From: Candidatus Omnitrophota bacterium
GTDB taxonomy: Bacteria; Omnitrophota; Gorgyraeia; Zapsychrales; JANLHA01
Direction of reading: 5' to 3'
DNA length: 64,000 bases
Assembly (NCBI GenBank): GCA_020632535.1
Contig: JACKFJ010000004.1
Span: forward strand, 41,514 to 105,513
Made by a program: the position numbers and the translations under genes. Below, piece after piece: positions 1 to 64,000 of this stretch (position 1 is its first letter; the number at the start of each line of letters is the position of its first letter). The notes beneath the pieces were generated by a model. The model saw only the letters and a list, made by a program, of their open reading frames with translations. It was not told where the DNA came from and did no database searches.

Positions 1-230
1 GCTCGGTTTTCATATGTCCAACCCTGATAGCGAATAAAACCCAAATTACGCGGAATTTCATCATAATATTCTTCAGCAGTCTCAGAGACATTCTTCACAA
101 AATTCAGAGGCGCATTTTTGTAATATATAATGAAATGACGCGAATCATACTTACTCCATCGATCTGTATCTGCGGATACATAACTCGCAAACAAGAAAAG
201 TAAAGCCACGATTAAAACACACTTTTTCAT
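1..230 (-). CDS. Secreted hypothetical protein, N-terminal fragment (gene runs off the left edge)
   Basis: Own translation of the minus strand from ATG 230..228: MKKCVLIVALLFLFASYVSADTDRWSKYDSRHFIIYYKNAPLNFVKNVSETAEEYYDEIPRNLGFIRYQGWTYENR, open to position 1. The start overlaps the murG stop (ATGA). The N-terminus looks like a signal peptide. Not in the supplied ORF track. Confidence 0.45.
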   Translation of the reverse strand, partial: MKKCVLIVALLFLFASYVSADTDRWSKYDSRHFIIYYKNAPLNFVKNVSETAEEYYDEIPRNLGFIRYQGWTYENR

Positions 231-1294
231 TTCTTCAAATTCTCAATTTCGTCAGACAATCGTTTGGCGGCATCAGGTCGATATATGCCACTGTATAATT
301 TTGCAATTTCATCCTTTGTCATCTTGCGATTCATCATTTCAAGAACTGTACTCGTCAATAATGCCGAGGTGAGGTCTTTTTCATCAACAAGGTGACTGAC
401 ATGACCTTGCGTAAGCACCAAAGCATTTTCGCGCTGATGGCCACCCGCATAAGGATACGGAATAAGAATTGCCGGCAAAGCAAAAGCCGCTAATTCCGTC
501 ACCGTCATGGCGCCAGCGCGACTAATGACAAGATCCGCGACACTATAAGCCTTATCAATCTCATCGGTAAAACTAAACACACAATGTGCGATACTCATTC
601 CCTCATAAGTGATTTTACAGTCCTTCGCGTCTTTATCACCACAAATATGAATGATACCAAGAGTCAATTTGTCTTTAAGTTCTTTAATCACACGAATAAA
701 TTCCGCATTAATACGCTGACTTCCCTGACTTCCGCCTAAAACCAAAATGACAGGAACACCTTCGGGAAGCCCAAAACTTTTCAAATTTGCCAAACGATCA
801 AGATGATCCGCAATTGGTCGACAAGGACAACCAGTCAAAACAGCCTTTTCCGAAGGAAAATATTTCAGCGCCTGTTCAAAACCAACAGCAATTCTTTTTA
901 CAAAAACTGAGAGCACTTTATTGGCTTTACCGGGCACAACATTCTGTTCTTGAATCATCGTCGGGATGCCTTGCAAAGCTCCTGCCATCACAACCGGAAA
1001 AGCGCCATAACCACCAAATCCAACGACAATGTCAGGACGTATCTGCTTTAAAATACTTACTGACTCAAAAAAAGATTTTATGGTTGCGAAAAAAAAGGCG
1101 ATGCTGTTAGCAGGTGAAAAACCTTTGGCACTGATTTCAAAATATCGAAAGCCTGCCGCTTTGATTGTGGAACCAGATTGACGAAAAGCGCCAGCAAAAA
1201 CAATTTCATGGCCACGAGATCTTAATTCTTGCGCCGTGACTAAAGCTGGAAAAATGTGGCCGCCGCTTCCCCCTGTGGCTAATAAAATTTTCAT
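227..1294 (-). CDS. murG: UDP-GlcNAc:lipid I N-acetylglucosaminyltransferase MurG
   Basis: Track ORF 227..1306. N-terminal GGSGGHIFPA motif typical of MurG, and it follows ftsW in the dcw cluster. I place the start at ATG 1294 (MKILLATGGSGGH); the track start at 1306 is a TTG overlapping ftsW. Confidence 0.9.
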   Translation of the reverse strand: MKILLATGGSGGHIFPALVTAQELRSRGHEIVFAGAFRQSGSTIKAAGFRYFEISAKGFSPANSIAFFFATIKSFFESVSILKQIRPDIVVGFGGYGAFPVVMAGALQGIPTMIQEQNVVPGKANKVLSVFVKRIAVGFEQALKYFPSEKAVLTGCPCRPIADHLDRLANLKSFGLPEGVPVILVLGGSQGSQRINAEFIRVIKELKDKLTLGIIHICGDKDAKDCKITYEGMSIAHCVFSFTDEIDKAYSVADLVISRAGAMTVTELAAFALPAILIPYPYAGGHQRENALVLTQGHVSHLVDEKDLTSALLTSTVLEMMNRKMTKDEIAKLYSGIYRPDAAKRLSDEIENLKK

Positions 1295-1296
1295 TT

Positions 1297-2388
1297 TTAC
1301 GTGCAATCTTCAATTCGTGACACATTAAGCAACAAACCAATTAACATCATATCAACGACTAACGCTGAACCACCGTAACTGATAAATGGCAGCGGCAAAC
1401 CTTTCGTCGGCAAAGCACCAATTGTAACGCCAATATTAATGACTGCCTGCAAGCCGATAATAATCACAATTCCACATACCAAATAATATCCAAATGGATC
1501 CTTGGTCCTTTTTGCGACGCGCGCGCCTTGCCAAATAAAAAAGCCAAAAAGCAAAATCACAGTAAACGCACCCACAAAGCCCATTTCTTCACCAATAATC
1601 GATAAAACAAAATCCGTATGCGCGGCTGGGAGATAAAAAAGTTTTTGAATACTGTGTCCAAGACCAACACCAAAAAGCCCCCCCGATCCAAAAGCAATCT
1701 GTGATTGTGTCAGCTGAAAACCGGCGCCCTGTCGATCTTGCCAAGGATCTAAAAAAGTCGCAATACGAGCCCAACGATAAGGAACCTGTACAACCAAGAA
1801 ATAAAAACCCGGAATGGCCATCAATCCCAACAGGCCCAAATATCCTATTTGTCCGCCAGCAATAAAAAACATTGCGAGCACGGTAATTCCGATTAAAAAA
1901 GCACTTCCCAAGTCCGGCTGTTTCAGAATCAATACACATGTCAACCCAAGGGCAATCATCAAGGGGACAAATCCTCGACGAAAACTCTTTATATCATACG
2001 GTTTCCGTGCTAAGAAATCAGCAACATAAACAATCATCGCAATTTTGGCAAATTCCGTTGGCTGAAAATTAAAAAACCCAAGCTTAAACCATCGCCGCGC
2101 ACCATAACTTGATTTTCCAATGTGCGGAATTAATACCAAAACCAACAAAATAATTGTTATCACCATCATGGGTTTGGCAATCTTACGAAGATCCCGATAA
2201 TCCGCGGCCATAATTCCGCACGCAGCCGCGAAACCAAGTATTAGAAATATTAAATGACGCTTTAAATAATAAAAACTATCTCCCTGCCCCTGCAAAGCAT
2301 AAATCCCACTGGTGCTAAAAACCATAATGACACCTAGGCAAATTAGAGCTAAACAAATTGTGGCAATGGAAATTCGTAATTCACGCAT
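1297..2388 (-). CDS. ftsW: SEDS-family lipid II flippase/peptidoglycan polymerase FtsW
   Basis: 363-aa polytopic membrane protein with FtsW/RodA-like sequence. It sits between murD and murG. ATG start at 2388. Confidence 0.85.
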   Translation of the reverse strand: MRELRISIATICLALICLGVIMVFSTSGIYALQGQGDSFYYLKRHLIFLILGFAAACGIMAADYRDLRKIAKPMMVITIILLVLVLIPHIGKSSYGARRWFKLGFFNFQPTEFAKIAMIVYVADFLARKPYDIKSFRRGFVPLMIALGLTCVLILKQPDLGSAFLIGITVLAMFFIAGGQIGYLGLLGLMAIPGFYFLVVQVPYRWARIATFLDPWQDRQGAGFQLTQSQIAFGSGGLFGVGLGHSIQKLFYLPAAHTDFVLSIIGEEMGFVGAFTVILLFGFFIWQGARVAKRTKDPFGYYLVCGIVIIIGLQAVINIGVTIGALPTKGLPLPFISYGGSALVVDMMLIGLLLNVSRIEDCT

Positions 2389-2463
2389 ATTTTACTAAGA
2401 TTGTTTATGTTTCATTTTTAAGTAAGATTGCTGCGTCACTACCGCACCTTGAAATGGATATAC

Positions 2464-3726
2464 CTACTTCAAATTCTGTACGATGGTTTTAAACGCGTGG
2501 CCGCGTTCTTCAAAATTCTTAAACATATCATAACTTGTGCACATTGGTACCAACATCGCAACATCACCGGGCTGCGCAACTTGTCGCGCGCCATTAACCG
2601 CATCTTCCAGCGTTGTGCATTCTAACAACGGCACTACACCATCAAAGGCTTCTCGTAATTTTGCCCGCGCTTCACCAAAAACAATCATTGTTTTTACCTT
2701 CTTAGCGACAAGCGAGCGAATAACTGAAAAATCCAAATTTTTATCTCGTCCGCCGCACAGCATCACAATCGGTCGCGAAATACTTTCAAGAGCCCAGCGT
2801 CCGGCTTCAACAGTTGTCGCTTTTGAATCATTGATATATTCAACTCCATTAAGATTACGAATTTTTTCCATTCTGTGCTCAACACCTTTAAATGCATCAA
2901 TTTCTCGACGACAAATATTCATCGGCAATCTTAGGATATGCGCAACCGCAAGAACCGCCAAATGATTCGGATTATTTATTTCTGCGACATACGGCTCATC
3001 ATCATTAAAAAAAGAAACGTGCGCTTTAAGCTGTGTTGCCAATCTTTTTACCCATTCGTCTTTAGCATTTAAAACCGCAAAATCGCCTTGATCTTGATTC
3101 AGAAAAATTCGTGTCTTTGCCGCAAAATATTCTTCAATATTTTTGTGTCGATCAAGATGGTTTTGACTAAAGTTCAAAAAAAGCGCGATATGAGGCTTAA
3201 AGGTCTCAATTGTTTCCAGCTGAAAAGAACTGATCTCAGTTACAAAATAATCGTACGCGTCGTTCTTCAAAACAAATTCAGTAAAAGGATTTCCAACATT
3301 CCCGCAAAGACACGCTCTTTTACCACACGCATCAAGCATCATCTTAATCAGCGTAGAGACAGTTGTTTTTCCGTTAGAACCCGTAATCGCAATAATTGGT
3401 TTCTGACAAAAACGACTGGCTAACTCAATTTCGCTCCAAATCGGAACTCCTTTTGCACGCGCCCACTGCACGGGCAAAGCATCAATACGAACACCCGGAC
3501 TCAAAACAACAAGATCACTTTGCTCAATAAAATCTTGGGTATGACCCTCGAATTGACATTCAATACGATTCGCCTGAATCCAAAGACGAAATTGATCATC
3601 AAGGATTAATTCAGTCCCTGCTTCAGAAATTTTAACACGCGCTTTAAGCTGATGAAGAAGTCGAGCGGCGGATTGACCACTCTTAGCCGCGCCTATGACA
3701 ACGACGATTTTATTTTGTAAATCCAT
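2464..3726 (-). CDS. murD: UDP-N-acetylmuramoylalanine--D-glutamate ligase MurD
   Basis: Track ORF 2464..3813. The Mur ligase N-terminus begins at internal ATG 3726 (MDLQNKIVVVIGAAKSGQSAA), which overlaps the mraY stop as TAATG. ITGSNGKTT P-loop present. Confidence 0.9.
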   Translation of the reverse strand: MDLQNKIVVVIGAAKSGQSAARLLHQLKARVKISEAGTELILDDQFRLWIQANRIECQFEGHTQDFIEQSDLVVLSPGVRIDALPVQWARAKGVPIWSEIELASRFCQKPIIAITGSNGKTTVSTLIKMMLDACGKRACLCGNVGNPFTEFVLKNDAYDYFVTEISSFQLETIETFKPHIALFLNFSQNHLDRHKNIEEYFAAKTRIFLNQDQGDFAVLNAKDEWVKRLATQLKAHVSFFNDDEPYVAEINNPNHLAVLAVAHILRLPMNICRREIDAFKGVEHRMEKIRNLNGVEYINDSKATTVEAGRWALESISRPIVMLCGGRDKNLDFSVIRSLVAKKVKTMIVFGEARAKLREAFDGVVPLLECTTLEDAVNGARQVAQPGDVAMLVPMCTSYDMFKNFEERGHAFKTIVQNLK

Positions 3727-4814
3727 TATCTTATCTTTAACGTGGTCAGTGTCAGCAGTGCTAAAATAATTGCGATAATCCAAAAACGTATCGTGATTTT
3801 TGACTCGGGCCAACCGCTAAGTTGCAGATGATGGTGAAACGGTGACATCTTAAAAATTCTTTTCCGACGAGTCTTAAATGACGCAACTTGCAGAATAACA
3901 GACAATGCTTCCACAACAAAAACACCCCCGAGAATAACCAACAGAAGCTCCTTCTTAATAAAAATAACCATAACCCCCAAAGTTCCACCGAGAGGCAGTG
4001 ATCCAACATCACCCATAAAAACGGAGGCTGGATGGCAATTAAACCACAAAAACCCTAAACTCGCACCGAGAATTGCAAAACAAAAAATCGTTAACTCACC
4101 TGTCCCAGCAAGATACGGAATCAAAAGATACTCACTAAACTTTAAATGACCGGAAATATAGCAAAGAACCGATAAGGTCGCGCTAACAATCATAACACAA
4201 CCAATCGCAAGCCCATCCATACCATCAGTGAGATTAACCGCGTTTGTCGCTCCAACAATAACAAGCGCCACAAATGGCACATATAAAATACCAAGATCAA
4301 GAAGTAATGTTTTTAAAAATGGGACATCAATTTGTGTATTAATCCCGGGATCCAAATAAAGATACGCCCCAACTGAACAACCCCAAAGAACTTCAAGCAA
4401 AAACTTCGTGCGGGCGCGCAAACCACGATGTTTACCTTTTTTGGTAAGTTTAATATAATCATCAACCCCACCGAGAATAGCAAAAAAAAGACATGTTAAA
4501 AGTGTCAGAATAATGTAACGATTGGAAAGATCCGCCCACAAGAGAACAGAAACCAAAATACTGCCGATCATAAAGATCCCACCCATCGTCGGCACGCCTT
4601 CTTTAGCGACTTGAAATTGATCTAATGCCGGACAATCGTCTCTTTTGGCCCGTTCGCGGATCGCGCGCTCTTTAGAATATTTTATAAAAATCGGCCCAAG
4701 AACCAAACACAGTACAAAAGTTGTAATCGCGGCCATCGCCGCACGAAAAGTAATGTACTTAAATATATTAAACTCAAAAAAGACAGACCGTAAATCCGAA
4801 AGCCAATAAAACAT
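3726..4814 (-). CDS. mraY: Phospho-N-acetylmuramoyl-pentapeptide transferase MraY
   Basis: 362-aa polytopic protein with MraY-like sequence (NAVNLTDGMDGLA), in the expected dcw position. Confidence 0.95.
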   Translation of the reverse strand: MFYWLSDLRSVFFEFNIFKYITFRAAMAAITTFVLCLVLGPIFIKYSKERAIRERAKRDDCPALDQFQVAKEGVPTMGGIFMIGSILVSVLLWADLSNRYIILTLLTCLFFAILGGVDDYIKLTKKGKHRGLRARTKFLLEVLWGCSVGAYLYLDPGINTQIDVPFLKTLLLDLGILYVPFVALVIVGATNAVNLTDGMDGLAIGCVMIVSATLSVLCYISGHLKFSEYLLIPYLAGTGELTIFCFAILGASLGFLWFNCHPASVFMGDVGSLPLGGTLGVMVIFIKKELLLVILGGVFVVEALSVILQVASFKTRRKRIFKMSPFHHHLQLSGWPESKITIRFWIIAIILALLTLTTLKIR

Positions 4815-4828
4815 GATGATCTCCCGTC

Positions 4829-6199
4829 TTAATTGAAGTTTTTCTTAATAAAGCTCACAAAGCGCTCTGCGCGCATGCCACGCGACCCTTTGATCAAAAC
4901 AATGTCACCAGAGCGCAAATATTTCTTAATCTGCTTTTCGATCTGCTCTGCTTTCACACTATGAAAAGTTTTTAACTCAGGATTTCTCTTACGTGCTTGA
5001 GCTCCGATCAATTCGGAAAACTTCCCGAATGAAAAAATATAATTTAATCCACTATCTGCCGCTCGTTCACCAATTTCACGATGTAAACGCGGAGCTTCAC
5101 GTCCCAATTCTAACATGTCTGCGCAAATAAGAACGCGGCGCCCCGAAGTCGCAACATGTGAAAGCGATTCTAAAGCACTCCGAAAAGAAACAGGATTCGC
5201 ATTGTATGTGTCGTCGATAACAGAAATATTTCCCACCTTAACACATGTTTGACGGCCAGATTTGAGAGAAAAACTTTTGAGGCTATTTTTGATATCATTA
5301 TAGCCAATCTTAAACAATCGACCACAACAAATTGCGGTTAATGCATTCGTAACATTTGCCGTCGCTGTCCCTAAGATTGTAAAAACACCGGCTCTCTGGA
5401 GATAAAATTGAATTCTATCGCTTTGAAAAGCAATGTCGAATGCTTGCAATTGACTTTTATTCCTTATCCCAACAGTTAAAACTTTCTGCTTAACCAAGCC
5501 TGGAACAGCTTGCAAGAACGGGTCGTCATTATTAATGATAACCGTACCATTTTTACTTAGAGCTTTAACAAGATTAAATTTTTCCTTAAAAACATCTTTG
5601 GGCGTTTTTAACAGTTCGAGATGTGATTCACCGATATTTGTTATAATTGCCACCGTCGGACGGACAATAGACGCAAGCCATTGAATATCACCCGGCTGAT
5701 TCGTTCCGACTTCCAAAACTGCAATTTGATGAGAAGGCTTTAATTTTAAAATCGTTAACGGGACACCAAATTGATTGTTTTCTGTGCCGATATTTTTTAA
5801 AACTTTATATTTGCGACTCAAAACTCCCGAGATCATTTCTTTCGTCGTCGTTTTTCCAGCTGATCCCGTGATCGCAACAATCGGAATTGAAAATCGTAAG
5901 CGATGATAACGCGCAATGTCCCCCAATGCTTTGGTCGTATCAGCGACTTTAATCACAGCTACTTCGGGAAAATGAGGCTTAAAATTCTTTGAAACAACAA
6001 CCGCGGCAGCTCCCTTTTTGATGACATCAGCAATAAAATCATGTGCATCATATTTCTTGCCGACGATCGCGACAAATAAATCTCCCTTTTTAATTAACCG
6101 AGAGTCAGTAATCACTTGTCGTATCGCAGCAGTCGCTCGACCTGACGTCAACGTACCGTCCGTTGCGGAAATAATTTCAGAAACCTTCAATAGGGGCAT
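4829..6199 (-). CDS. murF: UDP-MurNAc-tripeptide--D-Ala-D-Ala ligase MurF
   Basis: Mur ligase with ITGSAGKTTTKEM P-loop; sits between murE and mraY. Confidence 0.9.
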   Translation of the reverse strand: MPLLKVSEIISATDGTLTSGRATAAIRQVITDSRLIKKGDLFVAIVGKKYDAHDFIADVIKKGAAAVVVSKNFKPHFPEVAVIKVADTTKALGDIARYHRLRFSIPIVAITGSAGKTTTKEMISGVLSRKYKVLKNIGTENNQFGVPLTILKLKPSHQIAVLEVGTNQPGDIQWLASIVRPTVAIITNIGESHLELLKTPKDVFKEKFNLVKALSKNGTVIINNDDPFLQAVPGLVKQKVLTVGIRNKSQLQAFDIAFQSDRIQFYLQRAGVFTILGTATANVTNALTAICCGRLFKIGYNDIKNSLKSFSLKSGRQTCVKVGNISVIDDTYNANPVSFRSALESLSHVATSGRRVLICADMLELGREAPRLHREIGERAADSGLNYIFSFGKFSELIGAQARKRNPELKTFHSVKAEQIEKQIKKYLRSGDIVLIKGSRGMRAERFVSFIKKNFN

Positions 6200-6205
6200 A
6201 GTTAT

Positions 6206-7678
6206 TTATGTGTGCTTTAAATTAAGAAGATTCTTCATCACAATCTGACGTTCATCAAAATTGATCGTTTTATTTTTAAAAATCTGATAATCTTCATGTC
6301 CTTTCCCCGCGATAAGAACAACATCGCCTCCTTTAGCATAATGCAAAGATTCGATAATCGCTTGTTCACGATCAACAATAACCAGATAATCTTTTTTCTT
6401 AAATCCAGCACAAATCTCATCAATGATCTGTTTTGGATCTTCAGTTCGTGGATTATCGGTTGTCACAATGGCAAAATCCGATAACTCTTCGACGGCATTC
6501 GCCATGCGTGGTCTCTTTGTCTTATCCCGATCGCCACCACAACCAAAAACAACAATCACGCGAGCTTTTTTAACCGCGCGGATACTGGATAAAACATTAC
6601 GTAAAGCATCTTCCGTGTGAGCATAATCAACAAAAACATGAAAATTTTGTCCCGCTTCTATCCTTTCCAGCCGTCCGGGAACCTGCGACAATGCTTCAAT
6701 TCCCTTTTTAATCTCCTCTAAAATCATCCCTTCACCAATACCCACAGCAGCGACCGATAGAATATTATAAATATTGTGCAACCCGATCAATGGTGTTTGG
6801 ATTTTAATAACTCCACAAGGAGTAGCCAAATCAAAGCGAGTTCCAGCAAATCCCAACTCAATTCGTTGCGCACAAAAATCAGCACTGTTTTTTATCCCAT
6901 ACGTCAAAACTTTCGCACAAGTCATTTCCTGCAAACGCAAACCATATTCGTCATCAATGTTAATAATTGCGTGTTTTTCCTGAGCTAAAGAAGTAAAAAG
7001 TTTAGCCTTAGCAAGAAAATAAGATTCATGGTCCTTATGGTAATCAAGGTGATCACTAGTTAAATTGGTAAAAATAGCATAATGGAAGTCTAGTCCTTGC
7101 ACTCGTCGCTGGTCAAGAGCATGCGACGACACTTCCATCGCGCAATAATCAACTTTTGCAGAAACCATACGCGCCAAAAGATCATAATTATCCACAAGTC
7201 CCGGGGTCGTGTTTCCCGCCTTAAGAATCCTTCCCCCATAGCGATGATTAATGGTGCCAACAACTCCACAATTCTTTCTAACGTTAGAAAAAAGTGATTC
7301 CAAAAGATAGGTAATAGTTGTCTTGCCATTGGTGCCGGTAATACCGATCAACCGCACATCAGCGCTGGGATTACTATAAAAAATCTTGAGCGCAGAACTC
7401 AAAAAATCATAAGAATTTTCAACAATAAGAACATAAACATCCCTGGAAATATTCTCGATATTCAAACCCTTTTCACACACAATAATTTTAGCTCCAGCAC
7501 TGACCGCATCACTAATAAACTTAGCGCCATGTGTTTTTGCCCCAGCTAAAGCGACAAAGAGACTTCCCTTTTCAACCTTACGTGAATCCACGCACACCGA
7601 CGAAATATTTGTCATAGCAATATCGGTTGGTACATCCGCGATTGCCATATTTCTAATAATATCTTTTAAATACATCAT
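6206..7678 (-). CDS. murE: UDP-MurNAc-L-Ala-D-Glu--2,6-diaminopimelate (or Lys) ligase MurE
   Basis: Mur ligase with GITGTNGKTT P-loop and a C-terminal DNPR motif (TTDNPRTEDP). The start overlaps the ftsI stop (TAATG). Confidence 0.9.
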   Translation of the reverse strand: MMYLKDIIRNMAIADVPTDIAMTNISSVCVDSRKVEKGSLFVALAGAKTHGAKFISDAVSAGAKIIVCEKGLNIENISRDVYVLIVENSYDFLSSALKIFYSNPSADVRLIGITGTNGKTTITYLLESLFSNVRKNCGVVGTINHRYGGRILKAGNTTPGLVDNYDLLARMVSAKVDYCAMEVSSHALDQRRVQGLDFHYAIFTNLTSDHLDYHKDHESYFLAKAKLFTSLAQEKHAIINIDDEYGLRLQEMTCAKVLTYGIKNSADFCAQRIELGFAGTRFDLATPCGVIKIQTPLIGLHNIYNILSVAAVGIGEGMILEEIKKGIEALSQVPGRLERIEAGQNFHVFVDYAHTEDALRNVLSSIRAVKKARVIVVFGCGGDRDKTKRPRMANAVEELSDFAIVTTDNPRTEDPKQIIDEICAGFKKKDYLVIVDREQAIIESLHYAKGGDVVLIAGKGHEDYQIFKNKTINFDERQIVMKNLLNLKHT

Positions 7679-9363
7679 TATAGGCCAGCTTCCTGAGAAT
7701 CTAAATATTTTAAACTATCAACAACAATATCACGAAAGACCGGTGCGGCTACAGTACCACCAAAATGATCTGGGTGAGGATCATCAAACATCACAATAAT
7801 ACTCAATCGCGGTTCGTCAACAGGAGCAAATCCCATAAAGGACGCGAAGAATTGATTTTTGGAATATCGACCGTTAATGACTTTTTGTGCCGTCCCTGTT
7901 TTTCCAGCGACGGTAATCCCTTCAATTTGCGCTTTCTTCGCCGTCCCGCGGTCAACAACTGCTTTAAGAATTGCTTGCAAACGTTGAGCCGTAGGCACAC
8001 TTAAGACACGACTTACTGCCCGTGATTCCACCGCCTCAATAAGCTCGTCATTATTATCTTTAACGTACTTAACAATATGCGGTTTCATATATATCCCGTC
8101 GTTCGCAATCGCAGACAAGGCAGCCACTAATTGCAAAGGTGTCGCTGTGACCTCCTGACCAATTGGTAAGGCACCAATTGAAGTTTTGGACCACTGCGAA
8201 GGTTTTTTAACCCATCCGTCAACTTCTCCTAAAAGATCAATACCAGTTTTCTCACCAAAATGAAAAAGCTTAGCGTATTTATACCATGTAGCCGGTCCCA
8301 TTTTCTGCGCAATTTTGGCTGTTCCAATATTACTCGACTGCTCAATAACACTGCTAAACGTCAACCATCCGCTGCCATGATGATCATGCAAAATATGTCC
8401 CCCAATTCTGTAACTCCCGTTTTCACAAAAAATCTTATCACTCTCTTGAAAAATGTTTTCCTCCAACGCAGCCGCCGCCGCAACAATTTTGAAAATTGAT
8501 CCCGGCTCATAAACAAGTGAAATCGCACGATTAATACGATTTTCGATAGGCGAACTATCCACCTTTGTCAAATCATACGTCGGACGATTTACAAGCGCAA
8601 GAATCTCACCTGTTTTGGGATCCATAACAATGACAGTCGCAGCAATCGCATTACTTTTGGGAAATGCTTTATCCAGCGCGCGTTCCGTAATATATTGAAT
8701 TGTTTCATCAATAGTAAGAACTAAATTAAATCCATCCTTTGGCGGCAAAAAACCTTTTTCAATCAAAAGCTCCCGTTGTTTTGCGTCACGAAGAATTTGC
8801 GAATATCCCGGTTCACCTTTTAAATACTTATCAAACATCAACTCCAATCCCTCAAGTCCTTTATTGTCCATACCGGCAAAACCAATCACATGGCTAGCCA
8901 AAGATTGATTGGGATAATAACGTTTGCTATCCTTGAGTAAACCAACGCCCTTAATTTTTGCGTGACGAATTCGTTCCGTAAGTTCAAATGGAACTTTGCG
9001 CATAATCCAAACAAAATATTTATCTCGATTTAGTTTTTCGCGAATTTCACTGGAGTTAACATTGAGAATCGCGCCCAATTGGCGAGCCGCATTATCCTTC
9101 TCAACAGCCTTCATCCGACGAGGATTAGCATAAACCGAATAAGCCGTGATATTGACTGCTAATGGCCGCAACTGACGGTCATAAATCGTTCCACGAATCG
9201 GCTCAAGAGGTACATAATAATTCTGCTGTTTCTCAGCAAGAGCCGACAAATGGTCAGACCGAAAGAATTGAATCATTAACAATTTAAAGGAAAAATAAGA
9301 AAGGCCTACAAACAGCAATGAAAAGACAAGGACAAATCGCAGAGAACGCTTTTGGATATACAC
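7678..9363 (-). CDS. ftsI: Division-specific class B penicillin-binding protein (FtsI/PBP3)
   Basis: N-terminal TM helix and transpeptidase motifs SxxK (GSIFK), SxN (SSN) and KTG (GKTGTA). GTG start at 9363. Confidence 0.9.
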   Translation of the reverse strand: MYIQKRSLRFVLVFSLLFVGLSYFSFKLLMIQFFRSDHLSALAEKQQNYYVPLEPIRGTIYDRQLRPLAVNITAYSVYANPRRMKAVEKDNAARQLGAILNVNSSEIREKLNRDKYFVWIMRKVPFELTERIRHAKIKGVGLLKDSKRYYPNQSLASHVIGFAGMDNKGLEGLELMFDKYLKGEPGYSQILRDAKQRELLIEKGFLPPKDGFNLVLTIDETIQYITERALDKAFPKSNAIAATVIVMDPKTGEILALVNRPTYDLTKVDSSPIENRINRAISLVYEPGSIFKIVAAAAALEENIFQESDKIFCENGSYRIGGHILHDHHGSGWLTFSSVIEQSSNIGTAKIAQKMGPATWYKYAKLFHFGEKTGIDLLGEVDGWVKKPSQWSKTSIGALPIGQEVTATPLQLVAALSAIANDGIYMKPHIVKYVKDNNDELIEAVESRAVSRVLSVPTAQRLQAILKAVVDRGTAKKAQIEGITVAGKTGTAQKVINGRYSKNQFFASFMGFAPVDEPRLSIIVMFDDPHPDHFGGTVAAPVFRDIVVDSLKYLDSQEAGL

Positions 9364-9388
9364 TTAACAGGCCACCCCAATAACCTTC

Positions 9389-9802
9389 TTAACGGGATCT
9401 TCGCCAAGGTTTTATAACATCAGATTGCTCTTCGGCACGTGCTTCCGGTGGTGCCTTAAAGAAAAACCCTACAATTGGATTTGATTTATGCGATGAGACT
9501 GCCAAAGCCGCTGATTCTTCCGACGGGAATGACTCTTTACTGACAAGCTCAACAACACTGCGGTTATCTTGAAAATGTAACGGTGAATTTTCACTCAAAA
9601 GATTTCCCCCCAAGTGATTTGAAGACTTTAATTGCAAAATTTTGTAAGCAACAGCACCCGTGCTCTCATTGAGCTCAATAATTTGGCGTTCCTTGCGCTT
9701 ACCCTCATAGGCTAAGCTGACAATCTCCATTTGCATATAAACGTAAATGAGCGCCAAACCTGTAAGGACGATCATAACGCGAATTGATTTCATAAGTTTC
9801 AT
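9389..9802 (-). CDS. ftsL: Cell division protein FtsL-like (small bitopic protein)
   Basis: Track ORF 9389..9928 overlaps rsmH. A plausible start is ATG 9802 (MKLMKSIRVMIVLTGLALIYVYMQMEIV), giving one TM helix followed by a coiled segment. It sits between rsmH and ftsI. Confidence 0.6.
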   Translation of the reverse strand: MKLMKSIRVMIVLTGLALIYVYMQMEIVSLAYEGKRKERQIIELNESTGAVAYKILQLKSSNHLGGNLLSENSPLHFQDNRSVVELVSKESFPSEESAALAVSSHKSNPIVGFFFKAPPEARAEEQSDVIKPWRRSR

Positions 9803-9875
9803 TGCTCCCCCCCCCCCACCAAATTTTTGTTTTTCATTAAACGGTAGCCGACCCTCGCGGCCGCCGTCGTACAAA

Positions 9876-10808
9876 TCACAATTTCTCAGCGACCCGTAAA
9901 CGCGCACTGCGGCTACGCGGATTAACATGCTCTTCTTCCAAACTCACAGACAAAGGCTTTTTCAAAACGAGTTGAAGCTCACCAGACTGAGCTAAAACAC
10001 GAAACTTATTCTTAACGATCCGATCTTCCAGAGAATGAAAGGAAATAATGCAGATACGACCCTGTGGTTTTAAATATGGAACGATCTTGCTTAAAGCTAT
10101 ATCTAACGATTCCAATTCTCGGTTAACGGCAATCCGGAACGCTTGAAAAGTCCTCGTCGCTGGATGAATTTTTTGCCACTTTTGACCCGAGGGAATCGAT
10201 TTCAGGACTATATCTGATAAATCCTTCGTCGTTTCAATAGGACGAATAGAACGCTCTTGCACGAGACGACGAGCAATGCGATTATGCCATCGCTCCTCAC
10301 CATAATCTTTCAAAATCAATGACAGCTCTTTTTCCGAGAGAGAATTAATTAAATCATACGCGGAAAGCCAACTGTCTTGATCCATACGCATATCTAAAGG
10401 ACCATTAGCTTTTATACTAAATCCACGCTGTTCATTGTCAAGTTGGAAACTTGAAATTCCAAGATCAAGCAAGATCCCGTCGACACTTTGGATATTAAGT
10501 CCCTCAAGAACGCGATCAATATTACGAAAATCGTCTTGAACAAAAATAACACGTCCCTCAACACTAGACAAATTTTTCTTTGCTGTCTCAAGAGACTGGC
10601 GATCGCGATCAATCGCAATGATTTTTCCCGTCGGTCCGACTTGCTCTGCCAATAAACGAGTATGTCCGCCCATACCGAGAGTGCCATCAACACAGCATCC
10701 GCCTGCCGGTAAACGCATATATTCGGTAATTTCTTTATGCATAACTGGAATATGTGCGGCTTGTTCTTCCATACTTTTTTTAATCTCTTCCCACGCAAAT
10801 TGAACCAT
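9876..10808 (-). CDS. rsmH: 16S rRNA (cytosine1402-N4)-methyltransferase RsmH/MraW
   Basis: RsmH-like sequence (HIPVM..E, GTLGMGGHT). It is the second gene of the dcw cluster, after mraZ. Confidence 0.9.
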   Translation of the reverse strand: MVQFAWEEIKKSMEEQAAHIPVMHKEITEYMRLPAGGCCVDGTLGMGGHTRLLAEQVGPTGKIIAIDRDRQSLETAKKNLSSVEGRVIFVQDDFRNIDRVLEGLNIQSVDGILLDLGISSFQLDNEQRGFSIKANGPLDMRMDQDSWLSAYDLINSLSEKELSLILKDYGEERWHNRIARRLVQERSIRPIETTKDLSDIVLKSIPSGQKWQKIHPATRTFQAFRIAVNRELESLDIALSKIVPYLKPQGRICIISFHSLEDRIVKNKFRVLAQSGELQLVLKKPLSVSLEEEHVNPRSRSARLRVAEKL

Positions 10809-10835
10809 ATTTTTCTACCTTTAGCATTATACGTA

Positions 10836-11270
10836 TTACGAAATCATGTTTTCAGCGATCTGTTCAAACGTTTCACTCGACGTAGCATAAAAAGCCTGCC
10901 AACTCTTTGTGTCCCAAATTTCAATACGATTGGAAATTCCAATAACAATGGCATCTTTCTTAACATTCGCGTAATCTTTTAAATATTGCGGAATAATAAA
11001 GCGCCCCTGCTTATCAGGCGCAACAGAAATAGCTCCGGAAAAAAACAGACGATTAAAGCTTCGAGATTCTTGTTTTGTAAACGGAAGATTTTTAAATTTC
11101 TGTTCCTGCAAACGCCATTCCTCCTCGGTAAACATAAAAAGACATTTATCTAATCCACGTGTAATAAAGAACTTATCAATACCTGATTCCTTACAAATTT
11201 CACGAAAACGCGCCGGAAGGATTAGCCGCCCCTTTCGATCAATGCCATGATTGTATTCACCGTAAAACAT
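10836..11270 (-). CDS. mraZ: Transcriptional regulator MraZ
   Basis: 144 aa with two SpoVT/AbrB-like halves carrying DxxGR motifs (DRKGRLILP, DKQGRFIIP). First gene of the dcw cluster; GAGGGA Shine-Dalgarno upstream. Confidence 0.9.
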   Translation of the reverse strand: MFYGEYNHGIDRKGRLILPARFREICKESGIDKFFITRGLDKCLFMFTEEEWRLQEQKFKNLPFTKQESRSFNRLFFSGAISVAPDKQGRFIIPQYLKDYANVKKDAIVIGISNRIEIWDTKSWQAFYATSSETFEQIAENMIS

Positions 11271-11294
11271 GCAGTTCCCTCAAAAAAGTATTTG

Positions 11295-11320
11295 CTCCAC
11301 TTCAAACCACTCTACTCCAC
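11295..11320 (-). promoter_or_regulatory. Putative MraZ operator: three direct repeats GTGGAG / GTGGTT / GTGGAG at exact 10-nt spacing
   Basis: Minus strand reads GTGGAGtagaGTGGTttgaaGTGGAG (plus-strand ctccac 11315..11320, aaccac 11305..11310, ctccac 11295..11300). It lies 25-50 nt upstream of the mraZ ATG and downstream of the predicted -10. A fourth GTGGAG sits in the promoter spacer (11346..11351). Confidence 0.55.
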
Positions 11321-11330
11321 TACATGCAAC

Positions 11331-11359
11331 ATTCTAGTCACAGCGCTCCACGCTGTCAA
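11331..11359 (-). promoter_or_regulatory. Sigma70-type promoter of the dcw cluster (TTGACA-N17-TAGAAT)
   Basis: Minus strand: TTGACA (11359..11354), 17-nt spacer, TAGAAT (11336..11331). Confidence 0.55.
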
Positions 11360-11529
11360 CAGGAAATTTTACATATTTTCAACACCCACAATAGGTTGTG
11401 GCACAAAGACATTATGGGGCAATACGCAGGGGCATCAACACGATATCTGCGCTCAAACAATGGCAAATTCGTCCCAAATCATGGAACTCACTCTGCCAAT
11501 TCACACAAAATAATGGCAACGCACTACGG

Positions 11530-12465
11530 CTACTTTTTATTTTTAATAAACCATTTGCGAGAAAAAGACTCGTCCTTTTTTAATTGTGTGACGAGAGCTT
11601 CGCGAGAAGGAAAATAAAGTTCATTGCGGATTTTTTGAAGAAACTCAACAACGATGTCTTCCCCATAAAGATTTTGATTGAAATTAAAAATGTGAACTTC
11701 AACATTCAAACAATCTTTATTATGAAATGATGGACGAACACCAACATTACACATGCCTTCTAAAATTTTATTTTTATAACGCACCCGAACCACATACACT
11801 CCCCGTGGTGGAAGAACTTCTCCCGTTGGGACAATATTCGCCGTCGGATATCCTAACGTTTTCCCTCTCTTGTCTCCGAAAACAACTCGACCCCACAACG
11901 AAACTGGTCGACCCAAAATATCCGCAGCTTTTCTCAACTGGCCATTAACAACAAAATCACGAGCCATGGTACTACTAAACTTTTTACGTCCTCTCTCTTT
12001 GGTTTTTAAACTCAAAACCTTAAAATCATTTCTTTTGCCGGCTTGCTCAAAAAATGCAATGGTTCCCGCCCGATCCTGACCAAAACGAAAATCATCGCCC
12101 ACTATAATTTCACGAGGAGAAAAAGGACGCAAAAGATATTTTGCAATAAACTGTTTAGGTGCTAAACGCGAAAATGCCCTTGTGAAACGGACAACCACCG
12201 TTACATCAACACCCATTGCCGCAATTAATTTCAAGCGAAATGGCAACGATACTAAAAGAGGAAGTCGATTCTCAGGACGAAGAACACGAACAGGATGCGG
12301 ATCAAATGTCATCACAATCGCGGTACCACGAATTCTTTTCGCTCGTTCAACCGCTTTACGAATCAAGGCCTGATGACCATAATGCAAACCATCAAAAACA
12401 CCGATAGCAATTACTGGGTTTGGAAATTTTCCGACAACGGCCTTAATGCCACTAAAAATTTTCAT
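11530..12465 (-). CDS. ribF: Bifunctional riboflavin kinase / FMN adenylyltransferase RibF
   Basis: FAD synthetase motif GVFDGLHYGH plus a C-terminal riboflavin kinase domain. The start is either ATG 12465 (MKIFSG) or TTG 12483 immediately after the truB stop. Confidence 0.85.
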   Translation of the reverse strand: MKIFSGIKAVVGKFPNPVIAIGVFDGLHYGHQALIRKAVERAKRIRGTAIVMTFDPHPVRVLRPENRLPLLVSLPFRLKLIAAMGVDVTVVVRFTRAFSRLAPKQFIAKYLLRPFSPREIIVGDDFRFGQDRAGTIAFFEQAGKRNDFKVLSLKTKERGRKKFSSTMARDFVVNGQLRKAADILGRPVSLWGRVVFGDKRGKTLGYPTANIVPTGEVLPPRGVYVVRVRYKNKILEGMCNVGVRPSFHNKDCLNVEVHIFNFNQNLYGEDIVVEFLQKIRNELYFPSREALVTQLKKDESFSRKWFIKNKK

Positions 12466-12483
12466 CACTTTATGAGACGTCAA

Positions 12484-13188
12484 TTATCCCGTCCAATTAC
12501 GAATATGCTTTTCACTTAAATCTTCAAGATTAACAGATTGTTCTATCGTAAACGGCCCGACCTTTGTACGTTCAATTTGCGCAATGCAGGCCACAGAGCC
12601 CAAACGCTCCGCAATGTCCTCCGCGAGCTTACGAACATATGTGCCTTTTGAACATTCAAGATAAAATTTAACCCGTGGCATTGCAAAATCAATAAGGTCA
12701 AGCTTATCAATTCGAATCTTACGAGGTTCGCGCGCGACCTCAATTCCCTTGCGAGCCAATTCATAAAGTCTTTTACCACCCATTTTCACCGCAGAAACCA
12801 TAGGCGGAATCTGTTCGGTATCACCAACAAATTCCTTTAAAATATCCTGTATTTGTTGTTGTGTTAAATGTTGAAACGGCAATTCTTGCGTGACCTTTCC
12901 TTGAATGTCAGCTGTCGTCGTTTTTGTTCCAAAAATCATCGTAGCTTTATAAGCTTTATCAAACGCTTCAAATTTTCCAAAAAGCTTCGTAGATTTACCC
13001 AAAAGAATAACCAGCACACCCGTCGCCAAAGGGTCAAGGGTTCCAGAATGTCCAACACGCTTCATCTTAAAAATCCGACGCACACGGGCAACCACGTCAT
13101 GTGAAGTCATCCCAGATGGCTTATTTAAAACGACAATCCCCACTCGCTCCTCTTTACGGACAGCTTCTCTTTTATCAGTCATAATCAT
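12484..13188 (-). CDS. truB: tRNA pseudouridine55 synthase TruB
   Basis: KPSGMTSHD and GHSGTLDP (catalytic Asp) motifs. The start overlaps the upstream stop (ATGA). Confidence 0.9.
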   Translation of the reverse strand: MIMTDKREAVRKEERVGIVVLNKPSGMTSHDVVARVRRIFKMKRVGHSGTLDPLATGVLVILLGKSTKLFGKFEAFDKAYKATMIFGTKTTTADIQGKVTQELPFQHLTQQQIQDILKEFVGDTEQIPPMVSAVKMGGKRLYELARKGIEVAREPRKIRIDKLDLIDFAMPRVKFYLECSKGTYVRKLAEDIAERLGSVACIAQIERTKVGPFTIEQSVNLEDLSEKHIRNWTG

Positions 13189-14156
13189 GGCTTTTTATTT
13201 AAAACTTTCTTAAGTTGGCTTAAAATACTTTCCTTGGCTTTAACAATATTCCCATCAATCACACAGCCGCTAGCTCGCGTATGCCCGCCGCCGTCAAAAA
13301 TCGCGGCCAAACGAGCCACATTAACTCTGCCCTGCGATCGAAAATTAGCTCGAGTTTTATTTTTTCCATGCTCCGTTAAAATAATGATAACTTCCGCACC
13401 TTTGATAGCCCGCAAATAACGAAAAATTTTATCACGCAAATCAAACTCTTCAGAAAATTTCTTCATCAAATTGTTCTGTAAAGCAATATAAATCACTTCG
13501 CCACCAAAATAAGAATGGAAACTACTAACAATCTTTGTAAAGTACATTAGGTCGGTAAGTGGAACTGTTTCATAGAGACGCTGATAATAAGTGTTAACAG
13601 GAATGTCAAACTTAAGAAGACGACTAACAACTTCATGTGTGCGACTGGTCGTGTTTTCATACCGAAATGAGCCTGTATCCGTCATAATTCCCAAATAAAG
13701 CAAAGCCGCGATTTTCTTATTGATTTTAAAATGCGCCGCTTCAAAAAGATCAAAAATAACCTCTGCCGTTGAAGAAGCCTTTGGAACAACATGATTGATC
13801 GTTCCAAAAGAATCATTCGTAATATGGTGATCAATGTTGATTAATGGTTTTTTGGGATCTAAAATTTTCTGAATCGGCCCTACGCGCGCCAAATCGCCAC
13901 AATCCACAACTATGGCGGCATCATAATGCACAGCTTTGCTAGTATTGACCTTCTTGATCAATTTTGATTCAGGTAAAAACGCGTAGCGAGCAGGAACAAT
14001 ATCTTCGGACAAAACAAAAACTTTCTTCCCCCTAGATTTTAAATATAAAGCAATGGCTAATTGCGACGACAATGCATCGGGATCTGAATTGACATGCGTC
14101 GCAATAATAAAAACTTTATACTTACGAAAAGCTTGTAAAATTGGTGCGAAGCTCAT
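13185..14156 (-). CDS. nrnA: DHH/DHHA1 phosphoesterase (NrnA-like oligoribonuclease / pAp phosphatase)
   Basis: DHH motif (NIDHHITN) and C-terminal GGGH (DGGGHTRASG). Conserved rbfA-DHH-truB neighbourhood. Confidence 0.75.
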   Translation of the reverse strand: MSFAPILQAFRKYKVFIIATHVNSDPDALSSQLAIALYLKSRGKKVFVLSEDIVPARYAFLPESKLIKKVNTSKAVHYDAAIVVDCGDLARVGPIQKILDPKKPLINIDHHITNDSFGTINHVVPKASSTAEVIFDLFEAAHFKINKKIAALLYLGIMTDTGSFRYENTTSRTHEVVSRLLKFDIPVNTYYQRLYETVPLTDLMYFTKIVSSFHSYFGGEVIYIALQNNLMKKFSEEFDLRDKIFRYLRAIKGAEVIIILTEHGKNKTRANFRSQGRVNVARLAAIFDGGGHTRASGCVIDGNIVKAKESILSQLKKVLNKKP

Positions 14157-14170
14157 TGGACTCCAAACTG

Positions 14171-14524
14171 TTAACCAACATTTTCGCCAGCTGCGCGGCG
14201 CTTGATTTCTTCCAAAGTCTGTTCAATACGATCACTGTATTCAATCGTTTTATCATAATAAAACTGAATTTCTGGCGTATAACGCATAACCACACGCTGA
14301 CCAACCAAGCGACGAACAAAACCTCGCGCCTTTTCTAAAGCTTCTTCAACCCCTGCACGATCCTGGCCTAAAAAACTATAAAAAACTTTCGCATGCTGCA
14401 AATCCTTGCTGGTCTCAACACCAGTTATAGTCACAAACTTAAGCCGCGGATCTCGAATTTCTTCAATAAGCATCGTACTGATCTCGCGCTTTATCATTTC
14501 ATTGATTCTCTTAATTCGGTCCAT
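14171..14524 (-). CDS. rbfA: Ribosome-binding factor A
   Basis: 117 aa with RbfA-like sequence (RINEMIKREIS..I..EIRDPRL). Confidence 0.85.
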   Translation of the reverse strand: MDRIKRINEMIKREISTMLIEEIRDPRLKFVTITGVETSKDLQHAKVFYSFLGQDRAGVEEALEKARGFVRRLVGQRVVMRYTPEIQFYYDKTIEYSDRIEQTLEEIKRRAAGENVG

Positions 14525-14592
14525 GCCTAACTCCTTAATATTAAAAACCCTTACACCAATAAACTCAACCTAAAGCGTGCTACGGGACTATG

Positions 14593-15861
14593 CTAATTCT
14601 TAAAAAGCACAGCACCAAATCGCTTCGCAAAATCAATTTCATCACGATGACTCTTAATTTTGCCGTCAATTTTATTTAAAAGCAAACGATGCAACAGCGC
14701 GCCCATTTTACGTCCGGGCTTACAACCCAAATCCTTAAGATCTTCACCATTAATCGCCAAACTTACCATTCGCCATTTTTTTAAAAATTGATCCAATCGG
14801 CGAGCTACCATATTAACCGAAGTTGTGGCGCGAATAAAGTAAATTATTTCCAAATCGACAGGATCAAGAATCTCATAAATTTCACTCGGTCTTAAGTGTT
14901 TTGTTTGCAAGGCCTTGAGAATTTTTTTGCTCCCTGGCAAATTGATCAAACTCATGAGCTCAGACTTAGTCAAATGAAAATGCTTGGCATAAGAAGATAT
15001 TTGCGTTAAAGTCGCCCTGCTAAAGAAAGCGAGCAAAAATGTCGTTGACCAATCTTTCGAAGAATAAAAATCATCTCTTTTAAGCTTTTTGAGCACTTTC
15101 TCAACCTGACTAAGGGTTCTCCAGTCTGGATTAAACCCAAATTTGATAAAATTCATTCCCTTCAATGACGCCAATCGCCTTAAACCAGTTGTAGGATGCG
15201 CTTCCATAAAGAATTTTCGAAACTCCGCAAAGTACCGTGGCGCCTTAACAGTCTTCTCGACATGAGCCTCAAGAGCTTTCTTCAACAAAGACAAAGTTTT
15301 GAATTCAATTTGAAAACCTAGGCGCGCTTCAAACCGCACCGCACGCAAAATACGAGTCGGATCATCAAGAAAACTTTTCTCATGCAAAACGGATATCTTT
15401 TTTCTCTGTAAATCCTGATATGCACCATAAAAATCCTGTAATTCGCCAAAATTATCTGCACATAAAGCAACCGCCAAAGCATTAATAGTAAAATCGCGAC
15501 GAAAAAGATCTTCCTTAATTGACCCCGGCTTAACAATCGGCAAAGCTCCTGAATTTAAATAGCTCTCGCTACGGGCCGTGGCAAAATCCATAATCACACC
15601 ATTATCAAAAACGACTGTCGCCGTACCAAATTGCTTGTACACTGTAATATGTGCCTTCGCACAACTAGCAATGGCCTTTGCCAATTCAATCGCATTGCCC
15701 TCAACAACAATATCCAAATCCGAACTCGCACGTCCAAGAAGCATATCCCGAACCACACCACCAACAAGATATGCCTTTAAACCTAAATGCTTCGCCTGAA
15801 CACTAACCATTGTCAAATCAGAAAGGGTTTTCTTATTTAAAACTGTTAAATCAATTTTCAT
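14593..15861 (-). CDS. cca: tRNA nucleotidyltransferase (CCA-adding) / poly(A) polymerase family protein
   Basis: Class II nucleotidyltransferase motifs GGVVRD, DLDIVV and RRDFTINA. I did not notice a C-terminal HD domain. Confidence 0.75.
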   Translation of the reverse strand: MKIDLTVLNKKTLSDLTMVSVQAKHLGLKAYLVGGVVRDMLLGRASSDLDIVVEGNAIELAKAIASCAKAHITVYKQFGTATVVFDNGVIMDFATARSESYLNSGALPIVKPGSIKEDLFRRDFTINALAVALCADNFGELQDFYGAYQDLQRKKISVLHEKSFLDDPTRILRAVRFEARLGFQIEFKTLSLLKKALEAHVEKTVKAPRYFAEFRKFFMEAHPTTGLRRLASLKGMNFIKFGFNPDWRTLSQVEKVLKKLKRDDFYSSKDWSTTFLLAFFSRATLTQISSYAKHFHLTKSELMSLINLPGSKKILKALQTKHLRPSEIYEILDPVDLEIIYFIRATTSVNMVARRLDQFLKKWRMVSLAINGEDLKDLGCKPGRKMGALLHRLLLNKIDGKIKSHRDEIDFAKRFGAVLFKN

Positions 15862-15864
15862 TAT

Positions 15865-16752
15865 TTATCCACGAGGGTGAAATTGTTTATGAACTGTTTT
15901 TAATCGATCGCGATCCACATGTGTATAAATTTGTGTCGTTGAAATATCGGCATGCCCAAGCATTTCTTGCACCGAACGCAAATCCGCGCCATGCTGCAAA
16001 AGATGGGTGGCAAACGTATGTCGCAACGTATGCGGTTTAATCACTTTTTGAATATTCGCCTTCTTCGCATATAACTTGATCAATTTCCAAACACATTGTC
16101 GCGTGACTTTCTTCCCCAAACGGCTTAAAAAAAGATCAGACGACATCCGATTCTTTAAGAATTTTGGCCGGACATGATCACAATATTTTTGAATGGCGTC
16201 TCGCGAACGTTTACCAATCGGAATCACGCGTTCTTTACGTCCCTTACCTAAACAACGAACATAGCCAACTTCAAAATTCACGTTCTCAACTTTCAAACCA
16301 ATAAGTTCAGAAACCCTCATACCACTAGCATAAAACAATTCTAAAATCGCATGATCACGAATCAACTGCGGTTTCCTACCTAACGAGGCATTGATGATAG
16401 CATCAACTTCTGACTGCGACAAAACATCCGGCACACGTTTCCATATCTTTGGCGTCTCGACAAGACTCGTAGGATCCATAGGCGCCAAGCGCTCACGCAC
16501 CAAAAAACGATGAAACATTTTGATCGCGGCCAAACTTCGACAAATCGAAGTAGTCGACAAACCATCATCTTTTTGTTTTAAAATAAACTCCGTGATTTGT
16601 TCGCGCTGAGCCTGCTCAATCTTTTTAATTCCACGCTCTTCGAGATTCGTAATATATTTATCCAAATCCCGACGATACGCAATCAAAGTATTATCTGCCA
16701 GCCCACGCTCAACAGATAAATAATTTATAAAATTTTCGATTAAATTTGTCAT
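15865..16752 (-). CDS. xerD: Tyrosine site-specific recombinase XerD (XerC/XerD family)
   Basis: N-terminal LSVERGLADNTLIAYRRDL plus catalytic RHTFATHLL, LGHADISTTQIYTHV. Confidence 0.75.
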   Translation of the reverse strand: MTNLIENFINYLSVERGLADNTLIAYRRDLDKYITNLEERGIKKIEQAQREQITEFILKQKDDGLSTTSICRSLAAIKMFHRFLVRERLAPMDPTSLVETPKIWKRVPDVLSQSEVDAIINASLGRKPQLIRDHAILELFYASGMRVSELIGLKVENVNFEVGYVRCLGKGRKERVIPIGKRSRDAIQKYCDHVRPKFLKNRMSSDLFLSRLGKKVTRQCVWKLIKLYAKKANIQKVIKPHTLRHTFATHLLQHGADLRSVQEMLGHADISTTQIYTHVDRDRLKTVHKQFHPRG

Positions 16753-16760
16753 TACAAATA

Positions 16761-19290
<2,530 letters not shown>

Positions 19291-19560
19291 TTAAATCACA
19301 CGAAAATCTTTAAATGTACCGATACCAGAGAGATAATTAATGTCTTTGTCTTGAATAGAACCGGAAAAGTGATTTTCGAGTTTTTCCATCAAGGCAATAA
19401 TCTTGCTTTTTTCACCTTCGACCATAATTTCAACTCGGCCATCGGTGAGATTTTTGACCCAACCCGTTAATCCCAAATCCATTGAAAAATGCTGTGTTGT
19501 ATAACGAAAACCCACACCTTGGACTATTCCAATATAAAAAATATTCGCGCGAACGTTCAT
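19291..19560 (-). CDS. acyP: Acylphosphatase
   Basis: 89 aa with the signature GIVQGVGFRYTT. Confidence 0.8.
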   Translation of the reverse strand: MNVRANIFYIGIVQGVGFRYTTQHFSMDLGLTGWVKNLTDGRVEIMVEGEKSKIIALMEKLENHFSGSIQDKDINYLSGIGTFKDFRVI

Positions 19561-19562
19561 TT

Positions 19563-19931
19563 TTAAAAAAATCTTAACGTAAAGGGATAACGAAAATGCT
19601 CACCCTTTTTAGCTTTAAATGCCGCGGTGATAATCAGGACAACGTCCGCAATTAAAACACCGATAATTAAAAGAAATCCGATTATAAAAAGACACAACCA
19701 TCCTGAAATGAGCAAAGCAAGCAAAACGGTCATTTGAAAGCTTGCTGATTCTTTGGCATGAGCTTCAACAAACGGCGACTCCCCTCTTTTGATTAGCCAA
19801 ATCAAAAGCGGACCCAAGACCGGAACCAGTGGAATCGGAACCAAAGCCAATAAATGCGATAACATGGCCCAATTGCGCTCAATTTCCAAATTTGGTTCAA
19901 TTGTAACTTCAGTCATGCCAGCTCCTTTCAT
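19563..19931 (-). CDS. DUF4870-like small membrane protein
   Basis: 122 aa with three predicted TM helices. ERNWAMLSHLL and KESASFQ segments resemble the DUF4870 family (assignment from memory). Confidence 0.55.
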   Translation of the reverse strand: MKGAGMTEVTIEPNLEIERNWAMLSHLLALVPIPLVPVLGPLLIWLIKRGESPFVEAHAKESASFQMTVLLALLISGWLCLFIIGFLLIIGVLIADVVLIITAAFKAKKGEHFRYPFTLRFF

Positions 19932-19984
19932 GGAGTAAAGACGTTTCTGAAATGGGAGGGAATTTATGAATAGAAATCAATACT

Positions 19985-20061
19985 TGGTCGGGAAGGTGGG
20001 ATTTGAACCCACGACCTCAACGTCCCGAACGTTGCGCGCTAGCCACCTGCGCTACTTCCCG
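19985..20061 (-). tRNA. tRNA-Pro (anticodon CGG)
   Basis: Minus strand folds as a cloverleaf: CGGGAAG TA GCGC AGGTGGCTA GCGC G CAACG TTCGGGA CGTTG AGGTC GTGGG TTCAAAT CCCAC CTTCCCG A CCA. It has a 7-bp acceptor stem, a TTC loop, anticodon CGG and an encoded CCA. Confidence 0.9.
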
Positions 20062-20144
20062 TTAAAAATTCTCTTTAAAAATTGAAGTTAACAATAAAAC
20101 GAATCCGTATTGTACCATCGACCCAAATACCCGTCAATGGCTTG

Positions 20145-21116
20145 TTATTTCAACCCTAATTGCTTAAATAAACGCGAAGAAGAACGAACATATTGGTCAC
20201 TACTGATCTCCTTTAGCCACTTTTCCTTAAAAAAGGGATCGATTTCAACACGACTATCACCCCAACCTTGTCCCTTCCACATCGGGAATTTATCCCAATT
20301 GCAGTTAATATAACTCACCGCGCGCACATCATTCTCGCGAATAAACGCAAACAAACTCTTATACCAACGATCCCAACGTCTTTGTGAATCAACAGGCACA
20401 TCCAAATTGGGAGAAGCCTCAGCAATAATCAAGGGCTTATGATGCTTACGAGCTAAATCAGCAAACACAGCTGCGTCTTTTCGATTGTACAATGTAAAAA
20501 AACTAACCCCAAACCAGTCAACATAATCGTCACCCGGATACCAATTTAAAAACGGCTTTAAAGAATTTATAACACCGTAAGAATGCCAAATATATGCGAC
20601 ATTATTTACTCCTTGAGCGCGCCAATGATCAACAAGATATCGATACGCTTTTACATAAACTTTCGATTCATATCCGTTTTGTGGTAAATCAAATTCATAA
20701 CCAATACGTAAAAAAACCGGACGGCGCGTTGATTTTAACCATTCCCCAAATCGCTCAATATTATCATCATATTTCCCATCAATAACATCCTGTAAAGTTC
20801 CAACCATGTATAATCCAATTTGCAAAACCGAATCCGGATATTCCTTTAAAAGATAATTCGCGTCCTGAAAACCTGCACCGTGATCCGCCGGTTCTTCAAC
20901 TCCACTTAAAATTTCGATTGAAGTGTAAAACATCACCCCTGCCGGCACAACATTAAGTTCACGGCTATACGCATTTATCGATTCACGGTCTTGACCAACA
21001 AAAAGGAGAATTTTCTTATCTGGAGGAAGAAACCTTGCAGAACCTTGCCCCGCAAAAACTGGGCAACTGATCAAAATAAAAACAATGATTAACAGAAGCT
21101 TTTTTATCACTTTCAA
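20145..21116 (-). CDS. Secreted glycoside hydrolase, GH26-like (clan GH-A)
   Basis: Signal peptide ([22 protein letters not shown]). Blocks resemble GH26: RPVFLRIGYEFD (acid/base Glu region), WYPGDDYVDWFGVSFF and KPLIIAEASP (nucleophile Glu region). TTG start overlaps the fabZ stop (TTGA). Confidence 0.55.
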   Translation of the reverse strand: MKVIKKLLLIIVFILISCPVFAGQGSARFLPPDKKILLFVGQDRESINAYSRELNVVPAGVMFYTSIEILSGVEEPADHGAGFQDANYLLKEYPDSVLQIGLYMVGTLQDVIDGKYDDNIERFGEWLKSTRRPVFLRIGYEFDLPQNGYESKVYVKAYRYLVDHWRAQGVNNVAYIWHSYGVINSLKPFLNWYPGDDYVDWFGVSFFTLYNRKDAAVFADLARKHHKPLIIAEASPNLDVPVDSQRRWDRWYKSLFAFIRENDVRAVSYINCNWDKFPMWKGQGWGDSRVEIDPFFKEKWLKEISSDQYVRSSSRLFKQLGLK

Positions 21117-21547
21117 ACTTCCTTAACACCAAACCCGATCTCCGCTTCAGCAACCACTTTATCTTTGACAAATGCCTGTGCTTTCAAAAAACCAGCCCGC
21201 GCAAGCAATTTTACAGTTGTCACTTCAATTCTTAATTGATCACCGGGAACAACAGGAGTTGTGAATTTGGCTTCCACACGGGCGAGATAATAAATCAAAT
21301 CCTTGCCTTGAAGATTTTTGCTGTAATAAAAATATACACAGCACGCCTGCGCCATGGCTTCGACGATCAAAACACCGGGCATGACTTTTTCTCCCGGGAA
21401 ATGGCCAACAAAAAAAGGCTCATTAATCGAAACATTCTTAAGCGCGACCAATTTCTCATTAGGTCGCAAATCTAAAATTCGATCAATCAAAAGAAATGGA
21501 AAACGATGAGGAATCACTTTCTGAATTTCTAAAATATTCATTTCCAT
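21113..21547 (-). CDS. fabZ: 3-hydroxyacyl-ACP dehydratase FabZ
   Basis: [13 protein letters not shown], catalytic His in [13 protein letters not shown] and Glu in VEAMAQ. Confidence 0.85.
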
Positions 21548-21589
21548 AAATAAAACCCTTTCATAGTTTTCGCGGATTCTAACACTTTA

Positions 21590-22342
21590 TTACTTCATCG
21601 TTAGACCGCCATCAACGGTAATAATCTGTCCTGTCATATACGCGGCAGCCGGACTTAACAAAAACTTTACACAGTTGGCCACATCTTCGGCTTCACCAAT
21701 GCGACCAAGGGGAATGCTTTTTAAAATTTCCTCTTTGCGTTTCTCTTCCATCCCGTCAGTAATATCTGTTCTAATCAAACCGGGAGCAATAGCATTCACG
21801 CGTACGCCATAGGGCGAAACTTCCTTGGCTAATGCCTTGGTAAATGCATTCATAGCGCCTTTGCTCGCTGAATAATTGACTTGCCGTGGCAAACCCGTCA
21901 CACCACTAACAGAAGAAATATTTACAATATCCCCATGCCGCTGTTTAAGAAATGTCACAATGCAAGCCCTCGTCGCGTAGAACATACCGTCGAGATTCGT
22001 ATTTGTCACATCCTTCCAATCTTCATCACTCATCATCATCAAGGCTTTGTCACGAACAACGCCGGCATTGTTTATTAGAATATCCAAACGCCCAAATTCT
22101 TCCTTTGTTTTTGCGATCCACGATTTAACCGCAGCGCTGTCTTTAATATCCACACATGTCGCACAACAACGAACTCCCAGAGCCTGAACTTCTTTCTCAA
22201 GAGCGATAGCCAAATCCTGACTTTTTTGAAAATTAAATGCGACATCGCAGCCTTCGCACGCAAGCATAAGAACAATTTCCCGCCCAATGCCTCGCGCCCC
22301 GCCGGTAACGATTGCGACCTTATCTTTTAATAATTTTGTCAT
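21590..22342 (-). CDS. fabG: 3-oxoacyl-ACP reductase FabG-like (classical SDR)
   Basis: TGGARGIG cofactor motif, NNAG, and the catalytic Ser...YSASK triad. Confidence 0.75.
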   Translation of the reverse strand: MTKLLKDKVAIVTGGARGIGREIVLMLACEGCDVAFNFQKSQDLAIALEKEVQALGVRCCATCVDIKDSAAVKSWIAKTKEEFGRLDILINNAGVVRDKALMMMSDEDWKDVTNTNLDGMFYATRACIVTFLKQRHGDIVNISSVSGVTGLPRQVNYSASKGAMNAFTKALAKEVSPYGVRVNAIAPGLIRTDITDGMEEKRKEEILKSIPLGRIGEAEDVANCVKFLLSPAAAYMTGQIITVDGGLTMK

Positions 22343-22348
22343 CTATTC

Positions 22349-23587
22349 TCAACTTTCATATTTTCTTAGCACCATACATGAATTTGCCCCACTAGGTGCA
22401 AAACCAACAACAAGAACATTTTTCAAATCCGCTTTGACACTTGTGTTGGCAATGATATTCAAATCACAATCCGGATCGGGCACTTGATAATTTATCGTCG
22501 GCGGAATAAAACCGTCATACAAAGCACCCAACGCCGCCGCCGCTGAAAATCCAGCTGTTACACTATAACATTCCCCGACCATAGATTTAATAGAACTGAC
22601 AGGAATTTTCTTTGCGTGACTGCCGAATATATCTTTGATCGCGGCACATTCAATTTTATCAGCGGCCTGTGTGGAGTTGGCATTAGCACAAATATAATCA
22701 ATATCGGTCGACATCAATCCAGCCTTATCCAAGGCTTCTCTTATCGCGATTTTCAAACCAGTTGCGCGCGGATTATATTTATGCAAACGGAATGGATCAA
22801 AGCTGTAGCCAAATGACGCGACTTCACCCAAAATTCTGGCCCCTCGGGCTTTAGCATGCTCATAATCTTCCATACAAAATAAAACCGCGCCTTCACCGAA
22901 TGTAATCCCGTTGCGTCTTTTGTCAAAAGGGCAATTGATAAACTCAGTTCCTTCTTTTGAGCCAGAAAGAAACTGCAATGTATGAAAGCCAAAATACGTA
23001 TGCCAACACAGCTCTTCGACGCCACCAGCATAAATTACTTTAGCGCGATCCCATTGCAAGAAGTTATAAGCATAACTCATAGCGTCGAGCGTGGCTGTAA
23101 AACCGGTCGAGATTGTCGTATTAAAGCCTTTAATTTTATGCCAAATGGAAACCTGACTTGCAGGAGAATTGATAACAGTATTCGGAAATAACGACGGATT
23201 AACATACCGAGGACCTTCACGAAGTGTCACTTCATCGAACTCTGCAATACTTTTCAGACTGCCCAATGTTGTCCCAACAGAAACACCCACATCATCAGTA
23301 TTTTCTTCCGAAATTGTAAAACCACTATCGTCGATGGCCAATTTTGCAGACGAAACCATGAGTTTAGTACTACGATCAAGGGTGCGCAAACCCTTTTTGC
23401 CCATATAGATTGTCGCGTCAAAATCACTGATTTCACCGGCAATCTTAACATTAAATTTGGTTGTATCAAAAAGCGTGATTGGTCGATAACCAATCCTGCC
23501 TTCTTTGAGGCCTTGCCAGTAATCTTCACGACTTTTTCCGACGCCGTTAAGAATCCCTAAACCCGTAATGACAACTCGTTTTGACAT
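22349..23587 (-). CDS. Beta-ketoacyl-ACP synthase II (FabF) homologue lacking the Cys-His-His catalytic triad (CLF-like / pseudo-KS)
   Basis: Collinear with E. coli FabF as I remember it. The active-site positions read TISTGFTAT (Cys163 -> Phe163), YICANANST (His303 -> Asn302) and SMVGECYS (His340 -> Glu339). The C-terminal GFGG is replaced by APSG. Confidence 0.8.
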   Translation of the reverse strand: MSKRVVITGLGILNGVGKSREDYWQGLKEGRIGYRPITLFDTTKFNVKIAGEISDFDATIYMGKKGLRTLDRSTKLMVSSAKLAIDDSGFTISEENTDDVGVSVGTTLGSLKSIAEFDEVTLREGPRYVNPSLFPNTVINSPASQVSIWHKIKGFNTTISTGFTATLDAMSYAYNFLQWDRAKVIYAGGVEELCWHTYFGFHTLQFLSGSKEGTEFINCPFDKRRNGITFGEGAVLFCMEDYEHAKARGARILGEVASFGYSFDPFRLHKYNPRATGLKIAIREALDKAGLMSTDIDYICANANSTQAADKIECAAIKDIFGSHAKKIPVSSIKSMVGECYSVTAGFSAAAALGALYDGFIPPTINYQVPDPDCDLNIIANTSVKADLKNVLVVGFAPSGANSCMVLRKYES

Positions 23588-23603
23588 AGCGACGTATTAT
23601 AAC

Positions 23604-24182
23604 CTATTTTCGCAAAAGATAGCGCGCCAAAATATCTGTTTCAACATTTAAACAATCGGCTTTCTTCTTTTGGCCAAAATTTGTCAATCTCAATGTCATG
23701 GGAATCAAATGAACGATAAAAGTTTCTTTTTTAACTTGTCCGACAGTAAGACTAATACCATCGAGAGTTACTGAACCTTTAGCAACAAGATAGCGCATAA
23801 ATTTTTTATCCAGTGTGACTTCAAAAGCCACATAATTGGGAAGCTTCACAATATTCTTAATCGTACCGATACCGTCAATGTGTCCCGTAACAAAATGTCC
23901 TCCAAAACGTCCATCGGCTTTCATGGCGCGCTCTAAATTTACCGCATCACCGGGCTTAAGATCACGCAGTGTCGTCGCAAACAACGTTTCACGCATCAAG
24001 TCAAAACTCAATACTTTACCTTTGCGGCCCGTAACGGTTAAACAAACACCGTTGATCGAAATACTATCACCATTCTTTGTTCCTACTAAAACCCTGTTCA
24101 CTCGGATATTAAGAACACATAAATTCTTTTGCTTATCAAGCTTTTCAACAATCCCCATCTCTTCAATTATGCCAGTAAACAT
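23604..24182 (-). CDS. ribE: Riboflavin synthase (alpha chain) RibE
   Basis: Canonical N-terminus MFTGIIEEMG from ATG 24182; the track ORF extends to 24227. Confidence 0.9.
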   Translation of the reverse strand: MFTGIIEEMGIVEKLDKQKNLCVLNIRVNRVLVGTKNGDSISINGVCLTVTGRKGKVLSFDLMRETLFATTLRDLKPGDAVNLERAMKADGRFGGHFVTGHIDGIGTIKNIVKLPNYVAFEVTLDKKFMRYLVAKGSVTLDGISLTVGQVKKETFIVHLIPMTLRLTNFGQKKKADCLNVETDILARYLLRK

Positions 24183-24192
24183 AGCTTTAACC

Positions 24193-25272
24193 TTACTTAA
24201 TATAACCTTCAAATAAAGAATCCTCACCTATTTGCCGCACATGCATATCACGCAGTCCAACGGCTTGCACCAAACGCAATACATTTAATCCGTCAATAGA
24301 ATTGTGAGCCCCTTGATCACCCAAGATCTTTGGAGCAATAAAAATTAACATTTTATCAACTAACTTTTCTTTTAAAGCTGATCCAATCACTTGCCCACCG
24401 CCTTCAATCAAAATCCGCGCAATTTCCTGTCGAGCTAACTTCTTTAGCAACCATTTTATATCAACTTGCTCTTTTTTAACCGGACAAATCACAACATTCA
24501 CACCACGCTTTTCTAAAACACTAACTTTTTTCTTGTTGGCTTTTTTTGTCGTCGCGATAAAACAGTCTTGCGCCTTCGTATTCATAAAAATCTTGGCATT
24601 CAGCGGAATACGCAGTGAAGAATCCAGAACAATCTTTTTCAAAGGTTTCAAAGGTGCGTTTAAACTAGGATTGTCCTTTAATATCGTATTAATTCCAACG
24701 AGAATGGCATCAAATTCATTTCGCAAATTATGCGCATACGTTCGCGCGGCAGGTGACGTTATCCATTTGGATTCACCTGCCCGTGTCGCAATCTTACCAT
24801 CAAGCGTTTGCGCGGTTTTCGCTACAATAAAAGGTGTTTTCTTAACAATATATTTCACAAAGGATTCATTCATCTTCATAAGTTCATCCCGCAAAACCCC
24901 CACCTTAACTTTAACGCCAGCCTTGCGCAATTTCGCAATTGATTTGCCATTTGTTAAAGGATTCGGATCCGTCATCCCGACGATAATATTTTTAATTCCG
25001 CTTTTCAAAATTGCATCCACGCACGGTGGTGTACGTCCATAATGAAAACATGGTTCTAACGTAACATAAAGTTTTGCGCCACGAAGATTGCTTGTTGCTT
25101 TTTTTAACGCAACAACTTCTGCATGCGAACCACCACGATGATGATGAAAACCATGCGCGACAACTTTATTTTTCTTCACAATCACCGCGCCAACCATAGG
25201 ATTGGGTGAAGTCGTAGTCTTACCTTTGAGGGCAAGCTGTTTTGCCATTTTCATGAAATCAATATCGTTCAT
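24193..25272 (-). CDS. ribD: Bifunctional diaminohydroxyphosphoribosylaminopyrimidine deaminase / 5-amino-6-(5-phosphoribosylamino)uracil reductase RibD
   Basis: Deaminase Zn motifs HAEVVAL and LEPCFHYGRTPPC, plus a C-terminal reductase domain. Confidence 0.9.
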   Translation of the reverse strand: MNDIDFMKMAKQLALKGKTTTSPNPMVGAVIVKKNKVVAHGFHHHRGGSHAEVVALKKATSNLRGAKLYVTLEPCFHYGRTPPCVDAILKSGIKNIIVGMTDPNPLTNGKSIAKLRKAGVKVKVGVLRDELMKMNESFVKYIVKKTPFIVAKTAQTLDGKIATRAGESKWITSPAARTYAHNLRNEFDAILVGINTILKDNPSLNAPLKPLKKIVLDSSLRIPLNAKIFMNTKAQDCFIATTKKANKKKVSVLEKRGVNVVICPVKKEQVDIKWLLKKLARQEIARILIEGGGQVIGSALKEKLVDKMLIFIAPKILGDQGAHNSIDGLNVLRLVQAVGLRDMHVRQIGEDSLFEGYIK

Positions 25273-25286
25273 ATCATTAGGGATTT

Positions 25287-26126
25287 TTAAGAAAAATGTT
25301 CTGGTCTTTTTGAACGCGCACGTAATTGTTCAACAAATTCACAGGGAATACGTCTTTTGCCTATCCATGTATTCGTTTTATGCTTGCCGTGCGCATCAGA
25401 ACCACCAGTCATTGTCAGCTTATACTTACGCGCAAGACCTTCATAATATAAAACTACGGCGTCGGGACAATTCGGATAATATACCTCCAGACCTCCCAAA
25501 CCGACATCCACAAAACTCGCAATCAATTCATCTCGATTTGTCACCATGGGATGAGCCAAAACAGCAACTCCACCAGCTTGACGGATTAATGCAATTGCTT
25601 CTTTCGGTGATTGCTGATGCTTTGGCACGTAGGCCGTACACTTGTCGCCAATAAACTTATCAAACGCTTGCCACGAATTCGTAGCCCAACCTTTTTTAAC
25701 CAAAGCTGCAGCTAAATGCGGACGACCTAAAGCGTCCGACTGGGACTCGGCCTTAATATCTTCAAAAGAAAGATTATCAATGCCTTGCTTTTTTAAATTC
25801 TCAATCATCTGAGCAATGCGAGAAAAACGAGTTGTGCGGAATTCTTCCAATTTCTGTTTCAACAAAGCATTTTCCAAATCCAGAAAATATCCTAAAATAT
25901 GAATGTCTTTGCCATTGACTTCCGCCGAGAGTTCAATTCCCGAAATTACTTCAATCCCCCACTCAACCGCGGCAGCCTGTGCCATTTTGACCGCGCCCAT
26001 CGTGTCATGATCAGTAATCGAAATACATGATAATCCAGCATGACAAGCCTCTTCCACAACCGCTTCCGGCGCTTCACTGCCGTCGGAATAAATGGTGTGC
26101 ATATGCAAGTCTGCGAAGTGGTTCAC
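25287..26126 (-). CDS. PHP-domain metal-dependent phosphoesterase
   Basis: N-terminal DLHMHTIYSDGS, later ITDHD and GGSDAHG motifs typical of PHP (polymerase/histidinol phosphatase) domains. GTG start overlaps the nusB stop (GTGA). Confidence 0.75.
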   Translation of the reverse strand: MNHFADLHMHTIYSDGSEAPEAVVEEACHAGLSCISITDHDTMGAVKMAQAAAVEWGIEVISGIELSAEVNGKDIHILGYFLDLENALLKQKLEEFRTTRFSRIAQMIENLKKQGIDNLSFEDIKAESQSDALGRPHLAAALVKKGWATNSWQAFDKFIGDKCTAYVPKHQQSPKEAIALIRQAGGVAVLAHPMVTNRDELIASFVDVGLGGLEVYYPNCPDAVVLYYEGLARKYKLTMTGGSDAHGKHKTNTWIGKRRIPCEFVEQLRARSKRPEHFS

Positions 26127-26575
26127 AATTTCTGTCTTAATGAAATAACTTCTGTTTTGTGGATTTTGTCTAAAATACCATTAACGAATTTGCTGGATTC
26201 CAAGTCGCCATATTTCTTGGCTAATTCAACCGCTTCGTTAATACTAACTTTGGGTGGGATATCTGGGCAATAAAAAAATTCAAAACAACTCATACGCAAA
26301 ATGTTGCGGTCAATAATCGCCATACGCTTTAACTGCCAATTTGTCGCATAAGAAGAAATCTTGGCGTCAATTGACTCAATTTCAAGCGACACACCATAAA
26401 CTAAACGAGTAGCAAATTCTTTGATTTCAGAATCGATCTCAAAAGGATCATCCTCATCACTGACCAAGTCCGAACTCCAAAAATCTTCGATGGTCGCGTC
26501 AACAGAGCGTGCCGTCGCGTCCTTTTGATATAGGATTTTTAAAGCACATTCTCTCGCAACACTACGTTTTCTCAT
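26123..26575 (-). CDS. nusB: Transcription antitermination factor NusB
   Basis: MRKRSVARECALKILYQ N-terminus from ATG 26575; the track ORF begins at TTG 26623. The ribH-nusB pairing is common. Confidence 0.85.
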   Translation of the reverse strand: MRKRSVARECALKILYQKDATARSVDATIEDFWSSDLVSDEDDPFEIDSEIKEFATRLVYGVSLEIESIDAKISSYATNWQLKRMAIIDRNILRMSCFEFFYCPDIPPKVSINEAVELAKKYGDLESSKFVNGILDKIHKTEVISLRQKL

Positions 26576-26626
26576 AGAGGGTATTGGCTTAAGATTCAAA
26601 CATCGACGCCAACCCAAAAACAAAGA

Positions 26627-27091
26627 TCAAGTTGACTTCAATATATTTGTCATCTCTACCGCGGTTCGCGCGGCATCACAACCTTTATTATCGCCTTTTT
26701 CTTCCGAACGTCGATTTGCCTGATCAATTGTATCTGTCGTCAGGACTCCAAAAATAACCGGTTTTGCCGTATCTAAGGAAACACGCATTATCCCAGAAGC
26801 AGCTTCCTTTGCAACAAGTTCAAAATGAAATGTGTCTCCTCGAATAACCGCACCTAAACAAACAACTGCGGCAATATCCTTTCTCCGCGCCAAGGCCAAC
26901 GCCGCCATCGGAATTTCAAACGCGCCCGGCACCCACACAATGGTCAAATCTTCTGAAACAACTCCAAGCTTTTTAAATTCACGTAGACACCCCGCCAATA
27001 ATCGCAAAGTGATAAATTCATTAAATCGTGAAACAACGACACCAAATTTTTTATTTTGACGCGGTGCTTTTTTACTTTTCTTTACTGCCAT
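26627..27091 (-). CDS. ribH: 6,7-dimethyl-8-ribityllumazine synthase RibH
   Basis: 154 aa with FGVVVSRFNEFI and VPGAFEIP motifs. Confidence 0.9.
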   Translation of the reverse strand: MAVKKSKKAPRQNKKFGVVVSRFNEFITLRLLAGCLREFKKLGVVSEDLTIVWVPGAFEIPMAALALARRKDIAAVVCLGAVIRGDTFHFELVAKEAASGIMRVSLDTAKPVIFGVLTTDTIDQANRRSEEKGDNKGCDAARTAVEMTNILKST

Positions 27092-27155
27092 AATGTCGTC
27101 CCACCACGATAGAATATACCCGATAAAAATCGCTAAAGCAAGTCAGAGAACCAAG

Positions 27156-28361
27156 TTACAAAATATGACCCATTTTCTCTTTTTTGGTTTTAAGATAATT
27201 CTTATTGTGCGCATTATGCGGAATTTGTAGTGGCATTCTCTCCACAACGGTTAAACCATAACCTTCAAGACCGACAATTTTTCGTGGATTATTTGTCAAA
27301 AGACGAATCTGCTTGATACCTAAATCAACAAGAATCTGCGCGCCAATCCCATAGTGTCGCAAATCCGCAGAAAAACCTAAAGCCTCATTCGCCTCAACAG
27401 TATCCATACCTTTATCCTGCAAATTATAGGCTTTCAATTTATTAACAAGTCCAATGCCGCGACCTTCCTGACGCATATACAAAACCACGCCGGATCCAGC
27501 CTCCGCGACCGCCTTTAAAGAGGCATTCAGCTGCGCGTTGCAATCACATCGTTGTGAACGAAAAACATCGCCGGTTAAACATTCCGATTGCACACGCACC
27601 AACTCAGGTACCGTGCCGTCGATTTTACCCTTAACTAACGCAATATGAATCGTCTCTTCCACCTTGGATTGATAACCATACATTGTAAATTCGCCAAAAT
27701 CCGTTGGTAAACGTGTTTCAACAACACGCTCAACCAATTTTTCGGATTTACGACGATGTTCAATAAGACTGGCAATGGAACAAATTTTTAAACTAAACTT
27801 TTTCGCAAACTCAATAATATCTTCCGTACGAGCCATAGTCCCGTCTTCATTCATAATTTCACAAATAACACCTGCGGGATAAAGTCCGGAAAGTTTCATC
27901 AAATCGACAGAGGCTTCAGTATGTCCCGCCCGAACCAAAACACCACCTTTTTTTGCGCGCAACGGAAACAAATGCCCCGGAGCTTCTAAATCACTGGGCT
28001 TAGCTTGCGGATCCAGAAGAACTTTGACAGTATAAGCACGATCAAAAGCAGAAATCCCTGTCGTAATTCCGTGAGCCGCATCAACCGAAATTGCCCAGCC
28101 AGTATTACTCAATTTGTGAACACTTTGCGCTGAAAAAAGATCTTTCATTGGGTGAAGTCCTAATTCGTCTAAACGACTTTCTTCCATTGGAACACATATC
28201 AAACCACGCGCATTCTTCGCCATAAAATTGATGAGTTCCGGCGTAATAAACTGAGCGGCGACAAGAAGATCACCCTCATTCTCACGACCTTCATCATCCA
28301 TGACAACGACCATTTTCCCTGTCTGTAAGTCCTTTAATACTTCCGCGATCGAATTAAACAT
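27156..28361 (-). CDS. ribBA: Bifunctional 3,4-dihydroxy-2-butanone-4-phosphate synthase / GTP cyclohydrolase II RibBA
   Basis: DHBP synthase block GRENEGDL and GCH II Zn motif RVQSECLTGDVFRSQRCDC. AAGGTG Shine-Dalgarno upstream. Confidence 0.9.
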   Translation of the reverse strand: MFNSIAEVLKDLQTGKMVVVMDDEGRENEGDLLVAAQFITPELINFMAKNARGLICVPMEESRLDELGLHPMKDLFSAQSVHKLSNTGWAISVDAAHGITTGISAFDRAYTVKVLLDPQAKPSDLEAPGHLFPLRAKKGGVLVRAGHTEASVDLMKLSGLYPAGVICEIMNEDGTMARTEDIIEFAKKFSLKICSIASLIEHRRKSEKLVERVVETRLPTDFGEFTMYGYQSKVEETIHIALVKGKIDGTVPELVRVQSECLTGDVFRSQRCDCNAQLNASLKAVAEAGSGVVLYMRQEGRGIGLVNKLKAYNLQDKGMDTVEANEALGFSADLRHYGIGAQILVDLGIKQIRLLTNNPRKIVGLEGYGLTVVERMPLQIPHNAHNKNYLKTKKEKMGHIL

Positions 28362-28398
28362 GCATTCACCTTTTGTTTTATCTTTTATTTAAATCCTA

Positions 28399-28431
28399 TA
28401 AAAAGAAAAATCCCGATTTGCTTTCGGGATA
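28399..28431 (-). terminator. Intrinsic terminator (expression platform of the FMN riboswitch)
   Basis: Minus strand ATCCCGA-aagcaaa-TCGGGAT followed by TTTTCTTTTT. It lies between the aptamer and the ribBA Shine-Dalgarno. Confidence 0.6.
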
Positions 28432-28493
28432 AAAATACAACGGCCTATTCTACGATGGAAGACACTTCCACTGCTGAATAAAAAAAATCCGTT

Positions 28494-28679
28494 GCTTTCT
28501 CCCATCTAGGCTCTTTACGCACCTCAAGAAACGAGGGACTATTGGCCCGGGAATCACACCCGATCTGCATCGCAACACATCCGCGACGCTCGTAGGCTCT
28601 CCTAAAATTATATTTAGGGATTACTACCAGCTGGGACTTACACCCATATCCGCACATGAAAGCCGGATTTCCCGAAAGC
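28494..28679 (-). promoter_or_regulatory. FMN riboswitch (RFN element) aptamer
   Basis: Minus strand shows the conserved RFN blocks. P1 is GCTTTC (28679..28674) paired with GAAAGC (28499..28494). Also present: GGGTGTAAGTCCCAGCTGGTAGTAA (cf. GGGUGAAAUUCCC.ACCGGCGGUA), GAGAGCCTACGAGC, GATCGGGTGTGATTCCCGGGCCAATAGT and TAAAGAGCCTAGATGGGAGAAAGC (cf. AAAGUCUGGAUGGGAGAAG). It is directly upstream of ribBA. Confidence 0.8.
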
Positions 28680-28689
28680 TAATCGAGTT

Positions 28690-28718
28690 AATATATTGGA
28701 AAAGATACCTATTGTCAA
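28690..28718 (-). promoter_or_regulatory. Sigma70-type promoter for the riboswitch/rib operon (TTGACA-N17-TATATT)
   Basis: Minus strand: TTGACA (28718..28713), 17-nt spacer, TATATT (28695..28690). It lies about 10 nt upstream of riboswitch P1. Confidence 0.55.
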
Positions 28719-28738
28719 GGCTGAGGGTAAGGAGAAAC

Positions 28739-29002
28739 TTACTTGGAGTTTTTCTTAAAAGCGGAGCTTTTATTACTTTTATCTGACATATAATGCTTGA
28801 CCCAACCTGCGGAGAACTTTGTAATCCAATCATCTGCTGCTTTATCAAAACCGATACTGTGACCAGCTTTTTCACTTTCAATCCATAAGTGTCTTTTAAT
28901 CTCTTCAACGACACGCGGGTCTTTAAGCAATGCCTCTTTACTCACCTTTGCCATACCAACTGCCCCACGATGATTAAATAACGCTGACAGGATTTTCTTC
29001 AT
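28739..29002 (-). CDS. Small hypothetical protein (87 aa) with KRHLWIESEKAGH motif
   Basis: Only sizeable ORF in this interval outside the riboswitch. Contains EEIKRHLWIESEKAGHSIGFDKAADDWI and a basic tail. No firm family assignment. The start is uncertain (ATG 29002 or internal MAKVSKE). Confidence 0.45.
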   Translation of the reverse strand: MKKILSALFNHRGAVGMAKVSKEALLKDPRVVEEIKRHLWIESEKAGHSIGFDKAADDWITKFSAGWVKHYMSDKSNKSSAFKKNSK

Positions 29003-29159
29003 GATTGTATTCTAAGCACAAACTGTTCAAAAATCAAGAGTTTCGAACGTATCTATTCTTTAACTTCACCAATAAAAATAGCAAGAATCAAATCAAAAAC
29101 GGTAAACGGTTTGCTTGGTTTTTGGTACGACATATGACTCCTTACGATAAACTTAGCCG

Positions 29160-29200
29160 AAAAATAAAAGCGCCCATTTCCGGATAACGGAAACAGGCGC
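29160..29200 (-). terminator. Intrinsic terminator on the minus strand, part of a terminator/antiterminator leader
   Basis: Minus strand GCGCCTGTTTCCG-ttat-CGGAAATGGGCGC (13 bp including two G-U pairs) followed by TTTTATTTTT. Confidence 0.6.
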
Positions 29201-29314
29201 ATCACATTTTCCGTTATTGGCAACTGGCTGCCCCTAACACCGGGGCCCTATAGTTTTGTGCCCTACCCTTGCGAGTAGTTTACCCTTTTCAATAATGTCT
29301 TTTAAGACTGTCAA

Positions 29315-29343
29315 AGTATTCCATGCGTTTTCACGATTGTCAA
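29315..29343 (-). promoter_or_regulatory. Candidate promoter for the leader RNA (TTGACA-N17-AATACT)
   Basis: Minus strand: TTGACA (29343..29338), 17-nt spacer, AATACT (29320..29315). The -10 is only moderate. Confidence 0.35.
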
Positions 29344-29422
29344 GATCACGACCTAAAACGAGTAATAAACTTTTTTATTGAACAAGACCAACTTTTCACC
29401 TATTGTAAATAAAAATACCGCT

Positions 29423-30223
29423 ATGAATTCCCTCGAAAAACTTGAAAACAACTCAATTTACATTATTCGCGAAGCTTACAGCCGCTTTCGCAATATCGCT
29501 CTTTTATGGTCTATCGGAAAAGACTCAACAACTCTTTTATGGCTTTGCCGTAAAGCGTTCTTTGGAAAAATCCCTTTCCCAATTTTACATATCGATACCA
29601 GTTACAAATTCCAAGCGATATATGACTTTCGCAAGAAATATGCCAAAGACTGGAATCTACAACTCATTATAGAAAAGAACGAACGTGCTTTAGCAAATGG
29701 CATGAACAACTCGCTTGGGAAATTCGAATGCTGCGATAGTTTAAAAACACAAACCCTCAAAAGGGCAGTCGAAAAACATCATTTCAAAGCCATCATTCTC
29801 GGCATACGCCGCGACGAACACGGCATTCGCGCCAAAGAAAGATTCTTTTCCACACGCAACAGTGATCATCGCTGGGATTACGGCAATCAAGCACCTGAAC
29901 TTTGGGATCTCTATCAAGCCCACTTAGAAAAAGATCAACACTTACGCGTTCATCCTTTACTTGGCTGGCGTGAAATAGATGTCTGGAATTATATTCAACA
30001 AGAAAAAATTCCCGTCGCTGATCTTTATTTTTCTAAAAATGGCCAGCGCTTTCGTTCCATCGGATGCGAACCGTGCTGCAGCCCAATCCCTTCGAAAGCA
30101 AATTCACTTGCAAAAATTATCGCAGAATTAAAGACAACAAAAATTGCTGAACGCAGTGGCCGCAGTCAAGACAAAGAAGACTCGTACAATATGCAAAAAC
30201 TGCGCAGTCTTGGATACATGTAG
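29423..30223 (+). CDS. cysD: Sulfate adenylyltransferase subunit 2 CysD
   Basis: MNSLEKLENNSIYIIREAYSRF aligns with the E. coli CysD N-terminus (LEAESIHIIREVAAEF). SIGKDS PP-loop present. I prefer ATG 29423 over the track TTG start at 29378. Confidence 0.9.
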   Translation: MNSLEKLENNSIYIIREAYSRFRNIALLWSIGKDSTTLLWLCRKAFFGKIPFPILHIDTSYKFQAIYDFRKKYAKDWNLQLIIEKNERALANGMNNSLGKFECCDSLKTQTLKRAVEKHHFKAIILGIRRDEHGIRAKERFFSTRNSDHRWDYGNQAPELWDLYQAHLEKDQHLRVHPLLGWREIDVWNYIQQEKIPVADLYFSKNGQRFRSIGCEPCCSPIPSKANSLAKIIAELKTTKIAERSGRSQDKEDSYNMQKLRSLGYM

Positions 30224-30225
30224 AG

Positions 30226-31476
30226 ATGACCATTAATACAGAACAACTCAAAATTGCCGTATGCGGTCATATTGATCACGGCAAATCTACACTCATCGGC
30301 CGCCTACTTTTAGATACCAGCTCTCTGCCCGACGAGAAAACAAATGAATTGAAAAAGATTGCAAAAGAATTCGGCGAAGAAACTCAACTGGCATATCTTT
30401 CAGATCAGCTCAAGGAAGAGCGCGAACGCAATATTACAATCGAAACAACACAAATATTTCTTAAAACTCATAAACGACCGTATTGCTTAATCGACACACC
30501 GGGGCATTTGGAATTTATTAAAAACATGCTCACCGGAGCTAGTCAAGCCGACGCAGCACTTGTTCTTGTTGATATTGAGGAAGGTATTGCTGATCAGACG
30601 CGACGCCACGCATATCTTCTCAAATTTCTTGCATTACCAAACATTATTGTCCTCGTTAATAAGATGGATTTGGTTAACTATGCGGAAAAAAAATTTAGAC
30701 AAATCGAGAACGAATTACGCTCTTTGTTTAACGAACTTGATTTAAAACCACTACATATTATTCCCATCAGCGCCAAGCAGGGCGAAAATATCAAAAAAAC
30801 GTCCCGGCGCATGTCTTGGTTTCACGGACCACATGTCATTAACGCTATTGATAACATCCCAAACACATTCGAAGGTACATTAAAGCAATCTTTACGTCTT
30901 CCTGTCCAAGACGTTTATCAGCATGACCACGAAGACATTATCGTCGGAAGAATTGCTTCCGGAGCACTTAATAAAAAGCAAAAAGTTTTTATTTATCCAC
31001 AAGCAACATTTACGACTATTAAAACCATAAAAGTTTTTGGAAAGGGAAAGCAGAGCGCACATGCTGGCGAATGTATTGGCCTGACATTAACCGATAACTT
31101 CCCCATTCGACGTGGCGATATTCTCTGCGCCGATGAATTCACACCGCAAACACAACGAAACTTTCGTAGCAATATTATTTGGCTAAGTTCAACAAAGCTG
31201 CAACAAGGACAAACCTTGCAGATCCAATGCGCGACGCAAACTTTTCACTGCAAAGTCATACAAATTCTAGAAGCAATTGATCCTAAAGATTTAAATATTT
31301 CTAAAGACAATGTTCTTAGCATTACAAAAAACCAAGCAGCACTGATTGAATTCACGATGTTATCGTCTGCCATTGTTGAAAAACACACGGACATTCCGGA
31401 ATTAGGTCGCTATACGATTGAAGATAATGACGGCCTTTTAGGAGCCGGAACTATTCTAGCCGTCAGACAAAACTAA
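30226..31476 (+). CDS. cysN: Sulfate adenylyltransferase subunit 1 CysN (GTPase only, no APS kinase domain)
   Basis: GHIDHGKSTLIGRLL, DTPGH and NKMD GTPase motifs; close to E. coli CysN by eye. At 416 aa it is too short for a fused CysC domain. It starts 2 nt after the cysD stop. Confidence 0.9.
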   Translation: MTINTEQLKIAVCGHIDHGKSTLIGRLLLDTSSLPDEKTNELKKIAKEFGEETQLAYLSDQLKEERERNITIETTQIFLKTHKRPYCLIDTPGHLEFIKNMLTGASQADAALVLVDIEEGIADQTRRHAYLLKFLALPNIIVLVNKMDLVNYAEKKFRQIENELRSLFNELDLKPLHIIPISAKQGENIKKTSRRMSWFHGPHVINAIDNIPNTFEGTLKQSLRLPVQDVYQHDHEDIIVGRIASGALNKKQKVFIYPQATFTTIKTIKVFGKGKQSAHAGECIGLTLTDNFPIRRGDILCADEFTPQTQRNFRSNIIWLSSTKLQQGQTLQIQCATQTFHCKVIQILEAIDPKDLNISKDNVLSITKNQAALIEFTMLSSAIVEKHTDIPELGRYTIEDNDGLLGAGTILAVRQN

Positions 31477-31477
31477 A

Positions 31478-32701
31478 ATGCAATATTTAAGCAAAACACG
31501 ACTTTCGCTTTGCCTTATCATACTTTTGAATTGTTCGCTTTCGGCACAAGCTGCTAAACCTTCGCCGACAGTTGCTGATTCCGAAAAATTCAAGACCATG
31601 ATGTCTCTTCCATACTTGCAAGGCTATTTCAAAGCACCACAGAAAACCAACGTCACTTTATATAATCGCGAACTAGCATATAAGGGCAACTCTTTATACT
31701 CATCGGGTGAATCTGCCATTGCTTACCTGATTGACATGAAGGGTCATGTCCTTCATCAATGGTCGTATGATTTACACAAAATCTGGCCGAACCAATCACT
31801 CAATGAAACTTCACCATTCTGGGAAAATGTTTATCTTTATCCTAACGGCGATTTGCTCGCTATTTATCACAATGGTGGTGTAATTAAAATTGACAAAGAT
31901 TCAAAGTTGCTCTGGTCATACGATTGCAATGCTCATCATGATCTTACCGTTGATAATCAAGGCAGGATTTATACTCTAACCAATGATTGGGTTAAACTTA
32001 AGAAAAATGTCCACATTACCGATAACTCAATCTTAATACTTTCGCCAGAAGGAAAATTCCTTAAGAAAATTTCTTTTTTACAAATGATGCATAAATCCAA
32101 GAATACTCACATTGAGCCGTTGTTAAAAAGGGTCGTCGGCATGGCTCTCAACGGTATGCATGATGTGTATCACACCAACACACTCAAAGTTTTTAACGGC
32201 CAATCTTCATCACGACAACCCGCAATTTTTAAAAAGGGCAACATTCTGATTTCGATGCTGACTCTTAGCACGATTGCAATCATCGATCCTGATTTGGAAG
32301 ACATTGTCTGGGTAGGTGGGCCACGATTATGGTCCGAGGGACAGCATAATGTGCAATTACTTGAAAATGGCCATATGCTCACATTTGATAATCACTATCA
32401 AGGAACGAAACAATCGCGCATTTTAGAATTCAATCCATTCGAAAGAATATCCATTTGGGAATATACTGATAAGGATTTTTATAGCGATACTCACGGATCA
32501 CAGGAAAGACTGCCGAATGGTAATACATTAATTATTGAAGCAAATAAAGGCCGCGCGTTTGAAATCACAAGAGACAAAAAAATAGTTTGGGAATTTCTTA
32601 ATCCTAATAAAACCGGCAAAGATAATGATTTGATCGCAACAATTTTTGTTATGTATCGCTTCGACTCTAGCTATACGTCCTCTTGGCTAAAATCACAGTA
32701 A
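31478..32701 (+). CDS. Secreted arylsulfotransferase (ASST)-like beta-propeller protein
   Basis: Signal peptide (LIILLNCSLSAQA/AKP). His-containing blocks AHHDLTVDNQGRIY, DVYHTNTLKVF and EGQHNVQLLENGHMLTFDNH resemble the ASST family as I recall it. ATG lies 1 nt after the cysN stop. Confidence 0.6.
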   Translation: MQYLSKTRLSLCLIILLNCSLSAQAAKPSPTVADSEKFKTMMSLPYLQGYFKAPQKTNVTLYNRELAYKGNSLYSSGESAIAYLIDMKGHVLHQWSYDLHKIWPNQSLNETSPFWENVYLYPNGDLLAIYHNGGVIKIDKDSKLLWSYDCNAHHDLTVDNQGRIYTLTNDWVKLKKNVHITDNSILILSPEGKFLKKISFLQMMHKSKNTHIEPLLKRVVGMALNGMHDVYHTNTLKVFNGQSSSRQPAIFKKGNILISMLTLSTIAIIDPDLEDIVWVGGPRLWSEGQHNVQLLENGHMLTFDNHYQGTKQSRILEFNPFERISIWEYTDKDFYSDTHGSQERLPNGNTLIIEANKGRAFEITRDKKIVWEFLNPNKTGKDNDLIATIFVMYRFDSSYTSSWLKSQ

Positions 32702-32802
32702 GCATTCCCTGCTCAGACAATGTCTCGCGCTCTATCGGCTCGTCCTAAAACGGACTCGCCTCTCGAGGATCGCCAAACTCGCATGGAATACTTACTATGA
32801 TT

Positions 32803-34857
32803 TTAAAAGAGCGGCTGACCATCAAAATCGAAAGATTTTATTTCCTCATCCGAGAAACCGACGACATGTAAAATAGTCGGACTTAAATCCATAATTGAGG
32901 GGGTTTTTTTCACAATAGGCCGATTTGAAAATAGAACACCGTCGACAAGAAGAGGATCAAAAAGATGCGTGCCAGACCATTTTCGCAAATTATCTTCAAT
33001 TAATTCAGCCGGAACCGCGCCTAAAGCCGTTTGCCACGAAGCACCATAACCAATATTAAATCCCACAACTAAATCTGGCCCCTGCTTTACAGTATACGGG
33101 CCACTATAGACATTTTCAGAAAAATAAACCTTATTCACGACGTGCTCATTAAATTTAGCGTCAACCCACGATTTTAAACCTTTAGCAATTTGATCTTTAA
33201 TCTGAGCTTTCTTAACACTGTCAACAATACCTTGACTCTCACGACCTTTTTCATTGATATAAATCGAACCAAAACCAATCGCATATGCTTTTGTTTTTGT
33301 CCAATCAATATCTTTTAAAAGTGGTTCTCCCATCAAAGCGCCAGCATCTTTTAATTCTAACAAACCTTGTTCACGCAACCAACTGTTTACATGCACAGTC
33401 CGTCGATAAGTATCAAAACCGTGATCAGATAAAACCAGCAATGTGTCCTCCGGCCCCAATTGCACCATCACTTTCCCAAGAATCACATCCATCTTTTCGT
33501 ACCAGTCATAAATAATATTTTTATATTCCGCCGGCGCGTTAGCTTCATAAAGCGGATGCTGAGAATCGATATATCGCCAGAACATATGTTGAATAATATC
33601 CGGATCCTCAAAGTAAAAAGAAAAAACACCCTTTTTAAATTTCTTTAATTCTACAGCCAGCATTTTTTCCCGCTCCTGCAAGACATCATCGACCTGTTGA
33701 AGAAAAACTTTTTCATCGAGACGCTTTTCATTAAGCGACCACGTATCAAAGGGCATGCCTTGCGTATGAAAAAGACCAATTTCCTCACTCAACGTTTTAG
33801 CAAATTCCGCCGGATGAGTGATTGGAAAAAACGGATCGCGAGGATCAATATTAAAAGGACTGACATATAACTTTAAATGTGGCTCAGTGGCAACAACAAA
33901 AAATTTAAAGATAGCTCTGGATTTACGAAAAAGCCCTAAATCAAAAACAATTTCCTGCCAATCACTCCACTGCCCTTCCCGCAGAACAACTTTCTTTTTT
34001 TGATATTCAATTTCAACTGTCCCCGTTGTTGGAAATGTCATTTTAAAAGGAACTTGTACATTCTTGACTGAACCATTAATTTCTTTAACGCGCGGCCCCC
34101 AAAAATCGCTAATCATCAAATGCGACTTTTTAACAAAAAAGACTTTCCCGCCAGTCGTATCCAAATTTTCATCCGGCAATGACGTATAAAACGAAAATGT
34201 CCCTTCGGTTCCAAGGACATCCGGCACGCCCATACCCGAAAGCATTTTTCCGTAAACTTGATCCGGAGGGAATGTCACCGGACATCCCAGAATCACTGTC
34301 GGAATCTTTTTCTCGGATGTGTATTGCCAAAAACGCTTGGCTTTTATGACAGGTTTAGCCACACCCCCTTCGGTATTAGACAATGACAAGGACAAAGAAT
34401 AATCCTTAGCGTCCCGCGTAATAAAATCAAAGATGCCATTCTTGCCAGAATTCTTTCCAGTTGAAAATGCGCTCCACGCAACAGGAGACTCAGGGGGATT
34501 TGTCGTCGCTAAGCGGCTGTATCCGCCCTGCGCCTTAAGACGAGCAAAGTTCTTCAATTTCCCGTGAGCCATCATGGGCTCCATAATCTTGGGACTTAAA
34601 GCGTCAAATCCGATGACGATCACTTTTTTATCAAATGTCGATGACGATTTTTGCATAACAACGACTCCAAAAATGACAACAATGACAATACCGATAAATA
34701 TAATTGTAGCCCATCCCTTATTGCGTTTGAGAAAATTAAATATTTTCTTAAAAAATACTACACACGTGCTCAATGCCCCCAGCAAAAATGCTAACAGCGC
34801 ACCACTTGCACTTGCAACGGTAAACCCCGTACCCGGATCAATATAACCAAAAATCAT
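32803..34857 (-). CDS. Membrane-anchored alkaline-phosphatase-superfamily enzyme (type I phosphodiesterase / nucleotide pyrophosphatase-like)
   Basis: 684 aa. N-terminal GYIDPGTGF followed by two TM helices. Then VIVIGFDALSP and TTNPPESPVAWSAFSTG (metal-ligand / nucleophile region of AlkP/NPP enzymes) and LVLSDHGF. Confidence 0.7.
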   Translation of the reverse strand: MIFGYIDPGTGFTVASASGALLAFLLGALSTCVVFFKKIFNFLKRNKGWATIIFIGIVIVVIFGVVVMQKSSSTFDKKVIVIGFDALSPKIMEPMMAHGKLKNFARLKAQGGYSRLATTNPPESPVAWSAFSTGKNSGKNGIFDFITRDAKDYSLSLSLSNTEGGVAKPVIKAKRFWQYTSEKKIPTVILGCPVTFPPDQVYGKMLSGMGVPDVLGTEGTFSFYTSLPDENLDTTGGKVFFVKKSHLMISDFWGPRVKEINGSVKNVQVPFKMTFPTTGTVEIEYQKKKVVLREGQWSDWQEIVFDLGLFRKSRAIFKFFVVATEPHLKLYVSPFNIDPRDPFFPITHPAEFAKTLSEEIGLFHTQGMPFDTWSLNEKRLDEKVFLQQVDDVLQEREKMLAVELKKFKKGVFSFYFEDPDIIQHMFWRYIDSQHPLYEANAPAEYKNIIYDWYEKMDVILGKVMVQLGPEDTLLVLSDHGFDTYRRTVHVNSWLREQGLLELKDAGALMGEPLLKDIDWTKTKAYAIGFGSIYINEKGRESQGIVDSVKKAQIKDQIAKGLKSWVDAKFNEHVVNKVYFSENVYSGPYTVKQGPDLVVGFNIGYGASWQTALGAVPAELIEDNLRKWSGTHLFDPLLVDGVLFSNRPIVKKTPSIMDLSPTILHVVGFSDEEIKSFDFDGQPLF

Positions 34858-34873
34858 ATCAAATTTATCCTAG

Positions 34874-34912
34874 CAAAAAAACAGGACAGATCGCACCGGC
34901 AACCTGTCCTGT
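34874..34912 (-). terminator. Intrinsic terminator after the Cys-rich mini-gene
   Basis: Minus strand ACAGGACAG-(14-nt loop)-CTGTCCTGT followed by TTTTTTT. Confidence 0.55.
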
Positions 34913-34932
34913 TCTCATCATATCTCAATAAA

Positions 34933-35148
34933 TTATTTCGCTGTCTGGCCGCCGGATTTAAACATAATCGGGCACATAGGAGCCTTGCTCGAAGACGAGC
35001 ACATCGACATCATCCCTTGCATAGAATAAAAAATCCCAGACAAAAGGATAACAATGACAAATAAAAAGAAAACCAATAAAAGTCTAGCCGATTTATCTTT
35101 AGAACCACAGCCGCATTTACAATTACATTCACATTTTTTGTCATCCAT
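34933..35148 (-). CDS. Cys-rich / Met-rich bitopic mini membrane protein (71 aa)
   Basis: MDDKKCECNCKCGCGS (five Cys in CxC spacing), one TM helix (LLLVFFLFVIVILLSGIFY), then MQGMMSMCSSSSKAPMCPIMF. AAGGAG Shine-Dalgarno 9 nt upstream and its own terminator. Confidence 0.5.
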   Translation of the reverse strand: MDDKKCECNCKCGCGSKDKSARLLLVFFLFVIVILLSGIFYSMQGMMSMCSSSSKAPMCPIMFKSGGQTAK

Positions 35149-35256
35149 AACTCAATTCTCCTTCGTTTAATTTAAAATAATGTACTCATTATACTGTGTT
35201 TCCAAAATTTTAACGAGTTTTATTTGTAAAACAGTCCCCTAGCTAATACTTATAAA

Positions 35257-35751
35257 ATGTTGTATACTTTCGATACCATGAAAAGTATATTTCTATCATC
35301 CTTCTCTAATGGTCATACACCTCGAAAAGGCTTTACTCTCCTCGAAGTCATAATCGTTGTCGTAATTCTAGGAGTTCTTGCCAGCCTTGCGCTGCCCAAA
35401 TATAACAACATGGTTATTCAGGGCGAATGTCGTAGCGTCGAAACGAATATGATTGTCATCTATCAAGCTGTAAAACTTTTTAGAATGAGAAATCCAACAA
35501 ACTCATACCCCGGATCAGCAAACTTAGCCGCTATCAACGCTACCCTTGGCCTATCAATTGCGGATGATCCACTACATAATTATTTCATACCTGCAGGAAG
35601 CCCTTGGGATATGTCGGTCATTAGAGTTGATGGAAAATATCATTGCTACCTACAATTTCCCATTGTCGGCGTTTATGACCAACCCAATGTCTATTGCCAA
35701 TATTATTCTGGTTTCGGCAGCGGTGACGTATGTCCATCGATTGTCGGATAG
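35257..35751 (+). CDS. Type IV pilin / pseudopilin-like protein (prepilin-type N-terminal cleavage/methylation domain)
   Basis: RKG/FTLLEVIIVVVILGVLASLALPKY is a class III signal peptide (G-F cleavage site, Glu+5). Four Cys in the C-terminal half. The start is ATG 35257 or ATG 35278. Confidence 0.65.
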   Translation: MLYTFDTMKSIFLSSFSNGHTPRKGFTLLEVIIVVVILGVLASLALPKYNNMVIQGECRSVETNMIVIYQAVKLFRMRNPTNSYPGSANLAAINATLGLSIADDPLHNYFIPAGSPWDMSVIRVDGKYHCYLQFPIVGVYDQPNVYCQYYSGFGSGDVCPSIVG

Positions 35752-35842
35752 ACATCTTACTATTCAAATTAGAAATGTTCTACAGTTGGTTGCAACAACG
35801 CGTTATAGCTGTACGCTAAACTCTAAAATATTCTTTCATATT

Positions 35843-36541
35843 CTACAGACTTTCTGCTGGAGGGTCTTGATTCAAAATTTCGCGATGATGGCGAATCATC
35901 CTCGCCTGAATCATATAAATGACCTCTTCCGCGATATACGTGGCACGATCGCAGATACGCTCAAGATCACGCGCGACCAGAATAAGCGGCACGGCGCGTG
36001 GAGCAGTTTTTCCATCTTTTACCATAAAATCCTGAACAAGACATTCCATAACAGAATTACGAAACTTATTGGACTTTTCATCAAACAGAATAACCTTCTC
36101 AGCTAAAGGCTCATCGTGACTTACAAAAGCATCAATGGCATTCTTCACCATCCACTTTGCATTGTCGGCTAAAGGCGGCAAATCATTGATTGGAGTCAAA
36201 AGCGCGCCGCCCTTTTCGGAAAGCTCGAGAACTCTTTGACAAATATTGACTGTCAAATCCGCGATGAGTTCCAACTCAGAATTAATATGCATGGCTGTAA
36301 CAATAAAGCGTAAATCTTTGGCCATTGGCTGAAACAGTGCTAACAATTCAATTGCGTGTTCTTCATTATCGATTTCCAAATCATCAACCTGTTCATCACG
36401 CTCAATGACTTCTTCGGCTAATTCCTTATTCACACTCTTTAAAGCTTCAAAAGAATCATGAATGGCCCGCTCGGTCAACGAAGCCATTTTCAAAAGATTC
36501 CCCTTTAACTTCTGCAATTCGTCATCCAAATGTCTTTCCAT
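35843..36541 (-). CDS. phoU: Phosphate signalling complex protein PhoU
   Basis: Two PhoU repeats, and the last gene after pstB. Start at ATG 36541 (MERHLDDEL) with AGGAGAGG Shine-Dalgarno; the track start at 36565 is a TTG inside pstB. Confidence 0.9.
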   Translation of the reverse strand: MERHLDDELQKLKGNLLKMASLTERAIHDSFEALKSVNKELAEEVIERDEQVDDLEIDNEEHAIELLALFQPMAKDLRFIVTAMHINSELELIADLTVNICQRVLELSEKGGALLTPINDLPPLADNAKWMVKNAIDAFVSHDEPLAEKVILFDEKSNKFRNSVMECLVQDFMVKDGKTAPRAVPLILVARDLERICDRATYIAEEVIYMIQARMIRHHREILNQDPPAESL

Positions 36542-36557
36542 GCTGACCTCTCCTATG

Positions 36558-37316
36558 TTAACCAAAACGACCGGTAATATACTCTTCAGTAATTTTCTTC
36601 GTCGGACGGGTAAAAATTTCGCTGGTCTTCCCTCGCTCGATGAGTTCCCCTTGCATCAAAAAGACTGTAATATCAGATATCCGTGCTGCCTGTTGCATAT
36701 TGTGAGTAACAATAACAATTGTATACTTTTTCTTAAGCTCAACGATAAGCTCTTCAAGTTTTGCGGTCGCGATCGGATCCAAAGCGGAAGCTGGCTCATC
36801 CATCAATACAACTTCCGGTTCAATGGCTAAGGCGCGCGCCACACATAACCGCTGTTGCTGCCCACCGGACAAACGCAAAGCATTTTCATGCAAACGATCC
36901 TTAACTTCATTCCACAATCCTGCGTTGATCAGACCTTGCTCAATCTTTTCGGCAATAAATTCCTTGTTTTTTACACCATTGATCCGTAAACCATACGCAA
37001 CATTTTCAAAAATCGATTTAGGAAAAGGATTAGGACGCTGAAAAACCATACCAACCTTGCGTCGCAAATCCACCACGTCGACATCAGGAGTATATATATT
37101 CTGGCCATCAATATGAATCGTTCCTTCAATGCGGGTGTTTGGAATCAAATCATTCATACGATTAAAACAGCGCAACAGCGTAGACTTACCACATCCCGAC
37201 GGGCCAATAATACTCGTCACTTCCTTAGGCGCAATACCCAGAGTGATATTTTTAAGGCATTTGCTCTGGCCATAATAAAAATTAAAACCATCAATAGCAA
37301 TAAAATTTTGACTCAT
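36558..37316 (-). CDS. pstB: Phosphate ABC transporter ATP-binding protein PstB
   Basis: Walker [10 protein letters not shown], signature LSGGQQQR, Walker B VVLMDEP. Confidence 0.95.
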
Positions 37317-37318
37317 AT

Positions 37319-38191
37319 TTACTCCTGACGCGATTTTCGCAAGTGATAACGCAAAACAATCGCGCTCAAATTCATTAAAAAAACCACCAAAATCAAAACC
37401 AAAGCCGTACCGTAAGCAATCGGCCTGACGATTTCAATCGCATGATGCTGCGTTGACATAATATAAAGATGATATGGCATAGCCATAAATTGGTCAAACA
37501 GTGATTTTGGAAGTCCAGGCAACGCAAAAGCCGCGCCGGTAAAAAGAATCGGCGCTGTCTCACCCGCCGCACGCGCCAAACCCAAAATAGTCCCCGTCAA
37601 CATCCCGGGAATCGCATACGGAAGAACATTTGTCCGTATCGATTGCCATTGCGTCGCCCCTAATGCAAGCGAGCCTTCACGGTACGACATCGGCACACCT
37701 TTTAATGCTTCCTCTGACGCGGTAATCGTCCACGGTAAAGTCATTAACCCCAACGTTAAACCTGCCGATAAAATACATGTTCCAAAATGCATCGCTTCCA
37801 CAAAAAGTGCCACACCAAAAAGCCCATAAACAATCGACGGAACACCAGATAAATTACGAATCGAAATCCGAATCAAACGTGTGAGCTTACCAGTACCAGC
37901 ATATTCATTTAAATAAATGGCACAGCCCATACCAAGCGGTACAGAAAAAATTGCGGTAATAATAGTAATCAAAACCGTACCAACAATCGTGGGCAAAATT
38001 CCGCCTTCGGCCATCCCGTTACGCGGCGATTGAGTGAGAAATTCCCATGTAATGACACCCCACGATTTAGAAATAATATCGAAGAAAATTACACTCAGAA
38101 TCCCAAGAATTATGAGCATACACAACCGCAAGAAGCCAAAACCGACAACTTGCTCTAAAAATTTTGTTTGTGCTTTTTTATAAGATTTCAT
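37319..38191 (-). CDS. pstA: Phosphate ABC transporter permease PstA
   Basis: PstA-like polytopic permease. I prefer ATG 38191 (MKSYKKAQ), 1 nt after the pstC stop, over the track start at 38227. Confidence 0.85.
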
Positions 38192-38192
38192 T

Positions 38193-39071
38193 TTAACGTA
38201 ACTTGCTTTCGTAACGGTGTAGAACAATATCAGCTATCATATTAATAACAAAAGTAATCAAAAAAAGAACAAGTCCAACGGCAAACAAAGCATGATAATG
38301 TGTTGTAAAGTAGGGGACTTCCCCAAGTTCAATTGCAATTGTCGATGTCATAGGCCGCACTGAATTTAAAAATCCCGATGGGAAAGCTGGCGCATTACCG
38401 GTAGCCATGAGAACGGTCATCGTTTCACCAATCGCGCGCCCCATACCCAACATACAAGCCGCAATAATTCCCGAACTAGCCGCTTGCAACTTCACTTTAA
38501 CTAATGTTTGCCAATGACTTGCTCCCAAAGCCAATGATGCCTCTTGAAAAGATTTAGGGACATTGGCTAATGCATCTTCACAAAGACTCACAATGGTTGG
38601 CAAGGCCATTACCGCAAGAAGCACAGAACCATTAAGGGCATTAAGCCCGCTATATGTTCCGGTCATCTTCGCGATAAACGGCCCAACCATCACAATCCCC
38701 AGAAATCCGATAACCACCGACGGGATACCAGCCAAGATTTCAACAACAGGTTTAGCGATTTCACGGACTTTGGGACTTGCCACATCCGAAAGATACGCCG
38801 CAGTACCGATGCCGATCGGCACCGCAAGAACTAATGAACCAAGCGTAACCATGAAAGTACTGACAATCATCGAGACAATACCATAGCCCGGATTATAGTC
38901 TGAACTTGGATTCCAGTTCTTTCCGGTTAAGAATTCTTTCCACGGAACTTCCTTAAACGTCGGCATTGCATTTAAGACCAACAACAAGAAAATACCCGCC
39001 AAAATCATAATGACTAAAACACCATTGATCAAAAATGCTGTACGTATAATTTTTTCTTTTAATCGAAACAT
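38193..39071 (-). CDS. pstC: Phosphate ABC transporter permease PstC
   Basis: PstC-like polytopic permease sitting between pstS and pstA. Confidence 0.9.
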   Translation of the reverse strand: MFRLKEKIIRTAFLINGVLVIMILAGIFLLLVLNAMPTFKEVPWKEFLTGKNWNPSSDYNPGYGIVSMIVSTFMVTLGSLVLAVPIGIGTAAYLSDVASPKVREIAKPVVEILAGIPSVVIGFLGIVMVGPFIAKMTGTYSGLNALNGSVLLAVMALPTIVSLCEDALANVPKSFQEASLALGASHWQTLVKVKLQAASSGIIAACMLGMGRAIGETMTVLMATGNAPAFPSGFLNSVRPMTSTIAIELGEVPYFTTHYHALFAVGLVLFLITFVINMIADIVLHRYESKLR

Positions 39072-39083
39072 TCAAATCCCAAA

Positions 39084-39953
39084 TTATAGACCAGCGTTTT
39101 TATTAAAATCCTTATACTCTTGTGAAATCTCAAAAAATCCCTCTTCTTCAACAATCTTTTGACCCGCGGGACTCAATTCAAACGCCACAAAATCTTTGGC
39201 CGCGCCTGTCAATGAACCTTCAACATATTGATTTAATGGACGAGTAATTGGATAATTACCATTTCTAACATTCACCGTGTCCAAAGGATCATATGCTTTA
39301 GCTCCAGCCTTAGAAGCAATTTTAAGAACTTTAATACCTTGCGCATTCTTTGCGTAACCCACACCAACATAACCAACAGCTGATGGATCAGACTTGATTC
39401 CTTCAACAATCTGCGCATTCCCATTCATCTGGCGCATCGATGGCGAATAATCACCTTTCATAATATCTTCAATCATAAAATCATATGTTCCGGAATTGGA
39501 TTGACGACCATAAAGCGAAATCGGCATGTTTTCGCCACCAACTTCTTTCCAATTCTTAATCTCGCCCTTATAGATTTTCCCGACTTGATCGACTGTTAGA
39601 ACTGCTATCGGATTATTGGGATTAACAATAATGCTTAAACTATCCAAAGCAACGACGACGCGTACTGGTGAAGCACCGCGACTATTTGCTAATTCAATTT
39701 CTTTTCCTCTCATTAAGCGGGAAGCATTGGCAAGATCACATTTTTTATTGATCAATGCCGCAATCCCTGTCCCCGAACCACCCCCAGTGACCGAAACCAT
39801 TTTGTCTGGATTAACTTTCATATACTCTTCTGCAATTCTTTGAACCAAATTAATTAAAGTATCAGAACCTTTAACTTGTAAAACATCCGCGTAACTAACA
39901 CTACTTAAAAGCAACCCTGAGATTACAGCAAATACTATACTAAAATTTCTCAT
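39084..39953 (-). CDS. pstS: Phosphate-binding protein PstS
   Basis: Signal peptide plus VKGSDTL, GGGSGTG and SGTYD motifs of the PstS/PBP family. Confidence 0.9.
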   Translation of the reverse strand: MRNFSIVFAVISGLLLSSVSYADVLQVKGSDTLINLVQRIAEEYMKVNPDKMVSVTGGGSGTGIAALINKKCDLANASRLMRGKEIELANSRGASPVRVVVALDSLSIIVNPNNPIAVLTVDQVGKIYKGEIKNWKEVGGENMPISLYGRQSNSGTYDFMIEDIMKGDYSPSMRQMNGNAQIVEGIKSDPSAVGYVGVGYAKNAQGIKVLKIASKAGAKAYDPLDTVNVRNGNYPITRPLNQYVEGSLTGAAKDFVAFELSPAGQKIVEEEGFFEISQEYKDFNKNAGL

Positions 39954-39970
39954 TTCTCTCTCCTAATTAA

Positions 39971-41227
39971 TTAAAATTTAACGACAATATCACCCTGAAC
40001 AACATGTTCTGTATTATGTGCCTCTTTAATTCTATTGGACATATAATAATCGACACCTAGCGTAACATTTTTCATAAGACCTAAAGTCAAAATGGCTTCA
40101 TGACTTTTGACATCCGTACGTCCGCCAAAGCGATCAGAATCTGGGAAAGTATCAGGAAAAGCATCCTTTCCTAAGTAAACATATTGATACTTCATTTGCC
40201 ATTGTTTGTATGCACTCACTTTTTTGTTACCAAAAACGAACCCAGCGGCCCACCCTTTGTTTTGCTCACTTGGGTCGGGGTTTATGATGTAATCACCGAA
40301 AACTGCAATCCGTTCATCAATACCGTACGGCAATCCACCAAGAATACTATTGGAGCCAAACTCTGCGGATAATGCGAAAGAATCATAATCATATTTTAAC
40401 CCCGCGTCAGCAACATTCCCGACTTGGGTATTGGTGTTAAGTTCATTATCAAGATCATATCCTTTGACGCCATTGAATATGTAATATGTTCCAGCAACTT
40501 TGGCATCAAGTTTTTCAACACTATACTTTGTACCACCCTGAAAATAGATCATATTGGGATCCGGATTTTTGCTAGCACCGTTTTCATCGAACAACCACCA
40601 TCCAGCATTAACAAATCCTTCCATATTATCCGTAATCGAATGATCAAAGTGTGCCGCAAAACCATAAGGATTGATATCAGTATCCCAAAGCATATCCGTT
40701 GTTTGCCACAAGTAATTTGAAAAAAGGAATTTACCACCGACCAGAGTCGCCCATGGTGCCGCAGAATACTCAATCGAAGCATAATCAAGACGAACATCTC
40801 CACGTTCAAATGTGTTCTCCCATGTCGTATTCGTAGATCTTGGATCCGTTGCCCCTGACGAAAGTCCCGCGCCAACTTTAACATCCTTGAGAGGATTAAA
40901 ATCTAAACCCAACCGAAAACGCGTCCTCGCCCGACTACGAGAAGCCGCATCAGCATCTTTCTTCTCATATTGATAGCGAAGACGGATATCACCTTTGAGT
41001 TTCATACTTTGTACCCAAGAAGGGAGAGCATAAGAATTCTTTTCAACAATATCTTTGCTAACCTGTGTTTTAGTTTCTTGCTCAATAATTTTAGCTTCAT
41101 TGGACGTTAAAACACCTTTATCAACAAGTTTTTCAAGTAAAACACTGACCTCTCCCGCGTTTGCTGACATTAAAATGCCAAATGTCAAACACAAAGCTGT
41201 AAACATCGAAACAAAAATCTTTTTCAT
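39971..41227 (-). CDS. Outer-membrane porin, probably phosphate-selective (OprO/P-like context)
   Basis: Signal peptide (MKKIFVSMFTALCLTFGILMSANA), alternating beta-strand-like sequence, and a C-terminal ...IVVKF aromatic terminus. Sits between the Pho box and pstS. Confidence 0.6.
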   Translation of the reverse strand: MKKIFVSMFTALCLTFGILMSANAGEVSVLLEKLVDKGVLTSNEAKIIEQETKTQVSKDIVEKNSYALPSWVQSMKLKGDIRLRYQYEKKDADAASRSRARTRFRLGLDFNPLKDVKVGAGLSSGATDPRSTNTTWENTFERGDVRLDYASIEYSAAPWATLVGGKFLFSNYLWQTTDMLWDTDINPYGFAAHFDHSITDNMEGFVNAGWWLFDENGASKNPDPNMIYFQGGTKYSVEKLDAKVAGTYYIFNGVKGYDLDNELNTNTQVGNVADAGLKYDYDSFALSAEFGSNSILGGLPYGIDERIAVFGDYIINPDPSEQNKGWAAGFVFGNKKVSAYKQWQMKYQYVYLGKDAFPDTFPDSDRFGGRTDVKSHEAILTLGLMKNVTLGVDYYMSNRIKEAHNTEHVVQGDIVVKF

Positions 41228-41359
41228 CTCTTCTCCTTCTTCAATTATAACTATTTAACGAACGACTGATCGACCGCAAACGATTTTCGATCAACCTTAG
41301 AATCTCTTCTTTTCATGTCGTTAATGTAAAACAGAATTTTGAAGATAAAATGGCGGGAA

Positions 41360-41376
41360 TGTGAACAATCTGTGAA
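41360..41376 (-). promoter_or_regulatory. Candidate Pho box: TTCACA-N5-TTCACA direct repeat (11-bp period)
   Basis: Minus strand GTTCACAgattgTTCACAt (plus tgtgaa at 41360..41365 and 41371..41376). It lies about 135-150 nt upstream of the porin ATG and just past the phoR stop. Confidence 0.45.
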
Positions 41377-41385
41377 CTTATAAAA

Positions 41386-43146
41386 TTACGCTTTAGGAAG
41401 AGTAAAATAGAAAACAGAGCCCTTACCCAACTCACTCTCGACGCTAACTTGACCATTGTGAGCTTGGACAATATGCTTAACAATCGAAAGACCCAAACCT
41501 GTCCCACCAATTTCGCGGGAATGAGCCTTATCAACACGATAAAAACGCTCAAAAATACGCGGCAAATCTTCACTCGGAATACCCAAACCCGTATCTGCAA
41601 CACTGACCTCGACACAATCGTCCCGTTCCCGCGCCGAAACCGTTACCCTACCACCCTTATTACTATATTTAATGGCATTCTCTATTAGATTGAAAAGGAT
41701 TTGCGCAACCGCCGAATCATCAGCCTTAACCTGACTAAGTTCCAATGGAATTGCGGAAATAATTGCAATATCGCGCTGCTTAGCTTGAATATTGACTCCT
41801 CCCAAAACCCACTCAAAAACTTTCCTTATATGACACGGCTGCAAATTTAAAGCGGATCGGTCAGATTCATATTTGGCTAATTCCAACAAATCATCAATAA
41901 GTTTAGCTAGACGATCCGACTCAGAATAAATAATCTTCAAAAAATCCTGCGCGTTTGCTTTATCATCAATAGCGCCTTCTAACAACGTCTCAGAATAACC
42001 TTTAATATTAGCAACCGGTGTACGCAATTCGTGCGAAACATTTGCAACAAAATCCCGTCGCACTGTTTCAAGATGACGAAAATCGGTGATGTCATGGAAA
42101 ACTAGAACCACACCATCAATCTTTTTATCACGAATGATCGGTGCCGCATGAACGCGCAAAATCTTTTCTTCCGGAAGCAAAAACGACATTTCCCGCGCTT
42201 GAACATTTTCATGTCGCTTGAGAATCGCATCAACAATATCTTGAACTTCAATATTACGAATAATCTCCAGTGGAATACGCCCAACCGTCTCGTGTTCAAC
42301 ACGAAGAATCTTTCTTAAAGTTTCATTGATTAATAAAATCTTTCCATCGCTATCAACAACCATAACGCCTTCGATCATGCTTAAGAAAACCGCCTCTAAC
42401 CGACTTCTGCTTGCTGTCACTTCCGCGATATGCCCACGAATTTCCTCCGACATAAAATTAATAGCCTTCGCCAGATCCGCAATTTCATCGTTTTGTGTCA
42501 AAGTCGCTTTTTTAGAAAAGTCTCCGGCAGCGATTGCTTGAGCAATCGCTGAAATCCGCGCAATTGGTCGCGTAATCATAAGCGAAGCAAAATGACCGAC
42601 GAAAACCGCCGAAAGAAAGAACAAAACCAAAGCAAACCATAAAAGTTTTTGTAAATGTTTTGAAATGACTGTGATTTCCGCCAAAGGAACTGAAATACGG
42701 ACAATACTCGGAGGTTTCATTGAACCAAAAGGGACCGCAACATACAACATCTCTTCTTTCATTGAACTGCTAAATCTTCGATTTTCTCCTTGCCCATTTT
42801 TAAGAGCATCTTCAATTTCCGGGCGGGTCAGGTGATTTTCAAGAGTACGCAATTTTTCACCATCAAACATCGAATCACCCAAAACCACACCCGTCGAAGA
42901 TATAATCGTAACACGATCAAGAATACGATTTCCCAAATCATCCGCGATCCGATCAAAATCCACAGAACCGGATATTTGTTCAAGATAAACTTTGACCAAA
43001 GTAAGCTCTTGAATCAAATCTGTACGAATCCGATTATACGTATAAGTCTTAAGAGTATTATCGAGGTAAAAATAAAGACCAACCAAAATCACGGCCACGA
43101 CTGTGCCGAGGGCAAGAGTAATTTTCTGATGGCTTTTTAACTGCAC
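41386..43146 (-). CDS. phoR: Phosphate regulon sensor histidine kinase PhoR-like
   Basis: TM - extracytoplasmic segment - TM - HAMP - PAS - HisKA (SHELRTP) - HATPase (DTGLGI, GGTGLGL). GTG start follows the phoB stop directly. Confidence 0.8.
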   Translation of the reverse strand: MQLKSHQKITLALGTVVAVILVGLYFYLDNTLKTYTYNRIRTDLIQELTLVKVYLEQISGSVDFDRIADDLGNRILDRVTIISSTGVVLGDSMFDGEKLRTLENHLTRPEIEDALKNGQGENRRFSSSMKEEMLYVAVPFGSMKPPSIVRISVPLAEITVISKHLQKLLWFALVLFFLSAVFVGHFASLMITRPIARISAIAQAIAAGDFSKKATLTQNDEIADLAKAINFMSEEIRGHIAEVTASRSRLEAVFLSMIEGVMVVDSDGKILLINETLRKILRVEHETVGRIPLEIIRNIEVQDIVDAILKRHENVQAREMSFLLPEEKILRVHAAPIIRDKKIDGVVLVFHDITDFRHLETVRRDFVANVSHELRTPVANIKGYSETLLEGAIDDKANAQDFLKIIYSESDRLAKLIDDLLELAKYESDRSALNLQPCHIRKVFEWVLGGVNIQAKQRDIAIISAIPLELSQVKADDSAVAQILFNLIENAIKYSNKGGRVTVSARERDDCVEVSVADTGLGIPSEDLPRIFERFYRVDKAHSREIGGTGLGLSIVKHIVQAHNGQVSVESELGKGSVFYFTLPKA

Positions 43147-43839
43147 CTATTCCTCATCATCGCTCAAACGATACCCCAAGCCGCGTATCGTTTCAATCAC
43201 ATTACCAGCTTTCCCTAATTTTTGCCGCAAGCGCTTAACGTGTGTGTCAACAGTGCGCGTTGTGACATCCGCTTCAATATTCCAAACATCACTTAAAAGC
43301 TGTTCACGTGACTGTACTCGGCCACGACGTTCAACAAGAATGATCAATAATTTAAATTCCATCGGCGTGACAATAATTTCTTTGCCTTTGACGCTAATAC
43401 GATGCCGTGGAATATCAATCGTAATATCACCATAACTCAAATTTTCCTTCGGCTTTTGTCTCGCTTGTCCACGACGCAAAATCGTCTTAGCACGTAAAAC
43501 CAACTCCCGCGGGCTAAACGGTTTGACGACATAATCATCCGCACCCAATTCAAACCCAACGACGCGGTCAACTTCTTCACCCCGTGCCGTCAAAATCATA
43601 ACAGGAATCGACGACAATCGTGTGGTATCCTTAAGCCGGCGACATGTTTCAAATCCATCCATTTTAGGCAGCATCAAATCAAGAATAATAAGATCAACCA
43701 TGTGACGAGACAAATGATCCAAAGCATCTTCGCCTGTGATCGTCACAAAAACACGATAACCTGCTTTTTCAAAGTTATAACGAACCAGCTTCGCTATATT
43801 CTGGTCATCTTCAACAATAAGAATTGATTCTTGTGCCAT
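43147..43839 (-). CDS. phoB: OmpR-family response regulator PhoB-like
   Basis: Receiver (ILIVEDD, LIILDLMLP, KPF) plus a winged-helix output domain (RTVDTHVKRLRQKL, RGLGYRL). Confidence 0.85.
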   Translation of the reverse strand: MAQESILIVEDDQNIAKLVRYNFEKAGYRVFVTITGEDALDHLSRHMVDLIILDLMLPKMDGFETCRRLKDTTRLSSIPVMILTARGEEVDRVVGFELGADDYVVKPFSPRELVLRAKTILRRGQARQKPKENLSYGDITIDIPRHRISVKGKEIIVTPMEFKLLIILVERRGRVQSREQLLSDVWNIEADVTTRTVDTHVKRLRQKLGKAGNVIETIRGLGYRLSDDEE

Positions 43840-43845
43840 AAAATA

Positions 43846-44622
43846 TTATTTAAAAATTTCCTGAAAGAAATCTTTCATCGCAATCCATGAACGCTTATCT
43901 GCGCGTTCATTATAAGCAACACCTTTACTATTATCATTGCCCGCAGCTGGATTAGTAAACGAATGTACCGCCCCACTGTATTTTACAAACTGCCAATCCA
44001 CTCCCCCATTGTTCATTTCATTTTCAAACGCCTTAACTTCCTCCTGCGAAACGTGCGGATCATCAGCGCCATGCAAAGCCAAAACTTTGGCTTTAATATT
44101 TTTCGCGTCCATCGGTGTTGGCGTATTCAAACCCCCATGAAAACTCACAACACCTTTGATTGGCGCGCCACTTCTCGCCAATTCCAAAGCCGTCGTGCCG
44201 CCAAAGCAAAATCCAATTACGGCTACCTTACTTTCATCAACCGTATCTTCATTCTTGAGTGCTTCATATCCCGCAAGAATCCGCTTACGTAACAAAGCTC
44301 GATCACCCTTATACATTCCAGAGAGCTTACCAGCCTCACCGGCATCCTTGGGGCGAATACCTTTACCATAAATATCTACCGCCAATGCCGTATAACCTAA
44401 TTTTGCCAAATCATCCGCCTTATGATTCGCAAAAGGCCCAAAGCCCATCCAATCATGCACGACGAGAATACCGGGACGTTTACCGGCAATCGCATCATCA
44501 AAAGCAATATACCCTTGCAAAACCGTTTCACCTTCCTGATATTCAAAAACTCTAGTTTGTACCGCAGCCTGCGCTGAATTAGACAAAAATAAAAATAAAA
44601 ACAGCACAATCATTTTCTTCAT
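43846..44622 (-). CDS. Secreted dienelactone hydrolase family protein
   Basis: Signal peptide (LFLSNSAQA/AV), nucleophile elbow GFCFGG, and a C-terminal HSF motif typical of the DLH fold. Confidence 0.75.
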   Translation of the reverse strand: MKKMIVLFLFLFLSNSAQAAVQTRVFEYQEGETVLQGYIAFDDAIAGKRPGILVVHDWMGFGPFANHKADDLAKLGYTALAVDIYGKGIRPKDAGEAGKLSGMYKGDRALLRKRILAGYEALKNEDTVDESKVAVIGFCFGGTTALELARSGAPIKGVVSFHGGLNTPTPMDAKNIKAKVLALHGADDPHVSQEEVKAFENEMNNGGVDWQFVKYSGAVHSFTNPAAGNDNSKGVAYNERADKRSWIAMKDFFQEIFK

Positions 44623-44701
44623 TGGAAACCTCCTTCATAAAAATTAATACAATTTTGTGAAATAAAAGTGTCAATTACGTAACGATGGAGATAATTTTCG
44701 C

Positions 44702-45652
44702 TTAAGCGAACAAAGGTGTGCCGAGATCATTAATGTGTAATAAAGATTTTTCTTCACCCAATCGTGTTGCAATATAACGATATATTTCTTTTGGAATATT
44801 TATGCCAAGGCACTGCTCCAAACCACGAAAGCCAGGCGAAGAATTTGCTTCACAAATCTTAAATCCGCGGTCGTCAAATAAAAGATCCACCCCCGCAATT
44901 TCCAAATCCAAGACCTGCGCCGCCTTGACAGCAAGCTGTTGAATAAGAGGCGTCACAGGATAAGCTTCCACAGTTCCTCCTCGAGAATAATTAGCTTTAA
45001 ACGACCCCGGACTCGCTATCCTTTTCATGCATCCTACAACACTCTTACCAATAACAAAAACACGCAAATCACGCCCGACACTTGTCCCAATAAATTCCTG
45101 AATCACAAAATTCGGATTGCCCTGACTCGTGGTAATCATCGCGATCAAATCTTCAAATTTATGACGAGTCTCACACAAAAAAACACCACGACCCTGCGAC
45201 CCAGCCAAAGTTTTAACAATAACCGGAAAACATAATTCACGTTCCACAAGGTCGACATCAATGGGATATTTCGCCAGCATTGATTTTGCGATTGGTAAAT
45301 TGTTTTGTGCTAAAACCTGCAAGGTATGCAACTTGTCACGAACCAAAGCAATGCTCTGACTGCGATTGGGGACATACACACCCGCATTTTCCATTTGGCG
45401 CATAATCGCCAAAGCAAAGTACGTCGTCGCTGACCCCATTCTGTTTAAAAGAAAATCTGGACGAAGAACTTCCTGTCCATTGAGAAGAAAACGATGACGA
45501 CCATCATTTTCAACAACGATATCAAGTTCACCGGGAGAAACAATACGAACCGTGATATTTTCCTGTTGGGCTTCCGCCAAAAGCCTGTGAATCCCGTGAG
45601 AGTCCGGCCGTAAAGCATGTTGCGAAAAACGATTAAGAATCCATCCTTGCAT
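44702..45652 (-). CDS. RimK-type ATP-grasp ligase (alpha-L-glutamate ligase family)
   Basis: 316 aa with ATP-grasp blocks PVIVKTLAGSQGRGVFL, IQEFI, RVFVIG and GVDLL...KICEANSSPG. Confidence 0.75.
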   Translation of the reverse strand: MQGWILNRFSQHALRPDSHGIHRLLAEAQQENITVRIVSPGELDIVVENDGRHRFLLNGQEVLRPDFLLNRMGSATTYFALAIMRQMENAGVYVPNRSQSIALVRDKLHTLQVLAQNNLPIAKSMLAKYPIDVDLVERELCFPVIVKTLAGSQGRGVFLCETRHKFEDLIAMITTSQGNPNFVIQEFIGTSVGRDLRVFVIGKSVVGCMKRIASPGSFKANYSRGGTVEAYPVTPLIQQLAVKAAQVLDLEIAGVDLLFDDRGFKICEANSSPGFRGLEQCLGINIPKEIYRYIATRLGEEKSLLHINDLGTPLFA

Positions 45653-45660
45653 TTTTAATT

Positions 45661-46062
45661 TTAATCATCTTCCGAAGCTGTGTCTAAAGGATCTTCTTCG
45701 ATCGCTTCCTGACGAATAATTTTGGCAATTTTCTTACCATCTTGCTCTAAATAATAGACTTCAACAACGTCCTGAGCCACTAAATTCAAAATCGTCGCAA
45801 AACCATCAAACTTAACCGCCGGATCGACCTGATAAATCACTTCCTTTTCGACATCAGAATCATAATCATATTCTTGCAAAACAATCTCTGTGGGGCTAAC
45901 TTTAAGAACCGTTCCATAAGAATAAATAAATTGGCTTAATTCAACTTCGGATAAAACATCGGAAGACTGTGTAACTGGGGAATTGCTTGCAGGCGCGGCA
46001 ATAGTTGCGGGGACAAAACTCAATATTAAAAACATACTTACGAACACACTTGCAATTTTCAT
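45661..46062 (-). CDS. Small secreted hypothetical protein with acidic C-terminus
   Basis: Signal peptide (MKIASVFVSMFLILSFVPATIAAPA); C-terminus EAIEEDPLDTASEDD. Ends 8 nt before the ATP-grasp gene. Confidence 0.45.
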   Translation of the reverse strand: MKIASVFVSMFLILSFVPATIAAPASNSPVTQSSDVLSEVELSQFIYSYGTVLKVSPTEIVLQEYDYDSDVEKEVIYQVDPAVKFDGFATILNLVAQDVVEVYYLEQDGKKIAKIIRQEAIEEDPLDTASEDD

Positions 46063-46177
46063 ACAATCTCCTTTGATGGTACTTTCACATCGATATTCAT
46101 CTTATATCATTTTGCCCCGATGTTGAAAAGCAATATTTTAAAGCTACAAAATTCATAAAATAAGGTATAATTTTTTC

Positions 46178-47140
46178 ATGAAACAAAAATTTCTTATCGG
46201 TATTGATGTCGGCGGCACCAAAATCGCGGCCGCGGCTATTCTCCCAAATGGAAAAATCCTTTCACGCGCAAAAACATCCACGCCGCCAAAATCCAAACCG
46301 ACGGCTATTCTTAAAGTTATTTTTGAAATCATTGAACAAGTACTTCGCGAAGAGCAATTGTCACGCAAGAATATCCGTGCCATCGGTATAGGAATTCCCG
46401 GCATTGTAAATAAACACAATCACATTCTTGCGACGCCAAATATCAATTTGGCCAACTTTCCTCTCTGCGCAAAGATCAACAAAAAATATCGAGTCAAAGT
46501 TACAGCAGGCAACGATGTTAACTTAGGATTATTAGGCGAACATTGGTTAGGCGTCGGCAAAAAATCACAAAACATTGTTGGTGTTTTTCCCGGCACCGGT
46601 GTGGGTGGAGCGATTATTATCGACGGAAAGATATTGATCGGAACACAGGGCGCAGCTGCGGAATTAGGCCACATGAGTATGCAACAAGACGGCCCCCTAT
46701 GCAGTTGTGGAAATTTTGGCTGTCTGGAAGCTTACACCGGACGCTGGGCAATTGAACGCGATATCCGCCAACATATTAAGCAAGGCCGAAAAACAATTCT
46801 CACCACATTAACCGATGGGAAATTGTCTCCCATCAAAAGTCGCTTTCTCAAAGCCGGACTCAAAGCAAAAGATCCTCTAACTGTTGAAATCATGACCAAA
46901 ACCGCGCGCACGCTCGGGCAAGCTTGCATTAATCTCCGTCATATTTTAAATCCAGAACTGATCATCTTAGGTGGCGGGGTCATCGAAGCTTGCGATGAAT
47001 TTCTTATGCCCATCATCAATAAAACCTTTCATGCCGACCCCTTCTTTGCCAAAATCGATAAATGCAAAATCGTCGCTTCAACATTAGGCGACGATGCGGT
47101 TATCCTCGGGGCTGCGGCACTCGCAAAAAACTCAAAATAA
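46178..47140 (+). CDS. ROK-family sugar kinase (glucokinase-like)
   Basis: IGIDVGGTKIAAA ATP-binding N-terminus and ROK Zn motif CSCGNFGCLEAY. Confidence 0.8.
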   Translation: MKQKFLIGIDVGGTKIAAAAILPNGKILSRAKTSTPPKSKPTAILKVIFEIIEQVLREEQLSRKNIRAIGIGIPGIVNKHNHILATPNINLANFPLCAKINKKYRVKVTAGNDVNLGLLGEHWLGVGKKSQNIVGVFPGTGVGGAIIIDGKILIGTQGAAAELGHMSMQQDGPLCSCGNFGCLEAYTGRWAIERDIRQHIKQGRKTILTTLTDGKLSPIKSRFLKAGLKAKDPLTVEIMTKTARTLGQACINLRHILNPELIILGGGVIEACDEFLMPIINKTFHADPFFAKIDKCKIVASTLGDDAVILGAAALAKNSK

Positions 47141-49165
47141 TTTACCGTAATAGCTAATCATGCGTTCCTGAAAATTAAATTTATCCTCGCTGTCCTTCTG
47201 CCGAACATACTTTCTATCTACTGTAAGAAACCGTGATTTGAGATTATCTTTCCAGCACATATCGTGAATATATTGTAGATGATCCCGCATATCGTCCTTA
47301 TAAATCTCAAACAATAATTCAATACGGCTATCAAAATTGCGACTCATCCAATCTGCCGAGGACATAAACACGCGCGGACTACCATTATTATTAAATATCA
47401 TAATACGCGTATGCTCAAGAAATCGGCCAACAATACTCTTGACCTCAATATTCTCACTTAACCCCACTACACCCGGAATTAAACAACAAATTCCACGAAT
47501 CACAAGCTTGATTTTCACACCAGCATTTGACGCTTCATAAAGTTTTTCGATAATCGTCACATCTTCAAGAGAATTCATTTTGATACGAATAAAACCATTC
47601 TTAAAACGTTTCTGATTCTCAATTTCACGATCGATAAGATCAAGAAAATATTTACGCATGTCATACGGTGACGACACAATGCGCTTCCACGGACTCGGCA
47701 AAGAATAACCCGTAATAACATTAAAAACATCTGAGATGTCGCGCGCAAAGTCATCATTAGCCGTGAAATAACCAATGTCGGTATAAACACGAGCTGTTTT
47801 TTCATTATAATTTCCCGTCGACAAATGCACATATCGACGAATACGTTCCTCTTCCTTGCGCACAATCAAAGTCATTTTTGAATGAATCTTAATATTGGCA
47901 ATACCATAAATCACATGACAGCCGGCGTCTTCCAATTCTTTGGCCCATTGAATATTCTTCTCTTCGTCAAAACGCGCTTTAATCTCAACGAGAACAGTCA
48001 CCTGCTTTTTATTTTCAGCGGCTTCAATCAAAGCTTTAACAATCGCGGAATCTTCATTCGTGCGATACAAAGTCATTTTAATAGCCAAAACATTGGGGTC
48101 CTGTGCCGCGGTCTTAATCAAATCAATCGTCGGGTAAAATGACTGGAATGGCAAATGTACCAAAAAATCACCCTGACTGATTCGCTCAAAAATATTTTCA
48201 TATTCAATCTTTGCCGGTTTATATTCCCGATAAGAAAGGACAGGATTATCAGCCCAACGAATCAATTCAAAAAGGCATGTTAAATCAAGCGTACTTCCGA
48301 TACTGACAACTTCCTCCTTTGGAAAATCCAATCCTTGGCAAAGAATATCAAGAAATTCCGACGCGCAGGACTTTTCGATTTCAAGATGAACAACTTTAGC
48401 CCGCATCCGATTTTTGACTTCTTCTTCTATGGCAACCAAAAGATCATCAGTGAATTCTTCCGCCACATACAATTCACTATCACGCATAACGCGAAACAAA
48501 GTATGTTCCTGCAACTTATATCCACGGAAGAAATTTTTTAGATTAAATCGCAAAATTTCTTCGATCAGAATAAAATTTGCTTCCCCTGATTCCGACGGTA
48601 AACGCATAAAGCGCGGAACATTTTTAGGAATTGGAATAATCGCTAAATGTGGCTTGCCTTCTCGCAGCACATTGACGGCAAAAGCGATTGTTTTCGAAGG
48701 CAAAATTGGGAAAGGATGCCCCTGATCCACAGCCATTGGAGTAATAATAGGAAACAAAGTCGATTCAAAATATTTTCGTACTTCCTTCTCTGACTCCGGC
48801 GTCAAATTCTCATAGCTCTTAAAATGAATTTTATTCTTCTCAAGATCCTTTTTGACCTTATTCTGATAAATTTCATAAAATTTCTTAGTCACCACATCCG
48901 CCTGTTTCTTAACCTCAGCAAAAATTTCTTCCGGAAAATATCCAAACTTATCCTTATGATTATATCCTGAATCAATCAAGCGCTTAAGCCCCGCCAAGCG
49001 CACCATATAAAACTCATCGAGATTGCTAGTAAAAATCGCAAGAAACTTGACGCGTTCCAAAAGTGGATTACTCGTGTCCGCAGCCTCTTCTAACACACGT
49101 TCATTAAACATAAGCCAGCTCAAATCACGAGCAATAAATTTTTCTTTAAGATCCAGCGGTGTCAT
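47132..49165 (-). CDS. ppk: Polyphosphate kinase 1
   Basis: 677 aa. The N-terminus RDLSWLMFNERVLEEA matches E. coli PPK (KELSWLSFNERVLQEA). Two PLD-like C-terminal domains. Confidence 0.95.
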   Translation of the reverse strand: MTPLDLKEKFIARDLSWLMFNERVLEEAADTSNPLLERVKFLAIFTSNLDEFYMVRLAGLKRLIDSGYNHKDKFGYFPEEIFAEVKKQADVVTKKFYEIYQNKVKKDLEKNKIHFKSYENLTPESEKEVRKYFESTLFPIITPMAVDQGHPFPILPSKTIAFAVNVLREGKPHLAIIPIPKNVPRFMRLPSESGEANFILIEEILRFNLKNFFRGYKLQEHTLFRVMRDSELYVAEEFTDDLLVAIEEEVKNRMRAKVVHLEIEKSCASEFLDILCQGLDFPKEEVVSIGSTLDLTCLFELIRWADNPVLSYREYKPAKIEYENIFERISQGDFLVHLPFQSFYPTIDLIKTAAQDPNVLAIKMTLYRTNEDSAIVKALIEAAENKKQVTVLVEIKARFDEEKNIQWAKELEDAGCHVIYGIANIKIHSKMTLIVRKEEERIRRYVHLSTGNYNEKTARVYTDIGYFTANDDFARDISDVFNVITGYSLPSPWKRIVSSPYDMRKYFLDLIDREIENQKRFKNGFIRIKMNSLEDVTIIEKLYEASNAGVKIKLVIRGICCLIPGVVGLSENIEVKSIVGRFLEHTRIMIFNNNGSPRVFMSSADWMSRNFDSRIELLFEIYKDDMRDHLQYIHDMCWKDNLKSRFLTVDRKYVRQKDSEDKFNFQERMISYYGKLF

Positions 49166-50714
49166 TAGTTTTCTCTTGCGCTTCCCTGTTTTTTAATGTC
49201 AATGTCAAACGATTCCCCGTGATTTCTTCAAAAAGTTCTTTTTTGTCTTTAAAAAAGGCTCGTTCCAAAAGCAAATTTCCAGTCGCATGCGCGATCAAAT
49301 TTACGTCCCCCTTAGAATTTAAAACCACTTCAATTTTCTTTATTTTTTGCTTATGCGAACGATCAAGCGAATTGGCAATACGCAATAAAGCACTCAGTTT
49401 CTGCACCAAAATCTGATGCTCGGACGCTAAAGTATTATAAAGCAAATGCGACGACGACGGCGCGCCCTTACGATGGTAACGGGCAATACAGGCAATGATA
49501 TTCATTTCCTCTTCTCGTAAGCGAAAAAGATTCAACGCGCCAATGACATATTCACTGTGCTTATGATGCGTACGATTGTTAATGAACATACCGATATCAT
49601 GCAGATACGCGGCAAGGGTCAAATAAAGCAAATCCTCATCATTCAATCCCAAAGTATCTTTTAATTGCTGAAACAATGATGATGAGAGCTCCGCGACATG
49701 ACGGCAATGATTCAAATCCAGTTTAAATTTACCACAAAGATTCTGCGCGACGGCGATGAGCTGATTGGTTTTATTATTTTCCTGGACCAAATCCAGCTTA
49801 AAAACCATATTCGCCAAAACAGCCTCAGCCAACGATGTCTCAAGAATATAAATATATTTATTTTTTGTTAGACGAAAAATCTTATTAACAATGATCGCAT
49901 ACCCCGTCATCGTCTCAACGACTTCGGCCGGAACTTTGTGTGTTACCGCAACGGTTTCAGGATAGCTCTCAGTCAATTTTGCCAGCAACTCTTCAGATTC
50001 TTTAATTTTAAATTCAAAAAACTCTGACTGACGACGACGACCAGAAAGGAAATGACTCAAATATCCAGAATAATTTTCATCTACGACGATAATGTCGTCC
50101 AATTTAAGGTGAGGAATGCTTTTTTTAACATAGAGAATTTCATTGGTAATATACTCTTCAACCGCCTCATAAATCTCCTGCAAACTGCCATCTAAACTAT
50201 TCATAAAATTCTTCAAGCGCAATGTGCCTACAGGAATGCCCACACTCATCTGAGTAAAACCCTTTTCAAGCACCGAAATATCCACACTGCCCGCGCCCAA
50301 TTCAACGATGAGCAAATTCTTTTGATGAATTGGATATTTTTTCTTGAGCTTATGGGTCAGATAAGCATCAATGTAATAAACCACATCCCCGACGTTTAAA
50401 ACTTCGACCTTCAGGCCGGTTTTACGCATAACTGTATCCACGAACATGTCACGATTTGCAGCTTCACGAACCGCGGTCGTGGCTATAATCATCACCTCTT
50501 TTACATCATATTCCGCAAGACGTTGTTGATACTTTTCGAGGAAAGAAATGGTTTGATTGATCGTTTCCTGCGCGATGCGACCACGAAAAAACGTATTTCG
50601 CCCGATCGGAACCACATTTTTCAGGGATTCAAGAATTTTCATCTCATCCCCTGATTTTTCGCCAATGACAAGCTTAATTGAATTTGAACCGATATCTAAA
50701 ACTGCAGCACGCAT
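49146..50714 (-). CDS. ppx: Exopolyphosphatase / guanosine pentaphosphate phosphohydrolase (Ppx/GppA) with C-terminal HD domain
   Basis: N-terminal AAVLDIGSNSIKLVI (ASKHA fold) and a later HDIG motif (YLHDIGMF). Its 3' end overlaps the ppk start by 20 nt. Confidence 0.85.
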   Translation of the reverse strand: MRAAVLDIGSNSIKLVIGEKSGDEMKILESLKNVVPIGRNTFFRGRIAQETINQTISFLEKYQQRLAEYDVKEVMIIATTAVREAANRDMFVDTVMRKTGLKVEVLNVGDVVYYIDAYLTHKLKKKYPIHQKNLLIVELGAGSVDISVLEKGFTQMSVGIPVGTLRLKNFMNSLDGSLQEIYEAVEEYITNEILYVKKSIPHLKLDDIIVVDENYSGYLSHFLSGRRRQSEFFEFKIKESEELLAKLTESYPETVAVTHKVPAEVVETMTGYAIIVNKIFRLTKNKYIYILETSLAEAVLANMVFKLDLVQENNKTNQLIAVAQNLCGKFKLDLNHCRHVAELSSSLFQQLKDTLGLNDEDLLYLTLAAYLHDIGMFINNRTHHKHSEYVIGALNLFRLREEEMNIIACIARYHRKGAPSSSHLLYNTLASEHQILVQKLSALLRIANSLDRSHKQKIKKIEVVLNSKGDVNLIAHATGNLLLERAFFKDKKELFEEITGNRLTLTLKNREAQEKTNDTAGS

Positions 50715-50854
50715 AAAAGGACTCCCAAAGGTTTAAAAGCCGGTACTAGGATACCAGATTTACCGATTTTAATCTAAGAGATTTTTAAGGATGGAGTCAA
50801 ACTAAAGATAAACTGACGAATCGTGTTATACGTAAATACAGGGCAAGGAAACCC

Positions 50855-51736
50855 CTAACTATTTCTAAAATAAGAAGTTAGGTTTACACTACGATTCACA
50901 AGGCCCAACTTACGACGAATTTTGTTGCGGATTGTTTCAACAGTTTTTATAGAAATATTCAAAGTAGAAGCAATATCTTTACTGCTTAATCCCGATTTGA
51001 CAAAATTAGCAATTTCAACCTCACGCGGTGAAAGGCGATGATTCGGCCGCGAAACCTGCGAACCAAATGTCGATGTCAAATCTTTTAAATGTTCTTCGAT
51101 AATACCAATATATTTTTTTTCATGGTGAGTTCGGGTTCGTCCCAAACGATTTAAAGCGGGCAAAACAATGACTTCCACATTATTACTAACATTTTCCTTA
51201 ATTTTCTTTTTTTCAATTTCGATCAGTTCAAGAATTTCCCGCAAAGAGGCATTTTTTTGTTCCAAAATATTTTTTTGTTCCAATAACTCTTCTTCCATTC
51301 TTTTGCGTTCACTGATATCACGCTGAATCGCCAAATAATGAGTCGTTCGACCATCCATATTTTTAATCGGTTCAATGTGCCATTCATTAACAAATTCCCG
51401 ACCATCTTTACGATAATGAATAGCCCAACCCCGAAAAACTTCCCCTCGAGAAAGTTTTAAACGCATTGTCGCTAAAATGTTTTTATCTGTTTTTGGGCCA
51501 TGCAAAATATTAAATGTTTTCCCAATAACTTCTTGTGGCTGATAACCCGTCATACGGGTAAATGCAGGATTAACATAAATAATATAAGGACCACCATCTG
51601 TCATATCTGAACTTGCAATAACGATGGCATCTTCTGAAGAATAAACAGCAGCAGCCAAAAGCGAATCATCAATAGCGGATACGTCTTTATTGCTTTCTGA
51701 TTCTAAACCGTTTATACGTATATTCTTAGCAGACAT
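50855..51736 (-). CDS. PAS-domain LuxR-family transcriptional regulator
   Basis: N-terminal PAS (AFTRMTGYQPQEVIGKTFNILHGPKT), a coiled linker, and a C-terminal LuxR HTH (LSPREVEIANFVKSGLSSKDIASTLNISIKTVETIRNKIRRKLG). Confidence 0.75.
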   Translation of the reverse strand: MSAKNIRINGLESESNKDVSAIDDSLLAAAVYSSEDAIVIASSDMTDGGPYIIYVNPAFTRMTGYQPQEVIGKTFNILHGPKTDKNILATMRLKLSRGEVFRGWAIHYRKDGREFVNEWHIEPIKNMDGRTTHYLAIQRDISERKRMEEELLEQKNILEQKNASLREILELIEIEKKKIKENVSNNVEVIVLPALNRLGRTRTHHEKKYIGIIEEHLKDLTSTFGSQVSRPNHRLSPREVEIANFVKSGLSSKDIASTLNISIKTVETIRNKIRRKLGLVNRSVNLTSYFRNS

Positions 51737-51909
51737 GAGTATTATTTTATATCAGTTTTCAAAAAATACTAAATCTTTATTTTTACTTTTGTAATATCCG
51801 GCTTTCTCATTGACTTTTAACTTTATCACTGTTATAAAAAATTTAATGTTTTAATTTAAAATGCCATCAAAATTGTCATTACTTATTATGTATCAATGGA
51901 TTACATCTA

Positions 51910-54087
51910 ATGCATAAACCACTGCCCAACCACAAGCATTTCTGGGCAGGCGCGCTTTTAGCTTTATTAGCCATCATCTGCTACTCTAGCATCTTCTTTG
52001 CTTTAAACGAATCCGCTCATACACTCTACCCGTTTGTCGGCGAACTATATCTTATCTCTATTGTTTTTCTTTTAATCATGACCCTTATTATTTTGATTAC
52101 CAGTCGCGCCCAAACTCACCGAGAACAAGATCTACGAGAAACCGAACAACAATATCGTGATTTAATCCAACATGCCGCAGATCCTATTATTATTTTGGAT
52201 CACACGGGGATAATTCTTTCAGCCAATTCTGCAGTAGAAAAGATGTCGGGTTATCGCCCCGAAGAACTTATTAATCGCCATTTTCTTAAAGTTAATATTT
52301 TAGTCGGCAATTCCATACGTGTTGCCGCAAAAGAATTCATTCATATTCTTCAACAAAAAACCCGCCCGCCTTTCGAACTTTCCATATTAAACAAAAATGG
52401 CAACCTTTGGATCAGCGAAGCCAATGCCCGACGAACAAAGGACGTTTCTGGCAAAACAATTGTCCACGTTACCCTTCGGGATATTACCGCCCGTAAAAAA
52501 GTTGAAGAAACTCTGCGTCAAGAAAGAAATAATGCCCAAAATTATCTCAATATTGCCGGTGTTATAATTTTAACGTTAAACAAAAACGGCCTCGTGACCT
52601 TAATCAACAAAAAGGGATGTGAATTATTAGGTTATGAAGAAAAAGAAATTGTCGGCCAAGATTGGTTTAAGAAATTTTTGTCTGCTGATGAAGAACAAGA
52701 AGTAAGAATTATCTTTAATCGCATGCTATCTGGTCAAGACAAACTGCCGCCCTATTTGGAATATAGCGTTGTTACCAAAAATGGCACAAAACGCTTGCTT
52801 TCTTGGCACAACACTTTAATCCGTGACGAAAATAATAATATCGTTGGGACATTAGGTTCCGGGCAAGATATTACTGATCAACAATCGATTGAAAATCAAC
52901 TGCATTTGCAAAGCACTGCTCTTGAAGCTGCCGCTAACGCAATCGTCATTACGAATAAAGCTGGCAAAATTGTTTGGGCTAATCATGCTCTTACAGAAAT
53001 CAGTGGTTATCAATTGGATGAAGTTCTTGGGAAGAATTTGAATATTTTTAAATCAGGGCTACACAATGAGCGTTTTTATGAAAATTTATGGCAAACAATT
53101 TTGGCGGGAAAAATCTGGCATGGAGAAATTATTAATCGTCGCAAAGACGACCGTCTCTACACGGAAGAAATGACAATTACTCCTGTCCGAAACCGAGTCG
53201 GAGACATTCAGCATTTTATCGCCATCAAGCATGATGTCACCGAGCGCAAAAGCTTACAGCAAGGACTAGAACAAGCCAACATTAAACTTGAAGCCAATGG
53301 ACGCAAACTAGAACGGACTCTTCAGGAAATGGCTGTCAAGAATAAGGAATTACAGGAAGCACAAAATCAATTGATTCAGAATGAAAAGCTCGCCGCGATC
53401 GGCGTTCTCTCGTCGGGAATTGCGCATGAAATCAAAAATCCGCTGGCTATTATCAGTTTAAGTATTGAAGAATTTGAAGGTCTGTCAGAAAAACTCGATG
53501 ACCAAAGCAAGGCTTATATTAAAATGATCAAAAGCGCGGCGACCCGCGCCAACAATGTCATTATTGAGCTTTTGCGTTTCGCCCGTGTTTCCGATCTCAA
53601 AGTTGAATCTATTAATTTATATGATTTGATCGAAGGAACATTTATACTTATCAACAATAGTACAAAATTTAAGGGCATTACGCTTGAACACAAGTACACT
53701 GATAAAAACATCCATGTCCCCGGCGACCGCATCCTCCTTGAGCAGGTTCTCTTTAACCTTTTAATCAATGCGACGGACTCGACGGAACGCGGCGGCACAA
53801 TTACGGTTACCACATATTTACAAAAACCTTTTTCAAGTTTTTCAGAACACGAAGAAATCATTATTGAAGTTTCAGATAACGGGAGCGGCATTGCACCAGA
53901 AGTTCTTCCACGAATTTTTGAACCTTTCTTTACAACGAAAGATCAAGGCAAAGGGACCGGGCTTGGTTTGAGCACCGTCTACACTCTACTCAAACGACAT
54001 CATGGCACAATCAATGTAACGAGCACGCTCGGCGTTGGAACAACGTTTACAATTACACTTCCTTTGGTCACAAAAACAACTAATTAG
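51910..54087 (+). CDS. Multi-PAS sensor histidine kinase
   Basis: Two N-terminal TM helices, at least three PAS/PAC modules, an H-box GIAHEIKNPL and HATPase blocks (NLLINATDS, DNGSGI, GTGLGLS). Confidence 0.85.
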   Translation: MHKPLPNHKHFWAGALLALLAIICYSSIFFALNESAHTLYPFVGELYLISIVFLLIMTLIILITSRAQTHREQDLRETEQQYRDLIQHAADPIIILDHTGIILSANSAVEKMSGYRPEELINRHFLKVNILVGNSIRVAAKEFIHILQQKTRPPFELSILNKNGNLWISEANARRTKDVSGKTIVHVTLRDITARKKVEETLRQERNNAQNYLNIAGVIILTLNKNGLVTLINKKGCELLGYEEKEIVGQDWFKKFLSADEEQEVRIIFNRMLSGQDKLPPYLEYSVVTKNGTKRLLSWHNTLIRDENNNIVGTLGSGQDITDQQSIENQLHLQSTALEAAANAIVITNKAGKIVWANHALTEISGYQLDEVLGKNLNIFKSGLHNERFYENLWQTILAGKIWHGEIINRRKDDRLYTEEMTITPVRNRVGDIQHFIAIKHDVTERKSLQQGLEQANIKLEANGRKLERTLQEMAVKNKELQEAQNQLIQNEKLAAIGVLSSGIAHEIKNPLAIISLSIEEFEGLSEKLDDQSKAYIKMIKSAATRANNVIIELLRFARVSDLKVESINLYDLIEGTFILINNSTKFKGITLEHKYTDKNIHVPGDRILLEQVLFNLLINATDSTERGGTITVTTYLQKPFSSFSEHEEIIIEVSDNGSGIAPEVLPRIFEPFFTTKDQGKGTGLGLSTVYTLLKRHHGTINVTSTLGVGTTFTITLPLVTKTTN

Positions 54088-54102
54088 TAATGGAGGCTAC
54101 TC

Positions 54103-54603
54103 ATGGAAAAAAAGAAAATCGTAGTTATTGATGATGAACAAGATTTGTGTTTACTTATTAAGACAATCCTAGAAGGAACCGGCCTTTATGAAGTCTCGAC
54201 GGCACATGACGGCGAAGCGGGATTAGCACTGATCAAACAAGTTGTTCCAGCCTTAATCTTTGTTGATTTCGTTATGCCAAAAGCTGGTGGTGACAAAGTC
54301 ATTGCCGGCATTAAAGCTGATCCTGCAATCGCAAAAACTCCGATTGTTCTTATGAGCGGTTTGGGCGAAATGATTTATTCCAAAGCCAAAGATCAGTGGA
54401 AGTGGCTTCCCAATAATCCCGCGACAAAAAACCGCGGAGAATTACCTGATGTCATAGCTGATAAAACTAAAGCAAACGAAGCCGCGGAAGCATTGGGAAT
54501 TAAAGATTATTTGCAAAAACCGTTTAAAAAGGAAACCCTGGTTGAAATTGCTAAAGAACTGCTCAAAGTCAAAGAAGAAGTGATCAAACCTGAAGATTAT
54601 TAG
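54103..54603 (+). CDS. Stand-alone receiver-domain protein with an internal insertion
   Basis: IVVIDDEQD, LIFVDFVMP (phospho-acceptor Asp), IVLMSG and DYLQKPF. About 48 aa separate the beta4 Ser and the KPF motif, where about 18 is usual. Confidence 0.8.
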   Translation: MEKKKIVVIDDEQDLCLLIKTILEGTGLYEVSTAHDGEAGLALIKQVVPALIFVDFVMPKAGGDKVIAGIKADPAIAKTPIVLMSGLGEMIYSKAKDQWKWLPNNPATKNRGELPDVIADKTKANEAAEALGIKDYLQKPFKKETLVEIAKELLKVKEEVIKPEDY

Positions 54604-54606
54604 CAA

Positions 54607-55176
54607 TTAATACGATTTACGAATCATGCTGGAACGAAGCGGGAAAATACCTTCACTTGCGGATTTAACATCTTCAACGGTATAAAACGCGCGTGGGTTG
54701 AATTTCTTAATAATTTTTATCACCCGCAAATGATGTCGACGCGGGACAATCGTAAAGATGATTTGGACTTTTCCTGTTGACCCATGCGCGTCCACACTCG
54801 TTGTACCATACCCTTCCGCGGTCAACGAATTAATAAGCTCGAGCGCTTCGGTTTTGGTAATGATACGAATAATTTCTAGACCAACAGCGAGTTTTTCTTC
54901 TAGGATAATCCCCACATAATTGCCCATCGCGAATCCACCAGCGAAAGCAATGTAAACAAACGGATTTGACAAATTTGCCATAATTTGCCGAATAGCTAAA
55001 AGCCAAATCAAAACTTCAAAAAACCCCAAGATTGGCGCCAAAATCCGCCGACCCCGATACAGTAAAATCAAACGCACCGTGCCAATAGAAACATCGCAGA
55101 CACGCGCGCAAAAAATGAGCAACGGTATCACCACATATTGAAACATCGGTGAAGTAAAAATTGGATTATCGAACAT
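54607..55176 (-). CDS. UPF0316 / DUF2179-family membrane protein
   Basis: Three TM helices followed by a soluble C-terminal domain. CARVCDVSIGTVRLILLYRG resembles UPF0316 proteins (from memory). Confidence 0.65.
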   Translation of the reverse strand: MFDNPIFTSPMFQYVVIPLLIFCARVCDVSIGTVRLILLYRGRRILAPILGFFEVLIWLLAIRQIMANLSNPFVYIAFAGGFAMGNYVGIILEEKLAVGLEIIRIITKTEALELINSLTAEGYGTTSVDAHGSTGKVQIIFTIVPRRHHLRVIKIIKKFNPRAFYTVEDVKSASEGIFPLRSSMIRKSY

Positions 55177-55186
55177 AAGAAGAAAG

Positions 55187-55801
55187 CTAACCCGGTGCGA
55201 TCGTGCTGCCCGGCGTGATATTTGTAAGAATAATTTCTAAGACTCCCCGACGCATCATCATAATCGCGATCGCGGCCAAAAATAAAGAGAGAACTTTTGA
55301 CAATGCATTGGCCCCCGACTTGCCCAAAATACGAATAAATACATCAGAAAAAGCAAATACTAAGCCTGCCAAAATGATATTAAGCACAACAGCAATAATC
55401 GCAAGAAAACTTCCATGTTGATCTACTATAATCAATGACGTTGTCAAAACTGCCGGCCCAACCAAAAGTGGTGTTCCAATTGGCACAGCGCCAACTTCTT
55501 GATCCGGCAAACGCTGTAATTTATTTTGTGTCAACAAGTCCAACATCGCGATACAAAATAGGATCGCGCCTCCGGCGATCATAAAATCCGCGATGGTAAT
55601 CCCTAAGAATTTAAAAACCCACCGACCCATGATAATAAAACCAACCGCCAAACACGTAGCAGTTATCAATGACTGAACAATAATTTTATTCTTGGCCTTA
55701 CGATCAATTTCGCTGGTAAGAGAAACAAAGATGGGTAACAAACCTACCGCATCGACCGCAACAAAAATCGGAATAAACGCGAGCAAGAATTCGGTAAACA
55801 T
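55187..55801 (-). CDS. MarC-family (UPF0056) integral membrane protein
   Basis: Polytopic protein whose N-terminus FIPIFVAVDAVGLLPIFVSLT is typical of MarC. ATG 55801 has a GGGGGA Shine-Dalgarno; the track start at 55813 is GTG. Confidence 0.7.
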   Translation of the reverse strand: MFTEFLLAFIPIFVAVDAVGLLPIFVSLTSEIDRKAKNKIIVQSLITATCLAVGFIIMGRWVFKFLGITIADFMIAGGAILFCIAMLDLLTQNKLQRLPDQEVGAVPIGTPLLVGPAVLTTSLIIVDQHGSFLAIIAVVLNIILAGLVFAFSDVFIRILGKSGANALSKVLSLFLAAIAIMMMRRGVLEIILTNITPGSTIAPG

Positions 55802-55952
55802 ATCTTCCCCCACTAAGACTCGTTAAAAGTTAAGTTATTCTAGCAAACAACATGATAAAACAAAATTCGTTTTTAGTTTAAATAAAGATTTTCATAGCAA
55901 AGGTTCTTAATCAGCGGTAAAATTTTACATTTAATTTTAACGAAGGAAACGC

Positions 55953-57641
55953 ATGCCATCCCATGAATTTGAACCAAAACTTATTACCGTTCTTAAAGAA
56001 GGTTATTCATTTAAGACTTTCTATAAAGACTGTATCGCTGGAGTTATTGTCGGAATTGTCGCTCTCCCTCTTTCCATTGCCTTTGCTATTGCTTCTGGCG
56101 TCAAACCAGAACAAGGTCTTTATACCGCCGTAATCGCCGGCTTTCTTATTTCGCTATTAAGCGGCAGCCGTGTCCAAATCGGTGGACCAACTGGCGCTTT
56201 TATCGTCATCATTTTTAGCATCGTACAAAAATTTGGTTATGAAGGCCTTGCACTCGCTACCATCATGGCTGGATTTTTACTCATTCTTATGGGAATTGCC
56301 CGCCTTGGCGATGTTATCAAATATATTCCATATCCTGTAACAGTTGGATTCACCAGTGGAATCGCAATTATTATCTTCACTTCACAGGTTAAAGAATTCC
56401 TCGGTCTTAATATACAAACCCCCACACATTTTGCCGAAAAATGGATTGTATACTTTCAAAATTTACCGTTACTAGACACTCCCAGTCTTGCGCTGGGAAT
56501 ATTGACTATTTTTATTCTCATCGTTGCGCCAAAAATCACACGTAAATTTCCTGCCCCTCTTATTGCGATCTTTGCGACAACAGGCATTGTCCATTTCTTT
56601 AACCTATCCGTTGCGACAATCGGCAGTCGTTTTGGTAGTGTTCCAAATCACTTTCAAATGCCCACCTTACCTCCTTTGAGCATTGATCTTATAACACAAC
56701 TTTCTCCCGCCGCTTTAGCCATTGCATTACTTGCCGGCATTGAGTCACTCTTATCGGCAGTAGTGGCAGACGGCATGACGGGACGAAAACATCGCTCAAA
56801 TATGGAATTGATCGGACAAGGCGTCGCAAATATTATCAGCCCGCTTTTCTCTGGTTTACCAGCGACAGGTGCGATCGCGCGCACCGCCACAAACATCAAA
56901 AGCGGCGGTCAAACTCCAATCGCAGGAATAATCCATGCCTTAACGATTCTACTTCTTTTTATCTATCTGGGGAAATGGGCGGAATTAATTCCTATGGCCA
57001 CACTCGCAGGGATTTTAATTATAATTGCTTACAATATGAGCGAATGGCGACTTTTTGTCAAACTTCTGCGAAGTCCTAAAAGTGACATTATGGTTTTGTT
57101 GATCACCTTTTTTTTGACAATCTTCATCGATTTAATTGTCGCCATCGAAGTCGGCGTAGTTATGGCGTCATTTCTCTTTATGAAGCGCATGGTAGATGTT
57201 ACCGAAATTAAATCAATCACACAATTTATTAACGAAGATGTTCGGACTGATTTATCAGACAATCCTGCCGATGACCCACACACAATCGCCGCGCGAAAAA
57301 TTCCCAAAGGGGTAGAAATTTTTGAAATCAATGGACCTTTCTTCTTTGGTGCAACCGATAAGTTTCGCGACACAATGCGTGGAATTCAAAAACCGCCTCA
57401 AATTCTTATTTTGCGAATGCGCAATGTTCCGACTATTGATGCGACTGGTTTACGAGCCCTTGAGGATACACTTGAAAAAGCCAAAAAAGATGGCATCACA
57501 GTTCTCCTCTCGGGACCAAATGCACGTCTTCTTCGAAAGTTTAACAATAGTGGAATCACGCAACGCATCGGAGAAAATAATATTTTATCGGAAATTGACG
57601 ATGCACTAAATCGCGCACGTGAAATTCTTGGTAAAGAATAG
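55953..57641 (+). CDS. SulP-family anion (sulfate) permease with C-terminal STAS domain
   Basis: 562 aa; SulP-like TM core (GIVALPLSIAFAIASG, QIGGPTGAF) and a STAS-like tail (ILILRMRNVPTIDATGLRALE). Confidence 0.9.
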   Translation: MPSHEFEPKLITVLKEGYSFKTFYKDCIAGVIVGIVALPLSIAFAIASGVKPEQGLYTAVIAGFLISLLSGSRVQIGGPTGAFIVIIFSIVQKFGYEGLALATIMAGFLLILMGIARLGDVIKYIPYPVTVGFTSGIAIIIFTSQVKEFLGLNIQTPTHFAEKWIVYFQNLPLLDTPSLALGILTIFILIVAPKITRKFPAPLIAIFATTGIVHFFNLSVATIGSRFGSVPNHFQMPTLPPLSIDLITQLSPAALAIALLAGIESLLSAVVADGMTGRKHRSNMELIGQGVANIISPLFSGLPATGAIARTATNIKSGGQTPIAGIIHALTILLLFIYLGKWAELIPMATLAGILIIIAYNMSEWRLFVKLLRSPKSDIMVLLITFFLTIFIDLIVAIEVGVVMASFLFMKRMVDVTEIKSITQFINEDVRTDLSDNPADDPHTIAARKIPKGVEIFEINGPFFFGATDKFRDTMRGIQKPPQILILRMRNVPTIDATGLRALEDTLEKAKKDGITVLLSGPNARLLRKFNNSGITQRIGENNILSEIDDALNRAREILGKE

Positions 57642-57741
57642 ATTGCTTCGTCACTTCGTTCCGCGCAATGAGAGTTTTTCACTACACTCCACGCAATGGG
57701 GCATGCCATTGCGAGGAGGCCAAAGGCCGACGTTGCAATCT
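57640..57741. repeat. GC-rich imperfect palindromic element between convergent genes (REP-like, possible bidirectional terminator)
   Basis: Outer arms AGATTGC (57640..57646) and GCAATCT (57735..57741). Internal perfect hairpin CGCAATGG-ggcatg-CCATTGCG (57692..57713). CGCAATG occurs twice in direct orientation and once inverted. Confidence 0.4.
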
Positions 57742-57742
57742 A

Positions 57743-59377
<1,635 letters not shown>

Positions 59378-59421
59378 TTAAATGGGTTAAATATTAGTAA
59401 AGGCTGGATTATACCACACAT

Positions 59422-59460
59422 TAAAAAAGAGGGAATAATTTTCTTATCCCCTCTTTTTGT
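59422..59460 (-). terminator. Intrinsic terminator after the 1414-aa gene (A/T tracts on both sides, possibly bidirectional)
   Basis: Minus strand AGAGGGGATAA-gaaaa-TTATTCCCTCT (11 bp, one G-U pair) followed by TTTTTT. Confidence 0.55.
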
Positions 59461-59501
59461 GATCCCCAAAAATCTCCTATTGAGGATCTATAAATTCAAC
59501 T

Positions 59502-62500
59502 TTACCGCATTGACAACTCTGGTACCTTTTCCTGCTTTTCAGAACTCAACAAAAACGGAAAGCTTTGTATCGTCGCCGGCTGCATGTTGATAATAACCGG
59601 GAAAAGACCATCAATATGAATATTCTCAATATTCTGCTGCGGCAAAGGAAGAGGCACACCCTTACCGTTACGCTTGATTTGCAAATTAAGCAATGACGGA
59701 TCAAAGTCGATACCACCGACGGGTGCTGCATCCACTGTGACCGCGGCAGAACTTGTGGCTGGTGGGATTACTTTTTGAGTGACAAGATTTATAACTGCCG
59801 CATCGTCGTAAATCTTTCCACCAACACGCACAACAAGCGCTGCATATGCAGGGTTATTTCTTCGCTTTTCTTCAACTCTGGTGACCACCGTGTTCTCGGT
59901 AGTACCATCATCATCGCTTGCGAAAATAACTCGAGGATCCGTCAGATCTTTAGCCTCAATCATTTCATCAACCAACTGCTCTCCACTGATCGGAGAACCA
60001 TCAAAATGATTATCAAGCACTAAAATCTCAAATGGCTGACCCTGCTCTTTAGCTTTTGCAATTTCCGCGCGAGCTTCTTCTGCAGTCGCAACTTGAGTGA
60101 CAGCATATCCCAAACGCTCTAAAATTCTCTTTTCAAGAAAAGCCGTTTTCGGAGAATCTTCAGCGAGAAGAACACGTACCGCCGAGCTGGCGGCATTAGA
60201 AACAATCTCCCACACATTGCTGTCTTCAGCAGAAACACTCAGACCTACAGTTTCAAAGACCTGTGTAATGTCCTCCTGAGTTAAACCTAAAGCAATCGTA
60301 TTAGTAATTTCAGTCGAAACTTTAAAACTTGTTTCATTGCGCGAAATACGCTCTATTAATTCATCTCCATAGTTTCTGCGCTTAATTCGGCCTAAATATG
60401 GTTCAGCCTTTGCAAGCGATAAAGATGGGATAATCGAATTCTTACTATTTACTGTTTCTTCTGCTAAGGCAAAAAGAACGCCTTGTGTCGCCCAAAGAAA
60501 GCGACCTTTTTCTCTTATTCCTGTCGCTGCAGCGTCACCAAACCCCGGTGTCACCCCAATAACTTCAAATGTTCCAGGAATCATGCCTTGAACCTCTTTA
60601 CTGTTAGTTTCACCAGCACGATCTAATGCTACTAGTTTAATGTTAAGCGTATTGGGATATTTGAAGGTTTCACTTTCACCTTTTATTGTAATTTCATTTG
60701 CCTTTGCATTTTCAAATCTGGAAATTGTATCTAAAATAGGCACCGCATTAAAGAATCTTTCTAAAACCTTTTTCTCTGCAATCGAGTCAACAAGTTCCGG
60801 ACGCAAAGCTGTCTTACTTAATGCCGTTTTAAAATCCTGCAAAGTGACAAATGCTTCCGGAGATAAACTTGCAATCGCGGCAGCAATATCTCTTATTTGT
60901 GTAGGAGTATAAACAGTATCCCGCGCTAATAAAAGCTCAAGATCAACAGCTGATTCTTGCCCTTTAAGTTTTGATAAAAGCATCGGCAAATCAATTTTTC
61001 CAAAAATTTTCGCATAATTTGCCTTGATAATATCACTGTCTTCAAGAGAAACACCTGCAAGAACTAAAGCATCCGCAAGACTAGTCGGACTATCAAAAGT
61101 TTCTTCAGCATTTTTACCTGTGGACAGTTTTACTAATGCATCCGTAACCTTATTAATGCTATTTTCATCTGGAGTTATAGTTCCGGGTTTAGTGAATAGT
61201 TCTGAAAGACGTAAAGCAGATCTAATTTCATCTTTCTGAAAAACAATTTCAGGCAATGCAGCTAACCCTTTTCGCAGCCATGTCGTTCGCAAGAAATGGT
61301 CTAAGCCAAACAAATAATTTAATTGTAAATTCAGCCCCGGATTCATCCGAGCAATTCGGAGCACGTTTTCTTCACCATCAATACTCAAATTATCTTCATT
61401 AATTTGGCTAAGCTGAATAAATGGTGCTAAAGACTTAAGCACACTTTGCTGTAAAATGTGAACACGTACTTCCATCGGTGAAAGATCCGGTTTACGAGTA
61501 TCCGATCCTTGCAATACAATAAGCGCGAAATCAGTCTCATTGTTAGCAATATCATTTAACATTTGACCAATATGCGCAAGTTGAATTGGATTCCCGCTTG
61601 TAGCAAAAAAAGTTACTTTAACCTTTTCTTTTTCTTTCCCCTCAGGAACTTGACCGGTATGGTATCTATCCCAAGTCACCCAATCAGCCTTTTGTGGATT
61701 TATTTTACCGGCAAGTCGCAAGACATCAATTCTCTTTCCAACATCATTTAAAATCCAATTAATAAAAACTTCCGTCGATTGCTGATCCGCTATATAATCA
61801 TTTTGATTCACGTAGAGCTCTTTAACAGAATCATCCGTCGCCTGCTCAACAATATCCCGAATTAATCTCCCAAAGACTTTACGGACTAAAGGATCTTGAA
61901 ATTTAGAAAATGTAATGGGCATAACATTATTCCTAATTTCAGCTAATGTATATTCTCTCGTAGAATCGAGTGCCGCGCTTGATGATACTTTATTAGCCGC
62001 AACTAATCTGTTCCAATACTCATTGTACAAAGCAAGTTCTTGACCCGAAAAAGGATTTTGTAATCTATCCGCGACAATCGCGATAAATAAATCAGCTCCC
62101 TCTGGAGTAAGATTTACTAAATCAATTCCGAGCTCCAGATTTGTATCGATTCGACGCGCATCAATTCCGCCTGAGTTAGATTGTCCCTTAAAATCTAATC
62201 CTTTTGTTCCAAAAACAATCACTCGATCATCATCACCATTCCAATTGGTTTGATGCCCTTGATAACTGAGTTCTAATAACAACCGTTCCGTGGCAAGAAT
62301 AGCCTCAGGAGAAATCTTTAAATCTGCTGTCGCTGATGCTGGTTGGGCAATGCCCTTAGCTTCAAATTCAGCATTAAATTTGTCCAAATATTTTTCAACA
62401 AAACGAGCGACTTGCCAACTCGCTTCTGACTCTGTCAACCCAGCAGGATTGGCGATTTGCGCTCCTTGTGCCCTTGCGGCACGCAAACCTTCTAAGACGG

Positions 62501-63746
62501 ATTGGAGAGCTTGCTGTTCCTCAAACTGAACAAAAGCCGTGGTATATTGTCCGACGCCGTTTCCACCAGTATTTGTCGCCATGTCAGTACGAATATATTG
62601 TATTAACCGTTCTGCACGAGGATCATTAGGCGCTAATCTTTGAATCGCGCTACTTGCCGCTTTTCCAAAAAGCACCCCACCAGAAAAATATTTGCGCGGC
62701 AAAGCTTCCTTACTCGCAAGATCGTAATCTTCTTTGATCATGTTATAGACACCCTTACGAAAGGCGGCCAAATACTGCTCATAAATCTTTTGTTTCAAAT
62801 CTTTTTCAGAAATGTCTACACCATTGATCTTACTTTTGTCGACGTAAACTTTACCCAAAAGAGAATTCTTCAAATTCTGCTTATACCAAGCCGCCAAAAT
62901 AACAGAATGATAGATTTGACGGACAGAAGCAAAATTTTTGCCTTCATTGATTTCCTTTTCGAGTTCAGGAAGGATGATCTGGCGGACGACTTCCGACGAG
63001 ACACTGCTCACATCTTCGACTTTATCTTTAGAGATTTTATTCATCCCCAATTTTTCATTCTTAAGATTTTCTTTAATTGACGTATAATCCTCATCAAGCA
63101 TGATCTTCAAATGACTATCCCCGATAAAGACATACCCCTGCTCTTCAAGAATCTCAGCGCGATCCGGCATGATCCACACCTTATTAAAGGTATTAATCGG
63201 GATTGATGTTGTGCCAAACTTTTCATAAGCCTTTTTGTAAACCGTGTCCCAGAACTTTTTGCCGATTTCTTCTTGCGGATTAGTAAGTGAGGCAGAAAGT
63301 TGTTTCAAAAGATAATCTTGCTCAAGCATATGCTTACCCATGTCCGTTGAACCGAGCATATCCGGAATAATGCGATCGCCTTCATACGGAGAAAGGTTAA
63401 CCCACGAATCATCGTCTGGAATCGTCATGGCAGCGAGAAAATACTTCAAAAGTTTTTGCGTTTCCTCTTTTAAGGCATCTCCGGTAAGCTTATCCTGTCC
63501 GCGATCAACGATAAAATCAAATTGCAGAGGATTTTCTGGATGAAGCGTCATACCTTTGAGAACTGGCGGCTGAAATGTCGGGCTTAAAAGAACCATTTCC
63601 CCGGGTTTGGGGAGATTGGTGATATATTGTGCGTCCGCGCGAGAAACGGGAGCGATAACAAGACTTAAGGAAAAGGCAAATGCAACAAAACTGCAAAGGG
63701 ATTTACGCAATATTGCTGTCTTTTTTTGATAGAAAGTCTCGTACAT
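59502..63746 (-). CDS. 1414-aa predicted exported multidomain protein (unassigned N-domain, NadD-like nucleotidyltransferase-like region, receiver-like domain, C-terminal GGID module)
   Basis: Single uninterrupted ORF with AAGGAG Shine-Dalgarno 8 nt upstream. N-terminal signal/anchor KKTAILRKSLCSFVAFAFSLSLVIAPVSRADA. Internal VTFFATSGNPIQLAH and GDAAATGIREKG. Receiver-like VRVLLAEDS...ILVLDNHFDG...IFASD...GGK. See findings. Confidence 0.7.
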   Translation of the reverse strand: MYETFYQKKTAILRKSLCSFVAFAFSLSLVIAPVSRADAQYITNLPKPGEMVLLSPTFQPPVLKGMTLHPENPLQFDFIVDRGQDKLTGDALKEETQKLLKYFLAAMTIPDDDSWVNLSPYEGDRIIPDMLGSTDMGKHMLEQDYLLKQLSASLTNPQEEIGKKFWDTVYKKAYEKFGTTSIPINTFNKVWIMPDRAEILEEQGYVFIGDSHLKIMLDEDYTSIKENLKNEKLGMNKISKDKVEDVSSVSSEVVRQIILPELEKEINEGKNFASVRQIYHSVILAAWYKQNLKNSLLGKVYVDKSKINGVDISEKDLKQKIYEQYLAAFRKGVYNMIKEDYDLASKEALPRKYFSGGVLFGKAASSAIQRLAPNDPRAERLIQYIRTDMATNTGGNGVGQYTTAFVQFEEQQALQSVLEGLRAARAQGAQIANPAGLTESEASWQVARFVEKYLDKFNAEFEAKGIAQPASATADLKISPEAILATERLLLELSYQGHQTNWNGDDDRVIVFGTKGLDFKGQSNSGGIDARRIDTNLELGIDLVNLTPEGADLFIAIVADRLQNPFSGQELALYNEYWNRLVAANKVSSSAALDSTREYTLAEIRNNVMPITFSKFQDPLVRKVFGRLIRDIVEQATDDSVKELYVNQNDYIADQQSTEVFINWILNDVGKRIDVLRLAGKINPQKADWVTWDRYHTGQVPEGKEKEKVKVTFFATSGNPIQLAHIGQMLNDIANNETDFALIVLQGSDTRKPDLSPMEVRVHILQQSVLKSLAPFIQLSQINEDNLSIDGEENVLRIARMNPGLNLQLNYLFGLDHFLRTTWLRKGLAALPEIVFQKDEIRSALRLSELFTKPGTITPDENSINKVTDALVKLSTGKNAEETFDSPTSLADALVLAGVSLEDSDIIKANYAKIFGKIDLPMLLSKLKGQESAVDLELLLARDTVYTPTQIRDIAAAIASLSPEAFVTLQDFKTALSKTALRPELVDSIAEKKVLERFFNAVPILDTISRFENAKANEITIKGESETFKYPNTLNIKLVALDRAGETNSKEVQGMIPGTFEVIGVTPGFGDAAATGIREKGRFLWATQGVLFALAEETVNSKNSIIPSLSLAKAEPYLGRIKRRNYGDELIERISRNETSFKVSTEITNTIALGLTQEDITQVFETVGLSVSAEDSNVWEIVSNAASSAVRVLLAEDSPKTAFLEKRILERLGYAVTQVATAEEARAEIAKAKEQGQPFEILVLDNHFDGSPISGEQLVDEMIEAKDLTDPRVIFASDDDGTTENTVVTRVEEKRRNNPAYAALVVRVGGKIYDDAAVINLVTQKVIPPATSSAAVTVDAAPVGGIDFDPSLLNLQIKRNGKGVPLPLPQQNIENIHIDGLFPVIINMQPATIQSFPFLLSSEKQEKVPELSMR

Positions 63747-64000
63747 AGGAAAAACTCCTTCGTCATTATGGTGTTGTTATATATAGAGGTAAGTTTAGAG
63801 CGAAATGTGTGTTTGTCACAACTGCGTAAATAATACCACAAAAGACTATGGGCGGCAAGAGATTACTATAAAATTATCAAAAATATCAATATTGCAAGTA
63901 TTTGAAATATAATGCTTTATGACTGTACACTTTTTATGATATACACATTACGTATGCACTATGAATAAAACTTACTGTGTATGGATTTTCTTTCCTAAAA

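Follow-up and report, generated by a model that had tools for sequence, protein, structure and literature searches.

A triad-less FabF paralogue of Omnitrophota belongs to the amxFabFmut family and is most likely the chain-length-factor-like half of a ketosynthase pair encoded by a split gene cluster

The locus lies in a 64-kb stretch of genomic DNA from a Candidatus Omnitrophota bacterium (contig JACKFJ010000004.1; hereafter the window) and comprises, in a single minus-strand operon, a full-length FabF-like ORF devoid of the catalytic triad (22349..23587, 412 aa, here called KSmut), an intact FabG and an intact FabZ (Table 1). KSmut matches Pfam families PF00109 and PF02801, each over its full length, and its score on TIGR03150, the fabF equivalog model, is 361.1 bits, short of the cutoff of 493.75. 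In a HMMER alignment to Bacillus subtilis FabF (4ls5), Phe163 occupies the position of the catalytic Cys, Asn302 that of the first catalytic His and Glu339 that of the second; Lys334 is kept and A397-P398-S399-G400 lies opposite the GFGG motif. The original prediction had read all three catalytic substitutions, the retained Lys and the change of GFGG to APSG by eye, and the alignment to the B. subtilis enzyme establishes that its register was right, the sites being 163/302/334/339 in the protein's own numbering.

Table 1. Coordinates of the KSmut operon, its key residues and associated features in the window
Feature	Positions	Strand	Basis or remark
GH26-like gene	20145..21116	-	Overlaps the fabZ stop codon; last gene of the transcription unit here
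FabZ dehydratase, 144 aa	21113..21547	-	TIGR01750, 168 bits, above the cutoff of 155
FabG-type 3-oxoacyl-ACP reductase, 250 aa	21590..22342	-	Starts 6 nt past the KSmut stop codon
KSmut, proposed non-catalytic, chain-length-factor-like subunit of the amxFabFmut/Kuste2805 family	22349..23587	-	Pfam, TIGRFAM, PDB match, tree
Glu339 codon, second catalytic His position	22571..22573	-	Alignments
Lys334 codon, kept Lys (Lys335 in E. coli FabF)	22586..22588	-	Alignments
Asn302 codon, first catalytic His position	22682..22684	-	Alignment to 4ls5
Phe163 codon, catalytic Cys position	23099..23101	-	Alignment to 4ls5
F134-P-N-T137-V138 motif, helix-loop-helix	23174..23188	-	Equivalent to Phe135, Thr138 and Val139 of amxFabFmut
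TATAAT hexamer, inside the 16-nt ribE-KSmut spacer	23596..23601	-	8 nt before the KSmut ATG
Upstream operon genes ribBA, ribH, nusB, PHP-domain gene, ribD, ribE	23604..28361	-	Pfam

Both co-operonic enzymes retain their catalytic residues, as had been predicted: the NNAG motif, Ser and YxxxK of FabG, and the His of GHFPG and the Glu of VEAMAQ of FabZ, can be read from the translations. FabG scores 288.9 bits on TIGR01830 (cutoff 297.75) and 248.6 on NF009466 (cutoff 222), and reaches 249 bits on the model of the flexirubin reductase FlxB, below its cutoff of 340. [quoted passage not shown] Compared with the amxFabZ-type signature (Ile69, Ser/Thr96, Val/Ile115), the protein carries Thr96 and Leu115, which are amxFabZ-like, and Cys69, where canonical enzymes have Gly and amxFabZ has Ile. 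Faint ApeI/ApeP-like Pfam matches were also recorded. The GH26-like gene that follows was seen in only two loci, both from one organism, and is outside the conserved module.

The TATAAT hexamer upstream of the KSmut start codon had been noted together with the want of a convincing -35, and no properly spaced -35 element was found for it here. In many relatives ribE and the KSmut gene overlap by 4 nt, implying co-transcription with the rib operon, and the hexamer is probably incidental, a dedicated promoter being unlikely. Ahead of the rib operon, a search for an FMN riboswitch, which might have tied the trio to flavin control, came back negative; a c-di-GMP-I riboswitch is present further upstream. 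Searches of the 64-kb window with KSmut and E. coli ACP (tblastn) returned no second ketosynthase (KS) or ACP, and phmmer with an amxACP-like query returned no ACP either. Pfam scans covering most other large ORFs showed core-genome genes only, in line with the earlier statement that the window holds neither an ACP nor an active KS. Neither a PF01593 phytoene-dehydrogenase-like flavoprotein nor a B12-dependent radical-SAM enzyme is encoded in the window. The neighbours of the module in the core genome are the rib genes, ligA and the dcw cluster.

KSmut is conserved across the phylum Omnitrophota. Its closest database homologue found is 90% identical and comes from a MAG; for the nearest relative, HK-STAS-OMNI-1, the identity is 91%. 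The arrangement recurs in about 45 genomes, which together with this closest homologue places both the protein and its gene order far beyond chance; conservation of the KS-like/FabG/FabZ trio in relatives had been suggested as a check, and it holds. Relative to the closest genome, dN is 0.060 for KSmut, 0.082 for FabZ, 0.095 for FabG and 0.195 for RibE. KSmut thus evolves more slowly than its active neighbours and is under strong purifying selection. Lys334 is invariant in both alignments made, and Asp310, Glu313 and Glu339 are invariant or nearly so.

The best PDB match of KSmut is chain 9s5h_C (E 2.9e-116, 392 bits, 46% identity). Residues 3-411 align to residues 3-411 of this chain with zero gaps over 409 residues, which fixes the fold, while canonical FabF chains score between 240 and 267 bits. 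Both proteins have the His to Asn and His to Glu replacements, the kept Lys and the FxxTV tunnel residues, F134, T137 and V138 of KSmut being identical to Phe135, Thr138 and Val139 of Brocadia fulgida amxFabFmut. From the Val/Asn/Glu signature, the spacing of the F/T/V residues and the presence of an ACP chain, we identified chains 9s5h_B, 9s5h_C and 9s5i_E as the amxFabF2, amxFabFmut and amxACP of a recent preprint (bioRxiv 10.64898/2026.05.19.726425). In that work, amxFabF2 is the active subunit and amxFabFmut its inactive partner, resembling a chain length factor, with Phe135, Thr138 and Val139 of amxFabFmut lining the partner's substrate tunnel. Activity appeared only on co-expression of the two proteins and was limited in the assays to decarboxylation and acetoacetyl-ACP formation, full elongation not being observed; the enzymes favour substrates of C8 or shorter. 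On its own, amxFabFmut supported no decarboxylation, condensation or crosslinking, and in its crystal structure the tunnel stops short of any catalytic triad. The S. brodae protein crystallises as a homodimer in which the helix-loop-helix is disordered. The preprint assigns the pair to a cluster confined to ladderane producers and describes it as the first chain length factor known from a fatty-acid pathway (same reference). A crude net-charge count over the helix-loop-helix and the contacted helix, following its electrostatic-asymmetry rule, carries no information for KSmut, since the reference amxFabFmut itself does not come out positive. The family had been noted in 2009 as Kuste3606 (amxFabFmut) and Kuste2805, both with Asn at the first His (PMC2649909, Table 2); the signature in the window, Phe163/Asn302/Lys334/Glu339, is that of Kuste2805 and differs from that of Kuste3606 only at the Cys site.

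In a distance-based neighbour-joining tree of 122 sequences, built without PKS chain length factors, all triad-less domains, KSmut and amxFabFmut included, form one clade apart from the active KS (bootstrap 85/100). Across 123 such dead domains the Cys site is occupied by 19 different residues, among them Gly, Ala, Phe and Glu, whereas Lys is found at the Lys334 site in 91, Glu at the Glu339 site in 82 and the FxxTV motif in 67. A hypervariable nucleophile position beside a conserved Lys and Glu fits a structural rather than a catalytic role. Also, 46 of the best 150 representatives are two-domain proteins, and in all but two of these (44/46) an active N-terminal half is followed by a dead C-terminal half. 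In one fusion (P0123) the N-terminal half has 9s5h_B as its best match, and a Moorella sp. member of another cluster (P0130) carries the NCBI label 'beta-ketoacyl synthase chain length factor'.

Genomes were scanned for KSmut with an alignment of 9 sequences, an earlier one of 26 being too diverse, and two kinds of loci were recovered. In most Omnitrophota loci the order is RibD-RibE-KSmut-FabG-FabZ (group A), and none of these loci contains an ACP gene. In more distant Omnitrophota, in Nitrospirota and in one 'Deltaproteobacteria' MAG (group B), about 35 loci, several of which end at contig ends, hold the dead KS clustered with FabG, ACP, FabZ and an active KS. The active KS of these contiguous clusters shows CHKH and AFGG, and their ACPs match amxACP best (7qv0_D, 7auf and 9s5i_E, 54-58 bits, versus 45 for E. 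coli ACP). The single-cell genome AM-311-J20 (JBHPFN01), whose two halves were paired by their matching WGS prefixes, contains both parts of the system in the group A state: RibD-RibE-KSmut-FabG-FabZ on contig 10 (L045), with a KSmut 61% identical to that of the window, and YceD-rpmF-plsX-fabH-fabD-HTH17-KS on contig 6 (L088), with a KS 54% identical to amxFabF2. The same split fab locus occurs in 4 more genomes. Contiguous and split loci share their flanks, with HTH17 on the upstream side and, on the downstream side, a histidine kinase and a PF01593 flavoprotein, the latter coming after the partner KS, indicating that a KSmut-FabG-(ACP)-FabZ block was excised. On this comparison of gene orders, the five-gene cluster of dead KS, FabG, ACP, FabZ and active KS is the ancestral state, and in the lineage of the window the dead KS, FabG and FabZ moved behind the riboflavin operon while the amxFabF2-type KS stayed at rpmF-plsX-fabH-fabD.

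The impression of an unusual orphan, conveyed by the original prediction, thus came from looking at a single window, and is not borne out by the relatives, which have a partner KS and ACP in the cluster, a fused KS pair or, as in AM-311-J20 from the window's own lineage, the predicted partner at the plsX-fabH-fabD locus of the same genome. No group A contig carrying both KSmut and the KS was found among the matches listed, which is not evidence of absence since KS matches were listed only down to about 60% identity; the KS of HK-STAS-OMNI-1 was not recovered either. A second active KS of 433-437 aa is often present at the Omnitrophota fab locus and could be the true partner of KSmut instead. 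That the heterodimer might initiate synthesis in place of an absent FabH is made less likely by the position of FabH, which adjoins the partner KS in all split loci and lies near the cluster in Nitrospirota. No B12 radical-SAM gene was seen within about 10 kb of the annotated loci. Directly upstream of 10 Omnitrophota loci are Lpd, LplA/B and a lipoyl-domain gene.

Taken together, KSmut is a known kind of protein, from a family already characterised in 2026, that is encoded in a split gene cluster. Judging from sequence and gene neighbourhood, it is most likely a non-catalytic FabF paralogue that pairs with an amxFabF2-type KS encoded elsewhere in the genome and supplies the chain-length-factor-like half of the heterodimer. 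The partner would be the active KS of the rpmF-plsX-fabH-fabD locus, with its intact Cys-His-His triad and C-terminal AFGG. The helix-loop-helix of KSmut, through F134, T137 and V138, would form part of the wall of the partner's acyl tunnel and stabilise the only active site of the heterodimer, which would decarboxylate malonyl-ACP and then condense it. The co-operonic FabG would reduce the product and the amxFabZ-like FabZ would dehydrate it, presumably on an amxACP-like carrier. The earlier likening of the protein to Cys-less KS-beta/CLF partners pointed in the right direction, the amxFabFmut family being the inactive half of a KS/CLF-like pair; the companion suggestion of an undescribed lipid pathway was partly right.

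Loss of all three catalytic residues is what would be expected of a decaying pseudogene or an annotation artefact, yet an unbroken frame runs through all 412 codons, the 120 best database matches are 65-90% identical and dN is the lowest of the four neighbouring genes compared; these conservation data refute that explanation. KSmut could also work as a stand-alone homodimeric pseudoenzyme, that is, a scaffold, an acyl-ACP binder or sequesterer, or a regulator, together with FabG and FabZ and without a KS partner. The missing KS in the window, the trio kept together and away from the KS across most of the phylum, and the S. brodae homodimer crystals are in its favour, and by analogy with those crystals a role without a partner may be conceivable. 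However, the helix-loop-helix is disordered in that homodimer and the lone protein is inactive, fusion to or adjacency with an active KS is the rule in the wider family, the residues facing the partner's tunnel are conserved, and an amxFabF2-type KS is found in a group A genome. Partner adjacency is absent from the window and present in group B, and in group A the KS is at plsX-fabH-fabD. We therefore consider the stand-alone role improbable, and the regulatory pseudoenzyme put forward in the original prediction found no support.

An enzyme with a different chemistry, built on a new active site of Lys334, Glu339, Asp310 and Glu313, would account for the near invariance of these residues and for the very strong purifying selection, and recalls the 2009 idea that Kuste3606 couples or handles an unusual substrate (PMC2649909). 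The range of residues tolerated at the nucleophile position, the inertness of the lone anammox protein in all three assays and a tunnel that misses the catalytic triad make such an enzyme very hard to credit. Equally doubtful is a part in secondary metabolism, with KSmut as the chain length factor for a type II polyketide or an aryl polyene. The general KS/CLF logic does apply, and the faint ApeI/ApeP-like matches of FabZ and the sub-threshold FlxB score of FabG lean that way, but the 60 best PDB matches listed, in which canonical FabFs reach their 240-267 bits, include no CLF chain, and Phe rather than the Gln of decarboxylating CLFs stands at the Cys position. Also, the module is accompanied by no gene for a cyclase, an aromatase, an ammonia-lyase or another tailoring enzyme; it is embedded in the core genome, with either rib, ligA and the dcw cluster or plsX-fabH-fabD as neighbours. 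Triad loss in KSmut probably took place within FabF-like sequences, separately from that of the PKS chain length factors, which are outside the tree.

The proposed pairing of KSmut with an amxFabF2-type KS has consequences beyond this locus. The literature check found no published work on Omnitrophota fatty-acid synthesis. Proteins of the KSmut type, at present labelled 'beta-ketoacyl-ACP synthase II' or 'family protein', should be read as non-catalytic partners rather than as condensing enzymes. What is added here is that a large part of the anammox 'ladderane cluster' core is not specific to anammox bacteria: an amxFabF2/amxFabFmut-type pair occurs in other phyla with amxACP-like and amxFabZ-like partners and a phytoene-desaturase-like flavoprotein. 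Within the recovered Omnitrophota genomes this pair is widespread; it is also common in Nitrospirota, exists as natural fusions elsewhere and is often located beside plsX-fabH-fabD. This narrows the search for truly ladderane-specific genes and provides many non-anammox sequences for finding the product of the heterodimer.

We tentatively suggest that in Omnitrophota and Thermodesulfovibrionia the heterodimer could be the main fatty-acid synthase rather than an accessory one or, as a variant, a dedicated short-chain synthase supplying, for example, octanoyl-ACP for lipoylation. As main synthase it would work with the amxACP-like carrier, the amxFabZ-like dehydratase, FabG and the PF01593 flavoprotein, and would occupy the fabG-acpP-fabF position after plsX-fabH-fabD. 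The short-chain variant is suggested by the lipoylation genes upstream of the 10 loci and by the anammox preference for short substrates. If the main-synthase role were true, whole phyla would rely on an obligate KS/CLF-like condensing enzyme for their primary lipids, anammox bacteria would have inherited the core of 'ladderane cluster I' as an alternative FAS II, and the B12 radical-SAM enzyme would be the sole remaining candidate for a ladderane-specific step.

Among known systems, canonical FabF (TIGR03150) shares with KSmut a collinear two-domain fold at about 35-37% identity, the differences being the sub-cutoff score and the loss of the Cys-His-His triad and of the GFGG gate. Chain length factors are inactive KS paralogues that heterodimerise with an active KS and shape its tunnel, and the likeness to those of type II PKS (actinorhodin ActI-ORF2, 1tqy_B; ishigamide Iga12, 6kxd) and to aryl-polyene ApeC is one of working principle. 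Canonical FabFs score far above CLF chains on KSmut in the PDB search; in addition, KSmut has no Gln at the Cys site, and it keeps company with core-genome genes of fatty-acid synthesis instead of lying in a biosynthetic gene cluster. The KS-KSmut fusions (about 800 aa) are closer, with a C-terminal half of the same triad-less clade bearing the K-E pair and FxxTV and an N-terminal half resembling amxFabF2; their halves are covalently joined, while those of the window lineage are separate genes at separate loci. Kuste2805 of Kuenenia stuttgartiensis, a second triad-less paralogue annotated as 'FabB', has the identical signature (Phe163, Asn298, Lys328, Glu333; Rattray et al. 2009, PMC2649909, Table 2) and, as judged from the published residues alone, shares with KSmut an additional Asn two positions past the first His site. 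The nearest system is that of amxFabFmut (Kuste3606/Broful02170, 9s5h_C) in anammox Cluster I. KSmut differs from it by Phe at the Cys position, where amxFabFmut has Val or Thr, and its setting differs in the Omnitrophota host, in which we know of no report of ladderanes, in the lack of a B12 radical-SAM gene near the module, in the inclusion of FabG in the unit and, in the window lineage, in a partner KS and ACP that are not adjacent and a trio fused to the riboflavin operon. The two proteins belong to the same clade and align without gaps, and the likeness extends to the amxFabZ-like FabZ of the window and, in relatives, to an amxACP-like ACP, a KS 54-56% identical to amxFabF2 and a PF01593 'phytoene-desaturase-like' flavoprotein encoded after it.

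The protein encoded by the KS-like gene of the window (KSmut) matches both ketoacyl-synthase (KS) Pfam domains end to end and, at 361 bits against the fabF equivalog model, falls short of the cutoff (493.75). In a HMMER alignment to Bacillus subtilis FabF (4ls5), the nucleophilic Cys is replaced by Phe163, the first His by Asn302 and the second His by Glu339, with Lys334 kept and the GFGG gate motif changed to APSG, bearing out the register that the original prediction had assigned by eye; its reading of intact catalytic residues in the neighbouring FabG and FabZ also held. The best solved-structure match is 9s5h chain C (E 2.9e-116, 392 bits, versus 267 bits for the best canonical FabF structure), aligned gap-free over residues 3-411 of both proteins at 46% identity. 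Chain C carries Val, Asn and Glu at the triad positions, and Phe/Thr/Val with the spacing of Phe135, Thr138 and Val139 in Brocadia fulgida amxFabFmut, the inactive partner of the active KS amxFabF2 in the anammox putative ladderane cluster. Because of these features, and because 9s5h also contains a 413-aa active KS and 9s5i an 80-aa ACP, we infer that both entries are the preprint structures of Granatino et al. (bioRxiv 10.64898/2026.05.19.726425). Aligned to chain C, F134, T137 and V138 of KSmut are identical to all three amxFabFmut tunnel residues.

The closest 120 database proteins are 65-90% identical to KSmut, and all named ones are from Omnitrophota. When representatives at 50% identity were searched exhaustively, 77 of the 150 best matches are stand-alone triad-less proteins, 46 are two-domain proteins (~800 aa) and 27 are ordinary active KSs; 44 of the 46 fuse an N-terminal half with an intact Cys-His-Lys-His set (CHKH) to a triad-less C-terminal half. 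The N-terminal half of one fusion (P0123) has amxFabF2 (9s5h_B) as its best match, by a small margin (361.9 versus 352.5 bits for canonical FabFs). Neighbour-joining of 122 sequences places all triad-less domains in one clade (bootstrap 85/100) comprising KSmut, other Omnitrophota, Nitrospirota, amxFabFmut, fusion C-terminal halves and stand-alone representatives. Judged by sequence, signature, tunnel residues and phylogeny, KSmut is assigned to the amxFabFmut/Kuste2805 family, and is neither a canonical FabF nor a type II PKS chain length factor (CLF). Partner-type KSs or fusions are also attributed to Methanosarcinaceae, 'Candidatus Taylorbacteria' and 'Candidatus Helarchaeota' MAGs, which may reflect binning contamination or mislabelling.

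In the window, a single compact gene string occupies the minus strand from 28361 to 20145, in the order ribBA, ribH, nusB, PHP-domain gene, ribD, ribE, KS-like gene, fabG, fabZ and GH26-like gene, followed by a tRNA. Spacers are 16 nt from ribE to the KS-like gene, 6 nt from there to fabG and 42 nt from fabG to fabZ, and the last two genes overlap by 4 nt. The GH26-like gene is a recent addition to the operon, since among 90+ loci only same-organism contigs (L001, L002) carry it. The ribE-KSmut junction is evolutionarily unstable; it is a 4-nt overlap in many remoter group-A genomes (see below) and, by ORF calls, a spacer of ~160-970 nt in the closest relatives (L006-L010 and L069, 88-91% identity). 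The TATAAT hexamer predicted upstream of the KS start is real and, as stated, has no proper -35, but its position is inside the 16-nt spacer. A c-di-GMP-I riboswitch and hairpin precede both an 87-aa ORF and the rib operon; at the gathering threshold, the region ahead of ribBA gave no FMN riboswitch. The remaining window is ordinary core chromosome (dcw cluster, ribF, truB, ligA, pst, ppk) and, as predicted, neither a second KS nor an ACP is detectable within its 64 kb.

Coordinates of features in the window and in numbered loci of relatives (L, own coordinates)
Feature	Sequence	Position	Strand	Remarks
KS-like gene (KSmut)	window	22349..23587	-	412 aa; both ketoacyl-synthase Pfam domains
fabG	window	21590..22342	-	catalytic residues present
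fabZ	window	21113..21547	-	catalytic residues present; passes FabZ equivalog cutoff
GH26-like gene	window	20145..21116	-	last gene of string; overlaps fabZ stop codon
ribE-KSmut spacer	window	23588..23603		16 nt
c-di-GMP-I riboswitch	window	29216..29294	-	RF01051, 61 bits
Terminator-like hairpin	window	29170..29200	-	next after riboswitch
87-aa ORF	window	28739..29002		no Pfam match
1414-aa ORF	window	59502..63746	-	sole Pfam signal a weak sub-threshold receiver-domain match (22.6 bits)
Third KS paralogue	L088	12924..14234		triad intact
Third KS paralogue	L089	15499..16800		triad intact
Third KS paralogue	L079	6168..7481		triad intact
Third KS paralogue	L083	16174..17472		Cys replaced by Lys
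HTH_17 gene	L086	6907..7146
HTH_17 gene	L088	9339..9557
Methyltransferase	L074	8713..9993
Methyltransferase	L080	7982..9064
Methyltransferase	L091	11980..13152
Methyltransferase	L089	12669..15494

A scan of one genome per species yielded 306 loci with a relative, the best 80 of which were analysed by calling ORFs per locus and searching with the window proteins, amxFabF2, ACP and FabH. Group A, the window and ~45 loci at roughly 59-91% identity, all Omnitrophota, has the layout RibD-RibE-KSmut-FabG-FabZ ... acylphosphatase-LigA; searches with ACP and amxFabF2 found neither an ACP nor a KS near these loci. Many of these MAGs are mislabelled 'uncultured Planctomycetales/Planctomycetia bacterium'. 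Group B (51-59% identity) occurs in other Omnitrophota, including a 'Candidatus Velamenicoccus archaeovorus' MAG, in Nitrospirota/Thermodesulfovibrionia and in one 'Deltaproteobacteria' MAG, with the same gene set ordered KSmut-FabG-ACP-FabZ-KS in Omnitrophota and FabG-KSmut-FabZ-KS-ACP in Nitrospirota. The group-B KS has an intact CHKH and a C-terminal AFGG, as in amxFabF2, and is followed by a PF01593 'phytoene-desaturase-like' flavoprotein; the cluster ACPs match the anammox-specific amxACP better than E. coli ACP.

Two successive searches, the first with a group-B KS from Omnitrophota and the second with one of the sequences it matched, recovered five genomes with a split layout, YceD-rpmF-plsX-fabH-fabD-(HTH17)-KS-histidine kinase-...-PF01593 flavoprotein, and KSmut, FabG, ACP and FabZ are all missing from these five fab loci. 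Since the flanks match those of the contiguous group-B cluster (HTH17 upstream, histidine kinase and flavoprotein downstream), the KSmut-FabG-ACP-FabZ block was removed from between HTH17 and KS. The single-cell genome SAG AM-311-J20 carries the split locus on contig JBHPFN010000006, its partner-type KS being 54% identical to amxFabF2, and a group-A RibD-RibE-KSmut-FabG-FabZ locus on JBHPFN010000010. Because both contigs belong to the same single-cell assembly, both halves occur at separate loci in at least one group-A genome with no binning step involved; this same-genome evidence comes from SAG AM-311-J20, not from the window's genome or its closest relative, MAG HK-STAS-OMNI-1 (91% identity). 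The predicted orphan status, with only KR and DH partners, therefore describes the window but not SAG AM-311-J20.

Several other genes recur around the module. In nearly all group-B and split loci, the module almost always opens with a small HTH_17 (MerR/excisionase-like) gene, and the gene after the KS is almost always that of a HisKA_7TM histidine kinase. Both are candidate dedicated regulators, and the window has neither of them close to the trio. Genes for Lpd, an LplA/B catalytic domain, a lipoyl-domain protein and HTH17 lie directly upstream of the group-B module, ~3-6 kb from KSmut, in ten Omnitrophota loci (L049, L050, L052-L056, L062, L086, L093; 'Candidatus Velamenicoccus archaeovorus' included), hinting at a link to octanoyl-ACP or lipoylation. 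Also recurrent is a class-I SAM methyltransferase (PF08242/PF13847): Nitrospirota encode it upstream of KSmut, and in some Omnitrophota it either forms a fusion with the histidine kinase or comes after it. Between histidine kinase and flavoprotein, Omnitrophota fab loci also encode a third KS paralogue (432-437 aa, ~31% identical to amxFabF2), with which the dead KS could pair instead. At the split-locus breakpoints (L087-L092, from fabD/HTH17 to KS and just after KS), PF05635 (23S rRNA intervening-sequence protein), nucleotidyltransferase/HEPN toxin-antitoxin pairs, AbiEii and a Y1 transposase suggest a rearrangement hot spot.

In the anammox system as reported in the preprint, amxFabFmut and amxFabF2 are each inactive alone and co-purify as a heterodimer that decarboxylates malonyl-amxACP and forms acetoacetyl-ACP; the active subunit's acyl tunnel is lined by Phe135 and Val139 of the dead one, and these residues influence the preferred chain length (bioRxiv 10.64898/2026.05.19.726425). 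By analogy, KSmut may work like a chain length factor. It would, quite probably, pair with an amxFabF2-type KS from the fab locus, its helix-loop-helix completing, and setting the size of, the acyl tunnel at the only active site, and its disabled pocket probably stabilised by the conserved Lys334-Glu339 pair; the heterodimer would condense malonyl-ACP, after which FabG would reduce and FabZ dehydrate, on a presumed ACP and towards a presumed product. The best PDB matches of the window FabZ are anammox amxFabZ structures, barely ahead of E. coli FabZ. At two ACP-face positions separating amxFabZ from canonical FabZ, 96 (Thr) and 115 (hydrophobic Leu; Lys or Arg in canonical FabZ), the window FabZ resembles amxFabZ, whereas at tunnel position 69 its Cys is neither the canonical Gly nor the amxFabZ Ile. 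These residues suggest that an amxACP-like carrier may serve the trio.

A dead subunit that acts without a partner, as a homodimeric scaffold, is an unlikely alternative to this heterodimer, and a polyketide or aryl-polyene CLF is more improbable still. Equally improbable is new chemistry performed by the dead subunit itself, against which stands the variability of the former active site: over 123 dead domains the Cys site holds 19 different residues and the first His site is likewise variable, with Lys retained in 91, Glu at the second His site in 82 and the FxxTV motif in 67, a pattern that would be expected of a structural subunit rather than of such an enzyme. Compared with the closest genome (L006), the dead KS has a dN of 0.060, FabZ of 0.082, FabG of 0.095 and RibE of 0.195; omega (~0.035) is approximate only, dS being saturated. 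Among these four genes, that of the dead subunit is under the tightest constraint, and this lowest dN rules out decay, so that a pseudogene has practically no probability.

What is new relative to the literature consulted is where the pair occurs together with its ACP, FabZ and flavoprotein: in the recovered Omnitrophota genomes this set is widespread, and in Thermodesulfovibrionia it is common, often lying beside plsX-fabH-fabD. The module may be a primary, a specialised or a short-chain synthase; that it is the primary or dedicated alternative FAS of these phyla is a tentative proposal. Granatino et al. (bioRxiv 10.64898/2026.05.19.726425) describe the cluster as one that ladderane producers alone possess, and a few Deltaproteobacteria were the only other organisms in which Rattray et al. 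2009 (PMC2649909) had noted similar clusters. The context of KSmut is rearranged relative to the anammox cluster, whose adjoining partner KS and amxACP, PDH and B12 radical-SAM neighbours have no counterpart in the window. The triad-less Kuenenia FabF paralogues were already tabulated in 2009 (PMC2649909, Table 2), where Kuste2805 has the exact signature of KSmut (Phe, Asn, Lys, Glu), and Kuste3607 of the anammox cluster shares its Pfam family, PF01593, with the group-B flavoprotein.

Follow-up and report, generated by a model that had tools for sequence, protein, structure and literature searches.

A c-di-GMP-I aptamer ahead of an intrinsic terminator and a conserved short reading frame in Candidatus Omnitrophota: a likely transcriptional OFF switch

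A structured leader in a 64,000-nt stretch of DNA from a Candidatus Omnitrophota bacterium (GCA_020632535.1, JACKFJ010000004.1:41514-105513; hereafter the window, meaning the whole stretch that was analysed) raises the question of whether a riboswitch class not seen before is encoded there, or whether a known class has gone unrecognised. A preliminary description, made from the sequence alone, had placed on the minus strand a promoter candidate, a GC-rich segment with two hairpins, two mutually exclusive helices (A and B), a Shine-Dalgarno site and a 26-codon ORF, and had read the ensemble as an unclassified and possibly novel riboswitch or attenuator. By sequence inspection, all of these features could be located on the minus strand where they had been placed, including the promoter candidate (29343..29315(-)) and, downstream, the AAGGAG Shine-Dalgarno (29143..29138) and the 26-codon ORF (29133..29053). 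The orientation is consistent, with the promoter upstream and the Shine-Dalgarno and a conserved ORF downstream, and the 156-nt leader as a whole folds better than its shuffled versions (z -4.4). The features that enter the argument are listed below in window coordinates, with (-) for the minus strand and 6/6 for all six leaders compared.

29315..29343 (-): promoter of the sigma-70 type, TTGACA-N17-AATACT, with 10/12 matches and a TG preceding the -10 hexamer
29216..29294 (-): c-di-GMP-I (GEMM-I) aptamer, RF01051, Rfam score 61.1 bits
29290..29295 (-): 5' strand of P1, UUAUUG, pairing with CAAUAA at 29219..29214
29284 (-): G, the G20 equivalent, at RF01051 model column 11; G in 6/6
29263..29278 (-): P2 hairpin, CUACUC-GCAA-GGGUAG, with a GNRA tetraloop, from the Rfam alignment and folding
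29260 (-): C, the C44 equivalent, the junction C (GGC junction); 6/6
29257 (-): A, the A47 equivalent; A in 6/6, where the consensus of the GGC variant has G
29222..29255 (-): P3 hairpin, from the Rfam alignment and folding
29246..29230 (-): hairpin GCCCC-GGUGUUA-GGGGC, within the GC-rich segment
29229..29228 (-): A-G bulge in P3, bearing the G83 equivalent; G at 29228 in 6/6
29220 (-): C, the C92 equivalent; C in 6/6
29214..29219 (-): 3' strand of P1, CAAUAA, which shares bases with the 5' arm of helix A
29184..29217 (-): helix A (antiterminator), AUAACGGAAA with UUUCCGUUAU, 29217..29208 paired with 29193..29184
29160..29200 (-): helix B, the intrinsic terminator, with its U-tract UUUUAUUUUU; 29200..29188 paired with 29182..29170
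29138..29143 (-): Shine-Dalgarno AAGGAG, preceding the mini-ORF
29053..29133 (-): mini-ORF, 26 codons plus stop, MSYQKPSKPFTVFDLILAIFIGEVKE, conserved in six versions
29009..29037 (-): TTGATT-N17-TAGAAT, a second promoter-like site, shortly before the 87-aa ORF
28739..29002 (-): 87-aa ORF, of a family apparently restricted to Omnitrophota

Relatives of the leader were sought through homologues of the 87-aa gene, taking one genome per species, which gave 68 loci, all of them from Omnitrophota or from MAGs labelled "uncultured Planctomycetales". Rfam scans of 53 of these 68 loci detected the aptamer in L004 only, and the riboswitch is therefore not general to the 87-aa gene family. Four further loci (L070, L073, L083 and L084) were added from contigs carrying the closest protein homologues, for a total of six distinct versions including that of the window. 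A metagenome scan with the platform core, TAACGGAA-N2-22-GCCTGTTTCCGTTAT, returned the L070 contig as its sole match. Every one of the six versions keeps the promoter, P1, P2, P3, the terminator with its U-tract and a short ORF, and the -35 hexamer TTGACA together with the GAATACTT block is invariant in 6/6 related leaders. The preliminary description had allowed that its reading would fall if no relative conserved the element; five further versions were found.

The leader belongs to the c-di-GMP-I class

Scanning the whole window against Rfam 15 produced two above-threshold matches, one to a tRNA and the other to RF01051 (c-di-GMP-I) at 29216..29294(-). The latter match scores 61.1 bits against a gathering score of 35 (E 1.7e-9) and extends over model positions 1-87 of 87, and the corresponding score in the relative L070 is 55.9 bits. 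The match upholds the identification of the leader as a riboswitch. Its supposed novelty does not survive: the preliminary description had named a confident Rfam match to a known class as evidence against that view, and the scan returned exactly such a match, to a class that the description had wrongly listed among those not matching.

The reference structure of the class is Vc2 from Vibrio cholerae, which belongs to the same Rfam family and shares with the leader the three-helix junction, the G20, A47 and C92 positions, the junction C and the bulged G. The assignment of model columns to Vc2 numbering (G20, A47, C92) follows our own reading of the Rfam consensus. In Vc2, the two guanines of c-di-GMP pair with G20 and, in Watson-Crick fashion, with C92, while A47 also touches the ligand; conservation of an interhelical C-G pair is universal (PMC5888326, PMC4744006). 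The equivalents of the three ligand-contact positions (G 29284, A 29257 and C 29220) are the same in the window and in the five independent relatives, and C 29260 and G 29228, which could form the interhelical C44-G83 pair, are likewise kept in 6/6. We infer from these positions that the aptamer binds c-di-GMP.

The helices of the aptamer could all be found, including one that the preliminary description had overlooked. This is P1 (29295..29290 with 29219..29214), which connects the aptamer to the expression platform; its 3' strand lies directly 3' of the C92 equivalent, and its junction-proximal pairs are marked in the RF03167 alignment. Both hairpins reported for the GC-rich segment are present, with the correction that the one given as CTAC/GTAG is actually CUACUC-GCAA-GGGUAG (29278..29263). 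The leader differs from Vc2 in several respects. Its P2 tetraloop is GCAA (GYAA) rather than GAAA, and a GNRA loop, either GCAA or GUAA, occupies this place in 6/6 leaders. P3 is short, and the canonical 11-nt tetraloop receptor is absent from it, its columns being deleted in the Rfam alignment; a helical GG/CC receptor in P3 could plausibly accommodate the GNRA loop. The leader also has an explicit platform of intrinsic terminator and antiterminator, and its host is an uncultured member of the Omnitrophota.

We also looked for c-di-GMP-related proteins encoded near the leader. A motif scan of the ORFs of at least 150 aa within the 64-kb window found no GGDEF, EAL, HD-GYP or PilZ protein, the sole match being a spurious EAL-like string in a PHP-domain protein.

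Expression platform and predicted direction of switching

Helix A is present as described earlier, with 10 bp between 29217..29208 and 29193..29184 and a folding energy of -10.4 to -10.8 kcal/mol (z -3.3, 0/200 shuffles as good). Helix B is also present and is followed by a U-tract, as had been reported, with the difference that its loop is UUAUC and not ttat. It comprises 13 bp, of which 8 are G-C pairs, closed by this 5-nt loop, at -22.1 kcal/mol (z -6.6, 0/200 shuffles as good), and it has the form of an intrinsic terminator, namely a G+C-rich hairpin with the U-tract UUUUAUUUUU following at once. The two helices are mutually exclusive, as had been proposed, because both use the segment UUUCCG (29193..29188). 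Folding thus agrees with the earlier idea that the platform attenuates transcription through a choice between antiterminator and terminator.

The overlaps extend from the aptamer through the platform: the 3' strand of P1 overlaps the 5' arm of helix A, and the 3' arm of helix A overlaps the 5' arm of the terminator. With P1 in place helix A cannot form, and with helix A in place the terminator cannot; an OFF switch is therefore predicted, in which c-di-GMP causes termination. We consider it likely that the leader is a canonical c-di-GMP class I (GEMM-I) riboswitch acting as a transcriptional OFF switch.

In the proposed mechanism, transcription would start a few bases past the -10 hexamer at 29320..29315, and the aptamer with P1, P2 and P3 would be made first. 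If no c-di-GMP is present, the weak, A/U-rich P1 of 6 bp would fail and its 3' strand would enter helix A, which would then occupy the UUUCCG core of the terminator 5' arm and allow read-through into the 26-codon ORF and probably into the 87-aa gene too. If c-di-GMP is bound at the three-helix junction (29284, 29257 and 29220), P1 would be stabilised and helix A would be deprived of half its 5' arm, such that the 13-bp terminator would form ahead of the U-tract and transcription would stop near 29160.

Folding of partial and complete transcripts bears on this scheme. The nascent window transcript, ended before the 3' arm of the terminator, folds with helix A and not P1 at -35.0 kcal/mol. Forcing P1 in that fold carries a penalty of 4.9 kcal/mol, which is expected to be small relative to the binding energy of a tight ligand. 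Among the six truncated leaders, five fold helix A (-9 to -12 kcal/mol), and forcing P1 in them costs 2.3-4.9 kcal/mol. The full-length MFE fold includes the terminator with or without P1, from which it can be deduced that helix A can act only kinetically. It counts against the switch model that an antiterminator of 10 bp facing a terminator of 13 bp may permit little leakage.

The closest precedent for the predicted logic is Cd1 of Clostridioides difficile, a c-di-GMP-I riboswitch that, according to Sudarsan et al. in 2008, reportedly lies ahead of the flagellar operon and promotes termination upon binding (OFF). The Omnitrophota leader resembles it in placing an intrinsic terminator after a c-di-GMP-I aptamer, with the same OFF logic predicted; it differs in having a 26-codon ORF as its predicted first target, where Cd1 controls a large flagellar operon. 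More generally, class I members act on termination or initiation through terminator/antiterminator or sequester/antisequester pairs (PMC11218506). In our leader, the Shine-Dalgarno lies at least 17 nt downstream of the U-tract and outside any conserved sequestering helix. A further comparison is offered by Bc1 of the Bacillus cereus group, a c-di-GMP-I riboswitch with terminators for which no in vivo response to c-di-GMP was seen (PMC11218506). Both have a c-di-GMP-I aptamer, of type I in Bc1, and a rho-independent terminator in the platform (PMC11218506), but the platform of Bc1 is long, carries two terminators and affects both transcription and translation, whereas the present one is compact (~60 nt) with one terminator.

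Conservation of the leader and the genes downstream

Across the six sequences, standard pairs make up 97.7% of pair cells, compared with 36-50% when the partners are slid, and the covariation score of 0.207 is above that of 500/500 shuffles. The formal count of pair changes used only reliably aligned columns, with the distal part of P3 excluded (MAFFT placed it out of register), and gave four two-sided changes, of which P2 has two while P3 and the terminator have one each. In P2 the compensatory changes affect 2/6 pairs (U-A to C-G and C-G to U-A), and in P3 an A-U pair becomes G-C. The terminator has 100% of its cells paired in the six, with three one-sided changes in addition to the compensatory one. 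P3 varies from 33 to 72 nt across the relatives and is a hairpin in every case. For P1, 95% of cells are paired across the six, with mismatches in the window, L070 and L083 and no compensatory changes among the six sequences; as these come from one lineage, the power of covariation is limited in general and nil for P1. Helix A is invariant in 4/6 leaders and register-shifted in L084, and its support comes from per-sequence folding and not from strict column-wise covariation.

A strong terminator with a U-tract is found in 6/6 leaders, and the way in which it is opposed varies. For example, L084 has helix A as AAUGGGGAAA/UUUCCUCAUU and the terminator as GCUUAUUUCCUC/GAGGGAAUAAGC, with both alternatives kept by different sequences. 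In L083 helix A is weak (-3.7 kcal/mol), and an alternative is provided by the junction strand GGGCACAAAAC, which pairs over 11 bp with GUUUUGUGCC, where the 5' arm of the terminator begins (-16.4 kcal/mol). The L083 pairing is a different antiterminator with the same logic.

The first gene beyond the terminator is the mini-ORF, which was missed by the gene calls of the source contig. Its length is 23 codons in L083, 27 in L084 and 26 in each of the other four versions. In the four versions examined for a ribosome-binding site, an SD-like purine run lies 5-9 nt before the ATG (4/4), and across those four only the mini-ORF frame stays open. Two independent pairs show differences at codon positions 1/2/3 of 9/1/13 and 4/0/12 (Fisher combined p 9e-5), with pN/pS of 0.26 and 0.08. 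From its length, frame, codon bias and pN/pS, it can be concluded that the mini-ORF is a real coding sequence under purifying selection.

The 87-aa gene that follows has its own promoter-like site, and relatives conserve its CTTGATTT core and a -10-like block further downstream whether or not they carry the riboswitch cassette. A search of the interval from the mini-ORF to the 87-aa gene showed nothing resembling a terminator; read-through from the riboswitch promoter would therefore probably reach the latter as well. The 87-aa protein has a counterpart of 100% identity, annotated as hypothetical, in a Candidatus Omnitrophica MAG, and its named family matches are all from that phylum. A match to DUF4032 (PF13224) was rejected, with 18.8 bits against 23.8 (E 0.0015) over profile positions 124-161 of 163. 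The AlphaFold model has a confident helical-hairpin core (residues 20-70, pLDDT about 90-95). No PDB structure reached an E-value below 3.8 in Foldseek, and among PDB sequences a profile search with the protein found no match. Elsewhere in this neighbourhood, an FMN riboswitch (RF00050)-like element lies at 28490..28667(-), directly upstream of ribBA. It scores 57.1 bits against a gathering score of 66.2 (E 5.2e-12, full-length model), and its orthologues in L070 and L072 score 67.4 and pass.

The promoter, riboswitch, terminator and mini-ORF together constitute a cassette of ~330 nt that is found in some close relatives and not in others. It is missing from L002, L005, L006, L007, L079-L082 and L085, which still have the second promoter and, on the flank, the promoter region of cysD. 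In L083 the cassette adjoins a different upstream gene. In a noisy short-gene tree, the loci with the cassette form two or more groups, with cassette-free loci in between. The cassette behaves like a single block, acquired or lost as a whole.

The mini-ORF peptides have a basic N-terminus followed by x-T-[LVM]-[LF]-[DE]-L-I-[IL]-x-[ILV]-[FV]-[IV]-G-[DE], a motif that resembles the prepilin N-terminus KGFTLLEVIIVVVILG of a 164-aa pilin-like gene in the window (35257..35751). Like the PF07963 prepilin motif, they place basic residues before a prepilin-like hydrophobic stretch; unlike PF07963 prepilins, they end 1-5 residues past the Gly and have no globular domain. Membership of the prepilin family was rejected: PF07963 (N_methyl), with a cutoff of 21.2 bits, reached 13.6 and 11.4 bits, in 2/6 peptides only, and NCBIfam gave no match for the mini-ORF peptides. 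The residues at the expected processing positions are P/A/S and not G at -1, F/S/V at +1 and D or E at +5. One might still imagine, as a speculation that we hold to be unlikely, that the ~330-nt cassette, coming and going as a whole within one Omnitrophota lineage, yields a c-di-GMP-repressed peptide of 23-27 residues, a prepilin-like helix without a globular domain that possibly enters or jams the pilus machinery. If this were true, such a headless mini-pilin may enter or jam type IV pilus or type II secretion assembly or the prepilin peptidase, and low c-di-GMP would be tied to altered pilus function. We know of no described c-di-GMP riboswitch that has such a peptide as its dedicated target.

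Alternative readings and significance

The proposal of a novel, unclassified riboswitch or attenuator class had as its only basis the failure to match it with a known consensus, and the leader does look atypical by eye, missing as it does the usual GAAA tetraloop and 11-nt receptor. With a full-length, above-threshold RF01051 match and all ligand-contact positions present, the chance that it is correct is next to nil. A different question is whether the GEMM-I fold might here serve another ligand, either 3',3'-cGAMP (GEMM-Ib) or the ligand of the c-di-GMP-I-GGC variant (RF03167). These aptamers share the overall fold of our leader and belong to the same Rfam clan (CL00126), and GEMM-I aptamers with altered specificity are known (PMC7266159). 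At permissive thresholds, clan competition in Rfam even favours RF03167 for the window (58.3 bits, E 6.9e-13), as it does for L004 (60.7 bits) and L073 (60.8 bits), both of which reach the gathering score of 59. However, the window aptamer comes near that score and stays below it, and the junction consensus, GCAAAg in RF01051 versus GCGAAg in RF03167, separates the two models: the differing column carries A, not G, in the window and all five relatives, L004 and L073 included, and for that reason the aptamers of the window and its relatives are canonical. The high RF03167 score is probably explained by the make-up of that model, which has P1 and a short P3 and lacks the 11-nt receptor, as is the case here. 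The label "GGC" is used in the meaning that it reportedly has in Weinberg et al. 2017. As for cGAMP, its binders have A at position 20, and the G20A change moves binding toward this ligand (PMC7288161), whereas the G20 equivalent is G in 6/6 leaders. Both the GGC and the cGAMP-type identities were rejected on these grounds, and we regard another ligand for this aptamer as very unlikely.

Even for a c-di-GMP-I aptamer, the platform could work with another polarity or at another level: as an ON switch, as a near-constitutive terminator giving a short stable RNA, or through translational control. The dominance of the terminator in the thermodynamics of the full-length fold, P1 or not, would fit such a reading, as would the precedent of Bc1, a terminator-bearing c-di-GMP-I leader that is locked OFF in vivo, and the terminated transcript of ~150 nt could have a role of its own. 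Against this, the overlap of P1, helix A and terminator is the standard OFF arrangement and is kept in six diverged leaders, one of which reinvents the antiterminator. The distance of the Shine-Dalgarno from the U-tract (at least 17 nt) and its position in no conserved sequestering helix argue against translational control, and an ON switch would need direct competition between P1 and the terminator, which is not the case. We judge this family of alternatives to be decidedly improbable. The presence of a short conserved ORF in a leader-like region ahead of another gene could also suggest that the 26 codons specify a leader peptide for ribosome-mediated attenuation. However, this ORF is downstream of the terminator, and its translation therefore cannot influence that terminator. 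No second terminator-like site follows the ORF, which is under purifying selection (pN/pS 0.08-0.26) and has no runs of a regulatory codon, and a conserved promoter separates it from the next gene. A leader peptide is, on this evidence, scarcely credible, and a c-di-GMP-I OFF switch acting on transcription is the reading that we prefer.

The supposed new riboswitch turns out to be an ordinary representative of a class that is among the best studied, detectable by any Rfam scan, and adds a further member of that class in an uncultured phylum; the residual novelty is confined to the conserved mini-ORF target and the distribution of the cassette. For annotation, the case illustrates that Rfam clan competition is able to mislabel canonical c-di-GMP-I aptamers as the GGC variant. 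Few c-di-GMP effectors are known from the Omnitrophota, an uncultured phylum, and the leader documents there a predicted form of RNA regulation responsive to c-di-GMP. The relatives illustrate that the expression platform evolves while its logic is kept, one of them having swapped the antiterminator for a pairing with the aptamer junction. Finally, the conserved and selected ORF of 23-27 codons is the predicted direct target of the riboswitch, and may encode a small protein tied to c-di-GMP physiology.

Probable FMN riboswitch leader downstream of the c-di-GMP-I leader

Another riboswitch leader, probably built on an FMN (RFN) element, is found immediately downstream of the c-di-GMP-I one, and the genes that follow it are ribBA-ribH-nusB. 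The element in the window scored 57.1 bits, below the Rfam gathering score of 66.2, yet with an E-value of 5.2e-12 and the model matched over its full length. This copy was missed by the default Rfam scan; its orthologue in two of the compared loci (L070 and L072) scored 67.4, above the gathering score.

Features of the FMN leader
28718..28690, minus strand: promoter-like site
28490..28667, minus strand: FMN (RFN) element, Rfam match below the gathering score
28430..28410, minus strand: terminator

Public gene calls place a 70-aa ORF wholly inside this leader (window 28445..28657, minus strand; positions 3346-3558 in locus L001), which is almost certainly a spurious call.

Second promoter-like site and flanking genes

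The second promoter-like site (within 29002..29037 of the window, minus strand) has a -10 of TAGAAT ending at 29009, just 6 nt upstream of the ATG of the 87-aa ORF. The window has no Shine-Dalgarno sequence here, and a transcript initiated at this site would be a leaderless mRNA. Relatives have, at the same spot, a 5' UTR of 40-90 nt with a Shine-Dalgarno sequence, and the window therefore appears to carry a deletion relative to them.

Other features in the window
19985..20061, minus strand: tRNA-Pro (CGG), the only other above-threshold Rfam match
29269..29296, plus strand: promoter-like site TTGCGA-16-AATAAT, 9/12 matches, inside the aptamer on the opposite strand and pointing towards cysD
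29378..32701, plus strand: sulfate-activation cluster cysD and cysN, then an arylsulfotransferase-like gene (Pfam PF14269), divergent from the riboswitch
35257..35751, plus strand: full-length pilin-like ORF, 164 aa, with the canonical prepilin N-terminus PRKGFTLLEVIIVVVILG

The plus-strand site within the aptamer is probably a chance occurrence, since the search gave five promoter-like sites where about three were expected. The insertion point of the cassette adjoins a conserved promoter-like block of cysD. The pilin-like ORF has no linkage to the riboswitch; two other loci (L039 and L040) encode KKAFTLxEMIIVVII, with Ala as the -1 residue.

Labelling of relatives and their aptamers

Many MAGs carrying the 87-aa family are titled "uncultured Planctomycetales bacterium" (loci L002, L005, L008, L012-L014 and others), whereas the other named matches are all Omnitrophota. 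In L002 and L005, cysD is immediately upstream of the locus, as in the window. The Planctomycetales label of those assemblies looks unreliable.

Rfam clan competition labelled four aptamers in relatives (L004:2115-2194, L073:1169-1246, and those in L074 and L075) as c-di-GMP-I-GGC, at 60.7-60.8 bits against a gathering score of 59. Their diagnostic junction position is A, not G; automated pipelines would wrongly give them the name of the orphan variant.

Expression platform of L083

In the relative L083 (positions 784-926), the aptamer junction strand GGGCACAAAAC forms an 11-bp pairing (-16.4 kcal/mol) with GUUUUGUGCC, which lies at the 5' arm of the terminator. This pairing stands in for the usual antiterminator helix, and L083 is a case of expression-platform turnover in which the logic is kept.

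What the first reader, a model, noticed from the sequence alone, without database searches (positions are those of the whole stretch)
29423..32701. cysD-cysN translationally coupled to a secreted arylsulfotransferase-like protein; no APS kinase or reductase nearby
Seen: the cysD stop and cysN ATG are 2 nt apart, and the cysN stop and the next ATG are 1 nt apart. The third gene has a clear signal peptide and ASST-like His blocks. CysN is 416 aa, so it has no fused CysC domain, and no cysC or cysH is in the window. Established: NodP/NodQ are CysD/CysN paralogues dedicated to sulfating a secreted signal with NodH, but NodQ carries APS kinase. Characterised ASST enzymes are periplasmic and PAPS-independent. 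Inference: this may be a dedicated sulfate-activation/sulfo-transfer module with an unusual donor (APS?) or a topological twist. A SulP permease lies at 55953.
Basis: partly seen in the sequence, partly recalled or inferred. Interest (0 to 1): 0.55.

Follow-up and report, generated by a model that had tools for sequence, protein, structure and literature searches.

The report
Sulfate activation genes with secreted sulfotransferase
In an uncultured Omnitrophota bacterium the two genes that activate sulfate are fused into one operon with a secreted aryl-sulfotransferase-like enzyme and always travel with a membrane-anchored phosphodiesterase-like enzyme, without the usual kinase or reductase, which points to an undescribed way of making or harvesting sulfate esters outside the cell.

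Summary
cysD (29423-30223), cysN (30226-31476, 416 aa, no APS-kinase domain) and a 407-aa gene (31478-32701) are separated by 2 nt and 1 nt. The third protein passes PF14269. Its model is a beta-propeller whose best PDB matches are Cpz4 and E. coli ASST. It keeps ASST-like invariant His/Asn/Thr residues and has a signal peptide that relatives also carry.

The linkage is not chance. cysDN and ASST-like genes stay adjacent in at least three gene orders in divergent Omnitrophota-type loci.

Homologues accompany this cysDN clade in 18 of 20 well-flanked metagenome loci and in Spirochaetota and Pseudomonadota genomes. ASST appears in only 3 of those 20.

No APS kinase or CysH-type reductase occurs in the window or in 1.9 Mb of related loci.

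Best reading (confidence 0.38): a dedicated, kinase-less sulfation module acting on an extracytoplasmic substrate. An organosulfate/organophosphate scavenging operon is a serious rival (0.30). The sulfuryl donor and how the membrane is crossed remain unresolved.

Verdict: a new variant of a known kind, of moderately high interest.

The parts
29423..30223 (+). cysD, the small PP-loop subunit of sulfate adenylyltransferase (266 aa).
   Evidence: PF01507 at 144.9 bits. NCBIfam NF003587 CysD at 345.7 bits (cut-off 195). It carries the SIGKDS PP-loop and the C-terminal RSLGYM. It is 65-81% identical to the CysD of the related loci.
30226..31476 (+). cysN, the GTPase subunit (416 aa), with no APS-kinase domain.
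   Evidence: It has GTP_EFTU, D2 and eEF1A_C domains only. TIGR02034 CysN scores 309.9 bits, just under its cut-off of 336.1, and EF-1alpha models score slightly higher. The start lies 2 nt after the cysD stop.
31478..32701 (+). Secreted ASST-like six-bladed beta-propeller (407 aa), a putative sulfo-histidine sulfotransferase.
   Evidence: PF14269 at 71.8 bits. The AF2 model has pLDDT 89. The best PDB matches are Cpz4 (9kf4/9kf6) and E. coli ASST. Invariant residues are H93, H153, H154, H232, N234, H290, N347 and N349; K253 and T350 are nearly invariant. The start lies 1 nt after the cysN stop.
31478..31552 (+). Signal peptide of the ASST-like protein (residues 1-25, predicted cleavage AQA/AK).
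   Evidence: The sequence has an n-region with K6 and R8, the h-region LSLCLIILLNCSL, and the c-region SAQA. Equivalent hydrophobic N-termini occur in all context homologues.
32803..34857 (-). Membrane-anchored NPP/alkaline-phosphatase-superfamily enzyme (684 aa), convergent with the ASST gene. It is the most constant partner of this cysDN clade.
   Evidence: PF01663 at 95 bits. The AF2 model has pLDDT 86, and its best PDB matches are SPAP, ENPP1/3/5, phosphonoacetate hydrolase and Xac NPP. Invariant D85, S124, D420, H424, D478, H479 and H631, which match the NPP two-metal site by motif. Residues 1-70 form an N-terminal YIDPGTGF motif plus a two-helix hairpin. It is linked to cysDN.
29269..29296 (+). 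Promoter-like site upstream of cysD (weak).
   Evidence: The consensus scan matches 9 of 12 positions. The number of such sites in the region is no higher than in shuffles.
55953..57641 (+). SulP-family anion permease with a STAS domain. It may supply sulfate, but no linkage is shown.
   Evidence: PF00916 at 302 bits plus PF01740. It lies 23 kb away and was not found linked in related loci.

Best explanation
The locus is a dedicated sulfate-ester-forming (sulfation) module that lacks APS kinase.

Shown:
- CysD/CysN has the motifs of a working ATP sulfurylase and is cytoplasmic.
- It is co-translated with an exported ASST-type beta-propeller that keeps residues matching the ASST sulfuryl-binding and sulfo-histidine site.
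- The operon is co-inherited with a membrane-anchored NPP-type two-metal enzyme that has a Ser nucleophile. Its catalytic domain is predicted to face the periplasm.

Inferred:
- Sulfate activated as APS is passed in the cytoplasm to a small or lipid-linked carrier. The enzyme for this step is not identified in this window. In many related loci a cytoplasmic 420-460-aa PF01663 paralogue fused to the cysDN operon is the candidate.
- The carrier crosses the inner membrane.
- The ASST-like enzyme transfers the sulfuryl group by a ping-pong sulfo-His mechanism to an envelope or extracellular acceptor, probably a glycoconjugate.
- The NPP-like enzyme processes the carrier or the acceptor.

The logic is that of the caprazamycin two-step sulfation (PAPS, then aryl sulfate, then the ASST-type Cpz4), moved to the cell envelope and run without a recognisable APS kinase.
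For: 1. Tight coupling: 2-nt and 1-nt gaps.
2. cysDN and ASST adjacency survives in three gene orders at 27-70% ASST identity:
 - cysD-cysN-ASST (window, L001-L004, L007, L008, L080);
 - ASST-cysD-cysN, with 4-nt overlaps in L119 and L127 (also L132, L139);
 - ASST-ASST-PDE convergent with cysN-cysD (L056).
3. ASST fold and residues: Foldseek top hits are Cpz4 and EcASST. Invariant HHD, H-x-N and QH, with nearly invariant NGNT, match by order the His252, His356/Asn358, His436 and Thr501 listed in PMC13426309.
4. All context ASSTs have export signals.
5. No APS kinase and no CysH-type reductase was found in the window plus 161 loci, 1.93 Mb in all (queries validated). No PAPS-type sulfotransferase, APS-kinase or sulfite-reductase family appears among the 25 neighbour families shown, all with at least two members.
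6. Neighbours are enriched in envelope-glycan genes: GT2, GT4, NDP-sugar epimerases and dehydratases, and MBOAT. L136 has cysD-cysN-AP-like-epimerase-GT2-sulfatase-like in one same-strand cluster.
7. Precedent: dedicated cysDN paralogues sit next to sulfotransferases (NodPQ/NodH and Bacteroides BT0411-0416, from my own knowledge), and an ASST-type enzyme has a biosynthetic role (Cpz4; PMC13426309).
Against: - APS is cytoplasmic, while ASST and the window-type NPP domain are predicted to be outside. No carrier-forming enzyme, carrier synthase or exporter is identified in the window.
- Two-metal Ser/Thr enzymes of the alkaline-phosphatase superfamily are phosphoryl-transfer enzymes, not known sulfotransferases.
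- Some related loci carry uptake-type genes: an SsuA-family ABC transporter inside the operon in L094, and TauE in 16 loci.
- A sulfatase-family protein occupies the ASST position in L163. This fits ester harvesting as well as ester synthesis.
- Phycisphaerae relatives have cysD-TauE-cysN alone, so the clade may simply be these lineages' general ATP sulfurylase.
- The rest of the genome could not be inventoried.
Confidence: 0.38

Rival explanations
1. Nutrient-scavenging operon. The exported ASST-like enzyme acts as an arylsulfatase with water as acceptor. The AP-superfamily esterases release sulfate, and phosphate, from environmental or prey organosulfates and organophosphates. The sulfate is imported and activated by CysDN for ordinary assimilation, with APS reductase encoded elsewhere.
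For: - It has no topological problem. It accounts for AP-like partners in every compartment: cytoplasmic, membrane-bound, lipoprotein and Tat-exported.
- TauE permeases lie inside or beside the operon in 16 loci. An SsuA-family ABC transporter lies between cysD and cysN in L094.
- PF00884 proteins share the clusters, and one sits at the ASST position in L163.
- ASTs behave as arylsulfatases when no acceptor is present (PMC13426309).
- The window's NPP-like gene borders a phosphate island: phoU-pstBACS-porin-phoRB, then ppk and ppx. pstSCAB lies directly upstream of AP-like-cysD-cysN in L131, L140, L142 and L151.
- PALP and Hexapep genes, possibly cysK and cysE, lie 5 kb from cysD in L166.
Against: - No cysH, sulfite reductase or cysC was found in 1.93 Mb of related loci, although these often cluster with assimilatory cysDN.
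- The hosts are mostly anaerobes from sulfidic or anoxic habitats, where assimilating sulfate is costly and often unnecessary (inference).
- To my knowledge there is no precedent for translational coupling of cysDN to secreted hydrolases.
- The PF00884 neighbours lack the C/S-x-P-x-R formylglycine motif. They have T-x-P-S-H/V instead. The PF01663 enzymes have a two-metal phosphoesterase site, so none is a canonical sulfatase.
- Cytoplasmic NPP and HIT genes fused to the operon are not explained.
Confidence: 0.3
2. APS-turnover module. CysDN is paired with enzymes that cleave AMP-X bonds (NPP-type PF01663 or HIT). These consume APS directly, as an APS hydrolase, an APS:phosphate adenylyltransferase, or a new APS-dependent transferase of the AP superfamily. 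ASST is a lineage-specific add-on.
For: - Cytoplasmic 417-464-aa PF01663 proteins with no hydrophobic N-terminus lie immediately upstream of cysD or downstream of cysN in at least 15 loci.
- HIT-domain genes lie between or next to cysD and cysN in L108, L113, L120 and L162.
- Both families use covalent nucleotidyl-enzyme intermediates on AMP-X substrates (established enzymology).
- An enzyme that consumes APS is thermodynamically needed when APS kinase is absent.
Against: - The window itself has only the hairpin-anchored 684-aa form, whose domain is predicted to be outside. Lipoprotein and Tat versions are clearly exported.
- Simple APS hydrolysis is a futile cycle.
- This reading does not explain ASST or the PF00884 lipoproteins.
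Confidence: 0.17
3. The gene products share no function. The adjacency reflects shared regulation or neutral synteny within one lineage.
For: L001-L004, L007 and L080 are broadly syntenic with the window, with the rib operon upstream and the pst operon downstream. Those loci alone would not prove functional linkage.
Against: The linkage persists where the flanks differ (L008, L160, L163) and after rearrangement (L056, L119, L127, L132, L139). It spans several phyla and holds at 40-55% protein identity. Gaps of 1-2 nt and 4-nt overlaps point to co-translation.
Confidence: 0.08

Closest known systems
E. coli CFT073 arylsulfate sulfotransferase (ASST/EcAST, PDB 3ELQ/3ETT; PF05935) and gut-bacterial ASTs.
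   Same: Six-bladed beta-propeller and periplasmic export. The conserved His/Asn/Thr set matches, by order, His252, His356/Asn358, His436 and Thr501.
   Different: Only about 13% identity. The window protein hits PF14269, not PF05935. It lacks the N-terminal beta-sandwich domain (407 aa against about 570). The Arg374 position is probably Lys. It is encoded with cysDN and an NPP-like gene rather than with dsbL/dsbI or dsbA.
Cpz4, the ASST-type sulfotransferase of caprazamycin biosynthesis (PDB 9KF4/9KF6).
   Same: It is the best structural match (E 5.6e-15) and the only sequence-profile match in the PDB. It is an ASST-type enzyme in a dedicated biosynthetic role, acting downstream of activated sulfate through a sulfated carrier. 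It sulfates a sugar hydroxyl (PMC13426309).
   Different: 16% identity. The Cpz pathway uses PAPS, a PAPS-dependent sulfotransferase and a type III PKS carrier (my own knowledge). None of these is in the window. No cysDN linkage or NPP partner is known for it.
NodP/NodQ-NodH, RaxPQ-RaxST and the Bacteroides BT0411-0416 sulfonation cluster: dedicated cysDN paralogues beside sulfotransferases (own knowledge).
   Same: CysD/CysN-type ATP sulfurylase genes are clustered with the enzyme that uses the activated sulfate on a secreted or surface product.
   Different: All of those include APS kinase, fused or adjacent, and cytoplasmic PAPS-dependent sulfotransferases. Here there is no APS kinase in 1.93 Mb of related loci, and the transferase-like enzyme is secreted and of the PAPS-independent type.
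Nucleotide pyrophosphatase/phosphodiesterases (Xac NPP, ENPP1/3/5), SPAP/PafA alkaline phosphatases and phosphonoacetate hydrolase (PF01663).
   Same: Same fold and a complete two-metal site with a nucleophile nine residues before the conserved T-G. It is an ecto-enzyme.
   Different: About 10-12% identity. The nucleophile is Ser rather than Thr. It has a roughly 130-residue beta-rich insertion (about residues 203-335) and an invariant N-terminal YIDPGTGF motif with a helical hairpin. Its obligate genomic association with cysDN has not been described for NPPs.

Membership tests
Arylsulfate sulfotransferase (ASST; PF14269/PF05935) | Profile-HMM match above the curated threshold. | tested here: met
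   PF14269 scores 71.8 bits against a cut-off of 27. PF05935 does not hit the window protein at E <= 0.01, though it is recorded for most relatives.
Arylsulfate sulfotransferase (ASST; PF14269/PF05935) | Six-bladed beta-propeller catalytic domain. | tested here: met
   The AF2 model has pLDDT 89.3 and is all-beta from residue 58. Foldseek ranks Cpz4 (E 5.6e-15, TM 0.57-0.60) and EcASST (E 2e-11) first.
Arylsulfate sulfotransferase (ASST; PF14269/PF05935) | Catalytic His (EcAST His436) plus sulfuryl-binding His252, His356, Asn358, Arg374 and Thr501. | tested here: inconclusive
   H153/H154, H232, N234 and H290 are invariant, and K253 and T350 nearly invariant, across 30 sequences. They occur in the same order and with proportionate spacing as the EcAST residues listed in PMC13426309. 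H290 aligns with the Cpz4 'WQHD' His. The mapping rests on motifs, not on structural superposition. Arg374 appears to be replaced by Lys.
Arylsulfate sulfotransferase (ASST; PF14269/PF05935) | Export to the periplasm. | tested here: met
   There is a Sec-type signal peptide with an AQA/A cleavage site. Hydrophobic N-termini are present in all context homologues.
Arylsulfate sulfotransferase (ASST; PF14269/PF05935) | PAPS-independent sulfuryl transfer from aryl sulfates through a sulfo-enzyme intermediate. | not testable with these tools
   This needs an enzyme assay.
CysDN heterodimeric ATP sulfurylase | CysD PP-loop subunit above the family threshold. | tested here: met
   NF003587 scores 345.7 bits against a cut-off of 195, and the SIGKDS motif is present. 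It falls below the cut-offs of the equivalog models NF009214 and TIGR02039.
CysDN heterodimeric ATP sulfurylase | CysN GTPase subunit above the family threshold. | tested here: inconclusive
   TIGR02034 scores 309.9 bits against a cut-off of 336.1, and EF-1alpha PRK12317 scores 340. The G1 (GHIDHGKST), G3 (DTPGH) and G4 (NKMD) motifs are present. Coupling to cysD supports the assignment.
PAPS-dependent dedicated sulfation clusters (NodPQH type) | APS kinase (CysC), fused to CysN or adjacent. | tested here: not met
   CysN is 416 aa with no PF01583 domain. tblastn with a validated CysC query found nothing in the window or in 161 loci.
PAPS-dependent dedicated sulfation clusters (NodPQH type) | Cytoplasmic PAPS-dependent sulfotransferase in the cluster. 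| tested here: not met
   No sulfotransferase-domain hit appears in the window ORFs that were scanned, nor among the 25 neighbour families shown, all with at least two members.
Cpz4-type two-step sulfation | Carrier-forming enzymes (type III PKS and a PAPS-dependent sulfotransferase) encoded alongside the ASST-type enzyme. | tested here: not met
   None was found in the scanned part of the window.
NPP/alkaline-phosphatase superfamily (PF01663) | HMM match, fold, and a two-metal site with a nucleophile. | tested here: met
   PF01663 scores 95 bits against a cut-off of 23. Foldseek top hits are SPAP, ENPP1 and PhnA. D85, S124, D420, H424, D478, H479 and H631 are invariant in 35 sequences. The residue roles are assigned by motif.
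Formylglycine sulfatases (PF00884) | C/S-x-P-x-R formylglycine motif in the sulfatase-family neighbours found in related loci. | tested here: not met
   L161, L164, L094 and L065 carry T-x-P-S-H/V or T-I-G-S-L in its place. The L163 protein showed no such motif in a regex search.

The most novel reading that the evidence does not exclude
A previously unknown sulfation route that is independent of APS kinase and spans the cell envelope. APS made by a distinct CysDN clade would be used directly by alkaline-phosphatase-superfamily enzymes with Ser/Thr nucleophiles, found in cytoplasmic, membrane-bound and exported paralogues. An ASST-type sulfo-histidine enzyme would then relay the sulfuryl group to an extracytoplasmic glycoconjugate. 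This would be a bacterial counterpart of Golgi sulfation that bypasses PAPS. It might be switched on together with the Pho regulon, to replace phosphate-based anionic polymers with sulfated ones.
Probability: 0.2. Interest if true: 0.88.

Novelty: new variant of a known kind. Interest (0 to 1): 0.6.

Why it matters
Every well-understood biological sulfation route runs through PAPS or through pre-formed aryl sulfates. The physiological donors and acceptors of bacterial ASST-type enzymes are essentially unknown (PMC13426309).

A conserved operon that ties sulfate activation directly to a secreted ASST-type enzyme and to NPP-type enzymes, with no APS kinase, offers a concrete genetic handle on three questions:
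- what ASST-like propellers do in nature;
- whether APS can feed sulfation without PAPS;
- how sulfate esters are made or harvested outside the cytoplasm in uncultured anaerobic phyla (Omnitrophota, Phycisphaerae, Spirochaetota).

The window's genome carries NCBI locus tags adjacent to those of an isolate named HK-STAS. I read that name, from my own knowledge, as an activated-sludge study. Sulfated glycosaminoglycan-like polymers of unknown origin have been reported in granular sludge and anammox granules (cited in PMC7356697).

If the scavenging reading is right instead, the module would define formylglycine-independent organosulfate and organophosphate harvesting in anaerobes.

Tried and rejected
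- Chance adjacency or neutral synteny: rejected, because the linkage survives rearrangement and spread across phyla.
- Wrong start or artefactual signal peptide: rejected. The ORF cannot extend upstream, and homologues keep hydrophobic N-termini. A few database entries start at the internal Met41/42, which is probably gene-caller truncation.
- Reading the nearby Pst genes as a sulfate transporter: rejected. NCBIfam PstB scores 399.9 bits against a cut-off of 343, the PstS family scores 236 against 206.6, and PhoU is present.
- Canonical sulfatases as partners: rejected, because the PF00884 neighbours lack the formylglycine motif.
- The neighbouring epimerases as UDP-sulfoquinovose synthase (SqdB): rejected on sequence motifs, by inspection only.
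- Searches that led nowhere:
 - literature searches for Omnitrophota sulfur assimilation, and the supplement of Seymour et al. 2023;
 - a search for the Cpz4 structure paper;
 - walking beyond the window ends with the look-up of encoding contigs, which found no exact product on record.
- The c-di-GMP riboswitch upstream is on the opposite strand and controls a different small gene, so it does not regulate cysD.


Full report
**Observation.** The window is from a Candidatus Omnitrophota MAG; the three proteins have 100%-identical entries on a 175-kb NCBI contig. cysD runs 29423-30223 (266 aa from the ATG; an upstream TTG at 29378 is also possible). cysN runs 30226-31476 and the third gene 31478-32701. 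The junctions read ...ATG TAG AG ATG... and ...AAC TAA A ATG.... The 2-nt and 1-nt spacings are therefore real.

CysD passes the NCBIfam CysD subfamily model (345.7 bits against a cut-off of 195). CysN is a 416-aa EF-Tu-like GTPase with intact G1, G3 and G4 motifs and no APS-kinase domain. It is divergent: TIGR02034 scores 309.9 against a cut-off of 336.1, and EF-1alpha models score slightly higher.

No APS kinase, PAPS/APS reductase, sulfite reductase or PAPS-type sulfotransferase was found in the window. This rests on Pfam scans of most ORFs of 150 aa or more from about 20 kb to the 3' end and on tblastn of the whole window with CysC and CysH queries. I checked those queries as bona fide family members: PF01583 at 237 bits and PF01507 at 199 bits. 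SulP at 55953-57641 is confirmed.

**The third gene.** It matches PF14269 (71.8 bits, cut-off 27). A 30-sequence alignment gives an AlphaFold model with pLDDT 89 that is an all-beta propeller from residue 58. Foldseek against the PDB ranks the caprazamycin ASST-type sulfotransferase Cpz4 first (9kf4/9kf6, E 5.6e-15, TM 0.57-0.60) and E. coli ASST next (E 2e-11), ahead of generic NHL and WD propellers. Cpz4 is also the only PDB sequence found by the family profile.

The review PMC13426309 gives the EcAST active site as His252, His356, Asn358, Arg374, His436 (sulfo-His) and Thr501. The window family has, in the same order and with proportionate spacing:
- invariant H153-H154-D;
- invariant H232-x-N234;
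- nearly invariant K253;
- invariant Q-H290;
- N-G-N-T350, with N347 and N349 invariant and T350 nearly invariant.

I take this as probable conservation of the catalytic apparatus, with Arg replaced by Lys. It rests on motif mapping, not on superposition.

The protein lacks EcAST's N-terminal beta-sandwich. The N-terminus (MQYLSKTRLSLCLIILLNCSLSAQA/AK) is a standard Sec signal. The ORF cannot start further upstream, and all context homologues carry signal peptides or signal anchors.

**Is the trio a unit?** I scanned one genome per species with the ASST alignment. This gave 79 loci, which I searched for CysD, CysN and the downstream convergent gene.
- All Omnitrophota-type loci with enough flank carry cysDN next to the ASST gene.
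- This includes L008, where ASST is only 40% identical and the flanks are unrelated.
- It also includes L056, where the order is ASST-ASST-PDE convergent with cysN-cysD.
- About 70 loci from Acidobacteriota, Eisenbacteria and other phyla have no cysDN within 10 kb.

A reciprocal metagenome scan with a CysD alignment gave 80 loci. It revealed a third order, ASST-cysD-cysN, with 4-nt overlaps in L119 and L127; L132 and L139 have the same order. In L119 all four genes lie on one strand. Adjacency kept through three gene orders, at 27-70% ASST identity, is good evidence of a functional link.

**The overlooked partner.** The convergent gene at 32803-34857 encodes a 684-aa PF01663 protein. It has more than 120 database cluster representatives at 53-77% full-length identity.
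- Its model (pLDDT 86) matches SPAP alkaline phosphatase, ENPP1/3/5, phosphonoacetate hydrolase and Xac NPP.
- D85, S124, D420, H424, D478, H479 and H631 are invariant. By motif these form the complete NPP two-metal site, with Ser at the nucleophile position.
- The N-terminus has an invariant YIDPGTGF motif and a two-helix hairpin.
- Mean net charges are -0.95 for the N-tail, +3.4 for the loop and +1.9 after TM2, over 20 sequences. This predicts N-out/C-out, so the catalytic domain should be periplasmic, with moderate confidence.

This family tracks cysDN much more closely than ASST does.
- Of 20 metagenome loci with at least 2.2 kb on both sides of cysDN, 18 contain a PF01663 homologue, 6 of them the 684-aa orthologue. 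Only 3 contain an ASST.
- The convergent cysD-cysN / 684-aa arrangement recurs in a complete Spirochaetota chromosome (L160) and in other Omnitrophota (L161).
- It also recurs in a Pseudomonadota MAG (L163), where an 812-aa PF00884 protein occupies the position that ASST holds in the window.

The AP-like partners come in several architectures:
- soluble cytoplasmic proteins of 417-464 aa, fused to the operon directly upstream of cysD or downstream of cysN in at least 15 loci;
- the hairpin form found in the window;
- a form with a signal peptide, then YIGPGAGF, then a single TM helix, whose domain is predicted to face the cytoplasm;
- lipoprotein and Tat-exported forms.

L148 and L164 combine several of these around one cysDN.

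**Other recurrent neighbours.**
- TauE/SafE permeases lie between or beside cysD and cysN in 16 loci (PF01925).
- DUF2061 and HIT-domain genes lie between the subunits.
- An SsuA-family ABC transporter lies inside the operon in L094.
- PF00884 proteins are present. In those inspected (L161, L164, L094, L065) a T-x-P-S-type motif replaces the formylglycine motif C/S-x-P-x-R. Some of these are Tat lipoproteins.
- The pstSCAB operon is adjacent in two arrangements.
- Envelope-glycan genes occur in several loci: GT2, GT4, epimerases, GDP-mannose dehydratase and MBOAT.

None of the 161 related loci or the window (1.93 Mb in all) contains an APS kinase or a CysH-type reductase.

**Interpretation.** The data establish a conserved module: a distinct CysDN clade, enzymes of the alkaline-phosphatase superfamily and, in Omnitrophota-type lineages, a secreted ASST-type propeller. 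It contains no kinase or reductase. Which way the chemistry runs is not established.

I favour a dedicated sulfation role (0.38) for four reasons:
- the only precedents for cysDN clustered with sulfotransferase-family genes are biosynthetic;
- the nearest structural relative, Cpz4, is a biosynthetic ASST working downstream of activated sulfate through a sulfated carrier;
- reductive genes are absent from every locus;
- glycan genes are enriched among the neighbours.

The weak point is topology. APS is cytoplasmic while ASST and the window's NPP-like domain are outside, and no carrier-forming enzyme is visible in the window.

The scavenging reading (0.30) has no topological problem and explains the transporters, the sulfatase-family genes and the Pho-island neighbourhood. 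It leaves APS without a downstream enzyme, and it relies on enzymes that are not canonical sulfatases.

A third reading (0.17) takes the NPP and HIT partners as direct consumers of APS. Mere synteny is disfavoured (0.08).

**Novelty and significance.** Dedicated cysDN-sulfotransferase clusters and ASST enzymes are both known. New here, to my knowledge and after the literature searches, are three features:
- their combination;
- the absence of APS kinase;
- the near-obligate alkaline-phosphatase-superfamily partner.

I class the finding as a new variant of a known kind. I put the chance that it is a genuinely new PAPS-independent sulfation route at about 20%.

Noticed in passing
window 29170-29343 (- strand): A complete c-di-GMP-I riboswitch lies upstream of cysD on the opposite strand. 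The aptamer is at 29216-29294 (RF01051, 61.1 bits against a gathering score of 35). A 13-bp terminator stem with a T-run follows at 29200-29170. A TTGACA-17-AATACT promoter-like site with an extended TG lies at 29343-29315. It sits upstream of an 87-aa ORF (28739-29002, -) with only a weak DUF4032 hit. It is divergent from cysD and does not control it.
   Followed up: partly
window 35843-50714: A phosphate-homeostasis island starts about 1 kb beyond the NPP-like gene. It contains phoU, pstB, pstA, pstC, pstS, a Porin_5 outer-membrane porin, a PhoR-like kinase and PhoB-like regulator, then a dienelactone hydrolase, RimK, a ROK kinase, ppk1 and ppx. Pst operons also lie next to cysDN and AP-like genes in unrelated arrangements (L131, L140, L142, L151, L161). 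This hints at a link between phosphate limitation and this module.
   Followed up: partly
L161 14049-16295; L164 1337-7492; L094 7560-9500; L065 13141-14880: Sulfatase-family (PF00884) proteins in the cysDN and ASST clusters have Thr in place of the formylglycine Cys/Ser, and His or Val in place of Arg (TFPSH, TLPSV, TAPST, TLPSH). Several are Tat-signal lipoproteins or are fused to TPR repeats. They are unlikely to be canonical sulfatases, and their function is unknown.
   Followed up: partly
L108, L113, L120 (11110-11556), L162 (8209-8709); L084, L120, L165 (10827-11132): HIT-domain proteins and small DUF2061 membrane proteins are inserted between or next to cysD and cysN in several relatives. 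HIT enzymes are known to act on AMP-X compounds, including APS, so these may be APS-consuming partners.
   Followed up: no
L162 10849-15572 (Sedimentisphaera salicampi NHPQ01000015.1): In this cultured planctomycete the cysD-TauE-cysN operon is interrupted twice. One insertion is an MvaI/BcnI-type restriction endonuclease with a methyltransferase. The other is an AAA-ATPase gene pair. The sulfate-activation operon seems to be an insertion hot spot.
   Followed up: no
window 32803-34857, residues 1-12; L051 10952-13126, L011 1852-4008, L148 5907-8039: An invariant YI(D/G)PG(T/A)GF motif lies immediately before the first membrane helix of the long PF01663 proteins. In some homologues a cleavable-looking signal peptide precedes it, so the motif seems to be required at the outer face of the membrane. 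It matches no motif that I know.
   Followed up: partly
window 59502-63746 (-) and 20145-21116 (-): A 1414-aa ORF and a 323-aa ORF have no Pfam match at E <= 1e-5.
   Followed up: no
window 35257-35751 (+): A lone prepilin-type (GspG/PilA-like) gene with an N-terminal methylation motif lies between the NPP-like gene and phoU. The arrangement is conserved in L001-L003 and L080.
   Followed up: no
window 1-64000: GC skew is strongly and uniformly negative (about -0.2), and nearly all genes are on the - strand. The cysD-cysN-ASST unit is one of the few + strand units, and the skew is weakest there (-0.115 at 30-32 kb).
   Followed up: no
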